Shown here: one piece after another, positions 1-64,000 of the stretch
Layout: the number at the start of each line of letters is the position of its first letter
Numbering within the stretch: the first letter of the stretch is position 1
From: Candidatus Levybacteria bacterium RIFCSPLOWO2_12_FULL_41_12
GTDB taxonomy: Bacteria; Patescibacteriota; Microgenomatia; Levybacterales; UBA12049
Length of the DNA: 64,000 nucleotides
Assembly: GCA_001784155.1 (NCBI GenBank)
Contig: MFPL01000007.1
Span: 10,101 to 74,100, forward strand
Reading direction: 5' to 3'
Made by a program: the position numbers and the translations under genes
The notes under the pieces: model-generated
What the model saw: only the letters and a program-made list of their open reading frames with translations
Databases searched by the model: none
Told to the model about the DNA's origin: nothing

Positions 1-1
1 T

Positions 2-946
2 CCAGCACTAACTTTTGTAGCAACGGTGAATGTAGTTATCCAAAATGGACTTAAGCCAGTATTTGTGGATGTAGATCCTGATTTTTTCGAGATAGATCCT
101 GCGAAGATTGAAAAAGCCATAAGTAAGAAAACTAGAGCAATAATCCCTGTTCATATAGGAGGACAACCCTGTGATATGGATCCGATACTTCGAATTGCAA
201 AAAAACACAATCTTAAAATCCTAGAGGATTCATGCGAAACAATGTTTGCTAAATACAAAGGCTCACCAGCCGGTTCTTGGGGAGAGGTTTCGTGTTTTTC
301 CACTTATGTTGCTCATATTCTTATAACAGGAGTTGGAGGATTTGCTACTACCAACGATCCCGAACTTGCCATCCTTATTAAAAGTCTATTTAATCATGGG
401 CGTGACAGTATTTATTTATCAATTGATGATGATAAAGTATCAGACAGAAAAACTCTTTTTAATATCGTAAGCAAGCGTTTTCGATACGAACATATTGGCT
501 ATTCGTATCGAGCTACAGAATTGGAAGCTGCAATCGGATATGGACAACTCAAGCGTTATAAAAATATGATAAAGAAAAGACAAAAAAATGCAACCTATCT
601 CTCGAAGGGACTCAAGGATTTAGACGGATATTTACAGCTGCCCAAAGTGAGAAAAGACACAGAGCACGTATTCATGTTTTACCCGATAGTTGTTAAAAGG
701 GAAGTAGACAGAGATAATCTTGTAAATTTCTTAGAAGAAAATTTAATTGAAACAAGATATCTCTTGCCTCTTTTAAATCAACCAGTCTATAAAAAAATGT
801 TTGGAGACATAGAAAGTAAATACCCTATTTCAAAACACCTTAACCATAAAGCTTTCTATATAGGATGCCACATGAGTCTCGGGAAAAAAGAACTTGATTA
901 CGTAATAAAAAAATTCCATGAATATTTCGAAGCGGATAAAATATGA
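2..946 (+). CDS. DegT/DnrJ/EryC1/StrS-family PLP-dependent sugar aminotransferase (5' truncated by window edge)
   Basis: Frame continues to base 2 with no upstream start (ALTFVATVNVVIQNG...). Family motifs seen: PVFVDVD..F.IDP, GGQPCDMD, CFSTY..H.LITGVGGFATTNDPELA, YRATELEAAIGYGQL. Confidence 0.85.
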   Translation, partial: PALTFVATVNVVIQNGLKPVFVDVDPDFFEIDPAKIEKAISKKTRAIIPVHIGGQPCDMDPILRIAKKHNLKILEDSCETMFAKYKGSPAGSWGEVSCFSTYVAHILITGVGGFATTNDPELAILIKSLFNHGRDSIYLSIDDDKVSDRKTLFNIVSKRFRYEHIGYSYRATELEAAIGYGQLKRYKNMIKKRQKNATYLSKGLKDLDGYLQLPKVRKDTEHVFMFYPIVVKREVDRDNLVNFLEENLIETRYLLPLLNQPVYKKMFGDIESKYPISKHLNHKAFYIGCHMSLGKKELDYVIKKFHEYFEADKI

Positions 947-1824
947 AGAAGGTGCTCTTTACGGGTGCGACAGGACTTTTAGGAAAATATTTCTTAGCCA
1001 ATGTTCCTCCGGGATATGAAGTAATAGGAACCTACAACAGCAACTTGAGGGCAAGAAAAAAGTTCTTTCTTAGACTAGATATTACCAGCAAAAGAAAGAC
1101 GGGACTTTTAATAAAAGGAGTGAAACCGGATATAGTTGTTCATGCAGCGTCAATAGGCAGTGTTGACTATTGTGAACTTCACGAAAAAGAAGCAAATGAG
1201 GTGAACGTAAAGGGGACAATAAACGTTGTAGAAGCGTGCAGGTTGGCGGGGGCAAAGCTAATATTTATCTCATCAAATGCGGTATACGACGGAGAAAACC
1301 CTCCATATTCTGAGGATTCACCCAGAAAGCCTCTTGATGAGTATGGGAGAACTAAAGTTAAAGGGGAGAATATAGTGTCTACTAGTGGGTTGCCTTACAA
1401 TATCGTTCGGTTAATGACAATGTATGGCTGGCCACCCCCGGATGGTAGGGGAAATCCCGTAAGCTGGATGATCGATGAAATTCTCAACAAGAGAAAAATT
1501 AATGTTGTTGACGACATTTACAACAACCACCTTTACGCAGGAAGCGCGTCTGAGGCCTTATGGAGCATCATAGAGAGAGGAAAACCAAATGAGGTATACA
1601 ATGTTTCAGGAAAAGACTGTATAACCAGATTCGAGTTGGCAAAAAAGGTGGCCGATGTTTTCAGCCTTGACTCTTCCCTAATCAATCCGGTAAAAAGCGA
1701 CTTTTTTAAAAATATCGCTCCGCGTCCAAAGAATACGTGTTTTAATACGGAAAAAATAGAAAAAGAATTTAAAATAAGGCCTTTAGGAGTAATCGAGGGA
1801 CTGAGCCTGATGAAGAATGAATAA
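943..1824 (+). CDS. RmlD-like NAD(P)-dependent sugar reductase (dTDP-4-dehydrorhamnose reductase family)
   Basis: N-terminal Rossmann motif VLFTGATGLLG. Length (293 aa) and layout match the RmlD substrate-binding-domain family. ATGA start/stop overlap with the upstream gene. Confidence 0.6.
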   Translation: MKKVLFTGATGLLGKYFLANVPPGYEVIGTYNSNLRARKKFFLRLDITSKRKTGLLIKGVKPDIVVHAASIGSVDYCELHEKEANEVNVKGTINVVEACRLAGAKLIFISSNAVYDGENPPYSEDSPRKPLDEYGRTKVKGENIVSTSGLPYNIVRLMTMYGWPPPDGRGNPVSWMIDEILNKRKINVVDDIYNNHLYAGSASEALWSIIERGKPNEVYNVSGKDCITRFELAKKVADVFSLDSSLINPVKSDFFKNIAPRPKNTCFNTEKIEKEFKIRPLGVIEGLSLMKNE

Positions 1825-2965
1825 TTTTAAAAACCTATCCATTGCAATTGTTACTCACGTTTATGCAACCGGCCCTTCCTTTAAGCTCGAAGAATATCTT
1901 AGAAATAAAGTTGAAAACCTAGTATTTATAGGGCATCCATTTTCTTTTGCTAAAGATACAAGATCATTTATTAGAGTTTACAGAAAAGGAGACTTAGTAA
2001 TCGAAAAAAAATTTATAAAAATGAAGAGATCGGAATTTCTATTCTATGCAAAAGATTTTTTATTGACGATTTATTGGTGTCTTAAGTATTCAAAAAACAC
2101 TCAATATTTTTTCGGAGTTAATAATTTCAATTCTTTTTCAGGGTATATATTAAAAAAATTTGGTAAAGTACAAGACGTAATTTTTTATACAATTGATTAT
2201 GTTCCCAATAGGTTTGATAGCAAAATCATGAATTACATATACCACTGGTTAGACAGATTCGTCATTTCCAAAAGTCTGAAAGTTTGGAATCTGTCCTCTC
2301 AAATGGCAGATGAAAGAGAAAAAAGAGGAGTAAACACAAAATTTAGATCTAAACAGATCGTCGTGCCGATTGGCACAGAGATAAATGCCCCCCCTATGGA
2401 ATTTAACAAGATAGACAAAAATAAAATAGTATTTATGGGACATCTTAGGGAAGGTCAGGGTGTTGAAATGCTTGTTTCGTCAATGAAAGATGTCATCAGA
2501 AAAATTCCAGAAGCTCACCTATTGATTATAGGTGGGGGTCCGCTTGAAAATAAAATTAGATTGAAAATTAATAAGCTCAGGCTTGAAAAAAGCATTAAAC
2601 TATCCGGATTTGTTGAGAAGTTTTCCGAGGTAAGGTATCTTTTGAAAAACGCAGCAGTTGCAGTCGCACCCTATGTAGATGACGAAAAAACATACACTCG
2701 CTATACCGATCCGGGAAAACCTAAAGACTATCTTTCCTGTGGCCTGCCGGTAATAATAACTAAAGTGCCTCAGTTTGCTTTTGTAATTGATGAGAAGAGA
2801 TGCGGCATAGCAATAAGCTATGATCAGAATGAGCTCTCCGAAGCAATAATTAAACTGTCATCTAACAAAAATCTCCTGAAGGAATACAGAACAAACGCAT
2901 TTGAACTGGCAAAAAAGTATACATGGGAGAAAATTTTTAATAAAGCCTTTCAAAATACTTTATGA
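1817..2965 (+). CDS. GT4 (GT-B, group 1) glycosyltransferase
   Basis: C-terminal GT-B donor-binding region (GHLREGQGVEMLV...LIIIGGGP...APYVDDEKTYTRYTDPGKPKDYLSCGLPVII). Paralogous to the minus-strand GT4 at 27838..29031 (YTIDY.P.RF..KI.N.IYH.LDR shared). Confidence 0.75.
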   Translation: MNNFKNLSIAIVTHVYATGPSFKLEEYLRNKVENLVFIGHPFSFAKDTRSFIRVYRKGDLVIEKKFIKMKRSEFLFYAKDFLLTIYWCLKYSKNTQYFFGVNNFNSFSGYILKKFGKVQDVIFYTIDYVPNRFDSKIMNYIYHWLDRFVISKSLKVWNLSSQMADEREKRGVNTKFRSKQIVVPIGTEINAPPMEFNKIDKNKIVFMGHLREGQGVEMLVSSMKDVIRKIPEAHLLIIGGGPLENKIRLKINKLRLEKSIKLSGFVEKFSEVRYLLKNAAVAVAPYVDDEKTYTRYTDPGKPKDYLSCGLPVIITKVPQFAFVIDEKRCGIAISYDQNELSEAIIKLSSNKNLLKEYRTNAFELAKKYTWEKIFNKAFQNTL

Positions 2966-3993
2966 AAAGCCTAGTGTCAGTCCTTATTGTAAACTGGAAT
3001 TCCAAAGAAAATCTAAAGGATTGTTTACAGTCTCTATTTAAAATAGATTACCCAAATTATGAAGTAATTATAGTAGATAACGGCTCAACTGACGACTCTG
3101 TTAGCTGGGTAAAGAAAAATTATCCAGGAGTAATAATTGCAAAGGCAAATAGGAATTTGGGGTTTGCGGGAGGAAATGAGTTTGGTCTTAAGCACTGCCG
3201 GGGAAAATACATTTTATTTCTCAATAACGACACGTTAGTAACTAAAAGTTTTCTAACAGAGCTCGTAAGCTTTATTGAAAAAGACGAAAAACTCGCTGTC
3301 GTACAGCCTGCGATTCTTTTTCATCGTCCAGGAGAGTCACTTCATGGAAAGATAAATTCGGTAGGGAGTTTTATTTTAAATAGTGGATTTCTCTACCACC
3401 TTAACTATGGAAAAGAATTTATTGAAAAAGATTATGGAGAGTCATATGAGATTTATACTGCCTACGGAGCGTGTTTCCTGGCAAATAGAAAACTTGTTAA
3501 TAAGCTTGGACTTTTTGATCCAGAGTACTTTGCTTACTTTGAGGAGACTGATTTCAGTCACAGGGTCTGGCTTTCAGGCCATAAAGTGAAGATTTATACA
3601 AAAGCTGTAATCTACCATAAGGGTGCAAAGACAGCCCAAAAATTACCTAGCTCTTTTATACAGTACCACTCTTTCAAAAATAGACTCTTTACCTACCTAA
3701 AGAATTTCGGTCTGGTAAATATTTATAAAATATTTGTACCGCATCTATTTATTTGCGAGGTATCTTCAGTTCTGTATTTGGCTATGAGGCGACCTGGGTA
3801 TACGTTAGCAATTCAGAAGGCTATTCTCTGGAATATTATTAAGGTGGGGAAACTTCTTCGGGAAAGACGCAAAGTTCAGGAGGAAATCAGAAAAGTAAGA
3901 GATGCGGATTTCATTCCCAAATTGACTAGGAAAGTTAATATTAGGTACTATTATTACTTATCTAGCGGAGAGCTTGAAAAATACAGAGAATGA
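2962..3993 (+). CDS. GT2 (GT-A) glycosyltransferase
   Basis: VSVLIVNWNSKENL...VIIVDNGSTDDS...FLNNDT motif set. C-terminal hydrophobic helix. ATGA overlap with upstream gene. Confidence 0.8.
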   Translation: MKSLVSVLIVNWNSKENLKDCLQSLFKIDYPNYEVIIVDNGSTDDSVSWVKKNYPGVIIAKANRNLGFAGGNEFGLKHCRGKYILFLNNDTLVTKSFLTELVSFIEKDEKLAVVQPAILFHRPGESLHGKINSVGSFILNSGFLYHLNYGKEFIEKDYGESYEIYTAYGACFLANRKLVNKLGLFDPEYFAYFEETDFSHRVWLSGHKVKIYTKAVIYHKGAKTAQKLPSSFIQYHSFKNRLFTYLKNFGLVNIYKIFVPHLFICEVSSVLYLAMRRPGYTLAIQKAILWNIIKVGKLLRERRKVQEEIRKVRDADFIPKLTRKVNIRYYYYLSSGELEKYRE

Positions 3994-6476
3994 ACCTAAT
4001 TAAGAAACCCCTTGTCCTAATCTTCTTGGTTGGACTTTTAGCATGGCTTCCCACGTTATTTTTTTGGTTCTTTAAGGGCTATGAGGCGACGTGGTTATTA
4101 GGAGTTGGCGAGTATAATATCCCTAATTTATTAAAGGGCCATGCCTTCCTCTATTATATTGACTGGAAAATATTTGGATGGAATCCTTGGGGATGGTATC
4201 TCACTAGCATCGTTCTCCATCTTATAGCATCTTTCCTTTTGTTTAAATTTGTGTATTTAGTATCTAAGAATAAACTCCTTTCTCTTATAGCATCTATATT
4301 TTTTGTCGCTAATACCTCGTACAACGATGTCTTAACCTGGGGAAGTTTTAATTCATATTATCCACTCCTTTTAATATTGATGCTGGGATCTTTAATAGCA
4401 TTTGCTAAATATAGGGAAACTAAGAGGAAGATCTTTTTAACTATTTCAACAGTTTTTGCTTTCCTTGGATTCTACACTAGAGAAACGGGGTTAGTCATTG
4501 TGCCAATGCTTACAATATTTGATCTCATATTTTCTAATAATCTTAAAAGCAGACAAACAATAATTGATATTGTCAAAAGACAAACCCCTTTTTACATTGC
4601 TTTCTTAACCTTTTTCGTCATAAGGTCTATTTACGGTGGAACTCCGGGTGATAGCGCAGACAGTAATGTAAAATTACAAATGAGATTCGTTGAGGACGGA
4701 CTTTATTTAGAGTACGCGAAAGCTGTTATTCTAACAATGGGAAAGCTCATCCCTCCCCAAATCATACCTTATCCAGCGTTAAATTTAATTAGAGAGAGTT
4801 TTTCAAAGCTTGGACCCGAAAATACATACTTCTTCCCTGCTCTCGGATGGATAATTTTTGGCGGACTAGGGGCAGTAATGATAAAGTTGAGAAAGTCTAA
4901 CTACGCGAGAATTTTTCTATTTTTTCTATTATGGCTTGGATTATTTTCTGTATTCGTATCATTTGCAGTTCCTAATACTCCTGAAGTGTTAGCTAGAGCA
5001 TATGAGTACAATACGATGCGTTATCGATACTTTGCGTTTCTGGGAACCTCTATTCTCCTCGCGGTGATCTTAGCAGAGATATTCAAGAAGAGAGAAAGAG
5101 CGTTAGTTTTTGTAGCGTCAATTGTAGTAATTTTAAATCTGGTAATGTTATGGAGGATAGAGCAGAAAGTTTACGCGCTTTCCTATAAACCGGCAAAAGA
5201 ATTTAATATGAGATTGAGATCATTTTTTCCCACACTTCCCAAAGAAGCCGTTTTCTACTTATATCCACATTCCTCCGGTTTAGGCGACTATCTCCTGGAA
5301 TGGTACCTGATAAAGGGAGATTCCTATTTAAATCTGATTGGAGAACCATACAGGATAGAATCGCAGATAATTGCAGTGATTGATAAGGTAAAAAAAGGCA
5401 AAATAGAACTGTCTAACGTATTCTTTCTCGATTACAATAGCAGTGGTCTTTTAAATGAAACGGATAAGGTAAGAAGAGAACTTTTAAATCAGAAGAGCTA
5501 TCCGGTAAAACTTAATCGCGCAAGCGAAGCGCTTTATAAAAGCAATTCATTTGAAGGGCCAGTTGTCGACATTCCTTATAATATTGACCTTAGCCTGGGT
5601 ATTTCAGAAAACAGTCAATTTGTTGGAAAATCTTCCGATAGTCTAAAATTTAGAGCTTTGGTAGATTATTCCTCTGATAGGATTAATTACTTGAAAACTG
5701 TTTCCGTTTCTACCGCCTATACTATGTCACAGCGGGAGGGAGAACCGTTTTATCATGTTTTACCAGGGAATTTGATCGATGGCAATACGGGAAATAGATA
5801 CTCTTGGATTGCAGATGCATGGAACCCCTGGATACAGGTAGATCTGGGAGAACAGAGGGAGATTATTGCCGCTACGTGGGGATCAATAGATGGATCTACC
5901 AGAGTGCCAGCAACCTATTCGATATCTGTCTCAAAAGACGGAAGGGAATGGGTAAAAGCAAAAGATGTTAAAAATGCCAATTATGCTAAAAGCATTGATG
6001 TTTTTGATAAGCCGTATATAGCAAGGTTTGTTAGAATGGATATAAACACAACTTCCGGAGGAGACTTCGTAATGCTGGATGAGTTTGAAGTGATTTCCTA
6101 CTCAAGTAAAAATATTCTCTTATACTACAAAGATAGAGATAAACTATTGACTGACTACTACAACATGTTTGACTTTATGGGAGGTCAGGATGATTTATCT
6201 TATTTAAGAGACAAGGGACTAGATACTTATTGGGGCAAGTTGTCCTGGGAGACAAATAAGACAGCGCTGGGGGAAAATGGTCAAGTTTTATATTTTCAGT
6301 ATAATATTAATAATTCATTCCAACAAATAACCTTAGATCTCAATGAAGGAGAAATCTATTCCGGAAGCGGTAATTTTCTTAAAAAATATGTGAAATCAGT
6401 AGTAATAGATTTTGGACGAACCCCTTTTAATTTCTCATTGGATTCTTTACAATTTATACCTAGATTTAAGTTATGA
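3990..6476 (+). CDS. Polytopic GT-C-like membrane glycosyltransferase fused to a C-terminal F5/8 type C (discoidin/CBM32-like) domain
   Basis: About 400 aa of repeated hydrophobic helices (PMT/ArnT/AftD-like). Then an extracytoplasmic ~430 aa region containing NLIDGNTGNRYSWIADAWNPWIQVDLGEQREI..TWGSIDGSTRVPATYSISVSKDGREW, a discoidin signature. Confidence 0.6.
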   Translation: MNLIKKPLVLIFLVGLLAWLPTLFFWFFKGYEATWLLGVGEYNIPNLLKGHAFLYYIDWKIFGWNPWGWYLTSIVLHLIASFLLFKFVYLVSKNKLLSLIASIFFVANTSYNDVLTWGSFNSYYPLLLILMLGSLIAFAKYRETKRKIFLTISTVFAFLGFYTRETGLVIVPMLTIFDLIFSNNLKSRQTIIDIVKRQTPFYIAFLTFFVIRSIYGGTPGDSADSNVKLQMRFVEDGLYLEYAKAVILTMGKLIPPQIIPYPALNLIRESFSKLGPENTYFFPALGWIIFGGLGAVMIKLRKSNYARIFLFFLLWLGLFSVFVSFAVPNTPEVLARAYEYNTMRYRYFAFLGTSILLAVILAEIFKKRERALVFVASIVVILNLVMLWRIEQKVYALSYKPAKEFNMRLRSFFPTLPKEAVFYLYPHSSGLGDYLLEWYLIKGDSYLNLIGEPYRIESQIIAVIDKVKKGKIELSNVFFLDYNSSGLLNETDKVRRELLNQKSYPVKLNRASEALYKSNSFEGPVVDIPYNIDLSLGISENSQFVGKSSDSLKFRALVDYSSDRINYLKTVSVSTAYTMSQREGEPFYHVLPGNLIDGNTGNRYSWIADAWNPWIQVDLGEQREIIAATWGSIDGSTRVPATYSISVSKDGREWVKAKDVKNANYAKSIDVFDKPYIARFVRMDINTTSGGDFVMLDEFEVISYSSKNILLYYKDRDKLLTDYYNMFDFMGGQDDLSYLRDKGLDTYWGKLSWETNKTALGENGQVLYFQYNINNSFQQITLDLNEGEIYSGSGNFLKKYVKSVVIDFGRTPFNFSLDSLQFIPRFKL

Positions 6477-7447
6477 AATCAAAATTCTGGAAAAGTAAAA
6501 AAGTTCTAGTTACAGGTGGGGCAGGTTTTATAGGAAGTCACGTTGTTGAAAAGTTAGTTGCAAGAGAGGCAGTGGTTTCGGTTTTGGATAATTTGCAAAA
6601 CGGCTCGTTTGAGAATCTGGAAAATGTAAAAAGTAATTACAGTTTCATAGAGGGAGACTGTACCGATTCTGAGGTCGCAGGGAAAGCGTGTAGGGGACAG
6701 GATATTGTAATGAACTTGGCAGCTAAAGTTGGAGGAATTGAATACAACAGGACTCACCAGGCGACAATGTTAAGGGATAATTTACTCATCGGAACAGTAG
6801 TTTTGGAAGCTGCTCGTAAGAATAACGTTGAGAGGTTTCTCGTCATATCCTCTGCATGTGTATATCCAAGGGAATGTTCTTTTCCCACTCCTGAATCGGA
6901 AGGTTTTCTAGACGAACCTGAGCCCACCAATGGAGGTTACGGATGGGCCAAGAGAATGTCTGAGAAGTTGGGGATGTATTACGCTGAGGAATTTGGGATG
7001 AAGGTGGGAATTGTGAGGCCATACAACTGCTATGGTCCTAGAGATCATCTTGATCCTGAAATGTCTCATGTTATCCCGGCTTTGATAAAAAGAGTTTTTG
7101 ATGGGGAGGATCCTATAAAGGTATGGGGTTCAGGAAAACAAACAAGAGCATTTCTGTATGTAAATGATTTAGCAGAGGGAATGATCCAGGCAATAGAAAA
7201 ATATCCCGTGCCCGATCCAGTAAATCTCGGCACTGATGAGGAGATTTCAATAAAGGAGCTTATAAAAAAGATATTGGATATATCCGGAATTAATGCTAAA
7301 ATTGAGTTTGACTTATCAAAGCCGGACGGCAGTCCCAGAAGAAACAGTGACAATAGTAAGGCAGAAGAAAAGCTGGGATTTCAAGCTAAAACCAATATAG
7401 ACCAGGGTTTAAAAGAGACGATAGAGTGGTATAGAAATTATCAATAA
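6473..7447 (+). CDS. fcl: GDP-L-fucose synthase (GDP-4-keto-6-deoxy-D-mannose 3,5-epimerase/4-reductase)
   Basis: Block-by-block match to Fcl/WcaG as I recall it: AAKVGGI..N, SSACVYP, EPTNGGYGWAK, YNCYGPRDH..PE.SHVIPALIKR, VWGSGKQTRAFLYVNDLA, NLGTD.EISIKEL, FDLSKPDGSPRR. Confidence 0.75.
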   Translation: MKSKFWKSKKVLVTGGAGFIGSHVVEKLVAREAVVSVLDNLQNGSFENLENVKSNYSFIEGDCTDSEVAGKACRGQDIVMNLAAKVGGIEYNRTHQATMLRDNLLIGTVVLEAARKNNVERFLVISSACVYPRECSFPTPESEGFLDEPEPTNGGYGWAKRMSEKLGMYYAEEFGMKVGIVRPYNCYGPRDHLDPEMSHVIPALIKRVFDGEDPIKVWGSGKQTRAFLYVNDLAEGMIQAIEKYPVPDPVNLGTDEEISIKELIKKILDISGINAKIEFDLSKPDGSPRRNSDNSKAEEKLGFQAKTNIDQGLKETIEWYRNYQ

Positions 7448-8107
7448 ATGAATATCTTTATTCCGAAGAAAGAAAATCTAATTCCATTGGAGTTTGAGTA
7501 TATCGATAGCACGATTGATCAATATTACAGGCCGCTACAGGGGTATTTCATGAGGAAAAGACTGGGTCTTGTCGCCTCAATGTTTGGGAAGAAGAAAGTA
7601 GATAAGGTTTTAGACGTAGGATACGGAGGGGGCACCTTTATTCCTATGCTTAGTAAAGCTGCAAAGAAAGTATATGGCATAGATACGATGCCTTATCCTC
7701 AAAAGGTTAAGAAGATTTTAAAGAAAGAAGGGTTATCAGCTGATCTTACAGTTGGATCAATATTTAAACCACCATATAAAAAAGAATTTTTCGATTTGAT
7801 TGTTTGCGTAAGTGTTCTTGAGCACTTTGAGGGAAAGCAAATTAACAATGCTGTTAAGCAAATGTACAATCTTTTAAAGCCCGGGGGGATTATTGTTTTA
7901 GGATTTCCCGTGAAGAACCCCATGACGGATTATATCATTGATCACTTCCTAAGCTTTAACCCCGATGATATTCATCCCTCAGGACACAAGCAGATCCTTA
8001 AGGGAATAAGAGAGGAAGTTAGAGTAGACAAAATGATTCATTATTTTCCCTTCCTGCCTCTAGACCTCTCCCTATACTGTGTCGTAAGGGTAAAAAAATC
8101 AAAATAA
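7448..8107 (+). CDS. Class I SAM-dependent methyltransferase
   Basis: Motif I VLDVGYGGGTF. Post-I acidic residue. LLKPGGIIVL motif. Confidence 0.7.
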   Translation: MNIFIPKKENLIPLEFEYIDSTIDQYYRPLQGYFMRKRLGLVASMFGKKKVDKVLDVGYGGGTFIPMLSKAAKKVYGIDTMPYPQKVKKILKKEGLSADLTVGSIFKPPYKKEFFDLIVCVSVLEHFEGKQINNAVKQMYNLLKPGGIIVLGFPVKNPMTDYIIDHFLSFNPDDIHPSGHKQILKGIREEVRVDKMIHYFPFLPLDLSLYCVVRVKKSK

Positions 8108-8113
8108 TGTTCA

Positions 8114-8794
8114 ATGGATAAAACCAAGGTATCAATTATTATTGCCTGTAAGAATGAAGGCGAAGGAATAAAAAAAGTCCTCGAATCGGTAAGAAAATAT
8201 TCAAGCGATATAATTGTAGTAGATGGACATTCAGGGGATGGTACAGAAGAGATGGTTAGGGGGTTTGGTGCAAGATTCTTTTTAGACAATAAAAAAGGAC
8301 GTGGGGACGCATTGAAGATCGGTATAAAAAAAGCAAAGAAGGATGTAGTACTGTTTTTTGACGCTGATGGGTCGCACGATGAAAAAGATATACCAAATTT
8401 TGTTAGGCCAATTTTGGAAAAGAGGGCGGATCTTGTAATTGGTTCAAGGAGAACCGGAGGAAGCGCGGATATAATTGTAAATCTTACAGGAATTGTCCGA
8501 TCTGCAGGATGTGATTTTCTTGTAGCGATGGTGAATCATAAGTTTAAAACAAATTTAACAGACATTCTTTATAGCTTTAGGGCTATTAGAGCGTCTACAG
8601 TTAAGAAAATAGCTTTGCATTCAGATGATTTTGGAATTGAACAGGAGATGGTGGTTTCCTGTTTGAAACTCGGATATGTGGTTAAGGAAATTCCGAGCAG
8701 AGAAAAGGCGCGTGGATGGGGCAAGTCAAAACTTAGAACAATTACGGGGATTAAATTTATTTTTTCTCTAGTTAATCAGCTATATTTTTCCTGA
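8114..8794 (+). CDS. GT2 DPM1-like (polyprenyl-phosphate sugar synthase-like) glycosyltransferase, soluble catalytic domain
   Basis: VSIIIACKNEGEGI...IIVVDGHSGDGT...FFDADGSHD (DxD). No TM segments. Confidence 0.7.
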   Translation: MDKTKVSIIIACKNEGEGIKKVLESVRKYSSDIIVVDGHSGDGTEEMVRGFGARFFLDNKKGRGDALKIGIKKAKKDVVLFFDADGSHDEKDIPNFVRPILEKRADLVIGSRRTGGSADIIVNLTGIVRSAGCDFLVAMVNHKFKTNLTDILYSFRAIRASTVKKIALHSDDFGIEQEMVVSCLKLGYVVKEIPSREKARGWGKSKLRTITGIKFIFSLVNQLYFS

Positions 8795-8806
8795 GTGATT
8801 TCTAAA

Positions 8807-9457
8807 TTACCGATCTGAGTTAGATAAATTTTTTATTGGTCTAATAACAAAAATTTGCGTTGAATCGGGAAAATAGAAGACGCCAGGAATAACTTTGCTC
8901 GATAATCCCAAAGATAGAAATAACCTTTCCCATTCTTTTTTTGACCTTGCATAGATCATATCTTTTGGATAGAGAAATTTTTCTATAATATGTCCAAAAA
9001 GAAAAGGCACTCTGTTTGAGGAATCGACCTCCTTTATAATCAACAGTGAATTACCATCAAGCCTTTTTGATATAAAACGAATAATTTTATCCTGGTTTTT
9101 AAAAGAAATGTGATGTAACATATCGATCATAAGGTAACAATTTGCTTTTGGTAAATTTGTTTTGACTACGTCTCCAAATATAAACTTGATGTTCTTTCTT
9201 TTTCTAATACTTTTTACCGCTTGAGAAATCCTATCTTTTGAGAAATCAATGCCGGTCACTTTTCTTTCTTTTGACCCGAGCACTATGTAGTTAGTGAAGC
9301 CGCCATTTCCACAGCCTATATCCAAAACAATCCCTTTTTTGGGAATGATTTTGTCGAGCTTGTCATAAGGCAGAATAACTATTCTTAAAATCGTCCATAA
9401 AGCTTTTAGGATTCCTTGCGGCTTGTAAATGAGGAAAAGAGACCTAAGTTCTCTCAT
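8807..9457 (-). CDS. Class I SAM-dependent methyltransferase
   Basis: VLDIGCGNGGFTNYI motif I on the minus-strand translation. Confidence 0.7.
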   Translation of the reverse strand: MRELRSLFLIYKPQGILKALWTILRIVILPYDKLDKIIPKKGIVLDIGCGNGGFTNYIVLGSKERKVTGIDFSKDRISQAVKSIRKRKNIKFIFGDVVKTNLPKANCYLMIDMLHHISFKNQDKIIRFISKRLDGNSLLIIKEVDSSNRVPFLFGHIIEKFLYPKDMIYARSKKEWERLFLSLGLSSKVIPGVFYFPDSTQIFVIRPIKNLSNSDR

Positions 9458-9463
9458 AAATTA

Positions 9464-10486
9464 TTAATTGTTTCTTCTAATTTTATTTCCTGGGTCATTA
9501 AATATACTTTTTACTACGTATTTTGGTCTGCCTTTAACTTCCTCAAAAATCTTCCCCATATATTCTCCCAGAATGCTTATTCCCAAGAGTTGAAGCGCTC
9601 CGAAGAAGAGAATTGCTATAAGAATTGAAGTGACGCCGTGCGGAATGTCAGGGTTAATAAGCTTAAGAATTACAAGAACTATGATTGCAAGGGACGCGAA
9701 GACAAATATTACAGAAGAAAGAAGAGCTAGGAATTGAAGCGGAACGTAGGAGAAGGAAAAAATTCCCTTTGTAGCCCAGTTAAGATTTTTTAGTATACTG
9801 TTGGTTGTCTTGCCGAACATTCTTTCAGGTCTAGTGTAAGGAACACCAGTCTGCTTAAAGCCGACCCATGCGCGAAGTCCTCTAAGAAATCTGTCTCTTT
9901 CTGGAAACTCTTTTAGTGCGTCTACTACTCTTCTGTCTATTAGAGAAAAGTCCCCTGCATCTAAGGGAATCTTTATGTAAGAAAGCTTATGAAATACACG
10001 ATAAAACGACTTGTATAAGAAAACCATGTAAAGTGGCGCCTCACGTTTTACACGTACACCATACACGATGTCAAATCCTTTTAGCCATTTGGGATAGAAT
10101 TTCTCGATAATTTCCGGAGGGTCCTGAAGATCTCCATCGAGCAAAACTACTGCGTCTCCTGTCGCGATATCCATGCCGCTTGTGAAGGCCATTTGCGAGC
10201 TGAAGTTTCTTGAGTGATTTACCCCGATTACATGCTTATCCTGTCTACAAAGACTTGCTAATACACTTTCAGTATTATCCAGACTACCATCGTTGACGAA
10301 AATAATTTCATAATTCAGCCCGATTTTTTTGAAAATTTTAACAAGCCTTTTGTGCATTATGGGGATTGCACGTTCGTCGCCGTAGCATGCAATAATTGCA
10401 GAAATCTTTTTCCTTTTAAGTCTGTTTTTCATATACAATAAGATTTGTTCCACAGTAGATTCTATTGAGATATGGGATATTTTCAA
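9464..10486 (-). CDS. GT2 polyprenyl-phosphate glycosyltransferase (DPM1/ArnC/GtrB-like) with two C-terminal TM helices
   Basis: ISAIIACYGDE...FVNDGSLDNTESV...LLDGDLQDPPE motifs. C-terminal ILIAILFFGALQLLGISILGEY membrane anchor typical of GtrB/ArnC. True start may be the internal MKNRLKRKK (about 10429), which reduces the overlap with the upstream gene. Confidence 0.75.
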   Translation of the reverse strand: MKISHISIESTVEQILLYMKNRLKRKKISAIIACYGDERAIPIMHKRLVKIFKKIGLNYEIIFVNDGSLDNTESVLASLCRQDKHVIGVNHSRNFSSQMAFTSGMDIATGDAVVLLDGDLQDPPEIIEKFYPKWLKGFDIVYGVRVKREAPLYMVFLYKSFYRVFHKLSYIKIPLDAGDFSLIDRRVVDALKEFPERDRFLRGLRAWVGFKQTGVPYTRPERMFGKTTNSILKNLNWATKGIFSFSYVPLQFLALLSSVIFVFASLAIIVLVILKLINPDIPHGVTSILIAILFFGALQLLGISILGEYMGKIFEEVKGRPKYVVKSIFNDPGNKIRRNN

Positions 10487-11171
10487 GGATTGGCTCGACA
10501 GCTTTTATTAGCTTTGCCGGCCTTTCGGGGAAAAAGAAAGGAACTATTCCGAAGAAGCACTGTTTCCTTACCTGAAACCCGTTTCTTTCAAACCATCTAT
10601 TCAGAGTGGGCGGCCAGTATGATTTTTCCTCGTGTTCCCTGTGATAAGTTGAAACCTTTTCCATGATTTTCATAATCGGGCTGTATCCATTGGGTTCTGC
10701 TACGATAATTACATCAGCAAGCTTGCTAATCGCGTTTATTCCTTTTTGAGGTTGATAAAAATGGTGCAGAACTCCTCTTACTACAGCAACATCAAATTTT
10801 TCTTTAATTTTTTTATCAACTACATAAACACTTGAGACCAAAAAATTTATTCTTTTGGCGTCTTTTTTACGAATCTTTTTTTTTGCAATCCTCACCCCTT
10901 CTTCAGCATAGTCAAAACCTACAATTTTTTTTGGGCTTAACTTCTGATACAGCTCGAAGGTATAGGTTCCGTCTCCGGATCCTACATCAAGTATCTTCAG
11001 CGGTTTCTTAAATTTTTGTGATCTTATTGCTTTTAAAATACCATCCGATTGTTTTTTTGACGCTACAACAGCAGAATAAATATTTTGGTCTGTATAAGCG
11101 TAACCACCAAGCATCTTGACGTCTCTATTAAATTTTGAAATATTTTTTTCTCTATCTCTTCTTCTCTTCAT
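10416..11171 (-). CDS. Class I SAM-dependent methyltransferase
   Basis: ILDVGSGDGTYTFEL motif I. VVRGVLHHF. Confidence 0.7.
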   Translation of the reverse strand: MKRRRDREKNISKFNRDVKMLGGYAYTDQNIYSAVVASKKQSDGILKAIRSQKFKKPLKILDVGSGDGTYTFELYQKLSPKKIVGFDYAEEGVRIAKKKIRKKDAKRINFLVSSVYVVDKKIKEKFDVAVVRGVLHHFYQPQKGINAISKLADVIIVAEPNGYSPIMKIMEKVSTYHREHEEKSYWPPTLNRWFERNGFQVRKQCFFGIVPFFFPERPAKLIKAVEPILENIPYLNRIYCGTNLIVYEKQT

Positions 11172-11172
11172 A

Positions 11173-11700
11173 TTATCGTCTTAGGTTTACATACCAAGGC
11201 TTATTATTCTTTACCATCTCTCTTACGATGCTTGGAATTTCCTTAACGTCATCTGGCCATCTTGCTTCAATATTACCAAGAATTTTTAAAACTTGCTTGT
11301 CTTCTAAAGGCCAATGGGATATCCCATCATGCGAATAGTCTTTGTCTCTTCCGGAACCGACTAATCTCACGGGAATCTTTTCATAATTTATATAATTACG
11401 TATCGTTTCAAAAGGTCTGTATAGAAGAAACGTTGTAATCGAATAGGTGAATGGAATTTTCCCTTCAAGAGCCAGTCCTATTGCTATTCCCATCATAGCT
11501 TGTTCCGATGCGCCTACGTTAAGGTACCTATCCGGGAAGTCATCACGAATCCTATCCCACATACCGTAGCCAAGATCTCCCGTCACGACCCAAATGTTCT
11601 TATTTTTTAACATTTGAGAATGCAGGGAAGCTGCGAATGCTGCTCTTTGATTATCTTTAATAGTCATGTAATAATTCCATCGCGAGAGTGAAATCCTCAT
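11173..11700 (-). CDS. Transketolase C-terminal-section subunit, truncated (Pyr domain only, 175 aa)
   Basis: GASEQAMMGIAIGLALEGKIPFTYSITTFLLYRPFE (pyrimidine-binding domain). Ends about 130 aa short of the plus-strand paralog at 25143..26093. The next gene on the same strand starts immediately, leaving no room for the missing C-terminal domain. Confidence 0.65.
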   Translation of the reverse strand: MRISLSRWNYYMTIKDNQRAAFAASLHSQMLKNKNIWVVTGDLGYGMWDRIRDDFPDRYLNVGASEQAMMGIAIGLALEGKIPFTYSITTFLLYRPFETIRNYINYEKIPVRLVGSGRDKDYSHDGISHWPLEDKQVLKILGNIEARWPDDVKEIPSIVREMVKNNKPWYVNLRR

Positions 11701-12385
11701 TGCTCATTATGTAATAATGCGCCCCCTGATCTTTCAAGAAGGGGAATTGATTTACTTTCGTTTCAGCAAAAATTATATTTTCTTTTTTGCTTTTCAAAGC
11801 CTTAACTATTTGCTGAGTGTCATGCCCGTTAATTCTTTTTATATCGGGAGCAAATCCTTTTAGCCTTTTATATAAGGAGTCTTTGGGGATCGGAGCGTAT
11901 GCTCCCCAGCCGTTAACGTTAATCAAAATCTTCAAATTATTAATTTTCTGATCTCGAATAATTCTTAGTGATTCCCATATACTTCCTTCGGTTGATTCTC
12001 CGTCAGAGATCATGCAATATACATTTTTACCTCTATTTGAAAGCGCAATGCCCAAAGCTATTGGAAGCCCTTGTCCTAGACTTCCCGTTGATACATCAAC
12101 TCCAACTGCTGGATTCCGATCAGGATGCACATGCAGCTTTTCGGATTCGCCTGCTTTTAATAAGCCGTATTTTTCTAAAATAGTGTACAGCGCTATTCCG
12201 GCATGACCATTTGATAAAATAAATTTTTCGTTTTTTGATTTGATACTATAAACTGCATCTATCAGATCAACACTACTCAAACATGATCCCAAGTGAGATA
12301 AATTCAGTTTGTGAGAGATTATAAGAATTCTTCTTCTGATATCTCTTTGTCCTTTAGAAAGTTTTTTTAAGTCGTATTTATTCAT
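11657..12385 (-). CDS. Transketolase N-terminal-section subunit (TPP-binding)
   Basis: GHAGIALYTILEKYG, STGSLGQGLPIALGIA, ISDGESTEGSIWE motifs. Confidence 0.75.
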   Translation of the reverse strand: MNKYDLKKLSKGQRDIRRRILIISHKLNLSHLGSCLSSVDLIDAVYSIKSKNEKFILSNGHAGIALYTILEKYGLLKAGESEKLHVHPDRNPAVGVDVSTGSLGQGLPIALGIALSNRGKNVYCMISDGESTEGSIWESLRIIRDQKINNLKILINVNGWGAYAPIPKDSLYKRLKGFAPDIKRINGHDTQQIVKALKSKKENIIFAETKVNQFPFLKDQGAHYYIMSNEDFTLAMELLHDY

Positions 12386-13331
12386 CCGTCAATCTATTCT
12401 GAACGAGCCAATTATAAGTTTTGCTTAGTCCTTTTTCAATCGAGTATTTTGGTTTCCAATTCAACATTTTTTTAGCTTTCGTTATGTTTGCAATCCAATG
12501 GGGATTATCCCACATTCTTTTCTCAAATCCTCCCTTGATCACTTTGGTTTTTTGGCCTGTCATCTTAAAAAGAGTTTTTACAATCTCATCGTTTGTGTAT
12601 TCATGTCCGGTACCGGCATTAATTATTTCACCCGATAGCTTGCTTGATTTTTTTAACGCAGCAACATAAATATCTATGAGGTCGTCAATAAATATAAAGT
12701 CACGTCTTTGCTTGCCGGGGGTAAGCATTATCGGACGTTTCGCAATCAGTGCATGCATAATTGTCGGAATAAATCTGTCTTTTTGCTCATATGGTCCATA
12801 TACGGAGAAAGGTCTAATGGTAACGATGGGTTTTTTATATTGGTACGAAAAAGCCTGGCATAAAAGCGTCTGGGAGGCTTTGGCTGCTGCATAAAAACTT
12901 ATCGGTTCTAAAATATCAGCCTCTTTCATTGGCTTGGGCTTGAGTCCATATTCTGAGGAAGACCCCGTGTTAACAAAAATTTTATAATCTACGTCAATAG
13001 TTGCATAGAGTAATTCTAATGTCCCGTTTACGGATGTTGTGATAATTTGTTCTGCATCTTCTTGATTTCTGTACGAACCATAAGTAGCCAAATGAAATAT
13101 AGCCGTTGGGGATATTTTTTCCATTAACTTCTTCAAAGACTTTTTAGTAGGTGGAGCTGCGTGAAGCGTTATATTTTTTTTTATTTCTTTAAGTCTCCAG
13201 TTGTCTGAGGATTTTCTATGTATAACATGAACTTCATATCCCAGCTTTACAAGACGGCGTGTTAAATTAGCTCCAATAAAGCCTCCTCCTCCTGTGATGA
13301 CAATTCTTTTACTCGATGAGCCTGCCCTCAT
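12378..13331 (-). CDS. NAD-dependent sugar epimerase/dehydratase (SDR, extended family)
   Basis: RIVITGGGGFIGANL Rossmann motif. YAAAK catalytic YxxxK. Confidence 0.75.
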   Translation of the reverse strand: MRAGSSSKRIVITGGGGFIGANLTRRLVKLGYEVHVIHRKSSDNWRLKEIKKNITLHAAPPTKKSLKKLMEKISPTAIFHLATYGSYRNQEDAEQIITTSVNGTLELLYATIDVDYKIFVNTGSSSEYGLKPKPMKEADILEPISFYAAAKASQTLLCQAFSYQYKKPIVTIRPFSVYGPYEQKDRFIPTIMHALIAKRPIMLTPGKQRRDFIFIDDLIDIYVAALKKSSKLSGEIINAGTGHEYTNDEIVKTLFKMTGQKTKVIKGGFEKRMWDNPHWIANITKAKKMLNWKPKYSIEKGLSKTYNWLVQNRLTDE

Positions 13332-13381
13332 TTCGCTACATTATAGTTTATATGGTAAAATCAAAGCAAATCATCATCCCG

Positions 13382-15979
13382 ATGAAGAAAATTAATTTTT
13401 TATTCTTGCTCGTTATACTCGCAGTCGTTGTTTTATTTTCCTTGGGAAAAACCCTGGACTACTATTTCTTCACTGACGATTACGCATTTTTGTATTATCT
13501 CGGAAACAATCTTGAATTTGGATGGCCATACAACTCAGTCCTATCTATATTCAGCCCTATATATAAGCTTTTCGGAACCAATGCTCAGCCTTATTTTACC
13601 TTAGCTGTAGTAACTTATTTTTTTGCTTCAGTAAGCGTTTTCTTTTTTGCCAAAGCTTTAACAAAGAACTTACTGGTTTCCTCAGTAGCCTCGGTTATTT
13701 TTGCAACCGGCTATATTGGGCTAGATCAATTTAGCATGATCGCTGTTTCGATAATTAACAACTTGAATGTTATTAATGTCAGTATTACTTTGATACTTTT
13801 AATTTATTGGATCGAAACAAGGAAGCTCAGATACTATTTCTTAACTTTTTTTATGTTTTGGTTTAGTCTGCTTCTTTTTCCACACAGAGCATATCCTTTG
13901 GTTTTATTTCTGCCTTCTCTGGAATTAGTACTTAGTTTTAAACCGCGAAAACTCAAAAATATGCTCAAGCAAGTAGTAAGCTTATTTTTAAGATACATAC
14001 CCTTTCTCATTGTTGCAGTCCAGCGTGGAGTTTTTTCTTACGGTACACATGGCACCGAAAATGTTCATCTTTTGAATCTGGTTGAAACAGACAGCAAGAT
14101 CTACACGCTTTTTAATCCGTTATTTTTTAAAGAACTTTTTGCAGTGTTGGGTAAGTTCGTGTTATTGCCTTCATTTACGGATTTCTTTAAATACGTACCA
14201 AGTCAGGATTTTTACTCGTTTGTGGGAGTTGCCACATCTCTGCTGGCAACTGCCATGTCGATAGTTATTTACAGACGTGAAAAGCAAAAAAACGGCAGAG
14301 TGATTTTTGCTGTTTTTCTTTTGACAATACAAAGTTACGCTGGAAACATGTTTCTAAACGTAGATTTTGATGCTAACGGCCCGGTAAATAGATACTTAAC
14401 AATATCGTTTCTTTTTTATTCTATTTTGATTTCACTGTTTTTTTATTTGTTTCTTCAGATATTGTCTAAGATAAATGTTAATGCAAAAAAGAGAATTTAT
14501 GCGACCCTGGCATTTTTTCTTATTTTAGTTCTTGCATCACTCTCCAGAGATTATGAGGAACGGGTCCTTGAAGACCGAAGTCAGCCTGCGATAAAATTTT
14601 TTAAAGAATTAAAGACTTATGTCCCCGCGCTTTCAGACTCAAATTACAACATATTTTATTTTGATAGAGCGTCTTATTATCCCGTATCTTCTAGATTTGG
14701 AAATGTACTTCTCAGCGCAGCTATGGGCAACAGCGTCAACCTGGCGTTTCCTTACGGGATATCGGTTGATTCGGTTAAGATAACGGACACTTTCGAAGAT
14801 TTTCTACGTCTGGTTTTTTATACACCAGAGGGTAAAAAACCTGTTTACTATACGTTTTATAACGATGAGAGTGGTCTTAAAGACACAACAGACGATGTAT
14901 TCAGTCTTTTAGAAAGTGGTGGTTCTACCGTGATTTCAAGCGATAAGATAACATACAAAAACGAACAGGGAATTAATGCGGTAAGCATAAATACAGCGGG
15001 AGTATCAAGCCTTACCCCGCTTTCATTAAGGATGAGTCTTCAAGCAACCCCTCTTCCGCCGTCAGCGTTTGCGTTTCCTTACTCTTTTAACGCAAGCCTA
15101 ACGGAGTCTATTTCGGAGAGTGAAAAAGAGAAAATTTTTAAATATCTTCTTTCTCGAGAGAAATATTATGAAAGCGTGAGGGTTCAGGTTGAATCCATAC
15201 ACGTTGGTAAGAAGAACCCTGCGTCGTATTTAGTTGATGATAATCCTGACACCAACTGGATTTCCGATCAAAGCAGATGGGAAGTGGGTATAAAGCCTTG
15301 GATTAAAATAGATCTCTCAGAGGAGAGAAGCATAGGGACGGCTCTTTGGAGACAGTCTCCTTCCCGTGCTGTAGAAGATTTTACAATTAATGTTTCAAGT
15401 GACGGCGAGAACTGGACTGGTGTGAAGAATTTGAGCAAGCGAAACATTTACTCCGACAATAGTCTGGTGGCGGTCGATTTCAATCCCGTTAATGCCCGTT
15501 ACGTAATGCTTACGATTGTAAGTCTATCGACGGGCCCAGGTCCGAGTTTGGCGGAAATAGAACTATTAGAAGATGAATTTAATAGGATGGATATAGAAAA
15601 GGCATTCGGAATGAAAGATAACCCTTTTGCGAGTATCTCTGATGTTGAGGAAGTTGCGCAGGCGTATGCGTATTTAGAAAAAAACGCAAAGTTAAAGATA
15701 AAAACATTTACAAACAAAGACGATCCCGTGTCCAGTGCTGTGCTAGGTGAAATTCCTATCTTTCTGGATGGAGCCTATCATGATTACGAATTTCAGATAC
15801 CTCAAGGCGGGACTCATCTCAAAGAAATAAGACTTGAAGCCAATTTTCCCGCAAGTTTTAATGTTAGTCGGGTGCTCATAGAAAATCTGTCCAAGGAAAA
15901 AGTTCTTGAGGAAACCCGAAAAAAGTGTCTCGAGTTTACAGGGATAGATTCCTGGAGAAATCCTTTCGATTGTAGCTAG
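13382..15979 (+). CDS. Polytopic GT-C-like membrane glycosyltransferase with a C-terminal F5/8 type C (discoidin) domain. Paralog of 3990..6476
   Basis: Start moved to the internal ATG (MKKINFLFLL) so it does not overlap the divergent gene. TDDYAFLYY loop motif followed by many TM helices. C-terminal LVDDNPDTNWISDQSRWEVGIKPWIKIDLSEERSIGTALWRQS...FTINVSSDGENW discoidin signature. Confidence 0.6.
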   Translation: MKKINFLFLLVILAVVVLFSLGKTLDYYFFTDDYAFLYYLGNNLEFGWPYNSVLSIFSPIYKLFGTNAQPYFTLAVVTYFFASVSVFFFAKALTKNLLVSSVASVIFATGYIGLDQFSMIAVSIINNLNVINVSITLILLIYWIETRKLRYYFLTFFMFWFSLLLFPHRAYPLVLFLPSLELVLSFKPRKLKNMLKQVVSLFLRYIPFLIVAVQRGVFSYGTHGTENVHLLNLVETDSKIYTLFNPLFFKELFAVLGKFVLLPSFTDFFKYVPSQDFYSFVGVATSLLATAMSIVIYRREKQKNGRVIFAVFLLTIQSYAGNMFLNVDFDANGPVNRYLTISFLFYSILISLFFYLFLQILSKINVNAKKRIYATLAFFLILVLASLSRDYEERVLEDRSQPAIKFFKELKTYVPALSDSNYNIFYFDRASYYPVSSRFGNVLLSAAMGNSVNLAFPYGISVDSVKITDTFEDFLRLVFYTPEGKKPVYYTFYNDESGLKDTTDDVFSLLESGGSTVISSDKITYKNEQGINAVSINTAGVSSLTPLSLRMSLQATPLPPSAFAFPYSFNASLTESISESEKEKIFKYLLSREKYYESVRVQVESIHVGKKNPASYLVDDNPDTNWISDQSRWEVGIKPWIKIDLSEERSIGTALWRQSPSRAVEDFTINVSSDGENWTGVKNLSKRNIYSDNSLVAVDFNPVNARYVMLTIVSLSTGPGPSLAEIELLEDEFNRMDIEKAFGMKDNPFASISDVEEVAQAYAYLEKNAKLKIKTFTNKDDPVSSAVLGEIPIFLDGAYHDYEFQIPQGGTHLKEIRLEANFPASFNVSRVLIENLSKEKVLEETRKKCLEFTGIDSWRNPFDCS

Positions 15980-16009
15980 AACTGCTTAGTTGTATAATAA
16001 GCAAAATTT

Positions 16010-16789
16010 ATGAAGACTGTAATTCTTTGTGGAGGTATAGGATACAGACTGAAAGAGGAAACAGAGTTTAAGCCAAAACCCATGGTGCAGATAGGAGGAA
16101 AGCCTATACTCTGGCATATAATGAAAATGTATGCCCATCACGGATTTAACGATTTTATAATTGCTCTCGGATATAAAGGAGACCTCATAAGGCAATATTT
16201 TCTGAACGAACAAAACATGATTTATGATTTTACTTTGAATACGTCTACAGGAAAATCTAAGCCTCACAAAACAGGCATCAAGTCCGATAAGTTTGTCATT
16301 ACCTTTGTAAATACAGGAGAAGAATCTCTTCCCGGAGAGAGAATTTTAAGAATAAAAGACTATATTCCAAAAACTGACAAAAACTTCATGGTTACATATG
16401 GAGATGGGGTATCGGATATAAGCATAAAAGATGTTGTTAAATTTCACATAAAACAAAAAACAATTGGAACTATTACAGGTGTGCATCCGCGTACAAAATG
16501 GGGTCTTCTCAATATTGATAAAGTGGATAAGACCGCTACATCTTTTGTAGAAAAACCCGTGCTTAATCAGTGGGTGAACGGCGGGTTCATGGTTTTTAAA
16601 CGAGAGTTCTTTAATTTCCTAAAACCAGGGGAGATGGAGCATGAAAGTCTCAAAAGATTGATAAAGAAGAGACAGTTGTCGATTTATACTCATGATGGAT
16701 TCTGGCACTGCATGGATACCTATCCTGACGTAGATAATTTAAATAAGATGTGGAAAGAAGATCCGAAGTGGAAAATATGGCAGGATTAA
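16010..16789 (+). CDS. rfbF: Glucose-1-phosphate cytidylyltransferase
   Basis: Near-canonical RfbF: MKTVILCGGIGYRLKEETEFKPKPMVQIGGKPILWHIMKMY...GGFMVF...GFWHCMDTYPD...KMWKE..PKWKIW. Confidence 0.9.
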   Translation: MKTVILCGGIGYRLKEETEFKPKPMVQIGGKPILWHIMKMYAHHGFNDFIIALGYKGDLIRQYFLNEQNMIYDFTLNTSTGKSKPHKTGIKSDKFVITFVNTGEESLPGERILRIKDYIPKTDKNFMVTYGDGVSDISIKDVVKFHIKQKTIGTITGVHPRTKWGLLNIDKVDKTATSFVEKPVLNQWVNGGFMVFKREFFNFLKPGEMEHESLKRLIKKRQLSIYTHDGFWHCMDTYPDVDNLNKMWKEDPKWKIWQD

Positions 16790-17733
16790 ATGGTAAGAAA
16801 ATATTAGTTACTGGAGGAGCTGGCTTCATTGGGTCACACCTGGTATTAGAACTTCTAAAAAATCAAGCGAAAGTTTTTGTTATAGACCTAGAAGCTAGGC
16901 CTAAATCTTTTTTTTCCCTTAATAAACTATCAAATAAAGTAAATTTTAAGATTTTAGATGTAAGAGATAAAAGTAAAGTATTTAGTTATTTTAACAAATT
17001 TAATTTCGATTATATCTGTCATCTTGCAGCAGAGCCAATTGTGGGGGAAGGTTATGACAATCCACATGCAACGTTTGAAACAAATATTATGGGAACAGTA
17101 AATATTTTGGAAGCTGTCAGGAAATATAGAGTAAAAGGCATTGTTGCGGCTTCATCTGATAAGGCGTACGGAAAAACACAAAAAACTTACACCGAGAAAT
17201 CCCCGCTTCGAGGAGACCATCCTTACGATGTCTCAAAGTCTTCCGCTGACCTTATTTGTCAGGCATATTACAAAACTTACGGTATTTCTGTTGTAATAAC
17301 AAGGTTTGGAAATGTATATGGTGAGGGAGATCTACATTTTGACAGAATTATCCCCGGAATTTGCAAAGCCTTAATTAAAAATGATGATTTTAAGATTAGA
17401 AGTAATGGTAAATATGTTAGAGACTACATCTATGTAAAAGATGTCGTAGACGGTTATTTACTATTGCTCCAAAAAATAAACAGAGTACAGGGTGAAGCTT
17501 TTAACTTTTCATCCGCTGAAAACTTATCGGTAGTAGAAGTAATAAAAAAAATCGAAAAGAGGCTTGGGAAAAGGATAAGCTACAAAATATTAAATATTGC
17601 AAAAAATGAAATTCCTTATCAACATTTGGATGATTCTAAGGTGAGAAAGCTGGGATGGAGAACGAATTATAGTTTAGACTCCACTATAGAGCAGATTTTA
17701 GATTGGTATAAACATGATTTTTACAAAAACTAA
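16777..17733 (+). CDS. rfbG: CDP-glucose 4,6-dehydratase
   Basis: Immediately follows rfbF. GKKILVTGGAGFIGSHL, TNIMGTVNILEA, DPYDVSKSSADL motifs. Start taken at the internal ATG (MAGLNGKK); the track ORF begins 27 nt earlier inside rfbF. Confidence 0.65.
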   Translation: MAGLNGKKILVTGGAGFIGSHLVLELLKNQAKVFVIDLEARPKSFFSLNKLSNKVNFKILDVRDKSKVFSYFNKFNFDYICHLAAEPIVGEGYDNPHATFETNIMGTVNILEAVRKYRVKGIVAASSDKAYGKTQKTYTEKSPLRGDHPYDVSKSSADLICQAYYKTYGISVVITRFGNVYGEGDLHFDRIIPGICKALIKNDDFKIRSNGKYVRDYIYVKDVVDGYLLLLQKINRVQGEAFNFSSAENLSVVEVIKKIEKRLGKRISYKILNIAKNEIPYQHLDDSKVRKLGWRTNYSLDSTIEQILDWYKHDFYKN

Positions 17734-18265
17734 AATTAAAGGAGTATTTCTCATTGAGCCAGAACCTAAGAAAGACGAGAGGGGTTATTTTCAAAGAATT
17801 TATGATTACAATGAATTTAAAAAAAGAGATATGAATTTCAGAATGGTTCAGGAAAATCAGTCAATGTCTCTTACAAAAGGTGCTATAAGAGGCATTCATA
17901 TGCAAAAAGCTCCAAAATCAGAGGATAAACTGATTCAATGCATAAAAGGAGCAATATTTGATGTGATAGTGGATTTGCGTTTAGGCTCCAAGACTTATGG
18001 GAAGTTGATTGGAGAAATTTTGTATGAAAATAAAAAAATGATGTATGTCCCAAAGGGTTGTGCTCATGGATTTCAAGCACTTGAGGAGAATACAATTATT
18101 CAATATCCAGTTTCACAGTATTATACCCCTAATTATGAGATGGGAATAAGATGGAATGATCCATTCTTCAATATTAAATGGCCAGTAAAAAACGTAACCG
18201 TATCGGAAAAAGATTCTGCATGGCCTGATTTTATTCCCCATAAAAAAATGAAATCAAAAAATTAA
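17714..18265 (+). CDS. RmlC-like cupin sugar-nucleotide 3,5-epimerase
   Basis: IKGVFLIEPEPKKDERGYF..R.Y and downstream His/Tyr-containing cupin core. 183 aa, typical RfbC/RmlC size. Confidence 0.7.
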   Translation: MIFTKTKIKGVFLIEPEPKKDERGYFQRIYDYNEFKKRDMNFRMVQENQSMSLTKGAIRGIHMQKAPKSEDKLIQCIKGAIFDVIVDLRLGSKTYGKLIGEILYENKKMMYVPKGCAHGFQALEENTIIQYPVSQYYTPNYEMGIRWNDPFFNIKWPVKNVTVSEKDSAWPDFIPHKKMKSKN

Positions 18266-18332
18266 GCTAGGAAAATTTCCTGATAAGACGAGTTCAAAAA
18301 ACCAGAAGAAAGTCAAGATTTACAAATTACCG

Positions 18333-19274
18333 ATGAAAAATAAATATTTAGTAACAGGTGCAACAGGTTTCGTAGGTTCAAATATCGTAAGAGCTCTTAT
18401 AAAAAAAGGAGAGAAGGTGACTATTATTACAAGAGACAAAAAATTGAATTGGCGACTAAGGGACATAATAAAAGAATTTGATGTACACCAATTAGACTTG
18501 GTTATAGACGATCTGGTTCCGTCTTTGAAAAAGATAAGACCTGACTATATTTTTCATCTCGCCGCGTATGGTGTTTTACCAAACGAGAAAAATACAAAGA
18601 AAATGATAGACGTAAATCTAAAAGGAGCTGTAAATCTCATAAATGCTGCTTCGAAAAATCCGTTCAAACTATTTGTAAATACTGGGACTTCTGTAGAGTA
18701 TGGGGTAAAAAACAGAAAAATGAGAGAAACTGATGTTTTAACTCCTATCAATGACTATGGAGTTACAAAAGCTGCGGCGACACTTTATGGTCAGAGAATG
18801 GGCATTAAGGAAGGATTGCCGATTGTTAATTTTCGCTTATTCACCCCGTTTGGAAAATATGAAGACAAGACTCGGTTAGTCCCATCAGTGATTCTTTCCG
18901 CTTTGAGAAATGAACCAATACGGGTTTCAGTGCCAACAACTGTCAGGGATTTTGTATTCATAGAAGATGTTGTTAATGCTTACTTAAGGGTGACAAAGCT
19001 TTCTTTTGAACCTGGAGAAATAGTTAATATTGGATCAGGAAAACAACATTCTATAGAACAGATTGTTAGTTTGATTCTGAAGATTACGAAAAGCTATTCG
19101 GAAGTTGAATGGGGAAGTGTTAAAAAGCAAGATAGGTTTATAGAACCAGAGAAATGGGAGGCTGATATTTCAAGAGCTTGGCAAATTCTAAAATGGGAAC
19201 CAAAATACTCCATCGAGCAGGGTCTAGAAAAAACAATTAAATGGTATTCTAAAAATCAAAAATTATATGAATAA
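18333..19274 (+). CDS. NAD(P)-dependent sugar 4-reductase/epimerase (SDR)
   Basis: YLVTGATGFVGSNIV. YGVTKAAA catalytic YxxxK. Paralogous to 12378..13331. Confidence 0.7.
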   Translation: MKNKYLVTGATGFVGSNIVRALIKKGEKVTIITRDKKLNWRLRDIIKEFDVHQLDLVIDDLVPSLKKIRPDYIFHLAAYGVLPNEKNTKKMIDVNLKGAVNLINAASKNPFKLFVNTGTSVEYGVKNRKMRETDVLTPINDYGVTKAAATLYGQRMGIKEGLPIVNFRLFTPFGKYEDKTRLVPSVILSALRNEPIRVSVPTTVRDFVFIEDVVNAYLRVTKLSFEPGEIVNIGSGKQHSIEQIVSLILKITKSYSEVEWGSVKKQDRFIEPEKWEADISRAWQILKWEPKYSIEQGLEKTIKWYSKNQKLYE

Positions 19275-20292
19275 TCTTCCATCTATTTCTATTGTTACAT
19301 GTACATATAATGTGAATCTTAAGTTGTTTGAAAAAGTATTAAAAGCTTTAAGAGAACAAGTTTACCCCAAACGTTTGATCGAACATATTGTTATGGATGC
19401 TGGTTCATCTAATGGAACAGTGGAGCTTGCGAAAAAATTTGGGTGCAAAGTATATGTTCATCCGGAGCTTTTGGAAGAAGAACAAGTTCGTGCATCCTTA
19501 GGTTTCAAAAAAGCAAAAGGTAAAATTCTTTTAATAATCCAATCCGATAATTTAGTGCCTTCGAATGATTGGCTCAGAAGAATGGTTCAGCCGTTCGTAG
19601 AGAACAAAAAAGTTTTTTGCACATATACCGCTCGCTATAGCTACACAAAAGATATGTCCGCTATAACTCGCTATGGAGCGCTCATTGGAGCAAACGACCC
19701 TCTAATATCCCCCTATTTTTTGGATAAGATTGAAAAGATTGCAATGACCACTAGTAATTACAATAAAGGAACCATAATTTCCGAAAACAAGAACCATTAT
19801 ATTGTTAAATTTAATAAGGATAATTTTCCTCCGCTCGGTGATAATGGCCAGATGGTTTTAAGAAGCGTAATGGAAAAAGTAAATAAAGATCCAAAAGAAT
19901 ATCTTCACTTGGACACTTTTTCCAGAATGTTTGATTTAGGTTATGATACCTGTGGTGTAGTCAAAGCTTCGATAATTCATGTTATTACTTCAGACATTAA
20001 GCGCTTTGTGACAAGAAGAATTCAGTTAAAGGAAAAGTTTTTTGATGATAGACGCAATAATCGCAGATTTCTTATATTTGATATAAATTCAAAAAAAGAT
20101 AGAATTAATTTGATCAAATACGTCATTTTTTCTTTGACTTTTGTTCCCACCTTATTTCAAGGCGCCAGGGGATATTTGAAAATAAGAGATAGCGCATGGT
20201 TTCTCCATCCTGTAATCTGCTTTATAATGCTTATTGCATATGGATATTCAGAATTTAAGTGGATTTTGAAGAAATCTTTGAGACTAGCTTAG
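19267..20292 (+). CDS. GT2-like (GT-A) glycosyltransferase with C-terminal membrane helices
   Basis: SISIVTCTYNVNLKLFEKVLKAL...VMDAGSSNGT. Hydrophobic C-terminus (VIFSLTFVPTLF). Confidence 0.55.
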   Translation: MNNLPSISIVTCTYNVNLKLFEKVLKALREQVYPKRLIEHIVMDAGSSNGTVELAKKFGCKVYVHPELLEEEQVRASLGFKKAKGKILLIIQSDNLVPSNDWLRRMVQPFVENKKVFCTYTARYSYTKDMSAITRYGALIGANDPLISPYFLDKIEKIAMTTSNYNKGTIISENKNHYIVKFNKDNFPPLGDNGQMVLRSVMEKVNKDPKEYLHLDTFSRMFDLGYDTCGVVKASIIHVITSDIKRFVTRRIQLKEKFFDDRRNNRRFLIFDINSKKDRINLIKYVIFSLTFVPTLFQGARGYLKIRDSAWFLHPVICFIMLIAYGYSEFKWILKKSLRLA

Positions 20293-20810
20293 TAGTCTTT
20301 GTAAATTTTCCTGAGTTCCCCGAGATTAACGGTTGAAAAATAAACTACTGTTTCAAAAGTCTTCTTGTCTTTTTTTTCGACCTTTTTGGCTATATCGTTT
20401 AAAACCTCTTGGTGCTTAAAAGAAGCTTTTTCTACTCGGTTGAAAAGCTCTTTAGTTGGTTTTCTTCTCTCGTCTTTGAATAGAAATACTAAAAGGGTTA
20501 TCTCATTCTCACCTTTTAAAGCCGTTTCCTTGGCAAGTTCCACATTCCCTTTATCTGCCAATATCTTAGCCATTAGTATTCTTTTATCTGCCAGAAGAAG
20601 ATGTTGCTCAGCTTTTTTAATGGGGTCTTGTATTATGAATAACATCACTTTATCTCTTAAAACCTTAAGCTTGTAAAGTTTGTGATCGGGAAGCATTCCC
20701 GGATAAGGAAGATCGTATTTTACCGATGCTGATGTGGTAGAGTTGTCGCGTGCAAATCCAACTCCCGAAAAAACAAAAATCAAAATGAGGGCGATTGCAA
20801 TTTTCTTCAT
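20289..20810 (-). CDS. Secreted/exported hypothetical protein (signal peptide)
   Basis: MKKIAIALILIFVFSGVGFA signal peptide, then a Lys/Glu-rich helical body. Start placed at the internal Met (track ORF starts at 20843). Confidence 0.45.
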   Translation of the reverse strand: MKKIAIALILIFVFSGVGFARDNSTTSASVKYDLPYPGMLPDHKLYKLKVLRDKVMLFIIQDPIKKAEQHLLLADKRILMAKILADKGNVELAKETALKGENEITLLVFLFKDERRKPTKELFNRVEKASFKHQEVLNDIAKKVEKKDKKTFETVVYFSTVNLGELRKIYKDY

Positions 20811-20852
20811 ACAGCAATTATAGCATAGGTTTGTAAAACGCATCCACCTATA

Positions 20853-22277
20853 TTAGTTGAATTTTCTTAAAACATTTTTTCCTACTCTTCTGGCATTAGC
20901 CATTATTGTTAGGGTCGGAGATTTCGCGGGAAGTGCTTTCCATGTCGAGGAATCGCCACTGTATATTCTATTGGTTTGATGTAATTTCCCATTCTTATCC
21001 ACTGATAATAATGTAGGTACTTCTCTAAAGGGGACTCCTCCAGCGTAATGGACCGTAACGTAATCACTAACCGTTTTTAAAGGAAGTAATCCCAATGACC
21101 GCAATTGTCGCGAGATTTTATTAACCTCATTCCTATGTATTTCTAATTCCTTACGATTCTCCTTATATGATATCTCTAGAACATCTTCATCTCCTTTTTT
21201 CAGTAATCTACAAAATTTATTTTTTGATTCGAATACTGGAAATCTAATATCAGCTATCACTAGCGATGAAATAATAAATGACAATAGCATTGAGGCAATA
21301 ACCTTTGGTAGGGGAATATATTTGAGTGATTTATGTAGCACTTCGGTGTTGAACCTGTAAAGTTGGACAAAAAAAGCTACTAATCCATGATAGGTTTCGT
21401 CACTTAAAATGGCCAACTGGCCGAAATTACTTTTTTTAGAATTAGTTTTTTTTGTTAAAGTTCTAAAATTTAGGCATGCAGTCAAAAAATGGGCTTTTGT
21501 TAAGAATGTTGTTCTGTAGTCGAATAATCCTAAGCTTCTAAGTAAAATTCTCGTGGTATTAATTGAGCCAGCTGCTAGAATTAAATAATTTGCTCGATTG
21601 GTGGACATCACTGAGTTATCAATTGAAAAGCTTTGAATTTCTACATATTCAATTTTGTCCTTAACAGTATAGACTAGCTGATTTGGAATATAGGTAAAGT
21701 TTTTAAACCGTTTTAAGTCTTCTATGCTTGAGCTTGCACGATATGATATTGCGGTCGGTAGTTGATATACCGTATTTTTTAAGTTGGCCTTATTTTTAGC
21801 GGATTGCAAAATTAATCTTCCATGAGTATCAAGAGGGATTTTTAGCTTAAGATTTATAAGTTTTGCCACTTCTTGATATTCCTGCTGGATTATATCAGCT
21901 GGTAACCCAATTTTTTCAAGTTCTTCTTTTGAAAAAAAATCACAAATCCCATCCCAAATTTCGGATAGCCCACCCTTAGCTAGGCTTTGAATAATTTCAA
22001 TATCGCTTTTAATTTTTAAGAGTTGATAGGTTTTGTAAAAAACGTAACTGCTTTTTCTAAGTAAGTCATAGGCGTGACCCGCAGTAGAAGAATCAGTCTC
22101 CGAAAAATTAACCGGTTTTGAAGTCCGTTTCTTACTGTCTAATCCGCCGTCAATTATTGCGACCTGTAATCCTGCTTCGGTTAATGGGTATGCAGCATGT
22201 ACTCCTGCTGGTCCGGATCCGACTATCACAACATCAAATTGAGTATGCGAGCGATATTTATAAACTTTTTTCGTCAT
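20853..22277 (-). CDS. GMC-family FAD-dependent oxidoreductase (sugar oxidase/dehydrogenase-like)
   Basis: N-terminal DVVIVGSGPAGVHAAYPLTEAGLQVAIIDGG (FAD Rossmann). C-terminal GMC block HYAGGVPF...IYSGDSSTW....SPTLTIMANARRVGKNV. Confidence 0.65.
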   Translation of the reverse strand: MTKKVYKYRSHTQFDVVIVGSGPAGVHAAYPLTEAGLQVAIIDGGLDSKKRTSKPVNFSETDSSTAGHAYDLLRKSSYVFYKTYQLLKIKSDIEIIQSLAKGGLSEIWDGICDFFSKEELEKIGLPADIIQQEYQEVAKLINLKLKIPLDTHGRLILQSAKNKANLKNTVYQLPTAISYRASSSIEDLKRFKNFTYIPNQLVYTVKDKIEYVEIQSFSIDNSVMSTNRANYLILAAGSINTTRILLRSLGLFDYRTTFLTKAHFLTACLNFRTLTKKTNSKKSNFGQLAILSDETYHGLVAFFVQLYRFNTEVLHKSLKYIPLPKVIASMLLSFIISSLVIADIRFPVFESKNKFCRLLKKGDEDVLEISYKENRKELEIHRNEVNKISRQLRSLGLLPLKTVSDYVTVHYAGGVPFREVPTLLSVDKNGKLHQTNRIYSGDSSTWKALPAKSPTLTIMANARRVGKNVLRKFN

Positions 22278-22419
22278 AAGATATTTCCGAGACTATAATA
22301 TATATAAGTAAAGATGATTACAACTACAACTATCGGGTTGAAATAAAATTGAAACGGCACTCTCTTATTGTTCCTGTACTGAAAAATTGATATGATCTTC
22401 GCGAACGAAATTATATTAC
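22278..22419. promoter_or_regulatory. Divergent intergenic promoter region between the GMC oxidoreductase (-) and a GT2 gene (+)
   Basis: 142-bp AT-rich spacer. Candidate plus-strand TTGTTC(22368)-17 nt-TATGAT(22391). Not verified. Confidence 0.3.
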
Positions 22420-23247
22420 ATGAAATATAAGCCCCTAATATCTGTTGTCATGCCTGCCCATAACGCTGTTAAAGATATAAACACTGCGGTGGAAAGCGTA
22501 TTGAATCAAACTTTTAAAAAATTCGAACTAATTATAGTTAACGATGCCTCAACTGATAATACTTATTCAAAACTTAAAGCATTATCGAGAAAAGATCCTA
22601 GGATAAGAATCATAAGCAACAAAAAAAGACTCGACATCGCAGGCACTCTGAATAAAGGTATTGCAGCTGCGCGCGCAGACATAATAGCTCGAATGGATGC
22701 GGACGATATATCAATGCCCAATAGATTCGAGCTTCAATATAAGCTTATTAATTCCGCCAAAAATATAGCTGCGGTTGGGGCAAATATTATAATTATGGAT
22801 ACGAGAGAGAAGGATATCGCCACACGCATTTATCCGGAAACATCGAGAGAGTTAAAGAGATGCTTGTTTAAGTACAGTCCTTTCGCACATCCAGTTGTGA
22901 TGTTTCGCAAGAAAATGGTTGAAGAAGTGGGTGGGTATAATCCAAAATATTCACCAACCGAGGATCTTGATTTGTGGTTTCGCCTGGGAGTGAAATACGA
23001 ATTTAAAAGTGTTCCCAAATTGCTCTTGAGGTATAGATTGAATGAAAAGTCTAGCAGCCATAAGGAGATTAAGGAGCTAGAGATATTAGTATTTAAAATT
23101 CGCCTAGATGCTATAATCAAATACGGTTACAGGCCGAGCTTATTTGATGCAATTTATAACATCTTTCAATTTTTAACTTTATGGATTACGCCAGCTAGAT
23201 ACAGAATTAAGATCTACAATCTGCTCAGAAATAATAATATAATTTAG
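22420..23247 (+). CDS. GT2 (GT-A) glycosyltransferase
   Basis: LISVVMPAHNAVKDINTAVESVLNQTFKKFELIIVNDASTDNT...MDADD (DxD). Confidence 0.8.
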   Translation: MKYKPLISVVMPAHNAVKDINTAVESVLNQTFKKFELIIVNDASTDNTYSKLKALSRKDPRIRIISNKKRLDIAGTLNKGIAAARADIIARMDADDISMPNRFELQYKLINSAKNIAAVGANIIIMDTREKDIATRIYPETSRELKRCLFKYSPFAHPVVMFRKKMVEEVGGYNPKYSPTEDLDLWFRLGVKYEFKSVPKLLLRYRLNEKSSSHKEIKELEILVFKIRLDAIIKYGYRPSLFDAIYNIFQFLTLWITPARYRIKIYNLLRNNNII

Positions 23248-23266
23248 CTCCTGTTCATATAAAGCT

Positions 23267-24295
23267 ATGAAAAAATATGTAGGCATTTTCCCTTACAATG
23301 ATCACAGGTACTTATTGAATGCAGCGTTTAATAAAAATCTAAACGGTCTTGAGACTCCTATCTTCGTGACACTAAAAAAGTCTTTAAAACAGGTAAATAT
23401 AGAAGTAAATACATATGACATAGTGACAAAAGAAGAACTTTATACGTATGTATATTTTGATTTACCAAATCTTTGGAATATCAAAGCATGGGTAAAGATA
23501 ATCTCAAACAAAAACAAAAATATCCTGATCTGCAATGAGCCTCCTATTGTAATACCATTTAATTATTGGAAAATATTTCATACATTCTTTACAAAAGTTT
23601 ATACATGGAATGATAGCTTGGTAGACAACAAAAAATATTTTAAAATACTTTTGCCCAAAACAAGCTTAGGTCTTAACATCAAACCAAAAAAATTTAAAGA
23701 GAGGAAGTTTTTAGTTCTTATAAATAAAAACATACTGCCTTTTTACCCATTCAAAATTATCTTAAAGTTCGGAAAAGAGCTGTATACGGAGAGAATAAGA
23801 GCTATCGAATTTTTTGAGAAGACCATTCCAAAAAAGTTTTATCTTTACGGGCGAGATTGGAACAAACCCAAAAAGCATAATTTAACTGAGAGAATTATTG
23901 GTCCAAAGAAGTACTTGACCTACAAAGGTGAGGTCGACGATAAGATAGAATTATTATCAAGCTTTAAATACTCTATTTGCTTCGAGAACTTAACTGATAC
24001 CACAGGGTTTATTACCGAGAAAATATTTGATTGTCTAAAAGCTAGATGCGTCCCCGTCTATTGGGGTGCTACGGATATAGAAAATTATATTCCGAGGGAG
24101 TGCTTTATTGATTTTAGGCAATTCAAGGACTATGATGAGCTTCTAAAATTTTTAAATTCAATTAGCGAACAGAAGTATGCCAAGTATATAAAAAGCATTG
24201 AGAAATTGTTGTCTGATAAAAAATTTATAAACTTATGGTTTGAAGAAGCTTTTGCAGACTTTTTCATAAAGGATATTTTGGAAATAAAAAAATGA
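23267..24295 (+). CDS. GT10-family alpha-1,3/4-fucosyltransferase-like glycosyltransferase
   Basis: YKFSICFENLTDTGFITEKIFDCLKARCVPVYWG closely resembles the GT10 acceptor/GDP-Fuc motif block of Helicobacter FucT (YKFNLCFENS..GYVTEKI.D......P.YWG). Confidence 0.7.
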   Translation: MKKYVGIFPYNDHRYLLNAAFNKNLNGLETPIFVTLKKSLKQVNIEVNTYDIVTKEELYTYVYFDLPNLWNIKAWVKIISNKNKNILICNEPPIVIPFNYWKIFHTFFTKVYTWNDSLVDNKKYFKILLPKTSLGLNIKPKKFKERKFLVLINKNILPFYPFKIILKFGKELYTERIRAIEFFEKTIPKKFYLYGRDWNKPKKHNLTERIIGPKKYLTYKGEVDDKIELLSSFKYSICFENLTDTTGFITEKIFDCLKARCVPVYWGATDIENYIPRECFIDFRQFKDYDELLKFLNSISEQKYAKYIKSIEKLLSDKKFINLWFEEAFADFFIKDILEIKK

Positions 24296-25146
24296 TAAAA
24301 AATAATCTACCTTTAAGCCTGGAGTTAAAGGCAGCGGAAACAAGAGAAGAAATTTTAGAAATGATAGTAAGTGCCCGTGGAACCCACATTGCGAGTGCGT
24401 TTTCAATAGTAGATTTGGTGGTTTATTTATACAATCATGTTTTAAGAATAAATCCCAAAAAACCGAATGATCCTAAAAGAGATAAGTTTGTCTTAAGTAA
24501 AGGACATGGATGCGCAGCTTTGTATGTTGTTTTGGCAAATCTTGGCTTTTTTCCAAAGAGTGAGCTTGGGAAATACTGCACGAGAGAGGGTATTTTGGGT
24601 GGACACCCCGATAGCACAAGAATACCGGGGGTAGAAACCTCGACAGGTTCTTTGGGTCATGGTTTTCCTGTGGCCGTAGGATTTGCGTTGGCCAGTAAGA
24701 TTAACAAAAGTAATTCTAAGGTTTATTGTATAGTCGGTGATGGTGAATGCAATGAAGGGTCGGTTTGGGAAGCGGCACAGGTAGCTCCGCACCATAAGTT
24801 AGATAATCTAACTGTAATAGTTGATGACAACAAACTTATGATCTCAGGTTTCGCTAAGGATATTCTAAACCCTTTATCTTTAGCGGATAAATTCAGGATA
24901 TTTGGTTGGAATGTTATTGAAATCAATGGTCACAATTTTAAGGAAATAATAACTGCATTTAATGCCAAAACGAAAAATTCTAAGCCTACTGCCATAATCG
25001 CAAATACAATTAAAGGCAAAGGAGTGTCTTTTATGGAAAATGAAAAAGAATGGTACAGTAGACTTCCCAACGAAGAAGAGCTTAAGCTCGCGTTGGATGA
25101 GTTAGATACAAAAATCAAAAAGCTTAAGGGGAGGCTTAAGATATGA
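24292..25146 (+). CDS. Transketolase N-terminal-section subunit (TPP-binding)
   Basis: SKGHGCAALYVVLANLGFF, GHPD....GVETSTGSLGHGFPVAVGFA, VGDGECNEGSVWEA. Confidence 0.8.
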   Translation: MIKNNLPLSLELKAAETREEILEMIVSARGTHIASAFSIVDLVVYLYNHVLRINPKKPNDPKRDKFVLSKGHGCAALYVVLANLGFFPKSELGKYCTREGILGGHPDSTRIPGVETSTGSLGHGFPVAVGFALASKINKSNSKVYCIVGDGECNEGSVWEAAQVAPHHKLDNLTVIVDDNKLMISGFAKDILNPLSLADKFRIFGWNVIEINGHNFKEIITAFNAKTKNSKPTAIIANTIKGKGVSFMENEKEWYSRLPNEEELKLALDELDTKIKKLKGRLKI

Positions 25147-26093
25147 GAGATTCTTTCATAAGCTCGATATACAAAGTAACAAAAAAGGATAAAAATGTTT
25201 TATGTATTGTAGGAGATATTGGAGCATTTCTTCTAAGGAATTATATTAAAGATTTTCCAAACAATTATTTTAATTTGGGAGTCGCAGAGGCAAATATGGT
25301 CGGGGTTGCATCGGGACTTGCGATGTCTGGGAAAATTCCATTCGTTTACACCATTACCCCTTTTATTACGGCAAGGCCATACGAGCAAATTAAAGTAGAT
25401 GTATGCTATAACAACGCGAATGTAAAGCTTGTGGGTGTGGGGAGCGGTGCATCTTATGGGACGATGGGGTCAACCCACCATTCATTAGACGATTTAGCTC
25501 TAATGAGTACACTGCCCAATATGACGGTCATTTCTCCATCGGATCCTCTGGAGGTAGAAGAAGCAGTATTTGCCGCGGCAAAACACGTGGGACCCGTGTA
25601 TATAAGACTTACCTTAAAGTCTAAACCCTTAATTTATAAAAGGGAAGATTTTAAGATAGGAAAGGCAAGAGTAGTTAGAAACGGAAAAGATGTGGCAGTC
25701 ATTGCTACGGGGGATATGGTCGAAGTTGCCGTGGATGCTGCAAGCATCCTGGAAAAGGAAAATATAAGCTGTCAGATAATCAATATGCATACGATAAAGC
25801 CCATAGATGAACGACTTATTGGGGATTTGTCGAAAAAATATAAGGTAATAATTTCCATAGAAGAACATAGTGTTATGGGAGGGTTGGGCAGTGCAATATC
25901 TTCCGTTTTGGCACAAATTCCTGATAATAAAGCACTTTTTAAAGCAATGGGGTTTCGGGACGAGTTCGTGAAAATTTACGCTAGCGATAAACATGAGATA
26001 TTTAACGCTTATGGTTTATCGGAAAAACATTTAGCTAATGAAGTTCTCTCTTTGTACATGTATGCTAAGTCCAATAATACGAGAAGACATTAA
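25143..26093 (+). CDS. Transketolase C-terminal-section subunit (full length: Pyr and C-terminal domains)
   Basis: GVAEANMVGVASGLAMSGKIPFVYTITPFITARPYEQI. 316 aa with the C-terminal domain present. ATGA overlap with the N-subunit gene. Confidence 0.8.
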   Translation: MRDSFISSIYKVTKKDKNVLCIVGDIGAFLLRNYIKDFPNNYFNLGVAEANMVGVASGLAMSGKIPFVYTITPFITARPYEQIKVDVCYNNANVKLVGVGSGASYGTMGSTHHSLDDLALMSTLPNMTVISPSDPLEVEEAVFAAAKHVGPVYIRLTLKSKPLIYKREDFKIGKARVVRNGKDVAVIATGDMVEVAVDAASILEKENISCQIINMHTIKPIDERLIGDLSKKYKVIISIEEHSVMGGLGSAISSVLAQIPDNKALFKAMGFRDEFVKIYASDKHEIFNAYGLSEKHLANEVLSLYMYAKSNNTRRH

Positions 26094-27117
26094 AGACGTA
26101 GTTAATAGGCTGGGGAAAGATGCAGACCGCTTATCGGGTAAAACTGTTCTGATAACAGGAGCCTCAGGCTTAATTGGAGGATATTTAGTTGATACGCTAG
26201 TCTATCTTAATGAGAATAGATTGCTCAAGTCCTGTAAGGCAATAGCTCTTCAAAAAAGTAAAGTTAAAAAAAATAGTAGGTTGGGACATTTATTGAATAA
26301 CCGAAATGTTAAACTTGTTTCCCACGACGCGTCCGCTCCTTATAAAAGTAATCAGAAGATAGATTACGTTATTCACGCTGCAGGAGTGTCAGCACCTGCA
26401 GCTTTTCTAAAAGACCCCTTGGGCACTATAGATGTAAATGTGTCTGGCGTTCGATGGATTCTAGAATATGCGAGGAAAAATGAAGTAAAAAGCATTCTTT
26501 ATATGAGTAGTGGCGAAATCTATGGAAATCCAACCCTGGAGAATATACCCACCCCTGAAACCTATAAAGGGAATGTATCTACCCTTGATCCGCGTGGATG
26601 CTATACCTCTTCAAAAAGACTGGCAGAAACCCTCTGCAGTATTTATTTCGAAAAATATAATGTACCTGTAAAAATTGCTCGTCCATTTATTGTCTATGGA
26701 CCCGGCCTTCGGTTTGACGACAAAAGGGTTATGGCAGAATTTATTAAAAACGGGTTGGAAGGTAAGCCAATAGAAATGTTAAACGCAGGACGGGATACTC
26801 GCTCATACTGCTATGTATCCGATGCAACAGTCGCATTTTTTAAAATTCTCCTCTCGTCTAAGGACGGAGAACCATTTAATGTGGCATCTGATTTGGAAGA
26901 GGTGAGTATAAAAGAATTAGCGGAATTGGTTCATAAAATTTGCAATATAAAAAAGCCAGTTAGGGTAAAAAAGAAAGGAGCGAATTTCTTAAAAGACGCT
27001 CCGAACAGAGTCTTTCCGGACATTACCAAGCTCAAAAAAACATTCGGATATGTCCCTAAGGTAGGGATAGAGAAAGGCCTCCGAAGGACAATTGAATGGA
27101 ACAGGTCTGTAATTTGA
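26038..27117 (+). CDS. NAD-dependent sugar epimerase/dehydratase (SDR)
   Basis: GKTVLITGASGLIGGYLV. YTSSKRLAE catalytic YxxxK. The true start is probably an internal Met, because the annotated ORF overlaps the upstream gene by 56 nt. Confidence 0.7.
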   Translation: MKFSLCTCMLSPIIREDIKDVVNRLGKDADRLSGKTVLITGASGLIGGYLVDTLVYLNENRLLKSCKAIALQKSKVKKNSRLGHLLNNRNVKLVSHDASAPYKSNQKIDYVIHAAGVSAPAAFLKDPLGTIDVNVSGVRWILEYARKNEVKSILYMSSGEIYGNPTLENIPTPETYKGNVSTLDPRGCYTSSKRLAETLCSIYFEKYNVPVKIARPFIVYGPGLRFDDKRVMAEFIKNGLEGKPIEMLNAGRDTRSYCYVSDATVAFFKILLSSKDGEPFNVASDLEEVSIKELAELVHKICNIKKPVRVKKKGANFLKDAPNRVFPDITKLKKTFGYVPKVGIEKGLRRTIEWNRSVI

Positions 27118-27121
27118 AAAT

Positions 27122-27841
27122 ATGGATCTAAAACGCTTTGTACTCAAATATCTCGCTCCCCCTACAGAAACAGCGAGAAACGAATGGGTGGTTAAGAAGA
27201 TTGCTAAAATCCCCAAAGGTAAAAGCATTCTTGATGTTGGAGCTGGAGAAATGCCTTATAAGACATACTGCAGGCATCTCAAATATAAAAGTCAAGACTT
27301 TGGGAAGTACACAGGCGAAAATACAAAAAGTGGTATAAAAAGCGGAAAGTACGATACTAAAAGTGTGGATATTATTTCCGATATTACTTCTATACCAGTC
27401 AGAAATAAATCATTTGACTATGTGCTCTGCACAGAGGTTTTCGAGCACATACCCGATCCTCTTCAGGCATTAAAAGAAATAAGCAGGATAAATAAATCGA
27501 CACTTATACTGACTGCTCCGTTTGCCTCCTTAACACATTTTTATCCTTATTTTTTTTACACAGGGTTTTCAGAACAGTTCTATAGAACAAATCTTCCAAG
27601 ATACGGATATAAAATCAAGGAAATATATGCGTACGGAAATTACTTTGACTTATTGGGCATGGAGCTTTTGAGACTACCTCTCATCATCTTTGACTACAAC
27701 AAGATATTTTTGATTTGTATTCTTCCCTTTTTTACGTTGACATTACCAGTGCTTATGGCCTTGAGGATTCTGGGAAAACTTTATCCTCAGTCAAATAACA
27801 TTTTTTGCTTTGGGATATGTGTTTTAGCAAAAAAATACTAA
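27122..27841 (+). CDS. Class I SAM-dependent methyltransferase with hydrophobic C-terminus
   Basis: ILDVGAGEMPY motif I. VLCTEVFEHIPDP. C-terminal membrane-like helices. Confidence 0.65.
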   Translation: MDLKRFVLKYLAPPTETARNEWVVKKIAKIPKGKSILDVGAGEMPYKTYCRHLKYKSQDFGKYTGENTKSGIKSGKYDTKSVDIISDITSIPVRNKSFDYVLCTEVFEHIPDPLQALKEISRINKSTLILTAPFASLTHFYPYFFYTGFSEQFYRTNLPRYGYKIKEIYAYGNYFDLLGMELLRLPLIIFDYNKIFLICILPFFTLTLPVLMALRILGKLYPQSNNIFCFGICVLAKKY

Positions 27842-29031
27842 GTTTCCCTTAGCGCTTTGGTGATGAGAGTATTGGTATCATAATCTTTCGAAAGTATTAG
27901 TGCATTGCTTCTATACCTTTTGTATAAAGAATCATCCGAGAGGAGTTTAATTATTTTTTTTGCTAAATCCTCAGAATCGTACTTCGTTATGAATCCAGCC
28001 TTCTTCTGTTGGATTATTCGAGCGATTGCAGGTACGTCAGTTATAACTACGGGGAGTCCGGTGCCGAGATAGAGCTTAGGTTTACCTGGATCAGTGTACC
28101 TCGTGAAGTTATCAGGATCATCTACATATGGGGCAATACCAATTGCAGACTCGCAAAGCTCTTTTTCCAAATCTTCATGCTTCTTTATAAAACCCTTAAA
28201 CTTGACGTGTTTGCTAATCTTCAATCCCCTAGCAAGTTCTTTTAATTTTTTTTCATATTCTCCTTGCCCGATTATTACAAACATTACATTTGGGATTTTT
28301 GCAATAACTCTAGGCATAGCTTCTAAAACCAATTGAACTCCTTGTTTCTCCAAAAGATAACCGGCATAAACCATTTGATTTCTTTTGATTTTACTAACTG
28401 GTAGAATTTTAATTCTTTTAAGATTAGCACCCATGGGTAAGAGTATGCTCTTAGCCATCTTTTTAGAATTAACCCTATTTCCTATTCTGGCTGAGTCCAT
28501 CTTTTTTGATAAAACCCAAATTGCATCAGCCCAGTAACAAGCAATCCGATCCAAAAAGTGATAGATCTCATTAAGAATTTTATTTTCGAATCTTTTTGGG
28601 TTGTAATCGATCGTGTAGAAAACAATCTTTTTTATTAACCCAACTTTTTTAAATGGTAAAACCGAAACAGTATTTAGGTTATCAAGTGCAATACAAAGGT
28701 CAAGCCTGGTTTTGGAAAGCGCTAAGAAATATAAAGTAAACAGTGGATCCATAATATAAAAAAGGAGTTCGGGACCTTTCACATTGGGCGTGAAATACTG
28801 CTTTATATTCTTCCCATTCTCATATATGGTTAGAGAGGATCTGCGATCCGTGGCATAGGGGAAAGGATGCTCTACGTAATAGATATTTTTAACTTTTGGC
28901 AAAAAGAAGTCTCTAATTTCCTGTGGTGGTCCTCCGCCTGACTGCGTCCTTTTGTAGAAATGGGAGAGTATGAGTACGCTTGAGTCTTTTGATAATTCCA
29001 CTGCTAGATAATAGCTAAGATCTGCTTTCAT
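27838..29031 (-). CDS. GT4 (GT-B) glycosyltransferase. Inverted paralog of 1817..2965
   Basis: YTIDYNPKRFENKILNEIYHFLDRI and APYVDDPDNFTRYTDPGKPKLYLGTGLPVVITDVP mirror the motifs of the 1817..2965 protein. Confidence 0.75.
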   Translation of the reverse strand: MKADLSYYLAVELSKDSSVLILSHFYKRTQSGGGPPQEIRDFFLPKVKNIYYVEHPFPYATDRRSSLTIYENGKNIKQYFTPNVKGPELLFYIMDPLFTLYFLALSKTRLDLCIALDNLNTVSVLPFKKVGLIKKIVFYTIDYNPKRFENKILNEIYHFLDRIACYWADAIWVLSKKMDSARIGNRVNSKKMAKSILLPMGANLKRIKILPVSKIKRNQMVYAGYLLEKQGVQLVLEAMPRVIAKIPNVMFVIIGQGEYEKKLKELARGLKISKHVKFKGFIKKHEDLEKELCESAIGIAPYVDDPDNFTRYTDPGKPKLYLGTGLPVVITDVPAIARIIQQKKAGFITKYDSEDLAKKIIKLLSDDSLYKRYRSNALILSKDYDTNTLITKALRET

Positions 29032-29073
29032 GGCAAGCTTATGCGTGCTATAATTTTATTTTGATAGCAACTG

Positions 29074-30012
29074 ATGTTTAAAAAAGAATACGTTTCCTTT
29101 CTTTGCTGCCCCGACTGTAGAGCAAGTCTCTCTATCAAAGATAAGCAATTTACCTGCAGTATTTGTAAAAACGAATACCCCTTAATAGGAAGTATTCCGG
29201 TTTTGGTGTCAAGCTCTATGGCAAAAGACGTAAAGCTATCCCGGGAAAAATGGGACGCTGAATATAAAAAAACAGTAGATAAAGATAAGGCAAGAAGTCT
29301 TAAAAAAAACTTCAAAAACATATATCTTTCGTCAACCATGAGTTATATAGAAAAATTATTTGACTCTTATAAAAACAAGAAATACCTGGAGATAGGATGT
29401 GGCCCGTTCTTTATAGGTCAAGAAATTGCCACAAAAGGAGCTTTTGTAGTGGGAATAGACTATTCAATGAACGCATTGAAGCTCGCAAAATTTTATCTTG
29501 ATGAAGAGGGAATAGATAATTATTTGCTTGTGTGTGGAGATATTGCTAAGATGCCTTTTAAGGACAATGTCTTCGATATCCTTTATGGTGGAGGAGTAAT
29601 CGAACATTTTAAAGATACGGTGGGAGTAGTAAAAGAAAATCACAGAGTATTAAAGAAGGGTGGCGTTGCTTTTAATTCCGTTCCTAAGCTTAATCTGGGT
29701 TCACTAACTTATAGACAAATGTGGGGGAATATTCCCAGCGCACCCGTGCTTAAACAAATTGCCGAATTTGTTCACATCAAGATTCTTAAGGGAAAAAGGA
29801 TGATATATGGATATGAATACTCCTTCACCGATTCGCAACTTAGAAAGATTTTCGCTAAGGCAGGGTTTCGGAGGGAAAACATAGATGTGGGTCGCTACGA
29901 GGTTCCACTTCTTTTAGAATATATAAAGAACAAATCTGCGAGAAAGATTGCAATGGCGGTAGCACAAAGTAATTTATTTTGGCCTGCCACTTATATTCTG
30001 TCTCGAAAATAA
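29074..30012 (+). CDS. SAM-dependent methyltransferase with N-terminal Trm112-like zinc-ribbon
   Basis: CCPDC...C.IC four-Cys ribbon at the N-terminus, then YLEIGCGPFFIG motif I. Possible extended -10 (TGcTATAAT, about 29045..29053) upstream. Confidence 0.65.
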   Translation: MFKKEYVSFLCCPDCRASLSIKDKQFTCSICKNEYPLIGSIPVLVSSSMAKDVKLSREKWDAEYKKTVDKDKARSLKKNFKNIYLSSTMSYIEKLFDSYKNKKYLEIGCGPFFIGQEIATKGAFVVGIDYSMNALKLAKFYLDEEGIDNYLLVCGDIAKMPFKDNVFDILYGGGVIEHFKDTVGVVKENHRVLKKGGVAFNSVPKLNLGSLTYRQMWGNIPSAPVLKQIAEFVHIKILKGKRMIYGYEYSFTDSQLRKIFAKAGFRRENIDVGRYEVPLLLEYIKNKSARKIAMAVAQSNLFWPATYILSRK

Positions 30013-30034
30013 CGGAGACTCGTGGTTTACTTTT

Positions 30035-31606
30035 ATGGAAAAACAGCAAAATAAAAAGGTGGTAGTTATTTGTCTTGATGGTGCCAACTGGGATATTCTT
30101 AAACCTTGGGCAGAAAAAGGTTGGCTTCCTAATATTAATAGATTTTTAGAAAAAGGGACTTCAACTAACTTAATTACCACGCTTCCTCCCGTAACAGGGC
30201 CAGCATGGGTATCATTTGCGACAGGAAAAAATCCGGGCGCACATGGGTGTTACAACTTTGCAATTCCTACAGATAGCCTGCTAAACGTCGATCCTATAAG
30301 TACAGAAAAAATAAAAGGGAAAACGTTTTACGAAATACTGGAAAACGATGGAAAGAAGAGCATTCTTATAAACATGCCTTGTTCCTTCCCTCCAAGAATA
30401 AAAAAAGGAATTGTCCTTCCAAGTTTTCTTGCAGCTGACTCTTCGGATGTGTATCCCAGAAATATCGTTAACAAAGTACCAGAGATTAAAAATTATAGAG
30501 TGGTTACGGATTTTCTCAAACAAAGAATTGGGAAAGGGGAAGCTATGGCCAAAGATGCAAGGGAGCTTGAAGGAGACAAATTCCTAATTGCAAAAAAATT
30601 ATTTCTGAATTTTGAATGGGATTTTTTCTTTGTAATGTTTATGGCAACGGATTGGATCCAGCATAAGCGTTATAAATATTTGCTTTCCGGGAAGGATAAG
30701 AAGTCATCGGTATTTGTGCAGGCATATATTGATTTAGATAACTATATTGGATGGTTTTTAGACAATATTTCAAAAGACACAACTCTTATTCTAATTTCCG
30801 ACCATGGCTTTAAGTCTGTTTCCACATACTTTCATATAAATGTATGGTTGAGAGAAAATAGTTACCTTAAACAAAAACTTCCAAGGTTGCGTTTAAACTC
30901 ATCAATACCACTCACCCCGGACAGGATCATAAAGGGCGGGGGAAGAGTAAAGGGACTCTTTCCCAATATGGTACGCACTGGTTCTACGATTCTTATTAAT
31001 CATAATTCTTTATATCTCTTATCAGGGCATTTTGCACGGTTGATAACAAAATATATCCCGGTTGCCAAAAAAATTATACCATCTGAGTTTCTTAACGTAG
31101 GATATGAGATTGATCCACAAAATTCGGTAGCATACAGCATTTCGGGGGGAAACGTAACCGGAATTTATATAAATGACAAGGTAAGGTTTAAGGACGGACT
31201 GGTTTCAGAAGAAGAATACAATAATATTAGAAATGAAATAATTAAAAGTATGAAAAGCGCTCGTGATACAAATGGCAAAAAGATATTTAAGAATGTTTAT
31301 AAAAAAGAGAATATCTACTCCGGAGACCATCTTTTAATGGCGCCAGATATTCTTTATGAGGAAAGCGAGCACATTATCATAACAACCGTTTTATCAAGTA
31401 TAAAGTCAATCGAGAAAACTCCTGATGGCGGCTGGCACGATAGGAAAGGCATATTTGCTGCATATGGAGATAAAATTATTAGAGGTAAAACAATAAAGGA
31501 TATTTCAGTTTTAGATTTCGCGCCGACTATTCTGCATCTGTTTGGGAAAAACATTCCTCTCGATATGGAGGGAAGAATTCTCTTTGAGATATTTAAAAAT
31601 AAATGA
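30035..31606 (+). CDS. Alkaline-phosphatase-superfamily enzyme (type I phosphodiesterase/nucleotide pyrophosphatase-like), soluble
   Basis: VVVICLDGANWD.....G.LPN. TTLPPVTGPAWVSFATGKNPGAHG metal-site block. ISDHGF. No TM. Confidence 0.6.
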   Translation: MEKQQNKKVVVICLDGANWDILKPWAEKGWLPNINRFLEKGTSTNLITTLPPVTGPAWVSFATGKNPGAHGCYNFAIPTDSLLNVDPISTEKIKGKTFYEILENDGKKSILINMPCSFPPRIKKGIVLPSFLAADSSDVYPRNIVNKVPEIKNYRVVTDFLKQRIGKGEAMAKDARELEGDKFLIAKKLFLNFEWDFFFVMFMATDWIQHKRYKYLLSGKDKKSSVFVQAYIDLDNYIGWFLDNISKDTTLILISDHGFKSVSTYFHINVWLRENSYLKQKLPRLRLNSSIPLTPDRIIKGGGRVKGLFPNMVRTGSTILINHNSLYLLSGHFARLITKYIPVAKKIIPSEFLNVGYEIDPQNSVAYSISGGNVTGIYINDKVRFKDGLVSEEEYNNIRNEIIKSMKSARDTNGKKIFKNVYKKENIYSGDHLLMAPDILYEESEHIIITTVLSSIKSIEKTPDGGWHDRKGIFAAYGDKIIRGKTIKDISVLDFAPTILHLFGKNIPLDMEGRILFEIFKNK

Positions 31607-32481
31607 GAGACAACAGAAGGATTTTTTTATTTGACGTAAATCATACTCTTATAAATACAGCCTTATATCATACGCAAGCACTTGAAGTTCTCGAGAAAGG
31701 TTTAAAAAAACATACCGATGCTAAATCTGCTAGTTATATCACTGAAAGGTATGATGAGATATTCCTTCTAATGGTTGCTGGTTTCCTGCTCAAAACCGAT
31801 AAAGAATGGAAGGAAATTAGAGGTGGTAGGACTTCGTATCTTGAGCTTATGAAATTAATTACCAAGCATCAGGAAGAAGTGAAAAATAAGTGGGGATTTA
31901 TTAAAAAGTGGAGTAGGGAGGTTTTTCTTAAGATCGCGGCAGAAGAAATTGATGTAGACATTACCCCCCAAGCATTGTTTGAGCTAGGAACAGTTTACTG
32001 GGATACCATAACCCGATTAACAGAGCCCCTTGAGGAAGGCAAAAAACTTCTATCGCATCTGTATTCAAAAGGTTACCCTGTATATTTGTTAACAAGTAGC
32101 GATGGCAGGCTTACGTCAAACAACGGTTTTTTCGAGTATGATCCTAAGCTGTCCGGAAGTTATAAGAAAAATAGAATGAAGGCGCTTTCACTTAAGGGGC
32201 TAAAATTCCGGGATGTTATAGTAGGTGATCCCGAAGATAAGCCATTGCCTGGATACTATGAGCGTGCTATAAAAACCATAGAGAAGGATATGAAAAAAAA
32301 GATACATATTTCCTCATTTGTTATGATCGGTAACTCTTTTGAGGATGATCTCGAAACCCTTATGGAGATGAATGTTGGCACAGGTGTACTTTTCAAGAAG
32401 GGGTCAAGTCCTATGAAAAAAAAGAACGATATTTACAGAGTTGGGAACTTAATGGAAGTTGTAGACTTATTGAGTCTATAG
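31603..32481 (+). CDS. HAD-superfamily-like hydrolase (variant motif I DVN)
   Basis: FLFDVNHTL (motif I with Asn at the second Asp position). LLTSSDG (motif II). IGNSFEDD (motif IV-like). Confidence 0.4.
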   Translation: MRDNRRIFLFDVNHTLINTALYHTQALEVLEKGLKKHTDAKSASYITERYDEIFLLMVAGFLLKTDKEWKEIRGGRTSYLELMKLITKHQEEVKNKWGFIKKWSREVFLKIAAEEIDVDITPQALFELGTVYWDTITRLTEPLEEGKKLLSHLYSKGYPVYLLTSSDGRLTSNNGFFEYDPKLSGSYKKNRMKALSLKGLKFRDVIVGDPEDKPLPGYYERAIKTIEKDMKKKIHISSFVMIGNSFEDDLETLMEMNVGTGVLFKKGSSPMKKKNDIYRVGNLMEVVDLLSL

Positions 32482-32530
32482 CTTTGATGTTGAAATTTTT
32501 TCATAAAGTATATATAGTTTCGAGTATAAA

Positions 32531-33220
32531 TTGAAAATAATAAAACACACCGATCTTGCAGAAAAAATAAATGAAAGCGAGAATGTGCTTAGAAAAGCAT
32601 ATGAGAAGTACGGAGATAGGATAGCAATTTTCTGGACGGGTGGAAAAGACTCTACTGTATTACTACATATGATAAGGAATATCTTTGGAAATAAAAATAA
32701 GCTAAAAGTTCTCTTTTTGGACACACAACTTGATTTTGATGAAGTTTACGAGTTTATAGAAAGGATCAAAAAAGAGTGGAGAATAAATTTAATTACGGAA
32801 AAAACTACAGATAAGATGATGAAAAAATATAACTCTTTGAAAACGAAAAAGGAGAGGGTAGAGCTGGCAAGTATTTTTAAAATAATTCTTCTTAAGGAAG
32901 CCGTAAAAAAGCAGAAACTACCAGCTCTAGCAATAGGGATAAGGTGGGATGAGCATCCCGAACGCGCTTCGGAGAAATACTTCTCTCCCAGAGAAGGCCA
33001 TGTGAGGGTTCATCCGCTCCTTCATTTTACAGAAGAAGATATCTGGAAATACATAAAAAAGTTCCGTCTTCCTTATATTTCTTTATATGATAAAGGATAC
33101 AGGTCTTTGGGAGAGAGAGAATTCACGAAGCCCTCAACTAGAAGTGGAGGAGAAAGGTCTGGAAGGCAAAAAGAAAGAGAAGTAATAATGAAGAGATTAA
33201 GAGACCTTGGTTATTTCTAA
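32531..33220 (+). CDS. PAPS-reductase-family PP-loop protein (adenine-nucleotide alpha-hydrolase fold)
   Basis: IAIFWTGGKDSTVLLHMI PP-loop. C-terminal ERSGRQKEREVIMKRLRDLGYF. Apparent TTG start. Confidence 0.55.
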   Translation: MKIIKHTDLAEKINESENVLRKAYEKYGDRIAIFWTGGKDSTVLLHMIRNIFGNKNKLKVLFLDTQLDFDEVYEFIERIKKEWRINLITEKTTDKMMKKYNSLKTKKERVELASIFKIILLKEAVKKQKLPALAIGIRWDEHPERASEKYFSPREGHVRVHPLLHFTEEDIWKYIKKFRLPYISLYDKGYRSLGEREFTKPSTRSGGERSGRQKEREVIMKRLRDLGYF

Positions 33221-34900
33221 GTGAGATATTTTATTTTCAGAAATTGGATTTATCTTCTGGTAATTTTTTTTACTACTTTATCCGTTTTTATCGATCTTCC
33301 CAAAACATTTTATCAGCAGGATGAATGGCAAACATTAGGCCATAATCTTGCTGGACCGTCAGGCTCAGCTCTTGGAGACATTAACCTGGTTCGGATCTTT
33401 TTTGGCGAAGGACGTCCCTTAAGTACGGTAATGTATTCCCTATTCTTAGGATATTTCAAATTTACCGTTTTTCCCTCGGCAATATTTGCGATTACCTTTC
33501 AAGCCCTAAACTCAATGCTTGTCTTTGTCCTGGTGAGCAAAATAACTAAGAATAAGCTCATTGCACTTCTTTCCGCATCATTTCTTATAGTAAATAGCGT
33601 CTCACATCAAGCAGTGACATGGGTTTCGGCGAATAGCACTTTACCCGCCGCGACGCTAATTCTAATTTCTCTTATAACTTATTTTAATTACTTAGATAAA
33701 AAAGAGAGGAAGTATTTCTATGTTAGCATTATCTCAGCCATTCTTTCGCTTTACTTCAAGGGTATTGGGCTATTCCTTTTTGTTCTCCTCCCACTATTAC
33801 CCTTCATTTATCAAAATAAATCCTTCACTAAGAAAAACTTATTGTTTATTTTGAAGGACAATCTGATGTTCCTCGTGTTTGGTTTTTTAATGTTTGCTGT
33901 TAGATTTATTTCAACCTTTTTTCGCACAGAAGAGGTTGCAGGTTATGCAAGCGGGGGGGGAAGTGGTTCTTTCATTTACGCAGTTTTCTTGCGAACAATT
34001 CTATATCCGCTAACTTCACTTTTTCAAATTTTTGTTCCGCCTCTGGATTTATATTCGATAACCCCTGCCATAACAAAGATGCAATATAAGTTCTTAGTAG
34101 GTTCTCCATTGGTTGATTTGGTAGCGCAAAGTATAGTAGCAGACATGATAGCTATCATGGGTTCAATATTGATTCTATTCTTTTCAATCTTAATGGTGCA
34201 TAGGTCTAAGGATAAAATTATTAGTAGGAATGTCCGGTTTGCAATTGTTTTTTTCTTCTTAAGCTTTCTGCCTTATGTTGCGCTCGATCGAGATAGTTCA
34301 TATCTTTCATCGCGGTATTTCTATGTAGGACTGATTCCTGCAGGTATTCTTTTTGGATATGCAGTTTATTTCTTTACCACATTTAATAAATATATTAAGT
34401 GGGTCACACTATTTTTGGTAACTGTTTATTTATTTCATCATGCGGCTATCGTAAGATCGGACATTAATCATCAAGTCAAGCTGGGAAATGAGCGCGTATC
34501 CGTCTTGAATGGGATCAAAACTCTTTATCCTAATCCTTCAGAGAATACAATCTTTTACGTGACAAGCGATAAAGCTTACTATGGTGAAGTGACAAATCCT
34601 TTTCAAAACGGGTTGGGATATGTTCTAGAAGCTTGGTATTACGATACAGGGAAAATTCCGAAAGAGTTCTTATCTGAAAATTTCCTGTGGGATTTGGGTG
34701 ATGAGGGGTATAAGAGAAGTAGGAATAAGGGATTTGGGTATTATCAGGATATTGATAAAATGATAAAGGATATGGAGAAGAATAATATAAAATCCGAAGA
34801 TGTTTGGGCGTACTTTATTAAAAGTAAAGAGTCAGAAATAGTTGATATAACTTTGGAAACAAGAGAAAGAATCTCTACGGTAAGCGCTATTCCTAAATGA
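33221..34900 (+). CDS. GT-C (PMT/GT39-like) polytopic membrane glycosyltransferase
   Basis: At least 10 hydrophobic helices. First-loop acidic motif QQDEWQTLGH (DE-type). GTG start. Contains a G8 homopolymer at 33953..33960. Confidence 0.55.
   Translation: MRYFIFRNWIYLLVIFFTTLSVFIDLPKTFYQQDEWQTLGHNLAGPSGSALGDINLVRIFFGEGRPLSTVMYSLFLGYFKFTVFPSAIFAITFQALNSMLVFVLVSKITKNKLIALLSASFLIVNSVSHQAVTWVSANSTLPAATLILISLITYFNYLDKKERKYFYVSIISAILSLYFKGIGLFLFVLLPLLPFIYQNKSFTKKNLLFILKDNLMFLVFGFLMFAVRFISTFFRTEEVAGYASGGGSGSFIYAVFLRTILYPLTSLFQIFVPPLDLYSITPAITKMQYKFLVGSPLVDLVAQSIVADMIAIMGSILILFFSILMVHRSKDKIISRNVRFAIVFFFLSFLPYVALDRDSSYLSSRYFYVGLIPAGILFGYAVYFFTTFNKYIKWVTLFLVTVYLFHHAAIVRSDINHQVKLGNERVSVLNGIKTLYPNPSENTIFYVTSDKAYYGEVTNPFQNGLGYVLEAWYYDTGKIPKEFLSENFLWDLGDEGYKRSRNKGFGYYQDIDKMIKDMEKNNIKSEDVWAYFIKSKESEIVDITLETRERISTVSAIPK
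33953..33960 (+). repeat. G8 homopolymeric tract inside the GT-C coding sequence (candidate slipped-strand phase-variation site)
   Basis: gcaagcGGGGGGGGaagtgg encodes ASGGGSGS. It is the longest G/C run in this ~33 % GC window. Confidence 0.5.
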
Positions 34901-37900
34901 ATTTTTTAAGAAAACACTGGGAAATATTGATCATCCTTTTTCTGGGTTTGACACCTCTTCTTTGGTATAAGGATCCAAATTCTCTTGCCTTAGGTCACGA
35001 TATGGGATTTCCAATCGATCCAATATCTTTCTTCAAAGACAGGACATTTTTGTGGACTGACCGCGTAGGACTTGGATGGGATCAGACTTTAGGTTCTGCA
35101 GCGATTCTAATACATGGATTTGAGGCAGCCGTAGCGAGCCTTGGTGTACCCATTTTCCTCGTTCAAAAGGTAGTGTTTATTTTCTGGTTCGTTCTGCCCG
35201 GTCTTGCGATGTATTATTTTGTTTCCACCATTCATAGGGAAAAAGATCAATGGTTTATAAGGTTAGCCGGAAGCCTATTTTACATGTTTAATCATTTTTT
35301 ACTTCAAGCCTGGTTCATAGCAGAAAGAACAAAAATATCTCTATTCATTGCTCTTCCAATTCTTCTAGCTTTAACCATTAGCATGATAGAGGGGAGAATC
35401 TCAAAAATTAAAGGTCTGGCGTTAATGTCTTTAGTTTTTTTCTTCTTCAACGGAGGGGGAGGATTACCCCTATATGGGGGACTACTTTTAACTCTCTTTA
35501 CTGCCTTTGCATTTTTTGGCCTTATACATTTAAGAAGAAACCCCAAAACAGGAGTAAAAAGACTAACAGGAATTGCTTTGGGAATTTTAGCAAGCTTTAT
35601 TCTTGCAAATTTCTATTGGGTTTTGCCATTGTTAGTAAGCGTTTTGTCATCTTATGGTCAAAGCTTGTCATCAATAGGTGGGATATCAGGAGTTATCGCT
35701 TGGTCATTTGAAATTAGCAAGTTCGCAAGCATATTGAATGTAATGAGGCTTCAGGGAATCCCTGATTGGTATGATAATCCCAGCCATCCATTTTCTGGCC
35801 TTTTCTTAAATAACCCATTTCTGATTTTGGTAAGCTTTCTTATACCGGTTGTTGTTTTCTCTTCGTTATTCCTGATTAAGAAAATCCCAGAGTACCGAAG
35901 ACATATAATCTTTTTTAACATACTGGCAGTTTTAGGAATAATCTTTACTGCAGGATCACATCCTCCTTTTGGAGCAATCTATAATTTATTCTTAACCTTT
36001 ATTCCCGGATTCGCTATATTTAGAACCCCTTTTTATAAATTTGCTCCGGCTGTTTGGTTTGCATACGCGTATCTTTTTGCTTTTTCTTTTTATTATTTAA
36101 CTCAAAACTTCAAAAGAATAAGGTCAGCTTTACGATTCTTGGTATTGCCGTTAATCCTTATTTACAGTTTTCCCTTTTTTACCGGAAGTTTTTTTAACTG
36201 GAAAGAACCGTTTTCCACAATGACAAATTTACCATCGTATGTGTTAGATTTTTCCGAATATGCTAATTCAAATTTCTCTTTTAACGATAGAGTTTTAACC
36301 TTTCCTAACCAGAATCTGGGATGGAATAGCGCAATTTATAAATGGGGATATTGGAGTACTGCACCAATCGAGAGCCTCTTGACGAACAAATCGATAGTCT
36401 CAAACGATAGGGTTATGACAGATCCAGAAAAAAAACTCACAGAATTGATATATGACTCGATTTTGAACCGAACAGACGAGTGGAAAAAATCAGTAAACAT
36501 TTTGGGCATAAACTATTTTCTCTTACATAACGATTTTTATTATGATGCACCAAAATTCGAAACAGAAGACCCTAGGGTGTATAGAGAAAGATTTTTAGAA
36601 CTGGGCTTTGAAAAAAAAGAAGTTTTTGGAGAGTGGGAGCTTTATAAAATTCCGGGCCTTAGTCTCAAAAGTAAATTATATATTGATAACGATGCAATTG
36701 GCATATATAACAATGAAAATGTTTTAGAAAATCAATATTTTGGCATAGAAAATGTTCTTGATTTGCCCTTAGACGATGACCCGTTTGTTATAAATTCTCC
36801 AGATACATCAGATAATTTAAAAACTACAATTTTTTTAGAAAATTGTTTGTTCTGCGATAAGGAACAAAAAGAAACACCCATTTTTCTACCAAGAACAAGA
36901 ATTCTTCCAGGCTCTATTCTTTACCCTTTAGTTAAACGTAAAGAAAATAGTCAAAGAAATAAATTAACGAAAAATATTAACTCTAAATTAGATTTTCACC
37001 TTGGGACAACTCTCAAGAGACTGGCTGAAATTAAACATTTGATTGATCTGGGTGCGGATGAGAATAAAACAAACGGTGCTGTTAATGAGCTAAAAAAGGA
37101 ATTGATACTCCTGCAAGATTCAGTTAACAAAATGGATAAGAGCAGAGGAGACATGAGGCTTCTAGTACTAAGAATAGATAATTTCTTAAGAGAGGAGAAT
37201 AGAATCCTAGCTGATATTTCCAACGACGCAAATGCCTCTACGGGAGATAAATTAATAGACGTTAGATCGTTTATATCCCTAGCAACCCAAGAAAACAGGA
37301 AATATGAATCTTTATATCCGGAAAATACTGAAAAACGTTATCACTTCACAATAGATAAAAAAGGAGGTTATGAAATTCTTGTCAGAAAAGATGAATTTAA
37401 GCCGGATTTAGTAGTTGAAAAGGCAGTAGTTGATAATAAAGGACTTCCGTTAAAAACTTTTAATAAAAACAGCCACTATTATTCATTCGGAGTGAACGTT
37501 TTTAGTAAGGGCTTTCATGAAATAAGTCTATTCTTAAAAAATCCGGATAACTTACTTAGTAAAGGAAATGATGATGATTTAAACTTCGATGTTAATCCTC
37601 TACAGCCGGATTGCAGAGTGTTTAGAATAGAACCCCTTTCCAGTAGAATTTACATTCTTAACTTTGATTACTTAACGGAAAGATCCGTAGGAGCTGATAA
37701 TGGACCATTTGTTAAAATAGAACAAGTACTTCAAGACGATGTAAGGGATGAGGATTTTCAACTTAAGGCAAATAGCATCTTTCAAACATTTGATTATAAA
37801 ATAGCAACTGAGAAAAACGTTCAGTTGGTTAAGGTTTCTATATGTGCTTCTTCAGGTTATGAAAATTCTTCAAATATTCATATTGAAAATTTATCCCTCA

Positions 37901-38271
37901 GACCATTCCAGACGCCTGCGCTAGCTCTTATATCTTCAGACAACAAACCGACAATAAATGATAACAAAATCTCGGTAACGCAAATAAACCCAACAAAATA
38001 TGAAGTAAGAGTAAATGCAAATAGTCCTTATATTCTTGTACTTAATAACAAATTTAACTCTAATTGGAAAACTTCGGATAAAGATGTGAATACCAAGCAT
38101 TTTATGGTAAATGGTTTTGCTAATGCTTGGAATATTTCCAAAACGGGCGAATACACGTTAATTGTCGAATATAGCTCGCAGAAGTATTTTTATTTCGGTT
38201 GGTTCATAACGATAGCATTTATGATAACAATGTTTACTTATCTAATCTATGCAATTTATAAACATAAATAG
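34897..38271 (+). CDS. Very large (1124 aa) polytopic membrane protein, GT-C/AftD-like, with a ~650 aa extracytoplasmic domain and a C-terminal TM anchor
   Basis: About 450 aa of TM helices at the N-terminus (GHDMGFP loop). Long hydrophilic region. Final helix FGWFITIAFMITMFTYLIYAIY. Paralogous N-terminal region to 38586..40505. Confidence 0.5.
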   Translation: MNFLRKHWEILIILFLGLTPLLWYKDPNSLALGHDMGFPIDPISFFKDRTFLWTDRVGLGWDQTLGSAAILIHGFEAAVASLGVPIFLVQKVVFIFWFVLPGLAMYYFVSTIHREKDQWFIRLAGSLFYMFNHFLLQAWFIAERTKISLFIALPILLALTISMIEGRISKIKGLALMSLVFFFFNGGGGLPLYGGLLLTLFTAFAFFGLIHLRRNPKTGVKRLTGIALGILASFILANFYWVLPLLVSVLSSYGQSLSSIGGISGVIAWSFEISKFASILNVMRLQGIPDWYDNPSHPFSGLFLNNPFLILVSFLIPVVVFSSLFLIKKIPEYRRHIIFFNILAVLGIIFTAGSHPPFGAIYNLFLTFIPGFAIFRTPFYKFAPAVWFAYAYLFAFSFYYLTQNFKRIRSALRFLVLPLILIYSFPFFTGSFFNWKEPFSTMTNLPSYVLDFSEYANSNFSFNDRVLTFPNQNLGWNSAIYKWGYWSTAPIESLLTNKSIVSNDRVMTDPEKKLTELIYDSILNRTDEWKKSVNILGINYFLLHNDFYYDAPKFETEDPRVYRERFLELGFEKKEVFGEWELYKIPGLSLKSKLYIDNDAIGIYNNENVLENQYFGIENVLDLPLDDDPFVINSPDTSDNLKTTIFLENCLFCDKEQKETPIFLPRTRILPGSILYPLVKRKENSQRNKLTKNINSKLDFHLGTTLKRLAEIKHLIDLGADENKTNGAVNELKKELILLQDSVNKMDKSRGDMRLLVLRIDNFLREENRILADISNDANASTGDKLIDVRSFISLATQENRKYESLYPENTEKRYHFTIDKKGGYEILVRKDEFKPDLVVEKAVVDNKGLPLKTFNKNSHYYSFGVNVFSKGFHEISLFLKNPDNLLSKGNDDDLNFDVNPLQPDCRVFRIEPLSSRIYILNFDYLTERSVGADNGPFVKIEQVLQDDVRDEDFQLKANSIFQTFDYKIATEKNVQLVKVSICASSGYENSSNIHIENLSLRPFQTPALALISSDNKPTINDNKISVTQINPTKYEVRVNANSPYILVLNNKFNSNWKTSDKDVNTKHFMVNGFANAWNISKTGEYTLIVEYSSQKYFYFGWFITIAFMITMFTYLIYAIYKHK

Positions 38272-38599
38272 GATAAAAGAATACTTTTATAAAAGACAAA
38301 ATAGAATTTTGGTAATTCTATCATTAAGCGTGCTATTTTTAGTAGTTAAGGAAATACCATTCTTAAATATTTTTTTTCCCGATAACGCTGCTTTTGGAGT
38401 TGCGCTCATTTCCATTTTAATTTTATTTAAACTTTATAAAAATACAATCTTCATCATTTTTTTAGCATTTTTCAGCTTTATTCTATATATAACAGAAGTA
38501 GTTAACCATGCAGATCAGCTAGCAGTTCTAATATTAGTATGTTTAACGGTGTATATGCTAGAAGAGGCTACAGTTTTTTTAAGAAATGAAATTTCCTAG
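38249..38599 (+). CDS. Small hydrophobic membrane protein (3-4 TM)
   Basis: 116 aa, mostly hydrophobic helices. Overlaps its neighbours by about 20 nt on each side. Could be a real small subunit or a spurious ORF. Confidence 0.35.
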   Translation: MQFININRIKEYFYKRQNRILVILSLSVLFLVVKEIPFLNIFFPDNAAFGVALISILILFKLYKNTIFIIFLAFFSFILYITEVVNHADQLAVLILVCLTVYMLEEATVFLRNEIS

Positions 38600-40505
38600 A
38601 AAATTAGAATATATACTTTTATTCTTTTTTGCTTTTCTCATTTACAGATTTTTCCTATCAACAGATCCTTTAGTTGCAAACGACTGGCCGCTTCTTTTTA
38701 GAGAGTCTAGAACCTTTTCGCCGTTCTGGGCGATGGCGTGGGACTATATGGGGAACGGCGGTATCGGCGGGCCGGCATTTAAAACAATCTGGATCGATCT
38801 TTACGCCAATTTTGTCTATTCGATAACAAACTTTACAAACATGCCCTGGTGGTTATCTCAAAGAGTTTTCTGGATAGTGCCTTTTATCTCTCTATCTCTT
38901 GCCTCTTCTTATGTGTTTGCCTCCTATCTCTTAAGAGACCGATTGCTTAAAATTGCTTCAGTTTTAATTTATAGCTTCAACACCTATATCCTCATGATTT
39001 TGGGTGGGGGACAATTTGGCGTAGCCTTTTCTTACGCATTGGCTCCTTTGGCTTTGTTTGCTTTTTTTAAACTTTTAGATAGACCAACGGTACTGAATGT
39101 TCTCGTTTCAGGACTGGCTTCAGGAATACTTATAGCTTTGGATCCAAGAGTTGCGTCTCTTATCTTTCTTGTCGGATTTTTCTGGTTCGTCTTTTTTGGC
39201 AGAAAATTTACCAAGGTAAAAATAAAAGCCGTTGTTTCGAGCCTTATAATAGTTGGCGCTTTAAACCTTTACTGGATTTTGCCAATCTTAATGTCGAAGG
39301 GGTCTTTATCGGGATTCTCAAATTACGCGTCATTAGCAGGGGTGAAGTTTCTTAGCTTTGCTACGCTTTCGGATAGCATTTCACTTCTTCACCCTAACTG
39401 GCCTGAAAACATTTTTGGTAAAATATATTTTTTTAAGCCTGAATTTCTGATTCTACCGATTCTTGCCTTTGCCACCCTTCTTTTAAAACCTAAGAAGGAA
39501 ATACTTTTTTTTCTCGGACTATCCATCTTCTCCGTTTTTTTAGCAAAAGGAGCAAGTGATCCCTTTGGCCAAGCTTACCTATTCCTTTTCGATAACGTTC
39601 CCGGCTTTAGTCTATTTAGAGACTCGACTAAATTCTATGTTTTAACTGCGCTTTCCTTCAGCATTTTAATTCCTTATTTCATTGAGAACTTACCTTCCAG
39701 GTTTAAGCATTTGACTGCAGGAGTCTTTATAGTTCTTTTTTTGTTCATTCTAAGGCCTGCATGGAGTGGAGAGCTTACCGGTATTTTTAGGCCTCAACCA
39801 ATACCCACGGATTATCTTCTTTTAAAAACCGAGCTAAGTCAGGATAAAGATTTTTACAGAATTATGTGGCTTCCCCAAAGACAGAAGTATGGATACTTCG
39901 ATCCCAATCATCCTACAATATCCGCGCAGGATTTTTTCAAAACAACCAATCATTCTCAAATTCTTAAGAATTTGAGAATGAAGGATGTACAAAAATTACT
40001 TGAAGAATCTTCGGTCAAATACATTATTGTTCCTACGGATTCAAACGGAGAGATTTTTCTTAAGGATAGAAAATACGATCCGCTGCAATATAAGAAAACC
40101 GTTGATTTTTTAGATAAAATGGTCTGGTTTAAGAGGGCTCAGGGATTTGGTAATTTAGCAGTTTATCAAACGAGAGGCTACAGAGGTCACTTCTTTATTC
40201 CATCCGGCGGAGAAGTACAGGGGAAATTCATAAATCCTACGGAATATAGCATCAGAACCGATACCTTACAGCCGGGAGATTTAGTTGTTTTCTCGGAAGC
40301 CTATGACCAGGGGTGGAAAATGGGCGGGGTTACTGCCACGCCTTACAAATCAAGACTTAACAGTTTTTTTGTGCAAGATATTGAAGATATTAAAGTATTC
40401 TATAGCCCGCAGTTATGGGTGGGGAGGGGGCTTCTTTTAAGCTTTGCTACGGCAGTTGGTGTTGTTAGCCTCATGGTATTTGGTAGATTACGCCGAAAAT
40501 GGTAA
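38586..40505 (+). CDS. Polytopic membrane protein, GT-C-like. Paralog of the N-terminal half of 34897..38271
   Basis: Aligned motifs with the neighbouring giant protein (ILANFYWVLPLL vs ALNLYWILPIL; GIPDWYDNPSHPF vs LLHPNWPENIF). C-terminal TM anchor. Confidence 0.5.
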   Translation: MKFPRKLEYILLFFFAFLIYRFFLSTDPLVANDWPLLFRESRTFSPFWAMAWDYMGNGGIGGPAFKTIWIDLYANFVYSITNFTNMPWWLSQRVFWIVPFISLSLASSYVFASYLLRDRLLKIASVLIYSFNTYILMILGGGQFGVAFSYALAPLALFAFFKLLDRPTVLNVLVSGLASGILIALDPRVASLIFLVGFFWFVFFGRKFTKVKIKAVVSSLIIVGALNLYWILPILMSKGSLSGFSNYASLAGVKFLSFATLSDSISLLHPNWPENIFGKIYFFKPEFLILPILAFATLLLKPKKEILFFLGLSIFSVFLAKGASDPFGQAYLFLFDNVPGFSLFRDSTKFYVLTALSFSILIPYFIENLPSRFKHLTAGVFIVLFLFILRPAWSGELTGIFRPQPIPTDYLLLKTELSQDKDFYRIMWLPQRQKYGYFDPNHPTISAQDFFKTTNHSQILKNLRMKDVQKLLEESSVKYIIVPTDSNGEIFLKDRKYDPLQYKKTVDFLDKMVWFKRAQGFGNLAVYQTRGYRGHFFIPSGGEVQGKFINPTEYSIRTDTLQPGDLVVFSEAYDQGWKMGGVTATPYKSRLNSFFVQDIEDIKVFYSPQLWVGRGLLLSFATAVGVVSLMVFGRLRRKW

Positions 40506-40514
40506 AATTGCCCT

Positions 40515-41432
40515 ATGCTAAGCGTAGTTGTTCCCGTATATAACGAGGAAGAAGGAATAAAGGCATTTTTTAAGGAATTAAAAAAGTTCTTACCTCAGGA
40601 TTATGAAGTGATTTTTGTGGACGATGGATCCACAGACAAAACCCTCTCTCTTGTTAAAGAAATCGGCAGTAAAAATAAAAATATTCGATACTTTTCCCTC
40701 AGAAGGCACCAGGGTAAGGCCGAGGCATTAACAATTGGTTTTCAAAAATCCAAAGGCGACTTTGTATTAACGATTGATGCGGATCTTCAGGATAGGCCCG
40801 ATCAGATAGGGAAGCTTCAGAAGAAGATTAATGAGGAGTGGGATATGGTATCGGGCTGGAGGAATGAAAGAAAAGATTCCCCGTACAAAAAGCTCACCTC
40901 AAAACTCTTTAATCTTATGGCGAGTGCATTCTGGGGACTTAAGCTAAATGACCTTAACTGTGGTTTGAAGTTATATCGAAAGGGTGCTGCGAAGTCTTTA
41001 AATCTTTACGGGGGACTTCACAGATTTATTCCAATACTTCTTCACCAGGAGGGATTTAGAGTCACTGAAGTTCCGGTAGTTCATGATGTGCGTAAATTTG
41101 GGAAATCGAAGTACACATTCATGAAGGTTTTTACGGACATTCCCGATATGTTTACGATGTTATTCCTCTCAAAATATAGCAATAGACCCCTTCACTTCTT
41201 TTGGCTTATAGGTCTTATATTTGGACTCTTAGGGTTTTTAATTCTATTCTATCTCTCGATCATTTGGCTTCAAGGCGAATCCATTGGTCGAAGACCGCTT
41301 CTTATCTTCGGCGTTCTTTTTACTTTGGCAGGTATTCAGGTTTTTTTCACGGGGTTTCTGGCTGACCTTTTTATATCCGGCACAAAAAGCAATAAAAGCG
41401 AAGAAGTCATGGTTAAAGAGCAAAGCGACTAA
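40515..41432 (+). CDS. GT2 polyprenyl-phosphate glycosyltransferase (DPM1/GtrB/ArnC-like) with C-terminal TM helices
   Basis: LSVVVPVYNEEEGI....VDDGSTDKT...IDADLQDRPDQ. Two C-terminal helices (FWLIGLIFGLLGFLILFYLSII... FGVLFTLAGIQVFFTGFLADLF). Confidence 0.8.
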   Translation: MLSVVVPVYNEEEGIKAFFKELKKFLPQDYEVIFVDDGSTDKTLSLVKEIGSKNKNIRYFSLRRHQGKAEALTIGFQKSKGDFVLTIDADLQDRPDQIGKLQKKINEEWDMVSGWRNERKDSPYKKLTSKLFNLMASAFWGLKLNDLNCGLKLYRKGAAKSLNLYGGLHRFIPILLHQEGFRVTEVPVVHDVRKFGKSKYTFMKVFTDIPDMFTMLFLSKYSNRPLHFFWLIGLIFGLLGFLILFYLSIIWLQGESIGRRPLLIFGVLFTLAGIQVFFTGFLADLFISGTKSNKSEEVMVKEQSD

Positions 41433-41438
41433 TTTTAA

Positions 41439-41660
41439 ATGAAGCCTCAAGACATATTATTTTTACTGGTTTTGCTACCCTTATTATATAAAAGAGATCC
41501 AATGTGGTTTGCTCTGGCGGGAATTTTTTGTCTGGTACTCTCAGCCCCCTTATTCTCTCAGTGGATTTTCTTCACCGCCCAGCGCCTCGTCATCTACGCT
41601 TTTTTGTTCTTCTTGCTGTCCCTTCTATTACATATCAAAAACCTGCATAATAAACAGTAG
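41439..41660 (+). CDS. Small 2-TM membrane protein (possibly GtrA-like companion of the upstream GtrB-like GT2)
   Basis: 73 aa, two hydrophobic helices. Sits right after the polyprenyl-P GT, as gtrA does in gtrAB(C) cassettes, but is shorter than GtrA. Confidence 0.3.
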   Translation: MKPQDILFLLVLLPLLYKRDPMWFALAGIFCLVLSAPLFSQWIFFTAQRLVIYAFLFFLLSLLLHIKNLHNKQ

Positions 41661-41662
41661 GT

Positions 41663-42187
41663 ATGAAAATCGGGATTGATATAAGCCAGCTGGCTTTTGA
41701 AAGAACTGGTGTTGCAAACTATCTGAAGAAGTTAGTAGAAAGTCTGGCTTTGGTTGATAAGAAAAATGACTACATTCTCTTTTACTCTTCCCTGAGAAGG
41801 CCTGTGCCTGTGCTAGATATAAAAAACCCCAACTTTAAAATAAAAGCTTTTAAATTCCCTCCGACTTTTCTTGAGAGACTCTGGAATAAGTTCCACCTTT
41901 TTCCGATCGAAAACTTCATAGGAGACGTGGATGTTTTTATCACTTCAGATTGGGTAGAACCGCCTGCCAAGAATGCTAAAAAAGTAACAATACTCTATGA
42001 CTTAATTGCGTATAAATATCCCGCAGAGACTCATCCAAGAATTGTCGAGGTTCAAAAAAGAAAAATAAGCTGGGCAAAAAACGAAACCGATAAATTTTTT
42101 GCAATATCGCAGTCAGCAAAAAGTGATGCCATCGATATTTTGGGAATAGATAAATCAAAAATCGAAGTAATATACCCTGGAATTTAA
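41663..42187 (+). pseudogene. GT4 glycosyltransferase N-terminal-domain fragment (174 aa, ends at the inter-domain YPGI)
   Basis: MKIGIDISQLAFERTGVANYLKKL resembles the N-termini of the full GT4s at 53231 and 42621. The ORF stops exactly at the YPG hinge where the C-terminal Rossmann domain should begin. The next gene is a four-helix-bundle protein. Confidence 0.5.
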
Positions 42188-42220
42188 TTAGTATTCAGTA
42201 CCAGGTATTAAGTAGTAAGT

Positions 42221-42595
42221 ATGGAGGACAGTAAAATTAGAACATTTAAGGATTTGATTACCTGGCAGGAGGCACACAAACTCGCTTTACTTGTTTATTC
42301 AATGACAAATAACTTTCCAAGAAGCGAAGCCTACTCTCTTGTTGACCAGATGAGAAGGTGCGTAATTTCTATTTCAAGTAATATTGCAGAAGGATTTTCT
42401 AGAAATTCCCAAAAAGAGAAAAGACAGTTTTATTATATGGCACTTGGCTCATTGACTGAGCTTCAAAACCAATTACTTCTCTCAAAAGACTTAAAATATC
42501 TTAACAAAGAAAAGTTCTCAGAGATTGATGAACAAACAACTACAGTTCATAAATTAATTAATGGACTTATAAAAAGTTCGAAAAATTATACTTAA
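42221..42595 (+). CDS. Four-helix-bundle protein ('23S rRNA intervening-sequence protein' family)
   Basis: TWQEAHKLALLVY..T..FP..E.YSLVDQMRR...SI.SNIAEGFSR.S.KE...FY..ALGS..EL..QL. Confidence 0.8.
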   Translation: MEDSKIRTFKDLITWQEAHKLALLVYSMTNNFPRSEAYSLVDQMRRCVISISSNIAEGFSRNSQKEKRQFYYMALGSLTELQNQLLLSKDLKYLNKEKFSEIDEQTTTVHKLINGLIKSSKNYT

Positions 42596-42620
42596 TACAT
42601 AATTCTTTATACATAATACT

Positions 42621-43745
42621 ATGGTAATTGGAATAAATGGATACGAAGCAGTAGTTCCGCGTTTCGGCTACGATAAAGAGGGATTACCCAGTAGGGTGGG
42701 AAGCGGCGAGTTTTCATTCAGGCTGATTTCGGAATTTTCAAAAGATACAAATAACAAATATATAATTTATCTTCCCAAGGCTCCAACCTCAGATATGCCT
42801 CAAGAGACCGAAAATTTCAGATATTCTGTTTTTACGACAAAGAAATTGTGGACAATGACAGGTCTTTCCAAAAGGCTTTATGCTGATAAAGAAAAGATTG
42901 ATGTTTTTCTCTCTCCTACACATTATCTTCCACTATTCGTTCCCTGCCCTTCCGTCGTTTCAATTCTTGACGTATCTTATCTTCATTTTCCAAAACTTTT
43001 TAAAAAGAAAGATCTCTACCAGCTGAAAATTTGGGGAGGGTACTCCATAAGAAAATCAAGCGCTGTTATTACCATAAGTGAGTCATCGAGGAGTGATATA
43101 ATCAGAGCATATGGTCTAAGTCCGAACAAGGTAACAGTGGCTTACCCCGGTTTAGTTGAGAGAGAAAAAGAAGATAAACCTATGGATGAATTAGATAAAA
43201 AATACGGAGTTAAGGGAAAATATATTCTTTTTGTTGGGACTCTTCAGCCCAGGAAGAATATAAAAAGGCTAATCGAGGCATTCTCAAAGCTTAAAGATAA
43301 AGACGTTGACTTAGTTGTCGTAGGTAAAAAGGGATGGATGTATGATGAAATAATAAATTCCCCCTCTGAGTTTGGAGTTGGGAATAGAGTGAAATTCTTA
43401 GACTCGGTAGAAGATGAAGACTTGTCCACATTCTACAAAAACGCAATCTTCTTCATTTTGCCCAGTCTTTATGAAGGATTTGGCTTGCCTGTTCTTGAAG
43501 CTATGGAATATGGGTGTCCTGTTATCACTAGTAATGTTTCAAGCCTGCCCGAGGCAGGGGGAGACGCAGTTTTATATGTGAATCCCGAAGACGTCAAGGA
43601 TATTACGGAAAAAATGCAAAAGCTCCTGCAAGATGATAGTCTTAGGAAGGAGCTTGTGGCCAAAGGGCGTGAACAGGTGAAAAAGTTTTCCTGGAAGAAA
43701 ACGGCAGAGCAGACTATTAAGGTGCTTGAAGGATTAAATAAATGA
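42621..43745 (+). CDS. GT4 (GT-B) glycosyltransferase
   Basis: C-terminal EGFGLPVLEAMEYGCPVITSNVSSLPE. KVTVAYPG hinge. 374 aa. Confidence 0.8.
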   Translation: MVIGINGYEAVVPRFGYDKEGLPSRVGSGEFSFRLISEFSKDTNNKYIIYLPKAPTSDMPQETENFRYSVFTTKKLWTMTGLSKRLYADKEKIDVFLSPTHYLPLFVPCPSVVSILDVSYLHFPKLFKKKDLYQLKIWGGYSIRKSSAVITISESSRSDIIRAYGLSPNKVTVAYPGLVEREKEDKPMDELDKKYGVKGKYILFVGTLQPRKNIKRLIEAFSKLKDKDVDLVVVGKKGWMYDEIINSPSEFGVGNRVKFLDSVEDEDLSTFYKNAIFFILPSLYEGFGLPVLEAMEYGCPVITSNVSSLPEAGGDAVLYVNPEDVKDITEKMQKLLQDDSLRKELVAKGREQVKKFSWKKTAEQTIKVLEGLNK

Positions 43746-44332
43746 AAGACAGAACCGGAAAAGAACTATCGGGCAGTGAAGTAGCGAGAAAAACAGGAAG
43801 TAGGATTAAAAGCATTTTCTTGGAGTTTGATATTTTTTTGCTTCACCTCTTAGGCTATTTTCCAAGCCACCACGTCAGGAGATTCTTCTACAGAATTGGA
43901 GGGGTAAAAATCGGCAAAGGGTCCTCTCTTCATATGGGAATTAGATTTTATAATCCAAAGAACATAACAATAGGAGAAGATACCATAATTGGTGAAAATT
44001 CCGTGCTTGATGGTCGGGATGTTTTGAAAATAGGAAATCACGTAGATGTTGCAACAGATGTAATGATTTTCAATGCAGAGCATGATGTATTGGATCCTAA
44101 CTTTAGTGCGGTGAGAGCGCCTGTGAGAATAGGTGATTACGCTTTTATCGGTCCTAGGGCAATTATCCTACCGGGTGTTAATATAGGAAAAGGAGCGGTG
44201 GTTGGAGCCGGAGCAGTGGTAACAAAAAACGTAGAAGAATTCATGATAGTTGGTGGTGTTCCTGCGAAACCCATTAAAGAAAGACCAAAAAATCAAGCTT
44301 ATAAATTAGGCCGCGCAGCGTGGTTTCGCTAA
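43742..44332 (+). CDS. Left-handed beta-helix (hexapeptide-repeat) sugar O-acetyltransferase
   Basis: Repeated [LIV]G..... hexapeptides: IGENSVLDGRDVLKIGNHVDVATDVMIF...IGDYAFIGPRAIILPGVNIGKGAVVGAGAVV. Confidence 0.75.
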   Translation: MKDRTGKELSGSEVARKTGSRIKSIFLEFDIFLLHLLGYFPSHHVRRFFYRIGGVKIGKGSSLHMGIRFYNPKNITIGEDTIIGENSVLDGRDVLKIGNHVDVATDVMIFNAEHDVLDPNFSAVRAPVRIGDYAFIGPRAIILPGVNIGKGAVVGAGAVVTKNVEEFMIVGGVPAKPIKERPKNQAYKLGRAAWFR

Positions 44333-44338
44333 TCTTCT

Positions 44339-45208
44339 ATGACTTTGTCCATAGTAATACTAAGCTACAATACTCACGACCTTACCATCGCATGTATTAG
44401 ATCTCTCCTATCTGTATTTGAGGATGAACTTAAGCGGGAAGAAATAGAAATAATAGTGGTCGATAACGCTTCATCAGATGGTTCATTGGAAGCCATATCG
44501 AAATATATTTCAGATAAAAAAGGACTGCGTCTTATAGGAAGCAGAGAGAATCTAGGGTTTGGAAAAGGAAATAATTTGGGAGCAAGTCAAGCACGGGGCG
44601 AAACCCTAATCTTCCTCAACTCAGACACGGAAGTTCTGGATAAGGGGTTTCTTGAGATGGCTGATTTCCTGACAAAAAATCAAAATATTGGAATCTTGGG
44701 GCCAAAGCTTATCAATTTTGACGGTACAATCCAACCATCGGCCGCTAATTTTTATGGGCTCCCAAACCTTTTAATTATGCTTTTAGGTCTAGAAAAAAGA
44801 AAGTCTCCCGAAGGAATAGAGAAGGTTGATTGGATAACGGGAGCTGCTACGATGGTTCGGAAAGAAGTGTTCGAAGAGATTGGCATGTTTGATAAAAACA
44901 TTTTTATGTATATGGAAGATCATGAGCTTTGCTTTAGAGCCAAGAAGAAGGGATTTGCAACATACTTTTTTCCGGGAGCAATTGTCAGACACAAAAGCGT
45001 CGGAAGCAGCAACAAAGCCTTCGCAATAGTAAGTATCTATAAAAATATTTTGTATTTCTATAAAAAGCATATGCCGCACTGGCAATATAGGGTTGCCAGA
45101 TTTTTGTTACTGACTAAGGCGTTGCTCATTGTCTATCTAGGCAAAATCATTAGAAACAGATATTATGTTAATACCTACAGAGAAGCTATGAGAGCCTTGA
45201 GTAGCTAA
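44339..45208 (+). CDS. GT2 (GT-A) glycosyltransferase (rhamnosyltransferase-like)
   Basis: LSIVILSYNTHDLT..CI.SL......IVVDNASSDGS...FLNSDT. Paralog of 51037..51948. Confidence 0.8.
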   Translation: MTLSIVILSYNTHDLTIACIRSLLSVFEDELKREEIEIIVVDNASSDGSLEAISKYISDKKGLRLIGSRENLGFGKGNNLGASQARGETLIFLNSDTEVLDKGFLEMADFLTKNQNIGILGPKLINFDGTIQPSAANFYGLPNLLIMLLGLEKRKSPEGIEKVDWITGAATMVRKEVFEEIGMFDKNIFMYMEDHELCFRAKKKGFATYFFPGAIVRHKSVGSSNKAFAIVSIYKNILYFYKKHMPHWQYRVARFLLLTKALLIVYLGKIIRNRYYVNTYREAMRALSS

Positions 45209-45213
45209 AATTT

Positions 45214-48200
45214 ATGAAGAAAATAGTTTCCTGGATTTCAGACAATGTACTTTTTGTAGAAACAATATTTCTTCTGGCATTTATTCCCCTTTACCCAAAG
45301 CTTCCCTTACTGGATATTAAGAATACCTGGGTGTATATACGAGCGGAAGACTTTGTGGTTCTTTTTGTCTTACTTTCAATGCTAATCCTTCTTTTCAAAA
45401 GAAGGATTAGCCTCCGTACCCCATTAACGATCCCCATACTTGTTTTTTGGATTATTGGTGCAATTGCCACAATTCATGGTGTACTTCTTATTTTCCCCAA
45501 AATTGCAAATGTATTTCCCAATGTAGCTTTCCTAAGTTTAATGCGCCATATAGAGTACATGAGCCTTTTCTTTATTGCTTATCTTGGAATGAAGGATCCG
45601 AGAAGGCTGACTATTGTTATAGGGACTTTGGTTACGACACTTTCTGGAGTCGTTCTTTATGGGTTTGGCCAAAAGTATTTAGGTTTTCCTGCCTACCTGA
45701 CAATGAACGAAGAGTTTGCAAAAGGAGCCCCTATCACTCTCTCCGGACTCTCAAGGGTTCCGTCCACTTTTGCAGGACATTATGATCTGGCAGCATACCT
45801 AGTTCTTATAATCCCAATTCTTATTAGTTTAATTTTCGGATTTAAAAGTTGGTTAATAAGAGCAGCGTTAGCAACAGTTTCTCTATTAGGAATAGTTCTT
45901 CTTTTTATGACAGTTTCAAGAGTTTCTTTTTTTGTACTTTTTGTTTCGCTTCTTGTGGTTATATTTTTTCAAAAGAAAAAAGTAATACTTTTCTCAATCC
46001 CTGCAGCTATCTTATTAGGTTTTCTTTTTATAACATTTCAACCAACCCTACTTGATCGATTCAAAGGGACAGTGTCTGAAGTTGATGTTTTGGTTGACGC
46101 AAATACCGGAGAATCTGTGGGTCATGTAAGGTTTGTTTCTCAAGATTATTTTAAAGACAAAATAGTTTTGAGAAGAATAGTCAGGGATAAAGCAGATTTA
46201 GCGTATGCAATAATGGGTAAGGAGACAAGCGTTAAGGATCCTACAGAATCTGCGATTTATCCTTCCAGTCTTATTCCGGACAATTCGCCGCTTGTAACTG
46301 CAGTGAATGTTTCTAACGGTGAAAATCTTCCCCAGGGTACGGGATATATCAATTTGCCTCTTTCCCCTGTTGTGCAAAGACTCCCCAGCTTTTTCTATGA
46401 ACTTCCTCCTAATGTTAATGTGGAGTCCACTATTTCTGCTCAAATTCTCGTGATACAGGGAGACTTTATAGTTAAAAAAGCGTCTGCATACGATCTTTCC
46501 TTTACAACTAGATTTCAGGGAGAATGGCCTAGGGCGATAGAGGCATTCGAGCGAAACATTTTAGTGGGAAGCGGTTATGGATCTGTAAGTCTGGCTGTAG
46601 ATAATAATTATTTGCGTATATTAGGAGAAATTGGAATTCTGGGATTTACTTCATTTTTGGTTATATTTCTCTCTTTGGGAATTTATATAAAAAGATTTTA
46701 CCGTGATCTGGAGTCAAGCGTCTCAAAGAGTTTTGTATTGGGCTTCTCTGCAGGTTTAATCGGGCTTTCTCTCAACGCCCTGCTTATCGATGTTTTCGAG
46801 GCATCGAAGATCGCGTTTCTCCTATGGACTCTTGTAGGAATTACTTTGGCTATTTTGGTTTCGGGAGCAAAAAAAGAGCTTAATCTTTTTAGCGAGTTAA
46901 AAAAGGCAGCGACTTCAACATATGCCGTTTTCGTTTATCTATTCCTGCTTTCTATCGTGCTTTTCTCACCAATTATGGAAAATTATTTCGTAGGGGACGA
47001 CTTTACTTGGCTTAGATGGGCGGCAGACTGTAGGGATAAGTGTTCTTCATTTTCCTCAGTAATAAAATACTTTACAGAGTCTGATGGTTTTTTCTATAGG
47101 CCTGGAACTAAAATCTTCTTTGACTTTATGTATTCCACCTTCTGGCTAAATCAGAACGTGTATCACTTGGTATCAATACTGCTTCATTTTGCTGTAGCCT
47201 CGCTTTTCTATTTATTGGCTTTGAGAGTTTTAAGAAGAAAGATTTTGGCAGCATCTTCGGCTTTTCTTTTTCTCGTAATGGCGGGTCCTGCAGAGGCGGT
47301 TTTTTGGATTTCATCAGTCGGACATCTTTTTAATGCATTACTGGGACTATTAGGACTTATGTTATTTATATTGTGGGAAGAGAAGAGGAAGGCTTATTAC
47401 TATATCGGCGCGTTTGTTTCTTTTGCCCTAGCTCTTTTATTTCATGAACTTGGTATTGTATTTCCGCTTTTAGTTCTGGCGTATAAAATGAAGGATGGCT
47501 TTTTATCGGGAATTAGGCAAATGCTTGCAAGGCTCGACTTTTTGACTCTTTTCATACCTGGTATCGCTTATCTTTTCCTTCGCTATGCTTCCCACAGCCA
47601 TTGGTTTAGCGGGGACTATAGTTACGATATCCTAAAGCTTCCGTTTAATTTTTTCGGAAATATTCTGGGATACTTATCTCTTATAATCTTGGGACCAATT
47701 TCTCTCCCTTTTTACGAAACTTTAAGAAGCCTAGCAAGGGGACACATGATCCTGGGTATTGTTGCTATTTCTTTTTCTGCAATACTTCTTTACCTTGTCT
47801 ACCGTTTTGTTTATAAGAAGTTAAGTTCAGACGATAAAAGGGTTGTTTTATTTGGTATCGCGTTTTTCACCATAGCTTTACTACCGTTCCTAGGGCTTGG
47901 AAATATTACCTCAAGATACAGCTACCTTGCTTCCGTAGGTCCGATTTTAATACTGGTTATGCTTGCCCGGAAGTCATATGAGTATCTAAAGGCAAGCGGC
48001 AGGGAGATAGCTATTGGAGCATCCACTCTCATATTTTTGGTTTTTGCATTGTTTCATATAATTCAGGTCCAGCAAGCTTACTTTGATTGGCACGAAGCGG
48101 GAAAATACAGCAAGAACTTTTTCGTGTCCATTGATGCCTTGTATGATGATGAATGGTCAAAAGACGTAAGGTTCCACTTCGTAAATGTTCCCATAAGGCA

Positions 48201-48402
48201 TGGACAAGCATGGATTTTTCCGGTTGGGCTTTCGGACGCAGTTTGGTTTGCGTTCAAAAATGACGATACTAGAGTGTTCATTCACAATAGCCTGGAGGAG
48301 CTTGATTTGCCAAGTTATACAATAAACGATATAGTTCTGAGGTTTAATCCGGACGGAAGCGTTGAGCAGATTCACTTTATAAAGCCTCTCGTCGAGAATT
48401 GA
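45214..48402 (+). CDS. 1062-aa polytopic membrane fusion: O-antigen-ligase/polymerase-like N-terminal half plus GT-C (PMT/ArnT-like, DD-motif) C-terminal half
   Basis: N-half: 10+ helices with a ~200 aa external loop, as in Wzy_C/O-antigen-ligase proteins. C-half begins FVGDDFTWLRW (cf. TDDYAFLYY in 13382..15979) followed by more helices. Confidence 0.45.
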   Translation: MKKIVSWISDNVLFVETIFLLAFIPLYPKLPLLDIKNTWVYIRAEDFVVLFVLLSMLILLFKRRISLRTPLTIPILVFWIIGAIATIHGVLLIFPKIANVFPNVAFLSLMRHIEYMSLFFIAYLGMKDPRRLTIVIGTLVTTLSGVVLYGFGQKYLGFPAYLTMNEEFAKGAPITLSGLSRVPSTFAGHYDLAAYLVLIIPILISLIFGFKSWLIRAALATVSLLGIVLLFMTVSRVSFFVLFVSLLVVIFFQKKKVILFSIPAAILLGFLFITFQPTLLDRFKGTVSEVDVLVDANTGESVGHVRFVSQDYFKDKIVLRRIVRDKADLAYAIMGKETSVKDPTESAIYPSSLIPDNSPLVTAVNVSNGENLPQGTGYINLPLSPVVQRLPSFFYELPPNVNVESTISAQILVIQGDFIVKKASAYDLSFTTRFQGEWPRAIEAFERNILVGSGYGSVSLAVDNNYLRILGEIGILGFTSFLVIFLSLGIYIKRFYRDLESSVSKSFVLGFSAGLIGLSLNALLIDVFEASKIAFLLWTLVGITLAILVSGAKKELNLFSELKKAATSTYAVFVYLFLLSIVLFSPIMENYFVGDDFTWLRWAADCRDKCSSFSSVIKYFTESDGFFYRPGTKIFFDFMYSTFWLNQNVYHLVSILLHFAVASLFYLLALRVLRRKILAASSAFLFLVMAGPAEAVFWISSVGHLFNALLGLLGLMLFILWEEKRKAYYYIGAFVSFALALLFHELGIVFPLLVLAYKMKDGFLSGIRQMLARLDFLTLFIPGIAYLFLRYASHSHWFSGDYSYDILKLPFNFFGNILGYLSLIILGPISLPFYETLRSLARGHMILGIVAISFSAILLYLVYRFVYKKLSSDDKRVVLFGIAFFTIALLPFLGLGNITSRYSYLASVGPILILVMLARKSYEYLKASGREIAIGASTLIFLVFALFHIIQVQQAYFDWHEAGKYSKNFFVSIDALYDDEWSKDVRFHFVNVPIRHGQAWIFPVGLSDAVWFAFKNDDTRVFIHNSLEELDLPSYTINDIVLRFNPDGSVEQIHFIKPLVEN

Positions 48403-48434
48403 TAATAGCTTCCCAATAAATTAGAATAATCTTA

Positions 48435-49874
48435 ATGGCTAAACTAAAAATAGTCCTATTGGTTTTAGTTCTTCTGCTCGGATTTATTCTCCGCCTTTAC
48501 AAATTCAACGGGCCAATAGCAGATTGGCATTCATGGCGTCAGTCAGATACCTCATCTGTTTCTCGAAGTTTTGTTAAGGATGGGTTTGACATTCTTCATC
48601 CGCGTTTCCATGATTTATCCAGTACTCCAACGGGCCGGGACAATCCTCAAGGCTATCGTTTTGTAGAGTTTCCCATCTACAACATTTTACAGGCCGCGTC
48701 TTTTGAAGCGTTTGGTATCTTCTCCTTGGAAGAATGGGGAAGACTGGTAACGATTTTCTCCTCAACCCTATCTTCCCTTTTCATCTATTTGATAGTGAAA
48801 AAAAGAGCCGGGTTTACTGCAGGTATTTTTTCTGCTGCCTTTTTTTCTTTACTTCCATACAGCATTTATTACGGAAGAGTTATACTGCCTGATCCTTCGA
48901 TGTCTGCCTCTATTCTGGGAGGAATTTACTTTTTTGACAAGTGGATAGAAAATCCCTCTCTCAGGAGGGTCAGTTTAATTTTCTTCGCAGGTTCTCTTAT
49001 TCTTACCGCAGTGGCCTTGCTACTTAAACCTTTTGCAATATTTTTCACTATTCCTATGATTTATCTGGCTGTTAAAAAGTTTGGCAGGAAGAGCTTCAAA
49101 AGTCCTTATCTCTGGGTTTTTGTCGTGTTAACTCTTTTGCCTTTGGTTTTGTGGAGAGTATGGATGACTCAATTTCCTGAAGGAATACCGCACAATACAT
49201 GGCTTTTTAACGAGGGTAACATAAGATTTAAGGGATCGTTTTTCTACTGGATATTTGCTGATAGAGTAGGAAGATTAATCTTAGGTTACTGGGGAATAGC
49301 AATATTTATTTTTGGTTTTTTTGCAAAGTTTAAAAAAGAGGATTTCTTATTTTTCTTGTCCTTTATCTTATCATCTCTTTTATATCTTTTTGTTGTAGCG
49401 CGCGGAAACGTCCAGCATGATTATTATCAGATTTTAATTCTTCCTACGGTTGCGATTTTTATGGGTCTGGGTACAAATTTTCTATTGAGAAGCGCGCGTG
49501 ATTTTTCTTCAAAATACGTAGGTCCCGGTGTTTTTATTGTATCTTTTGTGTTCTGTCTAATGTTTTCCTGGTATTTTATTAGAGACTATTACAACATAAA
49601 TAATCCTGCAATTATAAAGGTAGGACAGGAAGCTAACAGAGTAATTCCGGAAGGTTCTAAGGTTATCGCGCCGTACGGCGGAGATACTTCGTTTTTATAC
49701 CAAACAAAAAGATCCGGGTGGCCGGTTTTTGATAGATCACTTCCAGAGCTTATAGACGCGGGTGCCGGATATCTAATACTTCTTAATCCCACTATTGGTG
49801 AGCTAAAAGATTTTGGTATATACGAGACAATAAGTGAAGGTTCAGATTTCGTGATATTTAAGCTTGTACAATGA
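48435..49874 (+). CDS. GT-C (ArnT/PMT-like) polytopic membrane glycosyltransferase
   Basis: WHSWRQSDTSSVSRSFVKDGFDILHPRF first-loop motif after a TM helix. About 11 helices. Confidence 0.55.
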   Translation: MAKLKIVLLVLVLLLGFILRLYKFNGPIADWHSWRQSDTSSVSRSFVKDGFDILHPRFHDLSSTPTGRDNPQGYRFVEFPIYNILQAASFEAFGIFSLEEWGRLVTIFSSTLSSLFIYLIVKKRAGFTAGIFSAAFFSLLPYSIYYGRVILPDPSMSASILGGIYFFDKWIENPSLRRVSLIFFAGSLILTAVALLLKPFAIFFTIPMIYLAVKKFGRKSFKSPYLWVFVVLTLLPLVLWRVWMTQFPEGIPHNTWLFNEGNIRFKGSFFYWIFADRVGRLILGYWGIAIFIFGFFAKFKKEDFLFFLSFILSSLLYLFVVARGNVQHDYYQILILPTVAIFMGLGTNFLLRSARDFSSKYVGPGVFIVSFVFCLMFSWYFIRDYYNINNPAIIKVGQEANRVIPEGSKVIAPYGGDTSFLYQTKRSGWPVFDRSLPELIDAGAGYLILLNPTIGELKDFGIYETISEGSDFVIFKLVQ

Positions 49875-51040
49875 AAATACTTTTGATTTCATCTTTTCTT
49901 CCCTACCCTCTCCTATCGGGAGGAAATATCAGGCTTTACAACATACTAAAATATCTTCAAAAAAATCATGAGGTAGTCCTGGTGTGTGAGAAGAGGTCAT
50001 ATCAGAAAGAAGCAGACATAAAAAGGGTGGAAGAAGTATGCAGTAGAGTAATAACCGTTCCGCGTAAGAAACAGTGGTCTGTATCAAATATTCTTAAGAC
50101 CGCTTTTTCAAAGAGCCCGTTTCTCCTAGTGGGTCATGAAAGTAGCGAAATTAAAAAAATAGTCTCAAAGCTTTTGGAAGAAGAAAAGTTTGATCTTATA
50201 CACGTTGAGACTTTCTACGTGATGCACAATTTGCCTAAAACTAATCTGCCCGTTGTTCTAGTTGAGCATAACATTGAATATTTGATTTACGAAAGGTTTG
50301 CCCGGAATGCATTTCCCATACTTCGCCCGTTTTTAATGATAGATGTAGCAAAGCTTAAAAGGGAAGAAGAAAAGGCTTGGGATAGAGCATCGGCCTTGGT
50401 AGCAGTTTCTAAAAAAGAGAAAGAACTTATGGGAAGAGATAATGTCGAAGTAGTTCCTAACGGTGCAGATGTAGATAAATTCAAGCTTAAAAATTATAAA
50501 AAAGGGTTAAATAAAAAGATTCTTTTTATTGGGGATTTTAAGTATATCCAAAATCAGGATTCAGCAAGGTGGATAATAAGAAATATATGGCCACTCATCT
50601 CTGCCAATAATAAAAACGTTACTCTTTGGATCGTAGGAAAAAACGCAGTAGACAGAGTAGGCAGCTACAAAAGAGAAGGTATTGTTTTGGAAGATAACCC
50701 TACCTCTAAAACTGAAGACATCTTTCAGCAAGCAGACATTCTACTCGCTCCTATAAGAGTTGGTGGAGGTACGAGTCTTAAGATACTTGAGGCAATGGCA
50801 TCAGGCCTCCCCGTGGTTACAACATTACTTGGTAATGAAGGAATAGGGGCAAAAGACAGCGAAGAAATTATAGTTGCAGAAGAGCCTTGGGAATTCTCAA
50901 ATAAAATTACTGATATTCTTTGGAATGAGGGAAGAATAAAGGAGATTGGTAAAAATGCGCGAGTCTTTATTGAAAAAAATTATAAATGGGAGAAGATAAC
51001 GGAAAAGCTGAATGATGTGTATGAAAGAGTGGTTAAATGA
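49871..51040 (+). CDS. GT4 (GT-B) glycosyltransferase
   Basis: MKILLISSFLPYPLLSGGNIRLYNILKYL N-terminus. C-terminal GGGTSLKILEAMASGLPVVTT. Confidence 0.8.
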   Translation: MKILLISSFLPYPLLSGGNIRLYNILKYLQKNHEVVLVCEKRSYQKEADIKRVEEVCSRVITVPRKKQWSVSNILKTAFSKSPFLLVGHESSEIKKIVSKLLEEEKFDLIHVETFYVMHNLPKTNLPVVLVEHNIEYLIYERFARNAFPILRPFLMIDVAKLKREEEKAWDRASALVAVSKKEKELMGRDNVEVVPNGADVDKFKLKNYKKGLNKKILFIGDFKYIQNQDSARWIIRNIWPLISANNKNVTLWIVGKNAVDRVGSYKREGIVLEDNPTSKTEDIFQQADILLAPIRVGGGTSLKILEAMASGLPVVTTLLGNEGIGAKDSEEIIVAEEPWEFSNKITDILWNEGRIKEIGKNARVFIEKNYKWEKITEKLNDVYERVVK

Positions 51041-51948
51041 CAGAACTATCTATAATTATAGTTAACTATAATTCTTTGGACTTTATATCTCGGTGTATAG
51101 AATCGATTAAGGAGAATTCACTTAAGGAGTTAAAGAATGGAGAATACGAGATAATTGTTATCGATAATGCCTCAAGAGACGGAAGCCAAGAATTTTTAAA
51201 AAATCTGGATGGAATAATTTTTGTTCCAAACGAAAACAACTTAGGCTTTTCAAAGGCAAACAATATTGGAGTAAAAAAATCCAAAGGCCGATATGTTCTT
51301 TTTTTAAACCCGGACACCATAATTCATAGGAATACCCTTTCTAAGATGGTTGAGTTTATGAATCAAAATAAAGATGTGGGGGCAGCCACGTGTAAGGTTT
51401 TTATTTCTGAAAGCGAAATAGATGACGCATCTCATAGAGGGTTTCCTACGCCTTGGAATTCTTTGATGTATTTTTCAGGGATGTCTAAGCTTTTTCCCAA
51501 GTCTCGGATATTTAACGGTTACAATATGGGATGGATCGATTTAAACAAAACGCACGAAATAGATGCGCTTGCAGGAGCATTTATGATGGTAAGACGTGTT
51601 GCGGGTGAGGACGTAGGCTGGTGGGATGAGGACTATTTTTTCTATGGGGAAGATCTCGATTTCTGCTATATGCTTAAAAAAAAGAGATGGAAGGTTTATT
51701 TTGTCGCAGAGGTATCAGCCTTTCATTATAAAGGAGTTTCCGGAGGAATAAAAAAGACATCCGAGGGAATTACTACCGCAGATCTTGAGACAAAGATTCT
51801 TGCCACCAATTCTCGTTTCCAAGCAATGAAAATTTTCTATGATAAACATTATTCATCAAAATACCCCTTCTTCGTAACAGAACTCGTTAAACTGGCAATT
51901 ACACTAAAGCTATGGAGAAGTCTTCGAAAACTCAAAAAATCCTCTTAA
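51037..51948 (+). CDS. GT2 (GT-A) glycosyltransferase
   Basis: LSIIIVNYNSLDFISRCIESI...IVIDNASRDGS...FLNPDT. Confidence 0.8.
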   Translation: MTELSIIIVNYNSLDFISRCIESIKENSLKELKNGEYEIIVIDNASRDGSQEFLKNLDGIIFVPNENNLGFSKANNIGVKKSKGRYVLFLNPDTIIHRNTLSKMVEFMNQNKDVGAATCKVFISESEIDDASHRGFPTPWNSLMYFSGMSKLFPKSRIFNGYNMGWIDLNKTHEIDALAGAFMMVRRVAGEDVGWWDEDYFFYGEDLDFCYMLKKKRWKVYFVAEVSAFHYKGVSGGIKKTSEGITTADLETKILATNSRFQAMKIFYDKHYSSKYPFFVTELVKLAITLKLWRSLRKLKKSS

Positions 51949-51969
51949 GACAGAAGAATTAAATTCGGA

Positions 51970-51997
51970 TTGACAATCCAAGAAAAAGTGATATTAT
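51970..51997 (+). promoter_or_regulatory. Sigma70-like promoter (TTGACA-16 nt-TATTAT) ending 10 nt before the ATG of the anomalous ORF (leaderless-type)
   Basis: ttgacaatccaagaaaaagtgatattat. No SD between the -10 element and ATG 52008. Confidence 0.45.
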
Positions 51998-52007
51998 TAC
52001 GTTTATT

Positions 52008-53054
52008 ATGGCAGGAGAACGACTAGCAGGAGGTTCCGCAGGAGTAGATGCAAGAGCAGCACAAGGCCCAATTCCTCCAGATTTTGAACAAGCAATAGTA
52101 AAAGTAGATACAGTTCTTGACTTAGTTCAAACACATGTTGTAGGTAAATTTCCAAACGCTACAGTTGACGGTATTGGTTTCGTAGATCCAGATGGGAGTC
52201 TCTGGCATTTATCTCTTCTTCAAAGAAATGCGGCAGGAAGAGTAAGTCTTTTTAACCTGCAAAACCCTAACGAAAGCGATCTGTATGAATCATTTACAAT
52301 AGGGGGTAGGATGTCAGCAAGACCTAGCGCAGTTTCTATGATTACGACAGACCATATTAATCCGCGAAGAGAAAGATGGGACAAGGAAACAGAGTTAGAA
52401 GTTGCTACATTGGCAGAGGCTAGGCTTAGAAGCTTACTAGGTATTCCTCAACCAAAAACAGAAAGACAACTTATTGAGGAAACACTTGAGCATGTCGCAA
52501 TTCATAATATTATAGATCAAGTTGAGCAGCCTCAAACATTCGAACAAGTGTATGCTGACTTAGAAAGTTATTTTTGGCAACAATTGCAACCCCCTACAAA
52601 CAAGTTAGTTGATTATACGCTGGACGAGGGTGCTGAGCTTGACTTGATTTATGATTCTTTTGATTCTGATATATTGAAGCTATTAGAAGGAGAAGATATC
52701 CATATGCCTAGTCCTGAATCTGGAGTTTCGATTCCGGTTCCGGAGCCGGATACTGCATTTATTAGGCTTTCAGATGATGCTCAAGGAAGGGTAATTAGAC
52801 TTGGTTTTACTTTTAAAGGTGAGTCAGAAGGCCAACCTTCTGAAAACTTTGGAATTGAAATAAATTTAGCAGAAGCACATGGAACTGTTGACATTTACGA
52901 ATCGCGTACGTCTCCCGATGGGACGCCTCAAGGAGCAGAAGAAAGAGTGAAGACAGAAAAAGCACAGCCAACCCCAGATCAAATGCGAAATATAGCACGA
53001 ATTCTTGATAAATATTCACACTCTGGCGCGATAACTTATCGGGCTACAAGGTGA
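52008..53054 (+). CDS. Hypothetical acidic, Lys-poor soluble protein of atypical composition (no recognisable domain)
   Basis: 348-aa ORF of higher GC and G/C-rich codon choice. About 3 % Lys versus about 10 % in its neighbours. Asp/Glu-rich. No TM or signal peptide. Has its own promoter and is followed by a 176-bp spacer. Confidence 0.55.
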   Translation: MAGERLAGGSAGVDARAAQGPIPPDFEQAIVKVDTVLDLVQTHVVGKFPNATVDGIGFVDPDGSLWHLSLLQRNAAGRVSLFNLQNPNESDLYESFTIGGRMSARPSAVSMITTDHINPRRERWDKETELEVATLAEARLRSLLGIPQPKTERQLIEETLEHVAIHNIIDQVEQPQTFEQVYADLESYFWQQLQPPTNKLVDYTLDEGAELDLIYDSFDSDILKLLEGEDIHMPSPESGVSIPVPEPDTAFIRLSDDAQGRVIRLGFTFKGESEGQPSENFGIEINLAEAHGTVDIYESRTSPDGTPQGAEERVKTEKAQPTPDQMRNIARILDKYSHSGAITYRATR

Positions 53055-53132
53055 GCTCCCGTTGCTGCATAACGACATCTAGAATTCACTTCAGTAATTA
53101 ATCCCATATTCACCTCAAGAGTAAACTACTCT

Positions 53133-53161
53133 TTGACTACATTCTATAAAAAGTCTATATT
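53133..53161 (+). promoter_or_regulatory. Sigma70-like promoter (TTGACT-17 nt-TATATT) upstream of the GT4 gene at 53231
   Basis: ttgactacattctataaaaagtctatatt. A second TATAAT sits about 9 nt before the ATG (gatataattagcctATG). Confidence 0.4.
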
Positions 53162-53230
53162 TTCCCGTTTGGGTCCTTTGACAAACTAAGAACTATAGCA
53201 CCCCCCGCATCTATCGGATATAATTAGCCT

Positions 53231-54340
53231 ATGTTAATAGGTATTGATGTAAGGCTTTGGTCACAGACCGGAGTAGGAAGATACATAAGAAATCTTGTTT
53301 TAAATTTAGAGACTCTTGATCAGAGGAATAAATACATTCTGTTTGCGATAGAAGAAGATGTAGAAGGTATCAGGAAGGCTCTAGGAAATGACAACTTTAA
53401 AATCGTACCGACTGACGTAAGATGGCATACGCTTTCGGAACAAACTAAATTTAGGAGAATTATTAATAGAGAAAACTTAGATTTAGTGCACTTTCCCTAT
53501 TTTTCCCTTCCTGTTTTTTACCAAGGGTCGTATGTCCTGACTGTCCATGATTTAATCTTAAACCATTTTCCTACAGGTAAGGCTTCCACCAAAAATTTAC
53601 TTTACTATAATTTGAAAAGACGTGCATATCTTTTTGTTATAAAAAGGGCCGCCAGAAATGCGAAGAAGATTATTGCAGTTTCAGCTGCAACCAAGCATGA
53701 GATCGTAGATCATCTCGGCGTAGATGGAAATAAGGTTTCAGTAATTTATGAAGGAGTAGAAGGCTTTGTTATTTCGAAAGAAAATGCGTCAAAGCCTAAA
53801 GATCCCTACGTTTTATATGTGGGAAATGTTTATCCTCACAAAAATAGCGAGAGAATGATTCTAGCGTTTTTAAAAGCAGATAAGCCTCGGGATGCCAAGT
53901 TAATTTTCGTTGGAAAGGAGGATTTTTTCTACGATAATCTAAAACGTAAGGTAGGAAAGCTAGATACAAAAGGTTCTATTAAATTTTACGGCTACGTTGA
54001 TGACGTAAGGCTTGCCTCGCTTTATAAAAACGCAAGCGCTTTGATAACACCATCCCTAATGGAAGGATTTGGGCTGCCTGTTCTTGAGGCAATGGTTAAC
54101 GGCTGTTTGGTGCTCTGCTCAAGCATTCCGTCTTTGCGTGAAATCGCAGGAGCCTCGGCAATCTATTTTGATCCAATGGACATACATGATATGTCTCGGA
54201 AAATTGAATTTGCACTTTCTGGTTCAAATAAAGAAGCGTACGTAAATAAAGGATTAGTAAGATCAAAGAATTTCTCATGGAAAAAAATGGCGAAAGAAAC
54301 ACTTAAAGTTTATGACTCTTCGACAAGCCCAGAGTCATAG
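53231..54340 (+). CDS. GT4 (GT-B) glycosyltransferase
   Basis: MLIGIDVRLWSQTGVGRYIRNL. EGFGLPVLEAMVNGCLVLCSSIPSLREIAG. Confidence 0.8.
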   Translation: MLIGIDVRLWSQTGVGRYIRNLVLNLETLDQRNKYILFAIEEDVEGIRKALGNDNFKIVPTDVRWHTLSEQTKFRRIINRENLDLVHFPYFSLPVFYQGSYVLTVHDLILNHFPTGKASTKNLLYYNLKRRAYLFVIKRAARNAKKIIAVSAATKHEIVDHLGVDGNKVSVIYEGVEGFVISKENASKPKDPYVLYVGNVYPHKNSERMILAFLKADKPRDAKLIFVGKEDFFYDNLKRKVGKLDTKGSIKFYGYVDDVRLASLYKNASALITPSLMEGFGLPVLEAMVNGCLVLCSSIPSLREIAGASAIYFDPMDIHDMSRKIEFALSGSNKEAYVNKGLVRSKNFSWKKMAKETLKVYDSSTSPES

Positions 54341-54356
54341 TGAGTTTATCGAATCT

Positions 54357-55445
54357 ATGAAGGTGGCTTTAGTTTATGATCGTGTTAACAAATGGGGAGG
54401 CGCAGAAAGAGTTCTCTTGGCGCTTCATAAAATGTTCCCCAGGGCTCCGCTTTTTACCTCTGTTTATAACGAGGAAACCGCAGGGTGGGCCGGGATTTTT
54501 GATATAAAAACCTCTTTTCTTCAGTCCTTTCCCCTAGCGCGCAGAAAGCATGAATTATACGCTACTTTTATGCCCCTGGCTTTTGAGTCTTTAAGCTTTG
54601 ATGGATACGATTTGGTAATTTCGCTTTCAAGCGAAGCATCCAAGGGAATAATTACAAAGCCTGGGACTTGCCATATATGCTACTGTCTCACCCCGACTAG
54701 ATATCTTTGGAGCGGATACGGAGACTATTTTAAAAACCCGCTCCTTAGGTTTCTCTCCAAGCCAGCAGTTTCTTACTTAAAGAGCTGGGATTTAGTGGCC
54801 TCTCAAAGGCCTGACTACTACGCCTCAATTTCAAAAGAAGTTGCAGGTAGGGTTAGGAAATATTATGGCAGAGACTCCATTATTATTTATCCGCCTGTTG
54901 CAGGTATTGGAAGAAATGTAAATTCAAAAAAGGAAGATTTCTATCTCCTAGTAAGCAGACCCGTTCCCTATAAGAGAATAGATATTGCTATTGAGGTATT
55001 TAAGAATAATGGGAAAAAATTAAAAATAGTTGGAGCAGGTTTGGGCGAGCGGTTTTTAAAAGGGTCGTTACCAAACAATATAGAAGTTTTAGGAGATGTT
55101 TCAGATGAAGCGCTTTTTGATCTGTATCAACGGGCAAATGCTTTAATTTTTCCCGGAAGGGAAGATTTTGGATTAGTTATGGCAGAGGCCCAGTCTTTTG
55201 GCACTCCGGTAGTGGCTTTTGGAGGAGGGGGTGCGCTTGAGATCATTGAGGAGGGAAGAACTGGAGAGTTTTTTAACAAACACGACAGCTCATCGCTTCA
55301 GGCTACGTTGGAAATGTTTGACAAGAAAAGCTATAATTCAGAATATATAAAGGAAAGAGCTTTAAGGTTTGGTCCCCAAAGGTTTGAGAAAGAGTTCTTA
55401 AATTTTGTGGAAAATAGTTTGAGTGCGTATTCAGAAAAAATATGA
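54357..55445 (+). CDS. GT4 (GT-B) glycosyltransferase
   Basis: MKVALVYDRVNKWGGAERVLLAL N-terminus. Start taken at the internal ATG; the track ORF extends 45 nt further, into the upstream gene. C-terminal GREDFGLVMAEAQSFGTPVVAFGGGGALEII. Confidence 0.75.
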   Translation: MKVALVYDRVNKWGGAERVLLALHKMFPRAPLFTSVYNEETAGWAGIFDIKTSFLQSFPLARRKHELYATFMPLAFESLSFDGYDLVISLSSEASKGIITKPGTCHICYCLTPTRYLWSGYGDYFKNPLLRFLSKPAVSYLKSWDLVASQRPDYYASISKEVAGRVRKYYGRDSIIIYPPVAGIGRNVNSKKEDFYLLVSRPVPYKRIDIAIEVFKNNGKKLKIVGAGLGERFLKGSLPNNIEVLGDVSDEALFDLYQRANALIFPGREDFGLVMAEAQSFGTPVVAFGGGGALEIIEEGRTGEFFNKHDSSSLQATLEMFDKKSYNSEYIKERALRFGPQRFEKEFLNFVENSLSAYSEKI

Positions 55446-56524
55446 AGATCGTAATTTTTGCAGGAGGAGTAGGAACAAGGCTTTGGCCGCTTTCAAGGAA
55501 AAGTACCCCCAAGCAGTTTGAGAAAATAGTAGGAGATAAGTCTACCCTTCAGTTAGCGGTTGACAGACTCAAGCCCAGCATTAAGCCTCGGGACATATAC
55601 ATAGCTACAGGGAAAAAGTACGAAAAAATAGTTCGCGCTCATCTTCCCCAGATTCCTGCGAAAAACTTTATTTTCGAGCCAGAAATGAGAGACGTTGGTC
55701 CTGCGGTAGGAGTTGCTATGGGAATTGTCGGAAAAGACAATCCCAACTCTCCTGTTGCGATTATTTGGAGCGACCATTTTGTCAAGAAGGAAAGAAGATT
55801 TCGGGAGGTTCTGAGCTTTGCAGAAGAACTGGTAATAAAAGACAAAAATTCGCTAGTTTTTATGGGACAGCGCGCCCGTTTTGCAAATCAGAATTTAGGG
55901 TGGATAGAGTTTGCAGAAGAAATTGACGATATTCACGGTACAAAAGTTTTCAGATTCAAGAAGCTTATATACAGGCCAAGTCTGGAGGATGCTGAAAGAT
56001 TTTTAGAAAGTCAGACATATGCCTGGAACCCTGGGTATTTCGTTACAACTCCGCAGTTTCTCCTGTCACAATACGAAAAATTCACTCCCGTACTTTGGAA
56101 AGGAATAATGCAAATCCAAGAAGCAGTAGGGCAGGGAAACTACGAAAAGGTTTTAAAAGAAGTTTATCCGAAATTCGAAAAAATAAGTTTTGACAATGCG
56201 ATTCTTGAGAAAATGGATCCTAGTCAAGTGTCGGTTATTGCTGCGGATTTGGGGTGGAGCGATGTAGGGGCATGGGAAGCTTTGAAGGAAGCTCTTCAGG
56301 TTTCTGAAAAAGAAAACGTTACGAGGGGGAAAGTTCTTCTTGAAGACTCATCTGACAATTTGGTTTTCAATTACACAGACCAGCTGGTGGTAGGCCTAGA
56401 CCTTGAGGAGACAATCGTTATAAATACAGATGACGTTATACTGGTTTGTCCTAAAAAGTCTGTACCAAAGATTAAAAAGTTGGTAGAGAGCCTAACTGGT
56501 ACTCCCCTCGAACATTTAACCTGA
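55442..56524 (+). CDS. manC: Mannose-1-phosphate guanylyltransferase (nucleotidyltransferase domain only)
   Basis: MKIVIFAGGVGTRLWPLSRKSTPKQF typical ManC/CpsB N-terminus. 360 aa, no isomerase domain. Confidence 0.7.
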   Translation: MKIVIFAGGVGTRLWPLSRKSTPKQFEKIVGDKSTLQLAVDRLKPSIKPRDIYIATGKKYEKIVRAHLPQIPAKNFIFEPEMRDVGPAVGVAMGIVGKDNPNSPVAIIWSDHFVKKERRFREVLSFAEELVIKDKNSLVFMGQRARFANQNLGWIEFAEEIDDIHGTKVFRFKKLIYRPSLEDAERFLESQTYAWNPGYFVTTPQFLLSQYEKFTPVLWKGIMQIQEAVGQGNYEKVLKEVYPKFEKISFDNAILEKMDPSQVSVIAADLGWSDVGAWEALKEALQVSEKENVTRGKVLLEDSSDNLVFNYTDQLVVGLDLEETIVINTDDVILVCPKKSVPKIKKLVESLTGTPLEHLT

Positions 56525-56528
56525 AGCT

Positions 56529-57194
56529 ATGCCGTACGTTGAGATAAAAAAAAGCAGGGCTTACGAGTGGATCAAGCGAATTTTGGATATTTCTCTTTCC
56601 GCTTTTCTTTTGCTGCTTTTTCTTCCAATTGTCTTGTGCGTTGCCATAGCTATAAAAATTGATTCAAAGGGCCCGATTCTCGCTGATACTCCCGAGAGAG
56701 TTGGAAAAAACGGAAGTCTTTTTAAAATGTATAAATTCCGCTCGATGGTAGAGAATGCTCATGAGATTCTTCGTGAAAACCCGAAATTTGCGACACTTTA
56801 CAGCGAATATAAAAGGGGAAGTTATAAGCTTAAAGATGATCCAAGGATAACCTGGATGGGGCATTTCATTAGAAAGCACTCGCTTGACGAGGTCCCGCAG
56901 CTCCTGAATATCCTAAAAGGTGAAATGAGTCTCGTTGGACCCAGAGCCTATTATCCTGATGAACTGCGAGAACAGCAAAAGAAATATCCTAACACTAGGG
57001 ACGCTGTAAAAATAGTTTTATCAGTAAGGCCTGGTCTTACAGGGTATTGGCAGGTTTCAGGAAGATCTGAGATCAATTTTGATAAAAGGATTGAAATGGA
57101 CGCTACATATGTAAGGAAGAGATCAATTCTGTACGATCTTCTTATAATCCTTAAAACCCCTTGGGCCATGATCTCAGGTAAAGGCGCCCTCTAG
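56529..57194 (+). CDS. Polyprenyl-phosphate sugar-1-phosphate transferase (PglC/WbaP C-terminal-domain type 'bacterial sugar transferase')
   Basis: One N-terminal TM helix. KGPILADTPERVGKNGSLFKMYKFRSM....DEVPQLLNILKGEMSLVGPRA. Small monotopic PglC-like form. Confidence 0.85.
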   Translation: MPYVEIKKSRAYEWIKRILDISLSAFLLLLFLPIVLCVAIAIKIDSKGPILADTPERVGKNGSLFKMYKFRSMVENAHEILRENPKFATLYSEYKRGSYKLKDDPRITWMGHFIRKHSLDEVPQLLNILKGEMSLVGPRAYYPDELREQQKKYPNTRDAVKIVLSVRPGLTGYWQVSGRSEINFDKRIEMDATYVRKRSILYDLLIILKTPWAMISGKGAL

Positions 57195-57217
57195 GTTTGA
57201 TTTAGCCTAAGTTCCAT

Positions 57218-57247
57218 TTGACACAGCTTTGATTTACCTAGTATCAT
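57218..57247 (+). promoter_or_regulatory. Sigma70-like promoter (TTGACA-18 nt-TATCAT) directly abutting the start codon of the next gene
   Basis: ttgacacagctttgatttacctagtatcat, then atattgATGGATGG. ATG at 57254 is 7 nt after the -10 element, so the transcript is leaderless or near-leaderless. Confidence 0.4.
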
Positions 57248-57250
57248 ATA

Positions 57251-59227
57251 TTGATGGATGGATTTCAAAAAATTGAACTCACTTCGCCTAAGAAGGAAGA
57301 CTCGTTGTCCCCTGAAGATTCAAGCGTAGTTACAAACCCAAACAAGAAAAGCAGGCTTCACTTTTTGAGAGGCAAAAGGTTTAGGATTGGGCTCGTGGTC
57401 TTCATTCTCATATTTTTGATAGGAATTATCCTTCCAGGATTTTTGGCCTACGCCTCTGCTAAAAAGACCTATGCTCAGCTCAACGCTACACTCTATGCTC
57501 TAAAACAGCAAAACATTGAATTGGCATCTACGGAAATGGATAAGACCAGGGAAAGCCTTAAAGACACGCAAAGAAAAGTAAATTTTTTAGTTGTTTTGCG
57601 AGTTATCCCATTTGTTAGCAATTATTATGGTGATGCTCGTCATGCGCTCGTTGCGGGAGAGCATTTTGTAGAAGCCGGAGATATTTTAATTGAATCTATT
57701 AAGCCTTACGCCGATGTCCTGGGTCTTAAAGGTCAGGGAAGTTTTGTAGGAGGGTCTGCCGAACTTCGAATAGAAACAGCTGTAAAAACTATGGATAAGG
57801 TAACACCTAAAATCGATGAGATTGCGGAAGAATTGACTCTTGCAAAAGCGGAAATGGATTACATAGACCCTGATGACTACCCCTCATTTTTGGCTGGGGG
57901 AAAAGTTAAAAAGCAGCTTGCTCAAATGATAAAGCTGACAGATAACGGAGTAACTTTAGTCAATGACGCAAAGCCCCTGATTAAGGTTTTGCCAAGTCTT
58001 CTGGGAGAGCCTGATGAGAAAAAATACCTTATTATTTTCCAAAACGACAAAGAGCTTCGACCTACAGGAGGATTTCTTACGGCATATTCAATTTTTACAC
58101 TTGAGCACGGCCTAATTCATGTTAGCGGCTCAAACAATATTTACACACTTGATGCAACGGTAAGAGAAAAAAAACCTGCTCCTGAGCCTCTGAAGAGCCT
58201 ACTCAAGCAACCCGTTTTAAACATAAGAGACAGTAATCTTTCTCCAGATTTTGTCAAGTCTATGGAAGTTTTTTCAGAAATGTATGAGAATTCCTCAAGC
58301 TTTCAAGAAGTTGACGGAATAATAGCAGTCGATACGCACGCTTTAATAGCAGCAATAAATATTCTAGGAGACATTGAGGTCGATGGAACCCGTTTTACTG
58401 CTAAAACCGATCCAAGATGCGATTGTCCTCAGGCGATTTACCAATTAGAAGCTATCTCAAGCACTCCTATTCAGGCAGATTTTAGGTACGTTGATGTTAA
58501 TGCTGTTAACGCAGCAAGAAAAAATATAATAGGAGACTTGATGTATGCTATTTTAAACAAGGCTTTCTCCTCGTCCCCTAAGATTTACTGGGGTCCTCTT
58601 TTTCAGGAAATGCTGTCCCAGGTAAATGAAAAACACATAATGTTTTATCTTTACAATAAAGAGGCTCAGAAGGGAATCGATACGGTCAACGCCTCTGGTA
58701 GAATTAAGAATTTTGATGGAGACTACCTCCACATAAATGAGGCAAATTTCGGAGGGGCCAAATCAAATCTTTTCGTAACGCAAAAAGTTGAGCAGGAATA
58801 TGCTATCAAAAAAGACAAAACCATAGAAAAAACTCTGACCATAACTTATAAAAATCCTTTCCCTCAATCAGACTGTAATTTGGAAAGAGGAGGGCTTTGT
58901 CTCAACGCACCCCTTAAGGATTGGTACCGCATCTATGTGCCGGAAGGCTCAAGACTCGTTTCGGTTACCGGTTCACAATCCAAAGAAGATCCTTATAAAG
59001 AATTGGGCAAAACCGTTTTTGAAGGATTTTTGGAGATAAGGCCTCAGGGGGCTCGAGTTCTTAAGGTTAAATACGCTCTTCCGTTCAAGGCAGATAAAAA
59101 AAATCCAATCAGGCTTATGATCCAAAAGCAGCCGGGAACCGATGGGGATGAGCACACGATACTACTCAACGGTAGGGAAGTCGAAAAGTTTATTTTGAAA
59201 AGCGACAAAACAATAAGCGTTGAATAG
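57251..59227 (+). CDS. N-terminally membrane-anchored extracytoplasmic hypothetical protein (possibly DUF4012-like, polysaccharide-associated)
   Basis: Single TM (IGLVVFILIFLIGIILPGFLAYA) then about 590 hydrophilic aa. Likely real start is ATG 57254 (MDGFQK). Family assignment is from memory only. Confidence 0.4.
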   Translation: MMDGFQKIELTSPKKEDSLSPEDSSVVTNPNKKSRLHFLRGKRFRIGLVVFILIFLIGIILPGFLAYASAKKTYAQLNATLYALKQQNIELASTEMDKTRESLKDTQRKVNFLVVLRVIPFVSNYYGDARHALVAGEHFVEAGDILIESIKPYADVLGLKGQGSFVGGSAELRIETAVKTMDKVTPKIDEIAEELTLAKAEMDYIDPDDYPSFLAGGKVKKQLAQMIKLTDNGVTLVNDAKPLIKVLPSLLGEPDEKKYLIIFQNDKELRPTGGFLTAYSIFTLEHGLIHVSGSNNIYTLDATVREKKPAPEPLKSLLKQPVLNIRDSNLSPDFVKSMEVFSEMYENSSSFQEVDGIIAVDTHALIAAINILGDIEVDGTRFTAKTDPRCDCPQAIYQLEAISSTPIQADFRYVDVNAVNAARKNIIGDLMYAILNKAFSSSPKIYWGPLFQEMLSQVNEKHIMFYLYNKEAQKGIDTVNASGRIKNFDGDYLHINEANFGGAKSNLFVTQKVEQEYAIKKDKTIEKTLTITYKNPFPQSDCNLERGGLCLNAPLKDWYRIYVPEGSRLVSVTGSQSKEDPYKELGKTVFEGFLEIRPQGARVLKVKYALPFKADKKNPIRLMIQKQPGTDGDEHTILLNGREVEKFILKSDKTISVE

Positions 59228-59236
59228 TTTCTCAAT

Positions 59237-59779
59237 ATGCGGTCTACAAAAATTGAAGGAATAGTTATAAAAAGGATAAGCCTTTTTGATTCGGATAGAA
59301 TTATTACGGTTTTTACGAAGCACAGGGGTAAGTTAAGCATCAAGGCGCCCGGAGTCAGAAAGATAACTAGCAGAAGAGGTGCGCACATCGAGCTTCTCAA
59401 TAAATCCTCCCTATCGCTTTATGAAGGAAGAAAAATGCTTATCCTCACGGAAGCCGCGACTATTCATTCTTTCCCTTCTATAAAAAAAGATCTCAAGAAG
59501 ACAGGGCTTGCTTTTTATATATGCGAGCTCGTAAATGAACTATGCCCTGAGCACCAGGAAAATAGGAGCATATATTATCTTTTGGAAAAGACGCTTAGGA
59601 GGCTTGAGGATGGAGACTTACACGATGACATTATTTATGAGTTTGAGCTGAATCTTCTGACTCTTTTGGGTTTTTGGCCCCCCCAGAAGAACCTTCCCGC
59701 AAAAAGCACACAATTCGTCATAGAGGGGATTTTGGAAAAAAAACTTAAAACTACAAGAATCCTTCCTCTTTTAGCATAA
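59237..59779 (+). CDS. recO: DNA repair protein RecO (short form)
   Basis: IEGIVIKRISLFDSDRIITVFTKHRGKLSIKAPGVRK OB-fold N-terminus typical of RecO. 180 aa is short but compatible with reduced genomes. Contains a C7 run at 59678..59684. Confidence 0.55.
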   Translation: MRSTKIEGIVIKRISLFDSDRIITVFTKHRGKLSIKAPGVRKITSRRGAHIELLNKSSLSLYEGRKMLILTEAATIHSFPSIKKDLKKTGLAFYICELVNELCPEHQENRSIYYLLEKTLRRLEDGDLHDDIIYEFELNLLTLLGFWPPQKNLPAKSTQFVIEGILEKKLKTTRILPLLA

Positions 59780-59806
59780 TCATTTAAATTTTGTTATCAT
59801 AAAGCT

Positions 59807-61114
59807 ATGAATAACGACGCTCTGATGGAGAAACTTGTCGCACTTTGCAAAAGGCGGGGTTTTATTTTTCCCGGATCAGAAATTTACGGAGGCCTTACGG
59901 GCACATGGGACTACGGACCTTTGGGAGCCCTACTCAAACAAAACATAAAACAAGAGTGGTGGAAATCGATGGTTCAGCTCAGATCAGACGTTGTAGGAGT
60001 TGACGCGGCGATCATGATGAACCCGGAAGTTTGGAAAGCGTCAGGGCATTTGGAAGCGTTTACAGACCCATTAGTTGAGTGTATGGCTTGCCATTCCAGA
60101 TTTCGGGCAGACAAAAAAGAAGAGATCGAGATTCACGAAAAAACTCATAACGAAAAAGTTGAATGGACAAACCCTAAAAAGTTTAATCTTTTGGTTGAGG
60201 CAAAGCTGGGAGTCATTGAGGGTGAAAAGCAAACTGTTTACCTGCGTGGTGAAATAACTCAAGGTGTTTTTGTAAATTTTGAAAATGTAGTTTCATCTAC
60301 CAGGGTTAAAATCCCCTTTGGAATAGCACAGATCGGGAAAGCCTTTAGAAATGAAATAACGCCTGGCAATTTTACTTATAGAAGCCGTGAGTTTGAACAG
60401 ATGGAGCTTGAATTTTTTGTTCGCCCGGAAGACAAAGAGGGGAATAAGTGGTTTGATTATTGGAAAAAAGAGAGAATGAGTTGGTATGTTTCCTTGGGTT
60501 TCAATAAGGAGAAGCTTAGATTTCGAAAGCATGAGGATGACGAGCGCGCCCATTATGCCAAGTTTGCAGAAGATATAGAGTATGATGCCCCCTTCGGATG
60601 GTCCGAGTTTGAGGGAATACACCACAGGGGAGATTGGGATCTTTCTCGCCATAAACTTTCATATACAGACGAAAATGGCGAAAAGCTTGTACCGTGGGTG
60701 ATTGAAACATCAGGAGGTGTAGACAGATCGCTTCTTTTCTTTTTGCTTGATAGCTATAAAGACGATCCTTCGACGAGCTCAGGACAAGCTAGAACTGTTT
60801 TAAAACTCCATCCAAGGCTTGCTCCCTACAAAGTGGCGGTGTTTCCTCTGCTGGCAAACAAAGAAGAACTCGTCAAAAAGGCACAAGGAATTTATAACGA
60901 TTTGAAGCCTCAGTTTATGACAGCGTGGGACGCGCGGGGAAATATAGGAAAACGCTATCTTTCGCAGGATGAGGCAGGAACTCCGTGGTGTGTGACGGTA
61001 GACTTCCAAACCCTGGAAGATGACACTGTTACTGTCCGCGACCGCGATACGGCCAAACAGGAAAGAGTAAAAATAGAACGCCTCGCAGGTTATATCTCCA
61101 ATAAGCTATCTTGA
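59807..61114 (+). CDS. glyS: Glycine--tRNA ligase (alpha2 dimeric, archaeal/eukaryal-type class II)
   Basis: FIFPGSEIYGGLTGTWDYGPLGALLKQNI..EWW N-terminus. Class II motifs. Anticodon-binding C-terminus. Confidence 0.85.
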   Translation: MNNDALMEKLVALCKRRGFIFPGSEIYGGLTGTWDYGPLGALLKQNIKQEWWKSMVQLRSDVVGVDAAIMMNPEVWKASGHLEAFTDPLVECMACHSRFRADKKEEIEIHEKTHNEKVEWTNPKKFNLLVEAKLGVIEGEKQTVYLRGEITQGVFVNFENVVSSTRVKIPFGIAQIGKAFRNEITPGNFTYRSREFEQMELEFFVRPEDKEGNKWFDYWKKERMSWYVSLGFNKEKLRFRKHEDDERAHYAKFAEDIEYDAPFGWSEFEGIHHRGDWDLSRHKLSYTDENGEKLVPWVIETSGGVDRSLLFFLLDSYKDDPSTSSGQARTVLKLHPRLAPYKVAVFPLLANKEELVKKAQGIYNDLKPQFMTAWDARGNIGKRYLSQDEAGTPWCVTVDFQTLEDDTVTVRDRDTAKQERVKIERLAGYISNKLS

Positions 61115-61160
61115 CAAGCAGTGAGCAATCTGACTATATTTATAAGGGAAGCTAGATTTG
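61111..61160 (+). promoter_or_regulatory. Sigma70-like promoter (TTGACA-18 nt-TATATT) plus AAGGGA Shine-Dalgarno and TTG start of the IMPDH-family gene
   Basis: ttgacaagcagtgagcaatctgactatatt. Then tataagggaagctagaTTG. The -35 element overlaps the glyS stop codon. Confidence 0.4.
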
Positions 61161-62276
61161 AAGCAAATAAAGGTCGGTCTTTCTTATAACGACGTTTTAC
61201 TAATTCCACAATATTCAAGCATAAAATCTCGATCAGAGGTCGATCTCTCCACAAAAATTACTCCAGACATTTCCCTAAAATTCCCACTTATTGCAGCTAA
61301 CATGGACACGGTAACTGGAGTTGAAATGGCTGTCGCCATATATAAGCTTGGAGGCATGAGCTATATTGGCCGATTTGATGAGCCCGAAATTCAGGCAAAT
61401 AAAATTGCAGAAATTAGAAAAAAAGGCGGAGAATCAATAGGAGTAATAGGGGTAAAAGGAGATTATCTAGATAGGGCCGAGAAACTTCTTAAAGCAGGTT
61501 CTTTGGCACTCCACTTGGACATTGCCCATGCCCATTCAGCACACGCTTTGGAGGTAATAAAAAACTGCAAGAAGCGCTTTCCCAAGGCTTCAATGATTGC
61601 CGGAACTGTGGCTACCTATGGAGGAGCATATGATCTATTTAAAGCTGGAGCGGATTCGGTGAAAGTCGGAATTGGCGCCGGTTCAATTTGTATTACAAGA
61701 ATAAATGCAGGCTCGGGGGTTCCTCAAATTACCGCAATTATGGAGGCGGCGCGAGCAAAGAAAAAGTTCAAAAATAAGTTTATTATTGCAGATGGTGGGG
61801 CTTCAAATCCTGGAGATGTTGTTAAGGCGCTTGCTGCAGGAGCGGATGCTTACGAAGGGGGTTCTTGGTGCGCAGGAGCAGATGAAGCACCTGGAGATAT
61901 TGTTGAGGTTAATGGAGAGCGTTTTAAGGAATACAACGGATCCACTTCTTTGTCCGAAAAAAAAAGACAGCTTCAGAAAGACGGGAACCATAAAAAAAAT
62001 GACTACGTTCTTCATGTTGAAGGAGTGGAGGGCATGATGAAATCTAGGGGACCGTTAAAAAGCATAGTAGATCAATATTCAGCGGGGGTTAGATCGGGGT
62101 TAAGCTACTCCGGAGCAAGAAATATAAAAGAGCTCTGGAGAAAAGCACAGTTTATACAAATTACAGCAGCAGGATTTAGAGAAAGCCAGGCTCATACAGT
62201 GGTGCTTCGAGAGACTACCCAGGAAAGAGTTAAAAGACCTCATCTTGACAAGGATCTATTTTATAACCTATCCTAA
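61158..62276 (+). CDS. guaB: IMP dehydrogenase/GMP reductase-family protein lacking CBS domains
   Basis: [21 protein letters not shown]. Catalytic loop [11 protein letters not shown]. 372 aa with no CBS pair insert. TTG start. Confidence 0.75.
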
Positions 62277-62282
62277 TTTAAG

Positions 62283-62762
62283 ATGGAGATTTTGAAAGAC
62301 AAGAAGGTAATAGGTTTTCTCACTATAGCAGTAGTTCTCATCATAGGAGGAGCTGTTTTTGCTTTTATGAGGGGAGCGGGTAGATCTTCAACTCCTTCAG
62401 ACAACTTTGTGCAGGAAGAATTACCAATACTTACGCCTGAAGACATAGGACTTGAAGTTACGGTTAGACAAGACGGAAAAGCATTAATGTTTGAGGTTAC
62501 AAAAGCCGATGATATAGAGCGTATTGAATACGAGATTACTTATGAAAAGGAAATTGACGGGGAAGCAGTCTCGGAAGGATTATACGGGGAAATGAACATC
62601 GCAGTGGACGGAATTACTAAGACAGATTTTCGAGAGTTCGGAACGTGTTCTTCGGGAGTTTGTAGATACGATAAGGTAGTTTCAGATGTGAAAATCACTA
62701 TGAAGGTTACCAAAAAAGACGGAAAAGTATACCAGGTGGAAAAATCTGTCTCCTTGGAATAA
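62283..62762 (+). CDS. Small N-terminally anchored hypothetical protein
   Basis: One TM (VIGFLTIAVVLIIGGAVFAF) then a 120-aa hydrophilic domain. No recognisable motif. Confidence 0.4.
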   Translation: MEILKDKKVIGFLTIAVVLIIGGAVFAFMRGAGRSSTPSDNFVQEELPILTPEDIGLEVTVRQDGKALMFEVTKADDIERIEYEITYEKEIDGEAVSEGLYGEMNIAVDGITKTDFREFGTCSSGVCRYDKVVSDVKITMKVTKKDGKVYQVEKSVSLE

Positions 62763-62790
62763 AACCGCGAAAATCCTCTATAATAACTTT

Positions 62791-63336
62791 ATGCCGGAAT
62801 TTCAGGAAGCTACATTCGGTGGGGGATGCTTTTGGTGTACCGAGGCTGTTTTTAGACGGCTTATGGGTGTTTTGTCGGTAAAATCAGGCTACAGCGGTGG
62901 GGATATAGATGAACCCTCCTATGAGGCTGTCTCAGAGGGTTCTACGGGTCACGCAGAGGCAGTGTATATAACGTTTGATCCTACGGTAATTAGCTATGAT
63001 ACTTTACTTCAGGTTTTTTGGGCTACACATGATCCCACAACGCTAAATAGACAGGGAAACGACGTAGGAACACAGTATAGATCGGTAATTTTTTATCATA
63101 CGCCCAAACAAAAAGAAGAGGCTGAAAAGTCTAAAACCGAACACCAAAAAGAATTCAAAGATAAAATAGTCACAGATATCTTACCGTTTGAAAAGTTCTA
63201 TACCGCTGAGGAACACCACCAGAACTATTATGATAGAAATCAAAGCTACCCTTACTGCTCAGCTATAATAGCCCCAAAAGTTCAAAAACTGCTCGATAAA
63301 TTCGGAGATAAAGTAAAAGAAGAATACAAAAAATAG
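62791..63336 (+). CDS. msrA: Peptide methionine sulfoxide reductase MsrA
   Basis: ATFGGGCFWCTEAVF active-site motif. 181 aa. TATAAT at 62779..62784, only 6 nt before the ATG. Confidence 0.9.
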   Translation: MPEFQEATFGGGCFWCTEAVFRRLMGVLSVKSGYSGGDIDEPSYEAVSEGSTGHAEAVYITFDPTVISYDTLLQVFWATHDPTTLNRQGNDVGTQYRSVIFYHTPKQKEEAEKSKTEHQKEFKDKIVTDILPFEKFYTAEEHHQNYYDRNQSYPYCSAIIAPKVQKLLDKFGDKVKEEYKK

Positions 63337-63339
63337 AAC

Positions 63340-63368
63340 TTGACTTCTAGGACTTATAGTGCTATAAA
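63340..63368 (+). promoter_or_regulatory. Sigma70-like promoter (TTGACT-17 nt-TATAAA) preceding the terminal partial ORF
   Basis: ttgacttctaggacttatagtgctataaa. GTG at 63375 lies 6 nt after the -10 element. Confidence 0.4.
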
Positions 63369-63374
63369 CTCGTC

Positions 63375-64000
63375 GTGGTAAAAGACGCACCCTCACAAAC
63401 ACCAGATATTGTAGCATTAAATGCCTCGATTGCTGATATTCAAGCAAAATCTTCGGCCTATATAGAAAGTGCAAGCAAATACACTGTAGCAAGAGATGAG
63501 GTTAGTGGGTTAATGTTGGCACTCCACGACGAACACTCTCGACTTTGGCTTGCCCAACATGATTTGATAAACGAGAGAGAAAGACAGTTAAGAGCTCAGC
63601 TTGATTCGCAAGGCCTTGCTATCTGTTTGGTAGAAGGTGCCTCGGGCTGGGTAAACCCTCATACCAGATCTGACTCAATCTGGACTGCCTCATGGGATGA
63701 ACTAAACAAGCTAGGAGTTTTCCCCAAAGATCAGATGACCATGGTGTATAAAGAAGGCACCAGCCAGCGTAAGGTAGGCGGTGCATATGGCGGATTTGAG
63801 ACTTATAGGTACCACGACTTTCAAAGCTTTTGTCCGGAGCATGCGCCGGAACCAGAGAGGAAAAATTATAAAGATAGTGAGGATCAATCCATGTGGACCA
63901 GAGCTCAGCTAAAGGATGGTAAATATGTTAGAGAGGTTGATGGTGAAATAGTATATGATTCTCCCGATCAGGGAAAAGTCCAGCAAGCACTTTACGAACA
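63375..64000 (+). CDS. Hypothetical protein, 3'-truncated by window edge, GC-richer and Lys-poor relative to the window
   Basis: Open frame from stop TAG 63357..63359 to the window end (at least 208 codons). Candidate starts are GTG 63375 or ATG 63513 (preceded by GAGGTTAGTGGG). No recognisable domain. Confidence 0.45.
   Translation, partial: MVKDAPSQTPDIVALNASIADIQAKSSAYIESASKYTVARDEVSGLMLALHDEHSRLWLAQHDLINERERQLRAQLDSQGLAICLVEGASGWVNPHTRSDSIWTASWDELNKLGVFPKDQMTMVYKEGTSQRKVGGAYGGFETYRYHDFQSFCPEHAPEPERKNYKDSEDQSMWTRAQLKDGKYVREVDGEIVYDSPDQGKVQQALYE

Follow-up and report, generated by a model that had tools for sequence, protein, structure and literature searches.

Can a transketolase that ends at its second domain still work as an enzyme, and what would it be doing in a sugar-modification operon? 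These questions are raised by two minus-strand ORFs in the window, the whole 64,000-nucleotide stretch of Candidatus Levybacteria DNA that we analysed. An earlier note, made from the letters alone, had read them as a split transketolase with N- and C-subunits of 242 and 175 aa, the latter reduced to its pyrimidine-binding domain. Both ORFs were confirmed, as a transketolase PP-domain protein and a Pyr-domain-only protein:

11657..12385, minus strand: TK-N, the ThDP diphosphate-binding (PP) domain subunit, 242 aa; Pfam Transketolase_N (PF00456), E 6e-12
11173..11667, minus strand: Pyr-only subunit, probably 164 aa; the maximal ORF, extending to 11700, has 175 aa

TK-N has the length and position first given for it, and also matches Pfam DXP_synthase_N (E 3e-8) and columns 12-279 of the 627 in the NCBIfam transketolase model NF004559. 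The sole Pfam match of the Pyr subunit is Transket_pyr (PF02779, columns 6-168 of 174, E 1e-18), in a region corresponding to NF004559 columns 312-474 of 627, and a Pfam search of this subunit for Transketolase_C (TKC, PF02780) gave no match; a weak local TPP_enzyme_C match (Pfam, E 5e-5) also occurs in the pair. The last residue of the Pyr subunit is the equivalent of E. coli TktA Arg520. Its stop codon (11173-11175) is separated by 1 base from the start of a methyltransferase gene at 11171, so that there is no space for a C-terminal domain on this protein, as the earlier note had held. The 175 aa of that note hold for the maximal ORF but probably not for the protein: a 99%-identical 164-aa protein (P0001) and other homologues begin at the position matching the ATG at 11667, and we have corrected the length to 164 aa for that reason. 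This start leaves an 11-nt overlap (ATGACTATTAA) of the Pyr gene with the TK-N stop, consistent with the subunit overlap described earlier. The note had also named a TKC domain encoded elsewhere as a point that would undo its reading. A tblastn search with E. coli TktA found one Transketolase_C-type region elsewhere in the window, and it belongs to a second, complete split transketolase pair (pair B, 24292-26093) with a Pyr domain of its own; we thus rejected it as the missing part of the mini pair.

The best sequence and fold match to both subunits is the split transketolase of Carboxydothermus hydrogenoformans (ChTK; 6yak/6yaj), which likewise has its PP and Pyr domains on two polypeptides, encoded by neighbouring genes that overlap, and has the ThDP/metal ligands and catalytic histidines in common with the window pair. 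The AF2 model of TK-N (pLDDT 91.2) fits best to the split-transketolase N chain 6yak (TM 0.84); the Pyr subunit has its best PDB match in residues 38-193 of the 341 in 6yaj (E 2.5e-21), and its model resembles the Pyr domains of transketolase and DXS. ChTK-C, however, carries a TKC domain at residues 164-312 (PMC7661550), whereas the window pair ends at the Pyr domain. The window subunits have 242 and 164 aa, as compared to 309 and 341 residues, tags included, for the ChTK chains in the PDB.

Both subunits belong to large families of constant size. The Pyr subunit has 3,289 word-indexed homologues, and 118 of the best 120 are 158-172 aa long, the aligned ones terminating in ...PWY[IV]NL[RK]R; TK-N has 4,099, with 119 of the best 120 at 236-254 aa. 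Thousands of homologues have the same length at 60-80% identity, and the position of the Pyr C-terminus is identical across phyla and phages. This constancy of length and end, together with the invariant catalytic residues described below, refutes a pseudogene or frameshift, and the earlier statement that the truncation is no frameshift artefact is upheld. A truncated E. coli transketolase is said to retain activity.

We scored residue conservation in 58 cellular and 86-87 further homologues, the latter mostly from IMG/VR viral contigs; equivalences to E. coli TktA are those of a sequence alignment, not of a ligand-bound structure. In TK-N, H31, H61, H87, D128, N158 and H223-Y224 are invariant and correspond to E. 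coli H26, H66, H100, D155, N185 and H261, the last equivalence (H223 = H261) being set through the common WHY/AHY motif. The ThDP/Mg2+ motif is present as S127-D128-G129 ... N158 with the 30-residue spacing of E. coli D155-N185, and neither D128 nor N158 varies in the cellular or in the mostly viral set. The Pyr subunit conserves R8 (R358), E55 (E411), H118 (H473) and R164 (R520): the cofactor-activating Glu, E55 in a GASEQ motif, is invariant, as is H118, so that all five transketolase histidines (H31, H61, H87, H223 and H118) are kept, and the two arginines are invariant or nearly so across both sets. D114 (= D469) is kept in 77/86 of the mostly viral set (about 90%). At the phosphate site, two of the four residues differ, His461 being replaced by Gly and Ser385 by Gly or Lys, unlike in ChTK, where the site is complete; G104/G106-R107 stand in for the His461 region, and R107 is new and invariant. 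The alignment with canonical TktA that the earlier note had proposed thus finds the cofactor motif and catalytic residues in place and half of the phosphate site altered, and the loss of catalytic His/Asp residues that it had named as a sign of decay is not seen. Judged by its sequence, the pair is an intact, non-decayed thiamine enzyme of the transketolase type from which the third domain is absent.

TK-N and the Pyr subunit score 122.7 and 65.7 bits with NF004559 (cutoff 488), 48.5 and 21.1 bits with TIGR00232 (cutoff 682), and 31 and 35 bits with the DXS model TIGR00204 (cutoff 466). As in a split-gene transketolase, adjacent N and C genes lie in a sugar-modification cluster; the C subunit, by definition Pyr plus TKC in that class, is here Pyr alone. 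DXS has Phe where transketolase has His100, a residue that disfavours pyruvate as donor (PMC7661550). The His100 equivalent is kept, which suggests that the donor site is of the transketolase rather than the DXS type. We rejected identity with DXS on the strength of this invariant His87, the sub-cutoff TIGR00204 scores, the absence of TKC, and two chains in place of a three-domain single chain. We also rejected membership among the YerE-like lyases, in which the order is TPP_enzyme_N/M/C (Pyr-middle-PP) as against PP then Pyr on two chains, though the pair may work like YerE.

The pair sits in an operon of the order SDR > TK-N > Pyr > methyltransferase > GT2 > methyltransferase, in which the genes overlap or abut. 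Its other members and two large membrane proteins nearby are:

12378..13331, minus strand: extended SDR, 317 aa, the first gene of the operon; Pfam Epimerase E 8e-48, GDP_Man_Dehyd E 3e-44
10416..11171, minus strand: class I SAM methyltransferase, 251 aa, 1 nt past the Pyr stop; Pfam Methyltransf_31 E 2e-19
9464..10486, minus strand: GtrB/ArnC-type GT2 polyprenyl-phosphate glycosyltransferase, likely ATG 10432, 322 aa
8807..9457, minus strand: second class I methyltransferase, 216 aa, the last gene of the operon; Methyltransf_31 and Methyltransf_25, E about 1e-12
13316..15979, plus strand: 887-aa membrane protein, divergently transcribed, with a C-terminal F5/8 type C (discoidin) domain
3990..6476, plus strand: 828-aa membrane protein with a discoidin domain; F5_F8_type_C E 2e-15

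The pair is translationally coupled to the SDR, the methyltransferases and the polyprenyl-phosphate glycosyltransferase. The SDR and TK-N genes share 8 nt at the stop of the former and the start of the latter, and the closest solved structures to the SDR are those of NDP-sugar enzymes (Pal 6bwl, 9e-35; GalE-like proteins; RmlB). The flanking genes are as the earlier note had them, except that its SDR epimerase looks like an NADP(H)-dependent nucleotide-sugar ketoreductase, neither epimerase nor dehydratase. We predict this role because the SDR family has K, R or H, not Asp, after Rossmann strand beta2 (a basic residue here, in VHVIHRKSS), and because the active-site stretch GSSSEYG is without the Asp-Glu pair of the 4,6-dehydratases; the NADP(H) assignment follows a sequence rule. 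The GT2 fits the GtrB fold followed by C-terminal membrane helices, and its residues 26-329 match Synechocystis GtrB sll0501 (5ekp) at E 4e-77, with ArnC at 4e-43; its NCBIfam scores with PgfS (239 bits) and ArnC (155 bits) are under the respective cutoffs. It resembles plain glucose-transferring GtrB and might carry an ordinary sugar, an observation that speaks against the main reading given below.

Orthologues of the 251-aa methyltransferase occur in 8 other loci, most others having a 298-aa Zn-ribbon methyltransferase instead (43 loci), which we looked for in the window and did not find; the 216-aa methyltransferase is poorly conserved, with 2 matches in other loci. A comparison of the methyltransferases of the module with TylC3-type sugar C-methyltransferases gave generic class I similarity only (E 5e-8 to 0.004). 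The F5_F8_type_C domain is the only one found in the 887-aa protein, tentatively a candidate user of the lipid-linked sugar. For the 828-aa protein a PMT_2 match (E 0.005, 17.4 bits) falls below the cutoff of 26.1, and since no other GT-C match was found in the large membrane proteins of the window, they are at most tentative GT-C candidates; related loci do have GT-C proteins (PMT_2 at 32.6 bits in L015, GT-C_AftD in L001).

We found the module in 58 species-level genomes, mostly of Patescibacteria and Omnitrophota. Around the 60 Pyr loci counted, which include the window and three metagenome loci, TK-N is present in 59, GT2 in 51 (median identity 69% over the 49 with tblastn matches), the SDR in 45 (within 8 kb, usually directly upstream of TK-N) and the 298-aa methyltransferase in 43. 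The conserved module comprises the NADP(H)-type extended SDR, TK-N, Pyr and the GtrB-like glycosyltransferase plus a methyltransferase. A classical 254-aa SDR apparently substitutes for the extended one in about 8 loci; a DprE2-like identity was sought for it, and only generic SDR matches were obtained. Linkage of SDR, TK-N and Pyr is seen in 45 to 59 of the 60 cellular loci and in 83 to 86 of another 87, which lie mostly on IMG/VR viral contigs, in agreement with the earlier view that the context is not one of central metabolism, and none of the loci seen has the family in a usual neighbourhood of pentose-phosphate genes. Across the loci compared, the conserved module includes neither a nucleotidyltransferase nor a gene for forming a keto-sugar. 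Most loci are without an adjacent keto-sugar-making enzyme (RfbF-like in 1/61), which weighs against the main reading. So does the relative L065, in which the pair stands beside a TAL_FSA transaldolase, a PfkB kinase, a CTP_transf_like (cytidylyltransferase-like) gene, a HAD phosphatase and a cupin isomerase, a set suggestive of sugar-phosphate chemistry that supplies a pathway of the NDP-heptose type.

Relatives of the Pyr-only subunit also occur on at least 498 IMG/VR viral contigs, a count from a scan with a narrow alignment (A3). The viral cassettes keep the order SDR > TK-N > Pyr and lie near methyltransferase, glycosyltransferase, capsid and terminase genes; their neighbours include FkbM methyltransferase, GT1/4, GT8-like, GT17 and GT34-like genes, and no GtrB-type gene was found beside them. 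PHROGs contained no matching family, GenBank phages no close relative (identity at most 31%), and PLSDB plasmids none either (identity <=38%), the annotated matches listed there being full-length TK-C genes. In a single NJ tree of the best 150 representatives, about 50 clusters (50% identity) are Pyr-only and together form one clade, and the divergent Pyr-only clusters are all of metagenome origin. The nearest full-length relatives of the Pyr subunit (41-44% identity) are split TK-C proteins. Pair B of the window and a Paenibacillus TK-C group with the full-length proteins, outside the Pyr-only clade. The cultured Paenibacillus carries, on plasmid NZ_CP054609.1, the order rfbF - rfbG - C-methyltransferase - TK-C - TylF O-methyltransferase with an SDR::TK-N fusion of 635 aa directly before TK-C; rfbG there encodes CDP-glucose 4,6-dehydratase.

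Because the pair travels with a predicted sugar reductase in surface-glycan clusters and many phage genomes, its most likely task is to make an unusual sugar, and a role in central metabolism is less probable. In our main reading, to which we give a probability of about 45%, it would be a minimal ThDP carboligase that adds a C2 ketol to a keto-sugar nucleotide, followed by reduction, methylation and loading onto a lipid carrier. A dedicated ketol transfer onto a sugar-nucleotide intermediate had already been suggested in the earlier note, and that interpretation finds partial support here. The enzyme would consist of the PP and Pyr subunits only, TKC having been lost, presumably as an alpha2beta2 tetramer like ChTK. 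A two-carbon ketol unit from a ketose phosphate or hydroxypyruvate would be held as dihydroxyethyl-ThDP and passed to a sugar carbonyl, most likely that of a 4-keto sugar nucleotide, to give a C-branched sugar; a chain-extended product is less likely. The co-translated NADP(H)-type SDR would reduce the new ketone, the methyltransferase would then methylate the product, and the GtrB-like GT2 would put the sugar on polyprenyl phosphate for glycosylation outside the membrane.

The Paenibacillus fusion in a CDP-glucose 4,6-dehydratase pathway, together with RfbF-, RfbG- and RmlC-like genes at 16010-18265 in the window, suggests a link of this chemistry to keto-sugar nucleotides. YerE, ErwE and KbDH are precedents for ThDP enzymes that branch 4-keto sugar nucleotides. 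In miharamycin and amipurimycin biosynthesis the proposed keto-sugar-branching enzymes are split transketolases, a role never demonstrated in vitro; genome mining has found 13 Streptomyces split-transketolase cases, and no split transketolase has yet been demonstrated to accept a ketone (PMC12247030). The miharamycin/amipurimycin-type enzymes are, like the window pair, two-gene ThDP enzymes of transketolase type in sugar-modification clusters, and the Paenibacillus cluster and pair B look like members of that kind. They keep TKC, however, and belong to actinomycete natural-product clusters, whereas the window family is without TKC and goes together with lipid-carrier glycosylation of the GtrB type or with the glycosyltransferases of phages. 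The same proposed logic, branching at a 4-keto position and then reduction, applies to YerE/YerF of yersiniose A, other YerE-like enzymes and the E1 alpha/beta pairs (KbDH, aldgamycin), but YerE-like enzymes (the TPP_enzyme_N/M/C decarboxylase family) and E1 (E1_dh) are other ThDP superfamilies with 2-oxo acid donors, unlike the window enzyme with its predicted transketolase-type donor site. The Arn pathway offers a parallel in the cytoplasmic modification of a sugar before its loading onto undecaprenyl phosphate, and the window GT2 is close to the GtrB of GtrA/GtrB/Gtr systems and to the ArnC of ArnC/ArnT; a GT-C partner is only weakly indicated here (the 17.4-bit PMT_2 match), and the transketolase, SDR and methyltransferase are unlike ArnA/ArnB.

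Of the alternatives, the best placed, though still unlikely, is a ThDP carboligase whose donor, as for DXS, YerE or E1, would be a 2-oxo acid such as pyruvate, so that the sugar would receive an acetyl or longer acyl branch, in place of a ketol unit, for the SDR to reduce to a hydroxyalkyl group. All characterised ThDP sugar-branching enzymes use 2-oxo acids (PMC12247030), and the DXP_synthase_N match, the naming of NCBI relatives as ‘DXP synthase N-terminal domain-containing’ and the loss of His461 point the same way; it is opposed by the invariant equivalents of His100 and of His26 and His261, the latter two of which handle donor hydroxyls in transketolase.

Rather unlikely is a stripped-down pentose-phosphate transketolase acting on sugar phosphates, which would do housekeeping work where genomes are reduced and, for phages, would count as an auxiliary metabolic gene. 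Virome studies do count tktA as a carbon-metabolism auxiliary gene (PMC12482060), and glycan-cluster placement would then be incidental or a matter of precursor supply, such as sedoheptulose-7-P for heptoses, a pathway logic that L065 follows. Sugar-phosphate substrates stay in play because true transketolases bind the sugar phosphate through Arg358 and Arg520, whose equivalents are conserved in the family together with the catalytic histidines and, in about 90%, Asp469. What tells against this is the substitution of His461 and Ser385, scores far under every NCBIfam transketolase cutoff, near-constant coupling to an extended NDP-sugar-type SDR as well as methyltransferases and glycosyltransferases, the fusion of the same SDR to TK-N in a CDP-4-keto-6-deoxyglucose pathway, and the absence from pentose-phosphate neighbourhoods noted above.

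Quite improbable, in our view, is a lipid-linked substrate: the GtrB-like enzyme would make a polyprenyl-P-hexose, to be remodelled at the membrane by the SDR and mini-transketolase, much as DprE1/DprE2 remodel decaprenyl-P-ribose. The GT2 lies very near plain GtrB and is well conserved across phyla, the module has no nucleotidyltransferase or keto-sugar-forming gene, a classical SDR seems to replace the extended one in some loci, and the Arg pair could bind a lipid phosphate. Viral cassettes, however, keep SDR, TK-N and Pyr without a GtrB-type gene, the fold of the SDR is the complete extended one of NDP-sugar enzymes, and neither subunit sequence shows membrane-association features. Finally, a decaying remnant of a split transketolase that has lost domain and function, as the missing TKC and the shortness of both subunits beside characterised split transketolases might suggest, can be dismissed given the thousands of same-length homologues, the invariant catalytic residues, the C-terminus fixed across phyla and phages, and the confident PP-domain model.

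Returning to the keto-sugar carboligase, we tentatively regard this large, uncharacterised family as a not previously recognised group of mini-transketolases. With the same caution, these PP+Pyr enzymes of about 370-410 residues in two chains, always with an NADPH-dependent sugar reductase, may make an undescribed C-branched or chain-extended sugar, as a three-gene unit that would have spread to Patescibacteria, Omnitrophota, probably SAR11 hypervariable regions and hundreds of phages, decorating cell surfaces or virions. The ‘partial transketolases’ that Chen et al. mention in passing in a SAR11 (Fonsibacter) hypervariable region, a mention that comes without family definition, residue analysis or functional proposal, are by their description probably the same kind of gene.

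The transketolase scaffold is here kept under strong selection without its third domain, which bears on the long-open question of the role of TKC. If the main reading is true, mini-transketolases would be the first transketolases to use ketone acceptors, and a keto-sugar-accepting transketolase would give access to alpha-functionalised tertiary alcohols, an unmet goal of such catalysis according to a review (PMC12247030). For viromics there is a warning, since a pentose-phosphate or carbon-fixation role may be wrongly read into ‘transketolase’ auxiliary genes; many viral ‘tktA’ genes now assigned to carbon metabolism would, if the reading holds, be glycan-tailoring genes. The family points to an undescribed modified sugar that ultra-small uncultured bacteria would carry on their surfaces and that would also occur in phage-associated glycans.

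Two genes of the operon encode a PP (ThDP diphosphate-binding) domain subunit, TK-N, and a pyrimidine-binding domain subunit, Pyr, which together we call the mini pair:

11657-12385, minus strand: TK-N, 242-aa ORF; Pfam Transketolase_N (E 6e-12), DXP_synthase_N and TPP_enzyme_C
11173-11700, minus strand: Pyr, maximal ORF of 175 aa; Pfam Transket_pyr only (columns 6-168 of 174, E 1e-18)

The earlier note had described a split transketolase whose C subunit is limited to the pyrimidine domain, and this is borne out: both ORFs are present, and neither protein has a Pfam match to Transketolase_C (TKC), a domain present, to our knowledge, in all characterised transketolases. On the 627-column NCBIfam transketolase model NF004559, TK-N spans columns 12-279 and Pyr columns 312-474, and nothing in the pair matches columns 475-627, which make up the C-terminal domain. 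Among solved structures, TK-N and Pyr best match the two chains of the split transketolase from Carboxydothermus (E 1e-19 and 2.5e-21), and the Pyr alignment to its C chain halts at residue 193 of 341. The Pyr stop codon lies at 11173-11175, and the next gene begins at 11171. The length of 175 aa first assigned to the C subunit needs revision: its homologues, including a 164-aa protein with 99% identity, start at the ATG at 11667, so the true product probably has 164 aa, and its gene would overlap the TK-N stop by 11 nt.

A word-indexed search retrieved 3,289 Pyr relatives, of which the best 120 comprise 118 of 158-172 aa (64-99% identity), one of 183 aa and one 269-aa fusion; the aligned proteins finish in ...PWY[IV]NL[RK]R. 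Among the best 120 of 4,099 TK-N relatives, 119 have 236-254 aa, the remaining one being a 207-aa fragment. These lengths agree with the earlier view that the pair is not a frameshift artefact, and together with the residues conserved among relatives they rule out an artefact or remnant. The 269-aa database protein P0025 (95% identical to the window Pyr over 76% of it) carries PF02779 and methyltransferase domains, and may be a Pyr-methyltransferase fusion or a gene-calling read-through of both genes; in the window, 1 nt separates the two.

We aligned the fused window pair to E. coli TktA and compared motifs in the 58 cellular and 86-87 further homologues, the latter mostly from IMG/VR viral contigs. 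The earlier note had proposed such an alignment, with a check on TPP-binding and substrate-channel residues. All tabulated residues proved invariant or nearly so in both homologue sets.

Residues of E. coli TktA and their equivalents in the mini pair
H26: TK-N H31
H66: TK-N H61
H100: TK-N H87
D155 and N185: TK-N D128 and N158, with 30-residue spacing in both
H261: TK-N H223, matched through a common AHY/WHY motif
R358: Pyr R8
E411: Pyr E55
D469: Pyr D114 (77/86 in the mostly viral set)
H473: Pyr H118
R520: Pyr R164, the final residue of the protein

The mini pair departs from TktA at the phosphate site, where His461 is replaced by Gly and Ser385 by Gly or Lys, and where a new invariant Gly-Arg (G106-R107) appears in the His461 region of Pyr. 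An AF2 model of TK-N (pLDDT 91.2) superposes on the N chain of an active split transketolase with a TM of 0.84; for Pyr the model is less reliable (pLDDT 73, low confidence in loops that would face the partner subunit) and resembles the Pyr domains of transketolase and DXS.

The conserved Arg358 and Arg520 equivalents could bind either the diphosphate of a nucleotide sugar or a phosphate on a ketose-phosphate donor; their retention also leaves room for the less likely alternative that the mini pair is a true sugar-phosphate transketolase. Unlike transketolase proper, the pair lacks TKC, its phosphate site is incomplete, and its scores fall far short of the curated cutoffs. Its transketolase-specific donor-site residues are all retained, including the His100 equivalent; characterised DXS enzymes have Phe at this position, and mutation of His100 opens transketolase to pyruvate (PMC7661550). 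Assignment to transketolase proper, DXS or the YerE family was tried and rejected. The mini pair fits best as a derived offshoot of the split transketolases that occur in sugar clusters.

The neighbouring SDR, taken for an epimerase in the earlier note, has the complete fold of extended, NDP-sugar-type SDRs (Epimerase E 8e-48; top PDB matches Pal, GalE-like proteins and RmlB). A basic residue after Rossmann strand beta2 in SDRs points to NADP(H), Asp being typical of NAD+-retaining enzymes; this SDR has a basic residue there (VHVIHRKSS) and not Asp, which indicates an NADP(H)-dependent reductase. K, R or H occupies this position in nearly all sampled SDRs flanking TK-N. The Asp-Glu pair of 4,6-dehydratases is also missing from the protein's active-site stretch, GSSSEYG, and both features argue against an epimerase or dehydratase. 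We infer that the reductase would act once the new carbon-carbon bond is in place, in the way that YerF acts after YerE.

Scanning one genome per species gave 58 loci, mostly in Microgenomates-type Patescibacteria (Woese-, Levy-, Davies-, Gottesman-, Roizman- and Blackburnbacteria), Omnitrophota and Ratteibacteria. We clustered every ORF lying within 8 kb and counted partners over the 60 loci with a Pyr gene, including the window and three metagenome loci. TK-N occurs in 59/60, a GT2 in 51/60 (median 69% identity to the window GT2 over 49 tblastn hits), an extended SDR in 45/60 and a 298-aa Zn-ribbon methyltransferase in 43/60; a classical 254-aa SDR apparently substitutes for the extended SDR in ∼8 loci. 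Most often SDR, TK-N, Pyr and GT2 follow one another in that order, and the methyltransferase is either divergent upstream or placed after the SDR; the window is a variant with a different methyltransferase (251 aa) between Pyr and GT2. The GT2 of the window operon is closely related to the polyprenyl-phosphate glucosyltransferase GtrB (5ekp, E 4e-77) and to ArnC (4e-43), and GT-C-type membrane glycosyltransferases are found in several module loci. Two large membrane proteins flank the operon, and both carry an F5/8 type C (discoidin) carbohydrate-binding domain at the C terminus; their membrane parts gave no family assignment, with a sub-threshold PMT_2 match in one:

3990-6476, plus strand: membrane protein, 828 aa
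13316-15979, plus strand: membrane protein, 887 aa

When 1.84 billion cluster representatives were searched exhaustively, 38 matched at E<=1e-30; at E<=1e-10 the number rose to 2,466. The best 150 representatives include 58 of 140-185 aa and 67 full-length split C subunits (TK-C, Pyr plus TKC) of at least 270 aa, the closest at 41-44% identity. In an NJ tree nearly all short, Pyr-only proteins group into a single clade within the split TK-C proteins; this one tree, without support values, weakly suggests one main loss of TKC. Unexpectedly, three divergent short members lie on phage contigs (L068, L069 and L070), with a translationally coupled cassette of SDR (241-277 aa), TK-N (212-224 aa) and Pyr (159-169 aa) that adjoins, or lies within a few genes of, terminase and portal genes. 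At least 498 IMG/VR viral contigs carry a relative by pattern scan. We examined 87 loci (79 from that scan, one other and seven from metagenomes), a mostly viral set including L073-L152, and found SDR in 83/87, TK-N in 86/87 and Pyr in 85/87. Their cassettes are often followed by FkbM-type methyltransferase and GT8-like, GT1/4, GT17 or GT34-like genes, and frequently adjoin capsid, scaffold, terminase and portal genes; none of the 87 has a GtrB-type gene. The invariant unit is therefore SDR, TK-N and Pyr, with variable downstream glycosyltransferases. PHROGs has no family for TK-N or Pyr, and GenBank phages yielded no close relative.

Two further layouts were seen. A marine contig type (L066/L067, 11153-12952) joins the cassette to five SDRs, a DegT aminotransferase, a pantoate hydroxymethyltransferase-like gene and a 599-aa YerE/AHAS-type ThDP enzyme, placing two ThDP carboligase types in one sugar cluster; its Pyr protein was seen on 29 contigs, one source name pointing to a Tara 0.1-0.22 um sample. 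On a 68-kb metagenome contig (L065, 4193-11930) the mini pair lies beside a TAL_FSA transaldolase, PfkB kinase, CTP_transf_like nucleotidyltransferase, SDR, cupin/Lyx_isomer protein (cupin isomerase), HAD phosphatase and PIG-L deacetylase, a layout that follows NDP-heptose pathway logic and resembles an ADP-heptose pathway equipped with its own source of ketose phosphate.

The window has a second split pair and a set of apparent 6-deoxyhexose genes:

24292-25146, plus strand: second-pair TK-N, 284 aa
25143-26093, plus strand: second-pair TK-C, 316 aa, Pyr plus full TKC, with a 4-nt overlap with its TK-N
16010-19274, plus strand: RfbF-like nucleotidyltransferase (259 aa), RfbG-like/4,6-dehydratase-like SDR (327 aa), RmlC-type 3,5-epimerase (183 aa, E 3e-62), further SDR (313 aa), then GT2

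The second pair (region 24292-27841; 31% and 36% identity to the mini pair) is preceded by a GT2 and a 342-aa unknown protein and followed by a 359-aa LegB/RmlB/UXS-like SDR and a methyltransferase. In alignment it has Met for Asp469, Gly for His461 and Tyr at the His261 position, so on these substitutions it too falls outside the textbook type of pentose-phosphate transketolase. A 474-aa protein whose N terminus carries an FAD/NAD(P)-binding GxGxxG motif is encoded between the two glycan regions (20853-22277, minus strand).

Plasmids searched by tblastn hold only full-length relatives, at <=38% identity. On the Paenibacillus cellulosilyticus plasmid NZ_CP054609.1 (L064, 7094-9924), a 635-aa extended SDR::TK-N fusion, annotated merely 'SDR family oxidoreductase', precedes a TK-C, in the order rfbF, rfbG (CDP-glucose 4,6-dehydratase), TylC3-type C-methyltransferase, SDR::TK-N, TK-C, TylF-type O-methyltransferase and glycosyltransferases. 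SDR precedes TK-N as in the window, the TK-N part is 31% identical to the window TK-N (E 6e-33), and the SDR part also has a basic residue after beta2. The NJ tree places this TK-C and the second-pair TK-C near each other among the long proteins. The genes at 16010-19274, close to the operon, look like a complete pathway to a CDP- or dTDP-6-deoxyhexose and could supply a 4-keto sugar acceptor in this organism; an RfbF-like gene is near the module in one locus besides the window, so this link is not general.

ThDP-dependent branching of 4-keto sugar nucleotides has precedents in YerE, ErwE and KbDH, and split transketolases have been proposed to branch sugars in miharamycin and amipurimycin, none shown working in vitro (PMC12247030). 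The most economical reading of the mini pair is ketol transfer to a keto-sugar nucleotide, then reduction, methylation and lipid loading. A dihydroxyethyl-ThDP intermediate would form from a ketose phosphate or hydroxypyruvate, and its dihydroxyethyl unit would pass to the carbonyl of the keto-sugar nucleotide to give a hydroxyacetyl-branched sugar. NADPH-dependent reduction and methylation would follow, and in this organism a GtrB-like enzyme would move the product onto polyprenyl phosphate. Context and residues fit the predicted ketol transfer onto a sugar-nucleotide intermediate, so the interpretation in the earlier note is partly supported.

Virome papers class tktA as a carbon-metabolism auxiliary gene (PMC12482060). 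The cassette suggests that at least some viral tktA hits may belong to glycan tailoring. The mini pair matters for the size and spread of its family, its presence in phages and its loss of the TKC domain, and a ketone-accepting transketolase would have potential for biocatalysis.

Follow-up and report, generated by a model that had tools for sequence, protein, structure and literature searches.

Two transketolase-like gene modules, probably separate sugar-tailoring systems, in a Candidatus Levybacteria glycan locus

A ~59-kb glycan locus in a genome of Candidatus Levybacteria raises the question of whether it holds one transketolase (TK)-like cassette that was copied in inverted orientation, or two cassettes of different origin. 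In the window (the whole 64,000-nucleotide stretch we analyzed, positions 10,101 to 74,100 of contig MFPL01000007.1) the initial annotation had described a minus-strand cassette, here A, and a plus-strand cassette, here B, and the open reading frames, domains and strands of both proved to be as stated there. We rate it somewhat better than an even bet that they are two separately conserved sugar-tailoring modules and no duplicated cassette, with ThDP enzymes performing C2 transfer onto NDP-keto-sugars; the same joint judgment takes both TKs to be α2β2 ThDP enzymes from a non-canonical TK branch tied to glycan loci, in which the cofactor site and the donor-side catalytic residues are retained and the acceptor/phosphate pocket is remodelled. 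The genes of module A and its divergent neighbor are as follows.

12378–13331, minus strand: SDR_A, extended SDR, GalE/Pal-like, 317 residues, first gene of module A (Pfam Epimerase, 8.2e-48)
11657–12385, minus strand: TKN_A, short PP-domain (ThDP diphosphate-binding) subunit, 242 residues (Transketolase_N, 6.2e-12)
11173–11667, minus strand: PYR_A, TK beta subunit with a Pyr domain only, 164 residues (Transket_pyr only)
10416–11171, minus strand: MT_A, class I SAM methyltransferase, 251 residues (Methyltransf_31, 1.6e-19)
9464–10486, minus strand: GT2_A, GtrB/ArnC/PgfS-like polyprenyl-phosphate glycosyltransferase (full-length match to GtrB 5EKP, 4e-77)
13316–15979, plus strand: GT-C-like large membrane protein carrying an F5/8 type C domain (F5_F8_type_C, 1.4e-15)

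The best solved relatives of SDR_A were Pal (6BWL, 9.4e-35), GalE-type 4-epimerases and a UDP-GlcA 4-epimerase; its GSSSEYG and YxxxK motifs are kept in 54 orthologues, and the TDE dehydratase motif was absent in the same comparison. SDR_A is epimerase-like and not a 4,6-dehydratase, which counts against our best explanation. The PYR_A reading frame extends to 11700; homologues begin at the ATG at 11667, which is probably the true start of the 164-residue protein. Its C-terminus falls exactly at a nearly invariant Arg (human R474, E. coli R520), with no TKC remnant after it and the methyltransferase gene beginning 2 nt downstream. Residues 26-329 of the 340 in GT2_A align with residues 26-330 of the 341-residue GtrB 5EKP, i.e., the GT-A domain and the C-terminal membrane region are homologous to GtrB over the full length. 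GT2_A also matched ArnC (4e-43), and its top NCBIfam model was PgfS, at 239 bits against an equivalog cutoff of 500 (ArnC, 155 against 529). The GT-C-like membrane protein, divergent from SDR_A, is probably the user of the lipid-linked sugar, and orthologues occupy the same position in two other loci (78% identity in one, flagged PMT_2 in the other).

We found 2,993 homologues of PYR_A, and analyzed the module in 70 species loci. Among the best 120 of the 2,993, nearly all were 158-172 residues long (64-99% identity), so that 'truncated', as the beta subunit had been called, misdescribes a protein of normal length for a conserved family. The typical order is SDR, TK-alpha, TK-beta and GtrB-like polyprenyl-phosphate glycosyltransferase. 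TK-N adjoins the Pyr subunit in 68/70 loci, an SDR_A orthologue is found in 53/70, and a GtrB-like GT2 in 55/70 (64-76% identity where directly downstream of the Pyr subunit). Only 10/70 loci have an MT_A orthologue adjacent to the module, and in 48/70 a different zinc-ribbon methyltransferase of ~300 residues takes that role. Since pN within the PYR_A family was 0.09-0.19 with pS of at least 0.76 (synonymous sites saturated), the family is under purifying selection; presence in 70 species with such values does not fit the pseudo-duplicate in decay that had been proposed. Module B and the gene convergent on it are as follows.

23267–24295, plus strand: GT10_B, family-10 fucosyltransferase-like glycosyltransferase (Glyco_transf_10, 8.2e-15)
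24292–25146, plus strand: TKN_B, PP-domain subunit, 284 residues (Transketolase_N, 1.2e-44)
25143–26093, plus strand: TKC_B, Pyr plus TKC subunit, 316 residues (Transket_pyr and Transketolase_C)
26062–27117, plus strand: SDR_B, UXS-like (UDP-glucuronate decarboxylase-like) SDR (human UXS1 2B69, 1.5e-44)
27122–27841, plus strand: MT_B, SAM methyltransferase, 239 residues, hydrophobic C-terminus (Methyltransf_11, 2.8e-10)
27838–29031, minus strand: GT4 glycosyltransferase (Glycos_transf_1, 4.1e-25)

A Ca. Levybacteria protein matches TKC_B at 100% identity, and orthologues of TKC_B are 65-79% identical. The recurrent order GT10, TK-alpha, TK-beta and UXS-like SDR was seen in 12/12 family B loci wherever flank length permits: GT10, whose gene immediately precedes the module B TK, was upstream in all eight loci with sufficient flank, and an SDR was downstream of the TK in 11/11 loci with room for one (67-73% identity in seven, 34-36% in four). 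An MT_B orthologue (74-76%) holds the same position in two loci and is nearby in two others, and a GT4 orthologue (56-65%) holds the same position in six. The SDR_B frame opens at 26038, with the start likely at 26062. Its residues 26-348 aligned with human UXS1 such that SSGE, YTSSK and TR in SDR_B stand opposite STSE, YDEGK and TR, and the Ser/Thr-x-Glu, YxxxK and Arg residues of UXS catalysis are all conserved. SDR_B scored below a UXS-type curated equivalog (PRK11908, 76 bits, cutoff 294), and whether a UXS-like enzyme yields xylose or a 4-keto-pentose, by release of the 4-keto intermediate, is not predictable from sequence (PMC10338323).

The two cassettes had been taken for an inverted, rearranged duplicate. 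As claimed, similarity is significant between their TKs and between their SDRs (TK-N, 32%, 3e-35; Pyr, 36%, 2e-35; SDR, 27%, 3e-20); MT_A and MT_B, claimed likewise as paralogs, show no significant similarity (E-value 0.064). Between the cassettes blastn found no DNA identity above chance, the longest exact word was 15 nt, and third-codon-position identity was 31-35%. The Pyr domain of A had 35% identity to that of B and 32% to canonical split TKs; for B the corresponding values were 34% (A), 41% (canonical TKs) and 49% (other non-canonical TKs). The best paralog of SDR_A in the window was the SDR at 18333-19274 (220 bits vs 77 for SDR_B), and that of SDR_B was the SDR at 6473-7447. The initial annotation itself had named, as grounds for giving up the duplicate, protein alignments in which the cassettes are no closer to each other than to unrelated TKs or SDRs, and the comparisons came out in that way: A and B are not each other's closest relatives but two old lineages with no recent common descent, orthologues elsewhere being 65-82% identical vs 32-36% between A and B. 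The NJ tree in this analysis is distance-based; it was built with no outgroup, and its branches carry no support values. Without shared DNA identity, inversions mediated by the cassettes, as had been suggested for the case of high DNA identity, are excluded, and dN/dS between A and B, suggested as a check, is uninformative because synonymous sites are saturated.

A candidate source of an NDP-4-keto-6-deoxyhexose substrate lies between the modules.

16010–16789, plus strand: RfbF-like cytidylyltransferase (NCBIfam G1P_cyt_trans, 260 bits, cutoff 300)
16750–17733, plus strand: RfbG-like 4,6-dehydratase (CDP_4_6_dhtase, 209 bits, cutoff 278)
17714–18265, plus strand: RmlC-type 3,5-epimerase (rmlC, 183 bits, cutoff 156)

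Genes of these three kinds also flank module A in both loci that have the GT-C-like orthologue, and an RfbH-like gene is present in the window as well. The window encodes no UDP-glucose dehydrogenase, a gap that counts against our best explanation. In the cultured Firmicute Fonticella tunisiensis, a TK of the non-canonical clade is found inside an operon in the order RfbF (450 bits, cutoff 300), RfbG (485, cutoff 278), an SDR_A-like protein (44.6% identity), TK-alpha, TK-beta and RfbH (616, cutoff 423). The RfbF/RfbG/RfbH pathway makes the substrate of YerE in yersiniose biosynthesis.

Equivalents of D155, G156, E157, N185, E366 and F392 are kept in both TK families, so the ThDP/metal GDG...N motif, activating Glu and stacking Phe of canonical TK are represented, with position G154 being Ser in family A. 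TKN_B retains its ThDP and metal residues, and in the TKN_A family the equivalents of human H37, H77, H110, D155, N185 and H258 each occur in at least 66/68 sequences. The H37, H77, H110 and H473 equivalents are kept in both families; among the five E. coli residues H26, H66, H100, H261 and H473, family A keeps all (at least 66/68) and family B keeps four, the H261/H258 equivalent being Tyr in 9/11, a change that could mean different chemistry in module B and counts against our best explanation. The donor-site residues in E. coli numbering are H66, H100, G114 and H473 (PMC7661550), and equivalents of all four are retained in A and B. Because H100 is kept here, yet replaced in pyruvate-using DXS, a hydroxylated C2 donor is favored.

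The acceptor side is different. The substrate phosphate-binding set we take to be E. coli R358, S385, H461 and R520, with D469 reading the acceptor. Canonical split TKs read R-S-H-D-R at these positions in 35/35, a set found complete in neither family. Family B keeps only the first Arg, followed by Ala or Phe, G, M and L (in human positions, TKC_B keeps R318, has Ala or Phe at 345 by alignment, and carries H416 to Gly, D424 to Met and R474 to Leu). Family A reads R, Tyr or Gly, G, D, R, and among the long proteins nearest to PYR_A, 63/65 have Gly at the H416 equivalent. Both substrate-phosphate Arg residues are thus kept in module A, as is the Asp reading the acceptor C2-OH, and on this pattern the module may use a small sugar phosphate, a point against our best explanation. 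Split TKs with the R-S-E-F-H-D-H-R signature had SDR or GT neighbors in 0/35 cases; where Gly at H416 was combined with non-Asp at D424, SDR_A-like and GtrB-like neighbors were frequent. B has all three domains of the PP-Pyr-TKC architecture, and A lacks TKC in every family member. Against NF004559 (cutoff 488), a fused model unfair to split proteins, the B halves scored 280 and 215 bits and the A halves 123 and 66. TK models outscored E1 models (Transketolase_N 1.2e-44 vs E1_dh 1.2e-08; NF004559 1.2e-63 vs PDH E1 beta 6.2e-22), and the window TKs do not fall in the E1 alpha/beta family.

A literature search for an experimentally characterized member of the non-canonical TK clade found none. 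The best solved match of all four TK subunits was ChTK of Carboxydothermus hydrogenoformans (6YAJ/6YAK; PMC7661550), likewise a two-gene alpha/beta, α2β2 ThDP enzyme with ThDP-binding and donor-site residues in common. ChTK has a TKC domain and the canonical S, H, D, R residues in its pocket; in B these pocket residues are replaced, and A has no TKC domain and no S345 or H416 equivalents. Biosynthesis of the branched sugar eurekanate has been proposed to rely on the UXS-like EvdS6 and a heterodimeric E1-like ThDP enzyme (PMC10338323), and AviB1/AviB2 and YerE are further ThDP sugar-branching precedents (PMC4753412). AviB1/B2 and EvdU5/S3 (orthosomycin and paulomycin sugars) resemble B in being heteromeric alpha/beta ThDP enzymes with a UXS-like SDR and methyltransferases beside them, and their proposed C2 addition to an NDP-4-keto-pentose, with EvdS6, may by analogy be the logic of module B. 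They belong, however, to the pyruvate dehydrogenase E1 family, take an acetyl equivalent from pyruvate and serve antibiotic pathways in actinomycetes, whereas the window enzymes are of the TK family and lie among cell-envelope glycan genes of CPR bacteria; since the window TKs keep the His reading the C1 hydroxyl, a glycolaldehyde-type unit is more likely. YerE acts on CDP-3,6-dideoxy-4-keto-glucose from RfbF, RfbG and RfbH, exactly the kind of operon that holds the Fonticella TK, but it is a single-chain ThDP flavoprotein of the acetolactate-synthase type, on a different superfamily branch, and uses pyruvate. Module A, with GT2_A beside an SDR and a GT-C-like protein, is like three-component glycosylation (polyprenyl-phosphate sugar synthase plus GT-C), its arrangement matching ArnA/ArnC/ArnT or PgfE/PgfS/PgfM. 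To our knowledge no GtrB/ArnC/PgfS-type system has a ThDP enzyme. The Actinoplanes missouriensis wps-2 exopolysaccharide cluster places a split TK beside a SAM methyltransferase in a cultured bacterium, a likeness in gene content, the MT, TK-N and TK-C there being annotated by domain without function (PMC13390465).

A local inverted duplication in which copy A, with its short TK-C, is decaying would explain why both cassettes hold the same four domain kinds in opposite orientation with significantly similar TK and SDR pairs. It is scarcely credible against the missing DNA identity, the TKs, SDRs and MTs of which none are reciprocal closest relatives, the conservation and low pN of the short subunit, and an A plus B arrangement already present in a genome only ~70-80% identical at the protein level; the pairing that the initial annotation had suggested looking for in relatives was found in GCA_964481995.1, with ~13 kb between the modules and the same divergent layout. 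If instead cassette B were a housekeeping split TK of the pentose-phosphate pathway, in the glycan locus by chance, then its full domain architecture, its strong match to the characterized Carboxydothermus enzyme (2.9e-76 to the N chain of 6YAK, and 8.1e-56), its summed NF004559 halves and its being nearer canonical TKs than cassette A would all be expected. We regard this as very unlikely, as family B has lost the S345 residue along with H416, D424, R474 and H258, which the 35 canonical split TKs keep, none of them with SDR or GT neighbors, and as 12 loci share the fixed synteny with GT10 and the UXS-like SDR, with overlapping start and stop codons.

Other alternatives concern the reaction. 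The modules, especially A, might supply an unusual sugar phosphate, for example a heptulose or octulose phosphate, as a precursor for activation elsewhere, the enzymes having no action on NDP-sugars. The R318/R358, D424/D469 and R474/R520 residues of the PYR_A family (phosphate and acceptor C2-OH binding) and the H258 of module A agree with this, but the S345 and H416 equivalents are lost, the genes conserved alongside encode an SDR of NDP-sugar type, a methyltransferase and a GtrB-like transferase needing an NDP-sugar donor, and neither the conserved neighbors nor the window's Pfam annotation include a kinase, isomerase (GmhA/SIS) or dedicated nucleotidyltransferase, making this reading quite unlikely. 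The TK-like enzymes might also cleave, removing a C2 ketol from a keto-sugar or decarboxylating it (shortening or rearrangement), and not build branches. TK chemistry is reversible, the loss of phosphate-binding residues fits non-phosphorylated ketols, and the carbonyl of a UDP-4-keto-pentose is flanked by a hydroxylated carbon. The split TK-like steroid desmolase DesAB, which acts on cortisol, is presumably the side-chain cleavage enzyme of Clostridium scindens. Split TK-like enzymes on non-sugar-phosphate ketols do exist, C. scindens side-chain cleavage being an example (PMC3735941). Cleavage, which is a variant of our best explanation and does not contradict it, seems unlikely to us given that the ThDP enzymes known from NDP-sugar pathways (YerE, AviB1/B2, EvdU5/S3) catalyze carboligations and that the Fonticella TK sits beside RfbH, whose product is a classical branch-addition acceptor.

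Gene content, conservation of the families, synteny, residue signatures and the absence of recent shared descent are observed here; for C2 addition to NDP-keto-sugars, we infer the substrates, reaction direction and products of both TKs as follows. The TK would convert a ketol donor, e.g., hydroxypyruvate or a ketose, into a two-carbon ketol bound to ThDP (dihydroxyethyl-ThDP) and add this to the carbonyl of an NDP-keto-sugar from neighboring SDR enzymes, giving a C-branched or chain-extended sugar that would afterwards be reduced and/or methylated. The product of module A would be loaded onto polyprenyl phosphate by GT2_A and transferred outside the membrane by the adjacent GT-C-like protein. 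In module B the acceptor would be a UDP-4-keto-pentose-type intermediate, with GT10 and GT4 as the transferases that would use the product. The earlier suggestion that two separate ThDP modules point to two different unusual sugars has gained contextual support, since each has its own conserved SDR and glycosyltransferase and the pocket is remodelled in both TKs. Modules A and B, for which homologous gene sets occur in many uncultured bacteria, are each built on an unusual thiamine-dependent "transketolase-like" enzyme that probably remodels activated sugars destined for the cell surface, and, if this reading is true, would make two different branched or extended sugars.

The initial annotation had read the plus-strand cassette at 24292-27841 (module B: TKN_B, TKC_B, SDR_B and MT_B) as an inverted, rearranged duplicate of the minus-strand cassette at 10416..13331 (module A: SDR_A, TKN_A, PYR_A and MT_A, adjoined by GT2_A). 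All eight ORFs lie where that annotation had placed them and carry the domains it had named. BlastP between the cassettes matched the transketolase (TK) N-terminal subunits (32% identity, E-value 3e-35), the Pyr domains (36%, 2e-35) and the SDRs (27%, 3e-20), and found no significant similarity between MT_A and MT_B (E-value 0.064). The shared domain content is thus real, but the resemblance is that of superfamily members. At the DNA level, blastn returned chance-level words only, the longest exact match being 15 nt, and third-codon-position identity was 31–35%, which in a genome of 37% GC amounts to saturation. With third positions at the level of base composition dS is saturated, so the dN/dS comparison that had been suggested is meaningless at 30–37% amino-acid identity. 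Over 158 Pyr-domain columns PYR_A shared 35% identity both with the B family and with other non-canonical TKs, against 32% with canonical split TKs; TKC_B matched the A family at 34%, canonical TKs at 41% and other non-canonical TKs at 49%. Within the window, SDR_A has its nearest SDR paralog at 18333-19274 (220 bits, versus only 77 for SDR_B) and SDR_B has its own at 6473-7447. Local duplication followed by decay of copy A is thus refuted: there is no DNA identity and neither the TKs nor the SDRs are each other's nearest relatives, the very outcome that the annotation had itself set against a duplication. Without DNA identity the cassettes are also unfit as substrates for inversion, a role that had been suggested for them in the event of high DNA identity and that we rule out.

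The idea of decay had leaned on the TK-C gene of module A, which was taken to be truncated and which instead has the normal length of a conserved family. A search with the 175-residue ORF found 2,993 homologs, and the best 120 of these were nearly all 158–172 residues long, contained the Transket_pyr domain only and were 64–99% identical. When 1.8 billion cluster representatives were searched exhaustively, 38 distinct 50%-identity clusters came up at E-values of 1e-30 or less, and 55 of the best 150 cluster representatives had lengths of 150–185 residues. Since the alignments to homologs leave out the first 11 residues of the ORF, the true start of PYR_A is probably the ATG at 11667, which would give a protein of 164 residues. 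Members of the family end with an almost invariant Arg, within a Y-I-N-L-K-R motif that aligned without gaps to Y-I-R-L-G-R of the Carboxydothermus enzyme, corresponding to R474 of human TK and R520 of E. coli TK. The next gene begins only 2 nt downstream, leaving no decayed TKC remnant. Compared with its orthologs PYR_A had a pN of 0.09–0.19 and a pS of at least 0.76; this pS is also saturated, so only pN << pS can be claimed, and on these values the gene is under purifying selection.

A scan using one genome per species detected the Pyr-only subunit in 70 species, the majority being Microgenomates, with others in Omnitrophota, Elusimicrobia, Ratteibacteria and further groups. Unbiased clustering of the genes within 6 kb of the Pyr-only gene found TK-N in 68 of the 70, a GtrB-like GT2 in 55 (64–76% identical where directly downstream), SDR_A in 53 and a SAM methyltransferase of ~300 residues with a zinc ribbon in 48, the MT_A type of the window being near the gene in just 10. 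From these counts the core of module A is SDR, (MT), TK-alpha, TK-beta and GtrB-like GT2. GT2_A aligned over its full length with GtrB (4e-77) and ArnC (4e-43), and a large GT-C-like membrane protein is encoded head to head with the core, both here and in the nearest relatives of the window. The usual methyltransferase, with an N-terminal CxxC...CxxC zinc ribbon, lies ~1.6–2.6 kb upstream of the Pyr-only gene in homologous loci L011-L080 (e.g., L013:7406-8296); the window lacks it and has the unrelated MT_A in the place after PYR_A. We saw that loci from metagenome-assembled genomes titled 'uncultured Gammaproteobacteria', 'Pseudomonadales', 'Planctomycetales' or 'archaeon' (L012, L016, L026-L028, L048, L059, L072 and others) matched Microgenomates contigs in gene order and sequence, the genes of L012 being those of Woesebacteria locus L001, and these titles are probably unreliable as taxonomic labels. 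We also observed mosaic nucleotide identity between window positions 6622-16780 and a related groundwater contig (L004, ENA ERZ4903055 k141_1566577): 81–98% for most of 6.6–11.4 kb (74% at 9.8–10.2 kb), 84–90% at 14.6–15.8 kb, and only 65–73% over 11.4–14.6 kb, a stretch that takes in TKN_A and SDR_A together with the 5' part of PYR_A and the N-terminal half of the GT-C-like gene. In the same comparison pS was 0.20 for MT_A and 0.76 for the neighboring PYR_A, and the pattern suggests that recombination breakpoints flank the TK/SDR core.

The module B order GT10, TK-N, TK-C, SDR recurs in 12 loci, often followed by an MT_B ortholog and a convergent GT4. TKC_B matched a Candidatus Levybacteria bacterium RIFCSPLOWO2_02_FULL_40 protein at 100% identity, which places the window among the Microgenomates (CPR/Patescibacteria). 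Looking for the same pairing in related genomes, as had been advised, did find both modules in GCA_964481995.1 (contig CAYZUO010000001.1), where they are divergent, ~13 kb apart and separated by the same intervening genes, and encode proteins 70–80% identical to their window counterparts. Since that genome shares the layout, the pairing of A and B predates the split of the two species. There is a 56-nt overlap (26038-26093) between the ORFs of TKC_B and SDR_B, and TKC_B has a 9-residue C-terminal extension relative to most orthologs (316 versus 307 residues). SDR_B probably starts at its second ATG, at 26062, which would give a protein of the orthologous length, 351 residues.

We mapped pocket residues by aligning the families to human TK and to Carboxydothermus split-TK segments from PDB searches. 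The ThDP/metal motif, along with the activating Glu and stacking Phe, is intact in both families, and the residues equivalent to H37, H77, H110 and H473 are conserved. In family B, H416 is replaced by Gly, D424 by Met, R474 by Leu and S345 by Ala or Phe (depending on the alignment), and 9 of 11 members have Tyr at H258; in family A, H416 is Gly and S345 is Tyr or Gly, while D424, both arginines and H258 are kept. We take these residues, from the TK structural literature, to act in phosphate and acceptor binding. Gly at H416 was present in 63 of the 65 nearest full-length relatives of family A. Among 80 metagenomic split-TK loci, the canonical R-S-E-F-H-D-H-R signature was found in 35 proteins, none of which had an SDR or GT neighbor, and proteins with Gly at H416 and a non-Asp residue at D424 often had an SDR_A-like gene on one side and a GtrB-like GT2 on the other. 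Candidate canonical fused TKs coexisting with the module (ORFs of 703 and 688 residues in homologous loci L078 and L144) aligned unreliably to the TK reference columns. The donor-site residues of E. coli TK, H66, H100, G114 and H473 (PMC7661550), are all retained in A and B; H100 is replaced in the pyruvate-using DXS. Judged by their pocket signatures, the A and B enzymes both fall in a broad TK clade that is non-canonical and glycan-associated, but in different subfamilies of it.

A very large glycan-biosynthesis locus fills the window from ~1 to ~59 kb, with many GT2, GT4, GT10 and GT-C-like transferases, at least five SAM methyltransferases, six extended SDRs, RfbF-, RfbG-, RfbH-, RmlC- and RmlD-like genes, a priming Bac_transf and DUF5667 proteins. 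The CDP-sugar-type gene set is as follows.

CDP-sugar-type genes of the window
26-946: RfbH-like gene, partial because the window starts inside it (alignment covers positions 128-438 out of 440)
943-1824: RmlD-like reductase, after the partial RfbH-like gene
16010-19274: RfbF-like, RfbG-like and RmlC genes, with an SDR (closest SDR_A paralog)

The RfbF-like gene scored 260 bits (cutoff 300) and the RfbG-like gene 209 bits (cutoff 278). Two multi-pass membrane proteins of 828 residues (3990-6476) and 887 residues (13316-15979) each have an F5/8 type C (discoidin) domain, and homologs carry PMT_2 or AftD-like flags; both are possible GT-C glycosyltransferases that incorporate their own carbohydrate-binding domain. 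Also within the locus are a type I phosphodiesterase/nucleotide pyrophosphatase family protein (30035-31606) and a PAPS-reductase-domain protein (32531-33220), flanked by ORFs lacking a Pfam match (31603-32481 and 33221-34900), a setting that may point to modification of the glycan with sulfur or phosphate. A 174-residue ORF (41663-42187) having only an N-terminal Glyco_transf_4 domain is separated by ~430 bp from a complete GT4 (42621-43745) and may be a GT4 fragment or pseudogene. Between modules A and B, adjoining a DUF5667 protein, is a gene for a 474-residue protein (20853-22277) whose sole match was an N-terminal FAD/NAD(P)-binding one (Pyr_redox_2, residues 14-47).

SDR_A was closest to Pal and GalE-type epimerases, with the conserved motif GSSSEYG and no dehydratase TDE motif. 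SDR_B was closest to human UDP-xylose synthase (UXS; 1.5e-44), with the Ser/Thr-x-Glu, YxxxK and Arg residues aligned; for UXS-like SDRs such as this one, sequence and structure do not decide whether the 4-keto intermediate is released (PMC10338323). Our profile search of the non-canonical clade identified one cultured organism, the Firmicute Fonticella tunisiensis, with an operon (L163; GCA_004364155.1, SOAZ01000009.1 24077-41003) in the order RfbF, RfbG, SDR_A-like, TK-alpha, TK-beta, RfbH.

Matches in the Fonticella operon
Glucose-1-phosphate cytidylyltransferase (RfbF): 450 bits, cutoff 300
CDP-glucose 4,6-dehydratase (RfbG): 485 bits, cutoff 278
SDR: 44.6% identical to SDR_A
TK-beta: signature G-S-K
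RfbH: 616 bits, cutoff 423

After RfbH come a GT10-containing protein, a GDP-mannose 4,6-dehydratase, a GDP-fucose-synthase-like SDR and a second RfbH-like aminotransferase. RfbF, RfbG and RfbH together lead to CDP-4-keto-3,6-dideoxyglucose, the compound onto which YerE builds the two-carbon yersiniose branch (PMC4753412). The closest precedent for module B is in everninomicin biosynthesis, where the UXS-like EvdS6 supplies UDP-4-keto-xylose and addition of the eurekanate branch by a heterodimeric E1-like ThDP enzyme has been proposed (PMC10338323). In an Actinoplanes polysaccharide cluster, split TK genes beside a methyltransferase were annotated by domain only (PMC13390465), and our literature search for a characterized TK in O-antigen, capsule or nucleotide-sugar pathways found only domain-level mentions.

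In the reading we favor, with substrates, reaction direction and products as we infer them, each module would make a separate unusual sugar: an alpha2beta2 TK-like enzyme would move a two-carbon ketol unit onto an NDP-keto-sugar, with the SDR and methyltransferase acting afterwards. The product of module A would be passed to polyprenyl phosphate by the GtrB-like enzyme and then used by the GT-C-like protein, and that of module B would go to the GT10 and GT4. That cassette B is instead a housekeeping TK seems very improbable given its pocket changes and fixed synteny, and we consider it unlikely, if less so, that the TK-like enzymes run in the lyase or decarboxylase direction. For module A, which retains both arginines and the Asp, production of a sugar-phosphate precursor is possible, if unlikely. 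Supply of a heptose precursor (sedoheptulose-7-P for GmhA) was considered and rejected, the SIS-domain isomerase, kinase and phosphatase of that pathway being absent from the window and the conserved neighbors.

Returning to ketol transfer, we tentatively suggest, at somewhat less than an even chance, that these enzymes form a third, TK-type lineage of ThDP-dependent C-C bond formers acting on nucleotide-activated sugars, beside the ALS-type YerE and the E1-type AviB1/B2. This lineage would include a minimal PP + Pyr heterotetramer, without TKC, feeding polyprenyl-phosphate-linked glycosylation, and would make undescribed C-glycolyl- or dihydroxyethyl-branched or chain-extended surface sugars in CPR/Patescibacteria and other uncultured phyla, two of them from this locus. 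ThDP-dependent sugar branching is already known; what is added here is a usable residue signature and a cultured test organism. The signature (Gly at H416/H461, S345/S385 lost, and D424/D469 either non-Asp or still Asp) would be a simple means of telling sugar-tailoring from pentose-phosphate TKs, and the Fonticella tunisiensis operon offers a tractable model and experimental entry point for the whole enzyme clade. A natural TK without a TKC domain is also of interest for biocatalysis. [quoted passage not shown]

Follow-up and report, generated by a model that had tools for sequence, protein, structure and literature searches.

A predicted GT10-family glycosyltransferase in a Candidatus Levybacteria surface-glycan locus heads a conserved cassette carrying a split transketolase

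The characterised members of CAZy family GT10 are inverting alpha1,3/4-fucosyltransferases that depend on GDP-beta-L-fucose. In the Helicobacter pylori fucosyltransferase (HpFucT), heptad repeats and a membrane-anchor helix are found at the C-terminus, and the catalytic base is E95, a Glu residue of the N-terminal domain. Bacteria of the Candidate Phyla Radiation (CPR) rely on cell-cell contact with hosts, and to our knowledge the glycans on their surface have hardly been characterised; no paper pairing a fucosyltransferase with the CPR was found in the literature.

A review that cites Krug et al. 2024 (PMC12247030) describes split-gene transketolases that have been proposed to catalyze the hydroxyacetyl branching of keto sugars, both for miharamycin/amipurimycin and in 13 clusters of Streptomyces; according to this review, in vitro proof of ketol transfer to a ketone acceptor is available for no member of these split transketolases. 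The branching of NDP-4-keto sugars is also carried out by ThDP enzymes of the E1 alpha/beta and YerE types (PMC12247030). In Clostridium scindens, the desAB genes (steroid-17,20-desmolase) encode a divergent split transketolase; they form part of an operon devoted to the cleavage of steroid side chains and are separate from the genes of the housekeeping transketolases, and the proposed substrate of the enzyme is a non-phosphorylated alpha-hydroxy-ketone/tertiary-carbinol (PMC3735941). Apart from DesAB and the review on ThDP enzymes, nothing directly relevant was found in the literature on transketolases in O-antigen or capsule clusters.

The window analyzed here is the whole stretch of 64,000 nucleotides, and its main features are listed in Table 1. 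The product of the GT10 ORF matches, with 100% identity, a protein encoded by a Candidatus Levybacteria (CPR) metagenome-assembled genome from groundwater. The surface-glycan supercluster housing the gene spans about 57 kb, its right-hand end is occupied by the gene of the initiating phosphoglycosyl transferase, and the genes located 3' of the supercluster have housekeeping functions (RecO, GlyRS, IMPDH and MsrA, followed by the dcw cluster). A GT2 gene is also the upstream neighbour of the GT10 gene in locus L007 (the loci of GT10 relatives are numbered with the prefix L); since a GT4 gene is present at this position in other loci, the upstream GT2 gene lies outside the conserved core of the cassette described below.

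Table 1. Positions of the genes and of the donor-site motif in the window.
Feature	Position	Strand	Remarks
GDP-L-fucose-synthase-type (Fcl/GMER-like) SDR	6473..7447	+	NF047922 217.1 bits (cutoff 500), best model by ~70 bits
GT2 glycosyltransferase	22420..23247	+	Pfam PF00535 119.5 bits; 19-nt gap to GT10 gene downstream
Predicted GT10-family GT-B glycosyltransferase, 342 aa	23267..24295	+	ATG start; PF00852; candidate catalytic Glu E91; donor-site N241, E251, K252
GT10 donor-binding motif FENLTDTTGFITEK	23981..24022	+	aligned with FEN-TQGYGYVTEK of H. pylori FucT
Split transketolase, N-terminal (ThDP/PP-domain) subunit TktN	24292..25146	+	PF00456 153 bits; start overlaps GT10 stop (ATGA)
Split transketolase, C-terminal (Pyr + C domain) subunit TktC	25143..26093	+	PF02779 + PF02780; non-canonical acceptor pocket
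Extended SDR, dehydratase/decarboxylase class, UXS-like	26062..27117	+	motif SSGEIYG; alternative start 26038
Class I SAM methyltransferase	27122..27841	+	PF08241 + PF13489; closes co-directional block
Mannose-1-phosphate guanylyltransferase-like (ManC N-terminal domain type)	55442..56524	+	TIGR01479 221 vs 373 bits
Initiating phosphoglycosyl transferase (Bac_transf)	56529..57194	+	PF02397 204.5 bits; right-hand end of glycan supercluster

The product of the ORF at 23267-24295 belongs to CAZy family GT10 and is a predicted cytoplasmic glycosyltransferase with a GT-B fold. The Pfam model Glyco_transf_10 (PF00852) matched residues 223-309 (profile positions 48-137 of 182) with a score of 55.4 bits versus a gathering cutoff of 23.9 (E 8.2e-15), and the GT10 relative in locus L016 scored 63.3 bits with the same model. 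The five PDB sequence matches were all GT10 fucosyltransferases, the best being H. pylori FucT 2nzw (E 1.9e-13), and the profile search raised the match with 2nzw to E 6.3e-18. When the AF2 model of the protein (pLDDT 92.1, pTM 0.90) was used as a Foldseek query, the best matches were 2nzx/2nzw/2nzy (H. pylori FucT) and FUT9 and the nine best were all GT10 structures, with modest TM-scores (0.58) and with generic GT-B enzymes ranking close behind. No Pfam family was detected at E <= 0.01 in this ORF for the N-terminal GT10 domain; the PDB phmmer and profile alignments span only residues ~203-313, and the N-domain was seen at the fold level. No NCBIfam model matched the protein, and public annotations already assign its homologues to GT10.

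An earlier note, written from the DNA letters, had proposed a GT10-type homolog resembling the Lewis-antigen fucosyltransferases of Helicobacter. The ORF proved to have exactly the proposed boundaries and the family assignment is borne out by the Pfam, PDB, profile and fold matches, the closest characterised relatives being the Helicobacter alpha1,3/4-fucosyltransferases in terms of both sequence and fold. The motif block quoted in this note is real, but one T had been dropped in the transcription: the block in the ORF reads FENLTDTTGFITEKIFDCLKARCVPVYWG. The framing in terms of host mimicry and Lewis antigens found no support, as the source is a groundwater CPR bacterium, nothing ties the protein to an animal host, and GT10 relatives located beside gmd/fcl are common in environmental bacteria.

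The FEN...TEK motif occurs only once in the six frames of the window. Within it, N241, E251, and K252 align to N240, E249, and K250 of HpFucT, and Y246 of HpFucT corresponds to F248. E91, E240, E251, and K252 do not vary among 43 homologues, and the conservation of N241 is at least 90%. Neither the sequence alignment nor the profile alignment maps E91, which occurs in the context LICNEPP, to the Glu of HpFucT; this residue is the obvious candidate for the catalytic base and could be the counterpart of HpFucT E95.

The gene directly downstream of the GT10 gene encodes the first subunit of a split transketolase. Among the PDB entries, TktN matched best with 6yak (E 2.9e-76), a split-chain transketolase of which 6yak represents the N-terminal component, and TktC with 6yaj (E 8e-56). 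The seven ThDP and catalytic residues H26, H66, H100, D155, N185, E411, and H473 (E. coli numbering) are all retained in TktN and TktC, and H261 is replaced by Y in TktN. In the E. coli enzyme, we take R358, S385, H461, D469, and R520 to form the sugar-phosphate/acceptor pocket. Of these residues, only R358 is retained in TktC, where the substitutions S385 to F, H461 to G, D469 to M, and R520 to L were found, whereas the housekeeping split transketolase of C. hydrogenoformans used as a control retains the S/H/D/R residues in the same alignments. The same pattern (S385 to F/Y, H461 to G, D469 to M, R520 to L) characterizes the group to which the window pair belongs, and H461 is replaced by G in 14 of the 14 GT10-linked pairs. 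Among the best 150 representative clusters, Gly is present at position 461 in 102 and the canonical pocket in 16. Since the sugar-phosphate pocket has been lost, the pair is not a pentose-phosphate enzyme, and a housekeeping role in this pathway was ruled out on the grounds that four pocket residues are replaced whereas they are retained in the controls. The retention of R358, which is a phosphate-binding residue, counts against a neofunctionalised transketolase.

A translationally coupled cassette starts with the GT10 gene and has the order GT10 - TktN+TktC - SDR - methyltransferase. ATGA overlaps occur at the GT10/TktN and TktN/TktC junctions, and the TktC and SDR genes overlap as well. This grouping, with the glycosyltransferase gene ahead of TktN/TktC and the genes of a dehydratase-class SDR and a methyltransferase behind them, corresponds to that described for the split transketolases proposed to branch keto sugars. 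A methyltransferase gene occupies the same position in L007, and methyltransferases also accompany the cassette in L016. A protein of about 310 aa with no known function (weakly methyltransferase-like), which occurs in L005, L098, L006, L010, L013, L100, L016, L018, and L066, was considered as a universal member of the cassette and rejected, as it is missing from the window.

The distribution of these genes was analyzed around the GT10 relatives. Among the close loci (>=56% identity), those with at least 3 kb of downstream sequence were taken to be informative (n=16), and the split Tkt genes are located downstream on the same strand in all 16: they lie within 50 nt of the GT10 gene in 11 loci and about 3-4 kb away in the other five, where a 4,6-dehydratase gene and an E1 alpha/beta pair stand in between. 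True gmd genes were found in none of the 19 close loci (scope 8-10 kb), and an Fcl-type SDR was identified in 12 of the 19 and remained undetected in seven. In the distant GT10 relatives (<40% identity, n=136), true gmd is present in 30 loci and the Tkt pair in nine. The p values of the Fisher tests, 3e-11 for Tkt with duplicates removed and 0.04 for gmd, overstate the independence of the loci. The close orthologues belong to related Microgenomates and include near-duplicate loci (L006=L011; L094-L096), and the linkage between GT10 and Tkt may be partly inherited synteny.

The gene content around this core varies. In the Nomurabacteria locus L016, where the GT10 protein is only 47% identical, the genes form a TktN-TktC-SDR-SDR-MT-MT-GT10 kit. 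In an alternative arrangement (L006, L010, L013, L100), an E1 alpha/beta pair is present together with a 4,6-dehydratase, which is Gmd/RmlB-like and encoded directly 3' of GT10. The Tkt pair occurs together with true gmd+fcl beside GT10 in L082 and L035, and the transketolase could therefore serve another sugar of the same glycan. The linkage to Tkt, and not to gmd, is what this GT10 clade conserves, which makes plain GDP-L-fucose less certain as the donor; the genomic context (gmd in 0/19 and the Tkt pair in 16/16 loci) argues for caution as regards GDP-beta-L-fucose in the case of this GT10 enzyme.

The earlier note had also reported fcl and manC genes and the lack of Gmd and of any NHESPRRG-type block in the window, and these observations hold. 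Both ORFs have exactly the coordinates given in Table 1; the former is of the Fcl type and has the catalytic set, though it scores below the equivalog cutoff, and the latter corresponds only to the guanylyltransferase part of ManC, since it matches positions 3-346 of 467 of TIGR01479. The ManC-like protein shows 28% identity to E. coli CpsB residues 9-355 and contains the PF00483 (NTP_transferase) and ManC_GMP_beta-helix domains; no PMI domain was detected in it. When the seven SDRs of the window were compared with TIGR01472 (NCBIfam), the best score was 52 bits versus a cutoff of 415. Searches by tblastn with the E. coli Gmd and the true Gmd of L082 yielded generic SDRs only, with at most 22-31% identity, the NHESPRRG-type motif occurs in none of the six frames of the window, and no gmd candidate is present 9 kb upstream or 10 kb downstream of it. 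A gmd gene hidden in the window or just outside it was ruled out by the NCBIfam, tblastn, six-frame motif and flank analyses taken together. These searches covered about 83 kb, whereas the genome measures roughly 1 Mb, and a canonical gmd or a canonical housekeeping transketolase may be encoded elsewhere in it. Of the two options considered in the note, a generic SDR substituting for Gmd is favoured here. The coupling of the GT10 gene to the split transketolase, the UXS-like SDR and the methyltransferase had escaped the note.

The GT10 enzyme is not a stand-alone Lewis-type fucosyltransferase. The best explanation, to which we give an even chance of being correct, is that the conserved cassette makes and transfers a modified, putatively fucose-like L-sugar without any canonical Gmd. 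It would work alongside the Fcl-type SDR (6473-7447) and the ManC-type guanylyltransferase (55442-56524). In the proposed pathway, the guanylyltransferase would supply GDP-mannose, as its family assignment suggests, and the cassette SDR, a non-orthologous enzyme rather than a canonical Gmd, might convert it into a 4-keto(-6-deoxy) sugar nucleotide. By analogy with the miharamycin/amipurimycin transketolases and DesAB, the transketolase, by means of its ThDP chemistry, might then add a two-carbon ketol unit to a non-phosphorylated keto-sugar or remove it. The Fcl-type SDR (3,5-epimerase/4-reductase) and the methyltransferase would finish an L-configured fucose-like sugar, and the GT10 enzyme, judging by its family, would move this sugar onto the growing glycan. 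In a more specific form, which we hold only tentatively and regard as doubtful, the GT10 clade would transfer not plain fucose but a C-branched or two-carbon-extended, possibly O-methylated 6-deoxy-L-hexose; the split transketolase, having been neofunctionalised, would build this sugar on a GDP-4-keto sugar, and a non-orthologous SDR would take the place of Gmd. Some observations count against the best explanation: the Fcl-type gene of the window is located 16 kb from GT10 and such a gene was not detected in seven of the 19 close loci, and if the transketolase branches C4, the role of an Fcl-type 4-reductase in the same pathway is not obvious.

It is somewhat unlikely, though a serious possibility, that the GT10 enzyme is an ordinary fucosyltransferase transferring plain L-fucose from GDP-L-fucose made via ManC, a canonical Gmd encoded elsewhere and the Fcl-type SDR, in which case the Tkt, SDR and methyltransferase genes would make another sugar of the same glycan and would be neighbours by shared ancestry only. 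All the GT10 enzymes characterised so far use GDP-fucose, the residues of the donor site are kept, and the window encodes an Fcl-type enzyme in which the catalytic set is complete; the distant GT10 relatives often lie beside true gmd+fcl, Tkt and gmd/fcl coexist in L082 and L035, and gmd was searched for in about 83 kb of the genome only. However, gmd is absent from the 19 close loci over 8-10 kb as against its presence in 30 of the 136 distant ones, although gmd and fcl are normally adjacent (L026, L031, L034, L082). In addition, the GT10-Tkt junction with its start/stop overlap is kept in 16 of 16 loci while the upstream neighbours vary (GT2, GT4, SDR), and the linkage recurs in a second GT10 clade, with 45-47% identity and another gene order.

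The relationships of the cassette SDR bear on another explanation, that of a UDP-pentose route, in which this SDR would be a UDP-glucuronate decarboxylase/UDP-4-keto-pentose synthase, the transketolase would modify the UDP-4-keto-pentose, and the GT10-fold enzyme would have switched to a UDP-linked, pentose-derived donor. By a wide margin, the best solved relatives of the SDR are UXS1 structures, headed by the human UDP-glucuronate decarboxylase 2b69 (155.8 bits, E 1.5e-44), and L007 carries a UDP-glucose dehydrogenase gene 5 kb upstream of the cassette. This route is nevertheless improbable: the window contains no UDP-glucose dehydrogenase, and the SDR reaches no NCBIfam cutoff, scoring 76 bits versus a cutoff of 294 with the UDP-4-keto-pentose/UDP-xylose synthase model and about 110 bits with its best models, which are those of LegB and the dTDP-glucose 4,6-dehydratases. 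The GDP-site residues E251 and K252 of GT10 are also invariant, and the position of the SDR is not always filled by the same enzyme. Orthologues with 68-72% identity are present at the same position in L007, L009, L093-L097, and L099, whereas the SDR following the Tkt pair is only 34% identical in L005, L008, and L098, and the Gmd/RmlB-like hexose 4,6-dehydratase occurs instead in the alternative arrangement; the SDRs following the Tkt pair do not form one orthologous family across the loci, which counts against the preferred explanation as well. A supply of the UXS-like SDR by a local UDP-glucose dehydrogenase was ruled out in the case of the window. The nearest relatives of this SDR use UDP-glucuronate and not GDP-mannose, which counts against its role as a substitute for Gmd.

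The Fcl-like protein shows 32% identity to E. coli Fcl over its full length. In the latter enzyme, S107, Y136, and K140 are taken to be the catalytic residues and C109 and H179 the epimerase acid/base pair; all five are retained in the Fcl-like protein and in no other SDR of the window. Its SHVIPAL motif (7064-7084) is unique in the window, and the GDP-L-fucose synthases 8du0/7ll6 were its best matches in the PDB (E 2e-55). Proteins of this subtype, with 40-44% identity, are encoded directly after true Gmd in L082 and in a locus shared with true gmd in L084, whereas in the window and its flanks no gmd is paired with the fcl-like gene. The Fcl adjoining Gmd in L082 also scores below the NF047922 cutoff (291 bits), which indicates that this cutoff is strict. 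These data make it highly improbable that the fcl-like gene encodes a GDP-mannose 3,5-epimerase (GME) which, together with ManC, would provide GDP-L-galactose for GT10 and make Gmd needless. Such a reading would explain why the alignment with GME structures extends over the whole protein (residues 3-321, E 1e-43) and that with Fcl structures begins only at about residue 75, and why the N-terminal Rossmann segment (GGAGFIGSH...LDN) resembles the tight NAD-binding type and differs from that of E. coli Fcl. GME uses a Cys/Lys pair, however, and this explanation was set aside as a main one in view of the Cys/His pair, the SHVIPAL motif, the best model and PDB matches, which are those of Fcl, and the pairing of the subtype with true Gmd elsewhere.

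That the donor motif is coincidental and the protein a GT-B enzyme of another family is scarcely credible and is effectively refuted by the Pfam, PDB sequence, profile and fold evidence, since, although the Pfam and PDB sequence matches span only residues ~222-312, the N-terminal GT10 domain and NCBIfam gave no match and generic GT-B enzymes come close to the modest Foldseek TM-scores, the C-domain scores more than twice the Pfam cutoff, five out of five PDB sequence matches are GT10 (E 6e-18 with the profile), the nine best folds are all GT10 and the homologues are publicly annotated as such.

If the preferred explanation of a cassette making and transferring a modified sugar is correct, this compact, widely conserved set of four to six genes would provide a clean test system for the transfer of ketol units by transketolases onto keto sugars, and would show whether GT10 enzymes accept donors other than GDP-fucose. 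The transfer in question is still only a proposal, with candidates only in Streptomyces antibiotic clusters (PMC12247030, a 2025 review). A branched sugar, if confirmed, would provide the first case of a transketolase making a branched sugar for a cell-surface glycan and of a GT10 enzyme using a donor other than fucose, and such surface glycans would be a defining trait of Microgenomates and of other bacteria of the CPR. An ordinary fucosyltransferase would be one more environmental GT10 enzyme, with gmd encoded elsewhere. Among the top 150 representatives, over 100 clusters (50% identity) lack the sugar-phosphate pocket. They amount to a large uncharacterised enzyme family, and the automatic label "transketolase" applied to such pocket-less enzymes would distort metabolic reconstructions of CPR bacteria by implying the completeness of the pentose-phosphate pathway.

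When compared with the described systems, the GT10 protein comes closest to the alpha1,3/4-fucosyltransferases of H. pylori (FutA/FucT; 2nzw, 5zoi), which are its best sequence and fold matches and share the same Pfam C-terminal domain. The N, E, and K residues of the FEN...TEK donor site and the two-domain GT-B fold are kept, and the invariant N-domain Glu (E91, in the CNEPP context) could be the catalytic base. The differences are that only about 16-18% of the residues are identical in the fold alignment and the N-domain cannot be aligned by sequence; that the protein has 342 aa, as against 371-420 aa in the deposited HpFucT constructs, and appears to have neither heptad repeats nor a membrane-anchor helix; and that the organism is not host-associated and the gene is tied to a split transketolase/SDR cassette instead of gmd/fcl. 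As in the colanic acid route of E. coli (ManC/CpsB - Gmd - Fcl/WcaG), the supercluster contains a ManC-type enzyme as well as an Fcl-type one, the catalytic set of which is complete. Unlike this route, the window has no Gmd, ManB or PMI domain, and its fcl-like gene adjoins no dehydratase gene, scores below the Fcl cutoff and has a different N-terminal nucleotide-binding segment.

As far as the ThDP enzymes are concerned, the yersiniose (YerE) and E1 alpha/beta (alphaKADH2) pathways show a similar succession of steps, namely a 4,6-dehydratase, ThDP-dependent formation of a C-C bond on a 4-keto sugar, a reductase and then a glycosyltransferase, and the E1 alpha/beta pair with a 4,6-dehydratase is found in the alternative arrangement in L006, L010, L013, and L100. 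These enzymes belong, however, to other ThDP branches (decarboxylase or E1, not transketolase) and use pyruvate or a 2-oxoacid and not a ketol as the donor, and the characterised cases act on CDP- or TDP-sugars. DesAB, likened here by description, is a split transketolase in a dedicated operon, and its proposed reaction is the reverse of ketol addition to a ketone; it differs in its steroid substrate, its catabolic role and the lack of any glycan-type SDR/GT context. The miharamycin/amipurimycin transketolases, also likened by description, share with the window the split N and C genes, an adjoining oxidoreductase able to form a keto sugar and a sugar-tailoring cluster with a dedicated transferase; their clusters belong to the secondary metabolism of actinomycetes and deal with nucleoside/antibiotic sugars, whereas the window pair lies beside a GT10 gene in the cell-surface glycan locus of a CPR bacterium.

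The earlier note described a GT10-type homolog close to the Helicobacter fucosyltransferases, and this identification holds: the best-supported reading makes this protein a genuine transferase of the GT10 family. Its membership is well supported by the Pfam score of the C-terminal domain (PF00852, 55.4 bits as against a gathering score of 23.9), the phmmer matches obtained across the PDB, which were GT10 fucosyltransferases only (the top one being the H. pylori alpha1,3-FucT 2nzw, with E 1.9e-13, or 6.3e-18 when a 43-sequence family profile was used), the donor-site residues and the Foldseek matches. Residues N240, E249 and K250 of the H. pylori enzyme align with N241, E251 and K252, and its Y246 with F248; in the 43-sequence alignment, E240, E251, K252 and, in the N-domain, E91 are invariant. 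The AlphaFold2 model is confident (pLDDT 92.1, pTM 0.90), and its top nine Foldseek matches in the PDB were H. pylori FucT and human FUT9, generic GT-B enzymes coming next. The N-terminal domain is recognizable at the fold level only, and a residue-by-residue mapping of the catalytic Glu was sought and not obtained. The GT10 motif FENLTDTTGFITEKIFDCLKARCVPVYWG, which the earlier note placed in this ORF but quoted with one T missing, occurs once in the six-frame translation of the window, at 23981-24022.

Framed in that way, the finding is one more member of a known family. The point missed is that the GT10 gene overlaps a split transketolase: the GT10 stop and the TktN start share ATGA, TktN and TktC overlap likewise, and TktC overlaps an SDR gene followed by a methyltransferase gene. 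GT10 neighborhoods were collected in four look-ups, 80 species-representative genome loci and 80 metagenome loci, and scored by tblastn. Among the close orthologs (GT10 identity of at least 56%, 19 loci, 16 of them informative, with at least 3 kb downstream), the split Tkt pair was present downstream on the same strand in 16/16 informative loci, a true gmd in 0/19 and an Fcl-type SDR in 12/19, as compared with 9, 30 and 37, respectively, of the 136 distant loci (below 40% identity). With near-duplicates removed, the Fisher p values, which are inflated by shared ancestry, were 3e-11 for Tkt and 0.04 for gmd. The Tkt pair lies at most 50 nt from the GT10 gene in eleven close loci and about 3-4 kb away in five, beyond a Gmd/RmlB-like 4,6-dehydratase and a PDH-E1 alpha/beta pair. 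The GT10-Tkt junction is constant, while the gene 5' of GT10 (GT2, GT4 or an opposite-strand SDR) differs among loci. In a Nomurabacteria locus with a 47% identical GT10, the kit is reordered as TktN-TktC-SDR-SDR-MT-like-MT-GT10.

The closest solved relative of this transketolase is the characterized split-chain enzyme of Carboxydothermus hydrogenoformans (6yak/6yaj; E 2.9e-76 and 8e-56). In E. coli TktA numbering, the pair keeps H26, H66, H100, D155, N185, E411, H473 and R358, and carries the substitutions H261Y, S385F, H461G, D469M and R520L; in the E. coli and human enzymes, the residues at the last four positions bind the phosphate of the substrate and the C2-OH of the acceptor. The C. hydrogenoformans control retains the S, H, D, R pocket, whereas H461G was found in 14/14 GT10-linked pairs. 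In the 150 best representative clusters of C-subunits related to TktC (full-library phmmer, P0121-P0270), Gly461 was present in 102 and the canonical S-H-D-R pocket in just 16, the recovery of which validates the alignment. The cassette enzyme thus belongs to a large, uncharacterized clade of split transketolases with a non-phosphate pocket, and these residues indicate that it is not a pentose-phosphate enzyme. Members of this family probably carry no more specific annotation than transketolase subunit.

The cassette SDR has the T/S-x-E motif (SSGEIYG) of the dehydratase/decarboxylase class and is nearest to human UXS1 (E 1.5e-44), although it falls below every NCBIfam cutoff; no UDP-glucose dehydrogenase was found in the window. 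Since the SDR at the same position in three other loci (L005, L008, L098) is only 34-35% identical to it, and a hexose 4,6-dehydratase directly 3' of GT10 (181 bits with the gmd model, 172 bits with that of dTDP-glucose dehydratase) replaces it elsewhere, the recurring function looks like a keto-sugar generator rather than one orthologous enzyme.

As the earlier note stated, fcl and manC are present and gmd is absent. When every SDR-type ORF was scanned against the NCBIfam equivalogs, the top score with the Gmd model TIGR01472 was 52 bits versus 415; tblastn of the window with the Gmd of E. coli and of L082, a locus carrying a GT10 relative, gave generic SDRs only (22-31% identity), and the six-frame translation is free of any NHESPRRG-type motif. 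No gmd candidate was found either in the 9 kb upstream (glycosyltransferases, a flippase, an RmlC-like gene, an aminotransferase) or in the 10 kb downstream, which is the dcw cell-wall cluster. The Fcl-like protein shares 32% identity with E. coli Fcl along its full length, its closest solved structures are GDP-L-fucose synthases, and it alone among the window SDRs has the complete set S107/C109/Y136/K140/H179. The Fcl cutoff is strict, since the Fcl adjoining a true Gmd in L082 likewise scores below it (291 bits). An overlapping gene directly 5' of the fcl-like gene encodes one of a pair of predicted membrane proteins of very large size (828 and 887 aa; 3990-6476 and 13316-15979) with F5/8 type C (discoidin, galactose-binding-like) domains, a homolog of which also occurs in another GT10 locus, L007.

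We infer that the GT10 enzyme forms a conserved cassette with a neofunctionalized split transketolase, a keto-sugar-forming SDR and a methyltransferase and would act in cooperation with the Fcl-type SDR and ManC, canonical Gmd having been replaced in this clade; each step from GDP-mannose to the donor is putative, and the sugar donated is probably not plain fucose but a modified, fucose-like L-sugar. The main alternative is that the fucosyltransferase is an ordinary one, gmd lying elsewhere in the genome and the transketolase serving another sugar; this fits two loci (L082, L035) combining Tkt with gmd/fcl, and we regard it as possible but unlikely. That GT10 transfers a branched sugar built by the transketolase is a slightly more doubtful proposal. 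That the Fcl-like enzyme is a GDP-mannose 3,5-epimerase, making Gmd unnecessary, was considered, as these epimerases align with it over the full length; the Cys/His pair speaks against it, as does the occurrence of its subtype directly 3' of a true Gmd in L082 and in the same locus as one in L084.

Features of the window, with scores given against model cutoffs
Feature	Position	Strand	Remarks
Fcl-like SDR	6473-7447		top NCBIfam model Fcl, 217 vs 500 bits
174-aa protein	11173-11700	-	Transket_pyr domain only, C-terminal domain absent
Transketolase_N-like protein	11657-12385	-	241 aa; 3' of the SDR below
SDR of second ThDP module	12378-13331	-	
Glucose-1-phosphate cytidylyltransferase	within 16010-19274		260 vs 300 bits
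CDP-glucose 4,6-dehydratase-like SDR	within 16010-19274		209 vs 278 bits; SDK motif
RmlC-type 3,5-epimerase	within 16010-19274		183 bits, above cutoff
Further SDR	within 16010-19274		
FAD-dependent oxidoreductase	20853-22277	-	474 aa; weak GMC-oxidoreductase C-terminal similarity; just 5' of GT2-GT10 block
GT10-family transferase	23267-24295	+	342 aa, ATG start
TktN	24292-25146	+	
TktC	25143-26093	+	
Cassette SDR	26062-27117	+	
Methyltransferase	27122-27841	+	
23S rRNA-intervening-sequence protein	42221-42595		bAvd-like four-helix-bundle ORF; PF05635, 131 bits
ManC-like protein	55442-56524		guanylyltransferase part matched only; PMI domain absent

With a second, more degenerate ThDP module (11173-13331), the window carries two SDR plus split-transketolase-like sets. 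A complete-looking CDP-hexose pathway could be the source of a second 6-deoxy-L-hexose, and the FAD-dependent oxidoreductase, which the corresponding L007 locus lacks, could be another sugar-oxidizing (keto-forming) enzyme. A Trm112-like/methyltransferase fusion, an alkaline-phosphatase-superfamily phosphodiesterase (523 aa), a HAD-like hydrolase and a PAPS-reductase-like protein (29074-33220) may add a non-carbohydrate (phospho- or sulfo-type) substituent to the glycan. The 23S rRNA-intervening-sequence ORF has a lone N-terminal piece of a GT4 (41663-42187) on one side and an entire GT4 (42621-43745) on the other; it may represent an insertion by which a glycosyltransferase gene was disrupted or duplicated. 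The G+C content is 0.33-0.39 in the glycan supercluster versus 0.40-0.43 in the right-end housekeeping genes (from about 54 kb), and the GC skew, positive nearly throughout, is consistent with almost all genes being on the + strand.

The host mimicry proposed in the earlier note is without any support, the GT10 protein being 100% identical to that of a Candidatus Levybacteria MAG (CPR, Microgenomates) from Rifle groundwater; a literature search for fucosyltransferases linked with CPR bacteria yielded no paper. There are more than 1,280 homologs, many at 60-69% identity, and some are already labeled "glycosyltransferase family 10" or "alpha(1,3/1,4) fucosyltransferase". Several MAGs titled "uncultured Gammaproteobacteria bacterium" (L009, L010, L014, L017, L020, L024) have a GT10 62-66% identical to the Levybacteria gene and the same CPR-type cassette; these titles look like taxonomic mislabels.

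As far as our searches show, the clade-specific swap of gmd linkage for that of a non-canonical split transketolase is undescribed. An alternative cassette (L006/L011, L010, L013, L100; about +0.7 to +10 kb from GT10) reads GT10, (acetyltransferase), Gmd/RmlB-like 4,6-dehydratase, PDH-E1 alpha/beta pair, TktN, TktC, a protein of about 312 aa of unknown function, Fcl-type SDR and two aldo-keto reductases; with two different ThDP enzymes adjoining a 4,6-dehydratase, it bears a strong resemblance to pathways for branched-chain deoxysugars. Clostridium scindens desAB, a divergent split transketolase in a cortisol-induced operon separate from the canonical genes, has been proposed to use transketolation to cleave off the ketol side chain of the steroid (PMC3735941). 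Split-gene transketolases are proposed to move a hydroxyacetyl unit onto a keto sugar when miharamycin and amipurimycin are made; gene clusters led to the prediction of 13 others, every one of them from Streptomycetes, none being characterized in vitro, and NDP-4-keto-deoxy sugars are branched by YerE-type and E1 alpha/beta-type ThDP enzymes (2025 review, PMC12247030).
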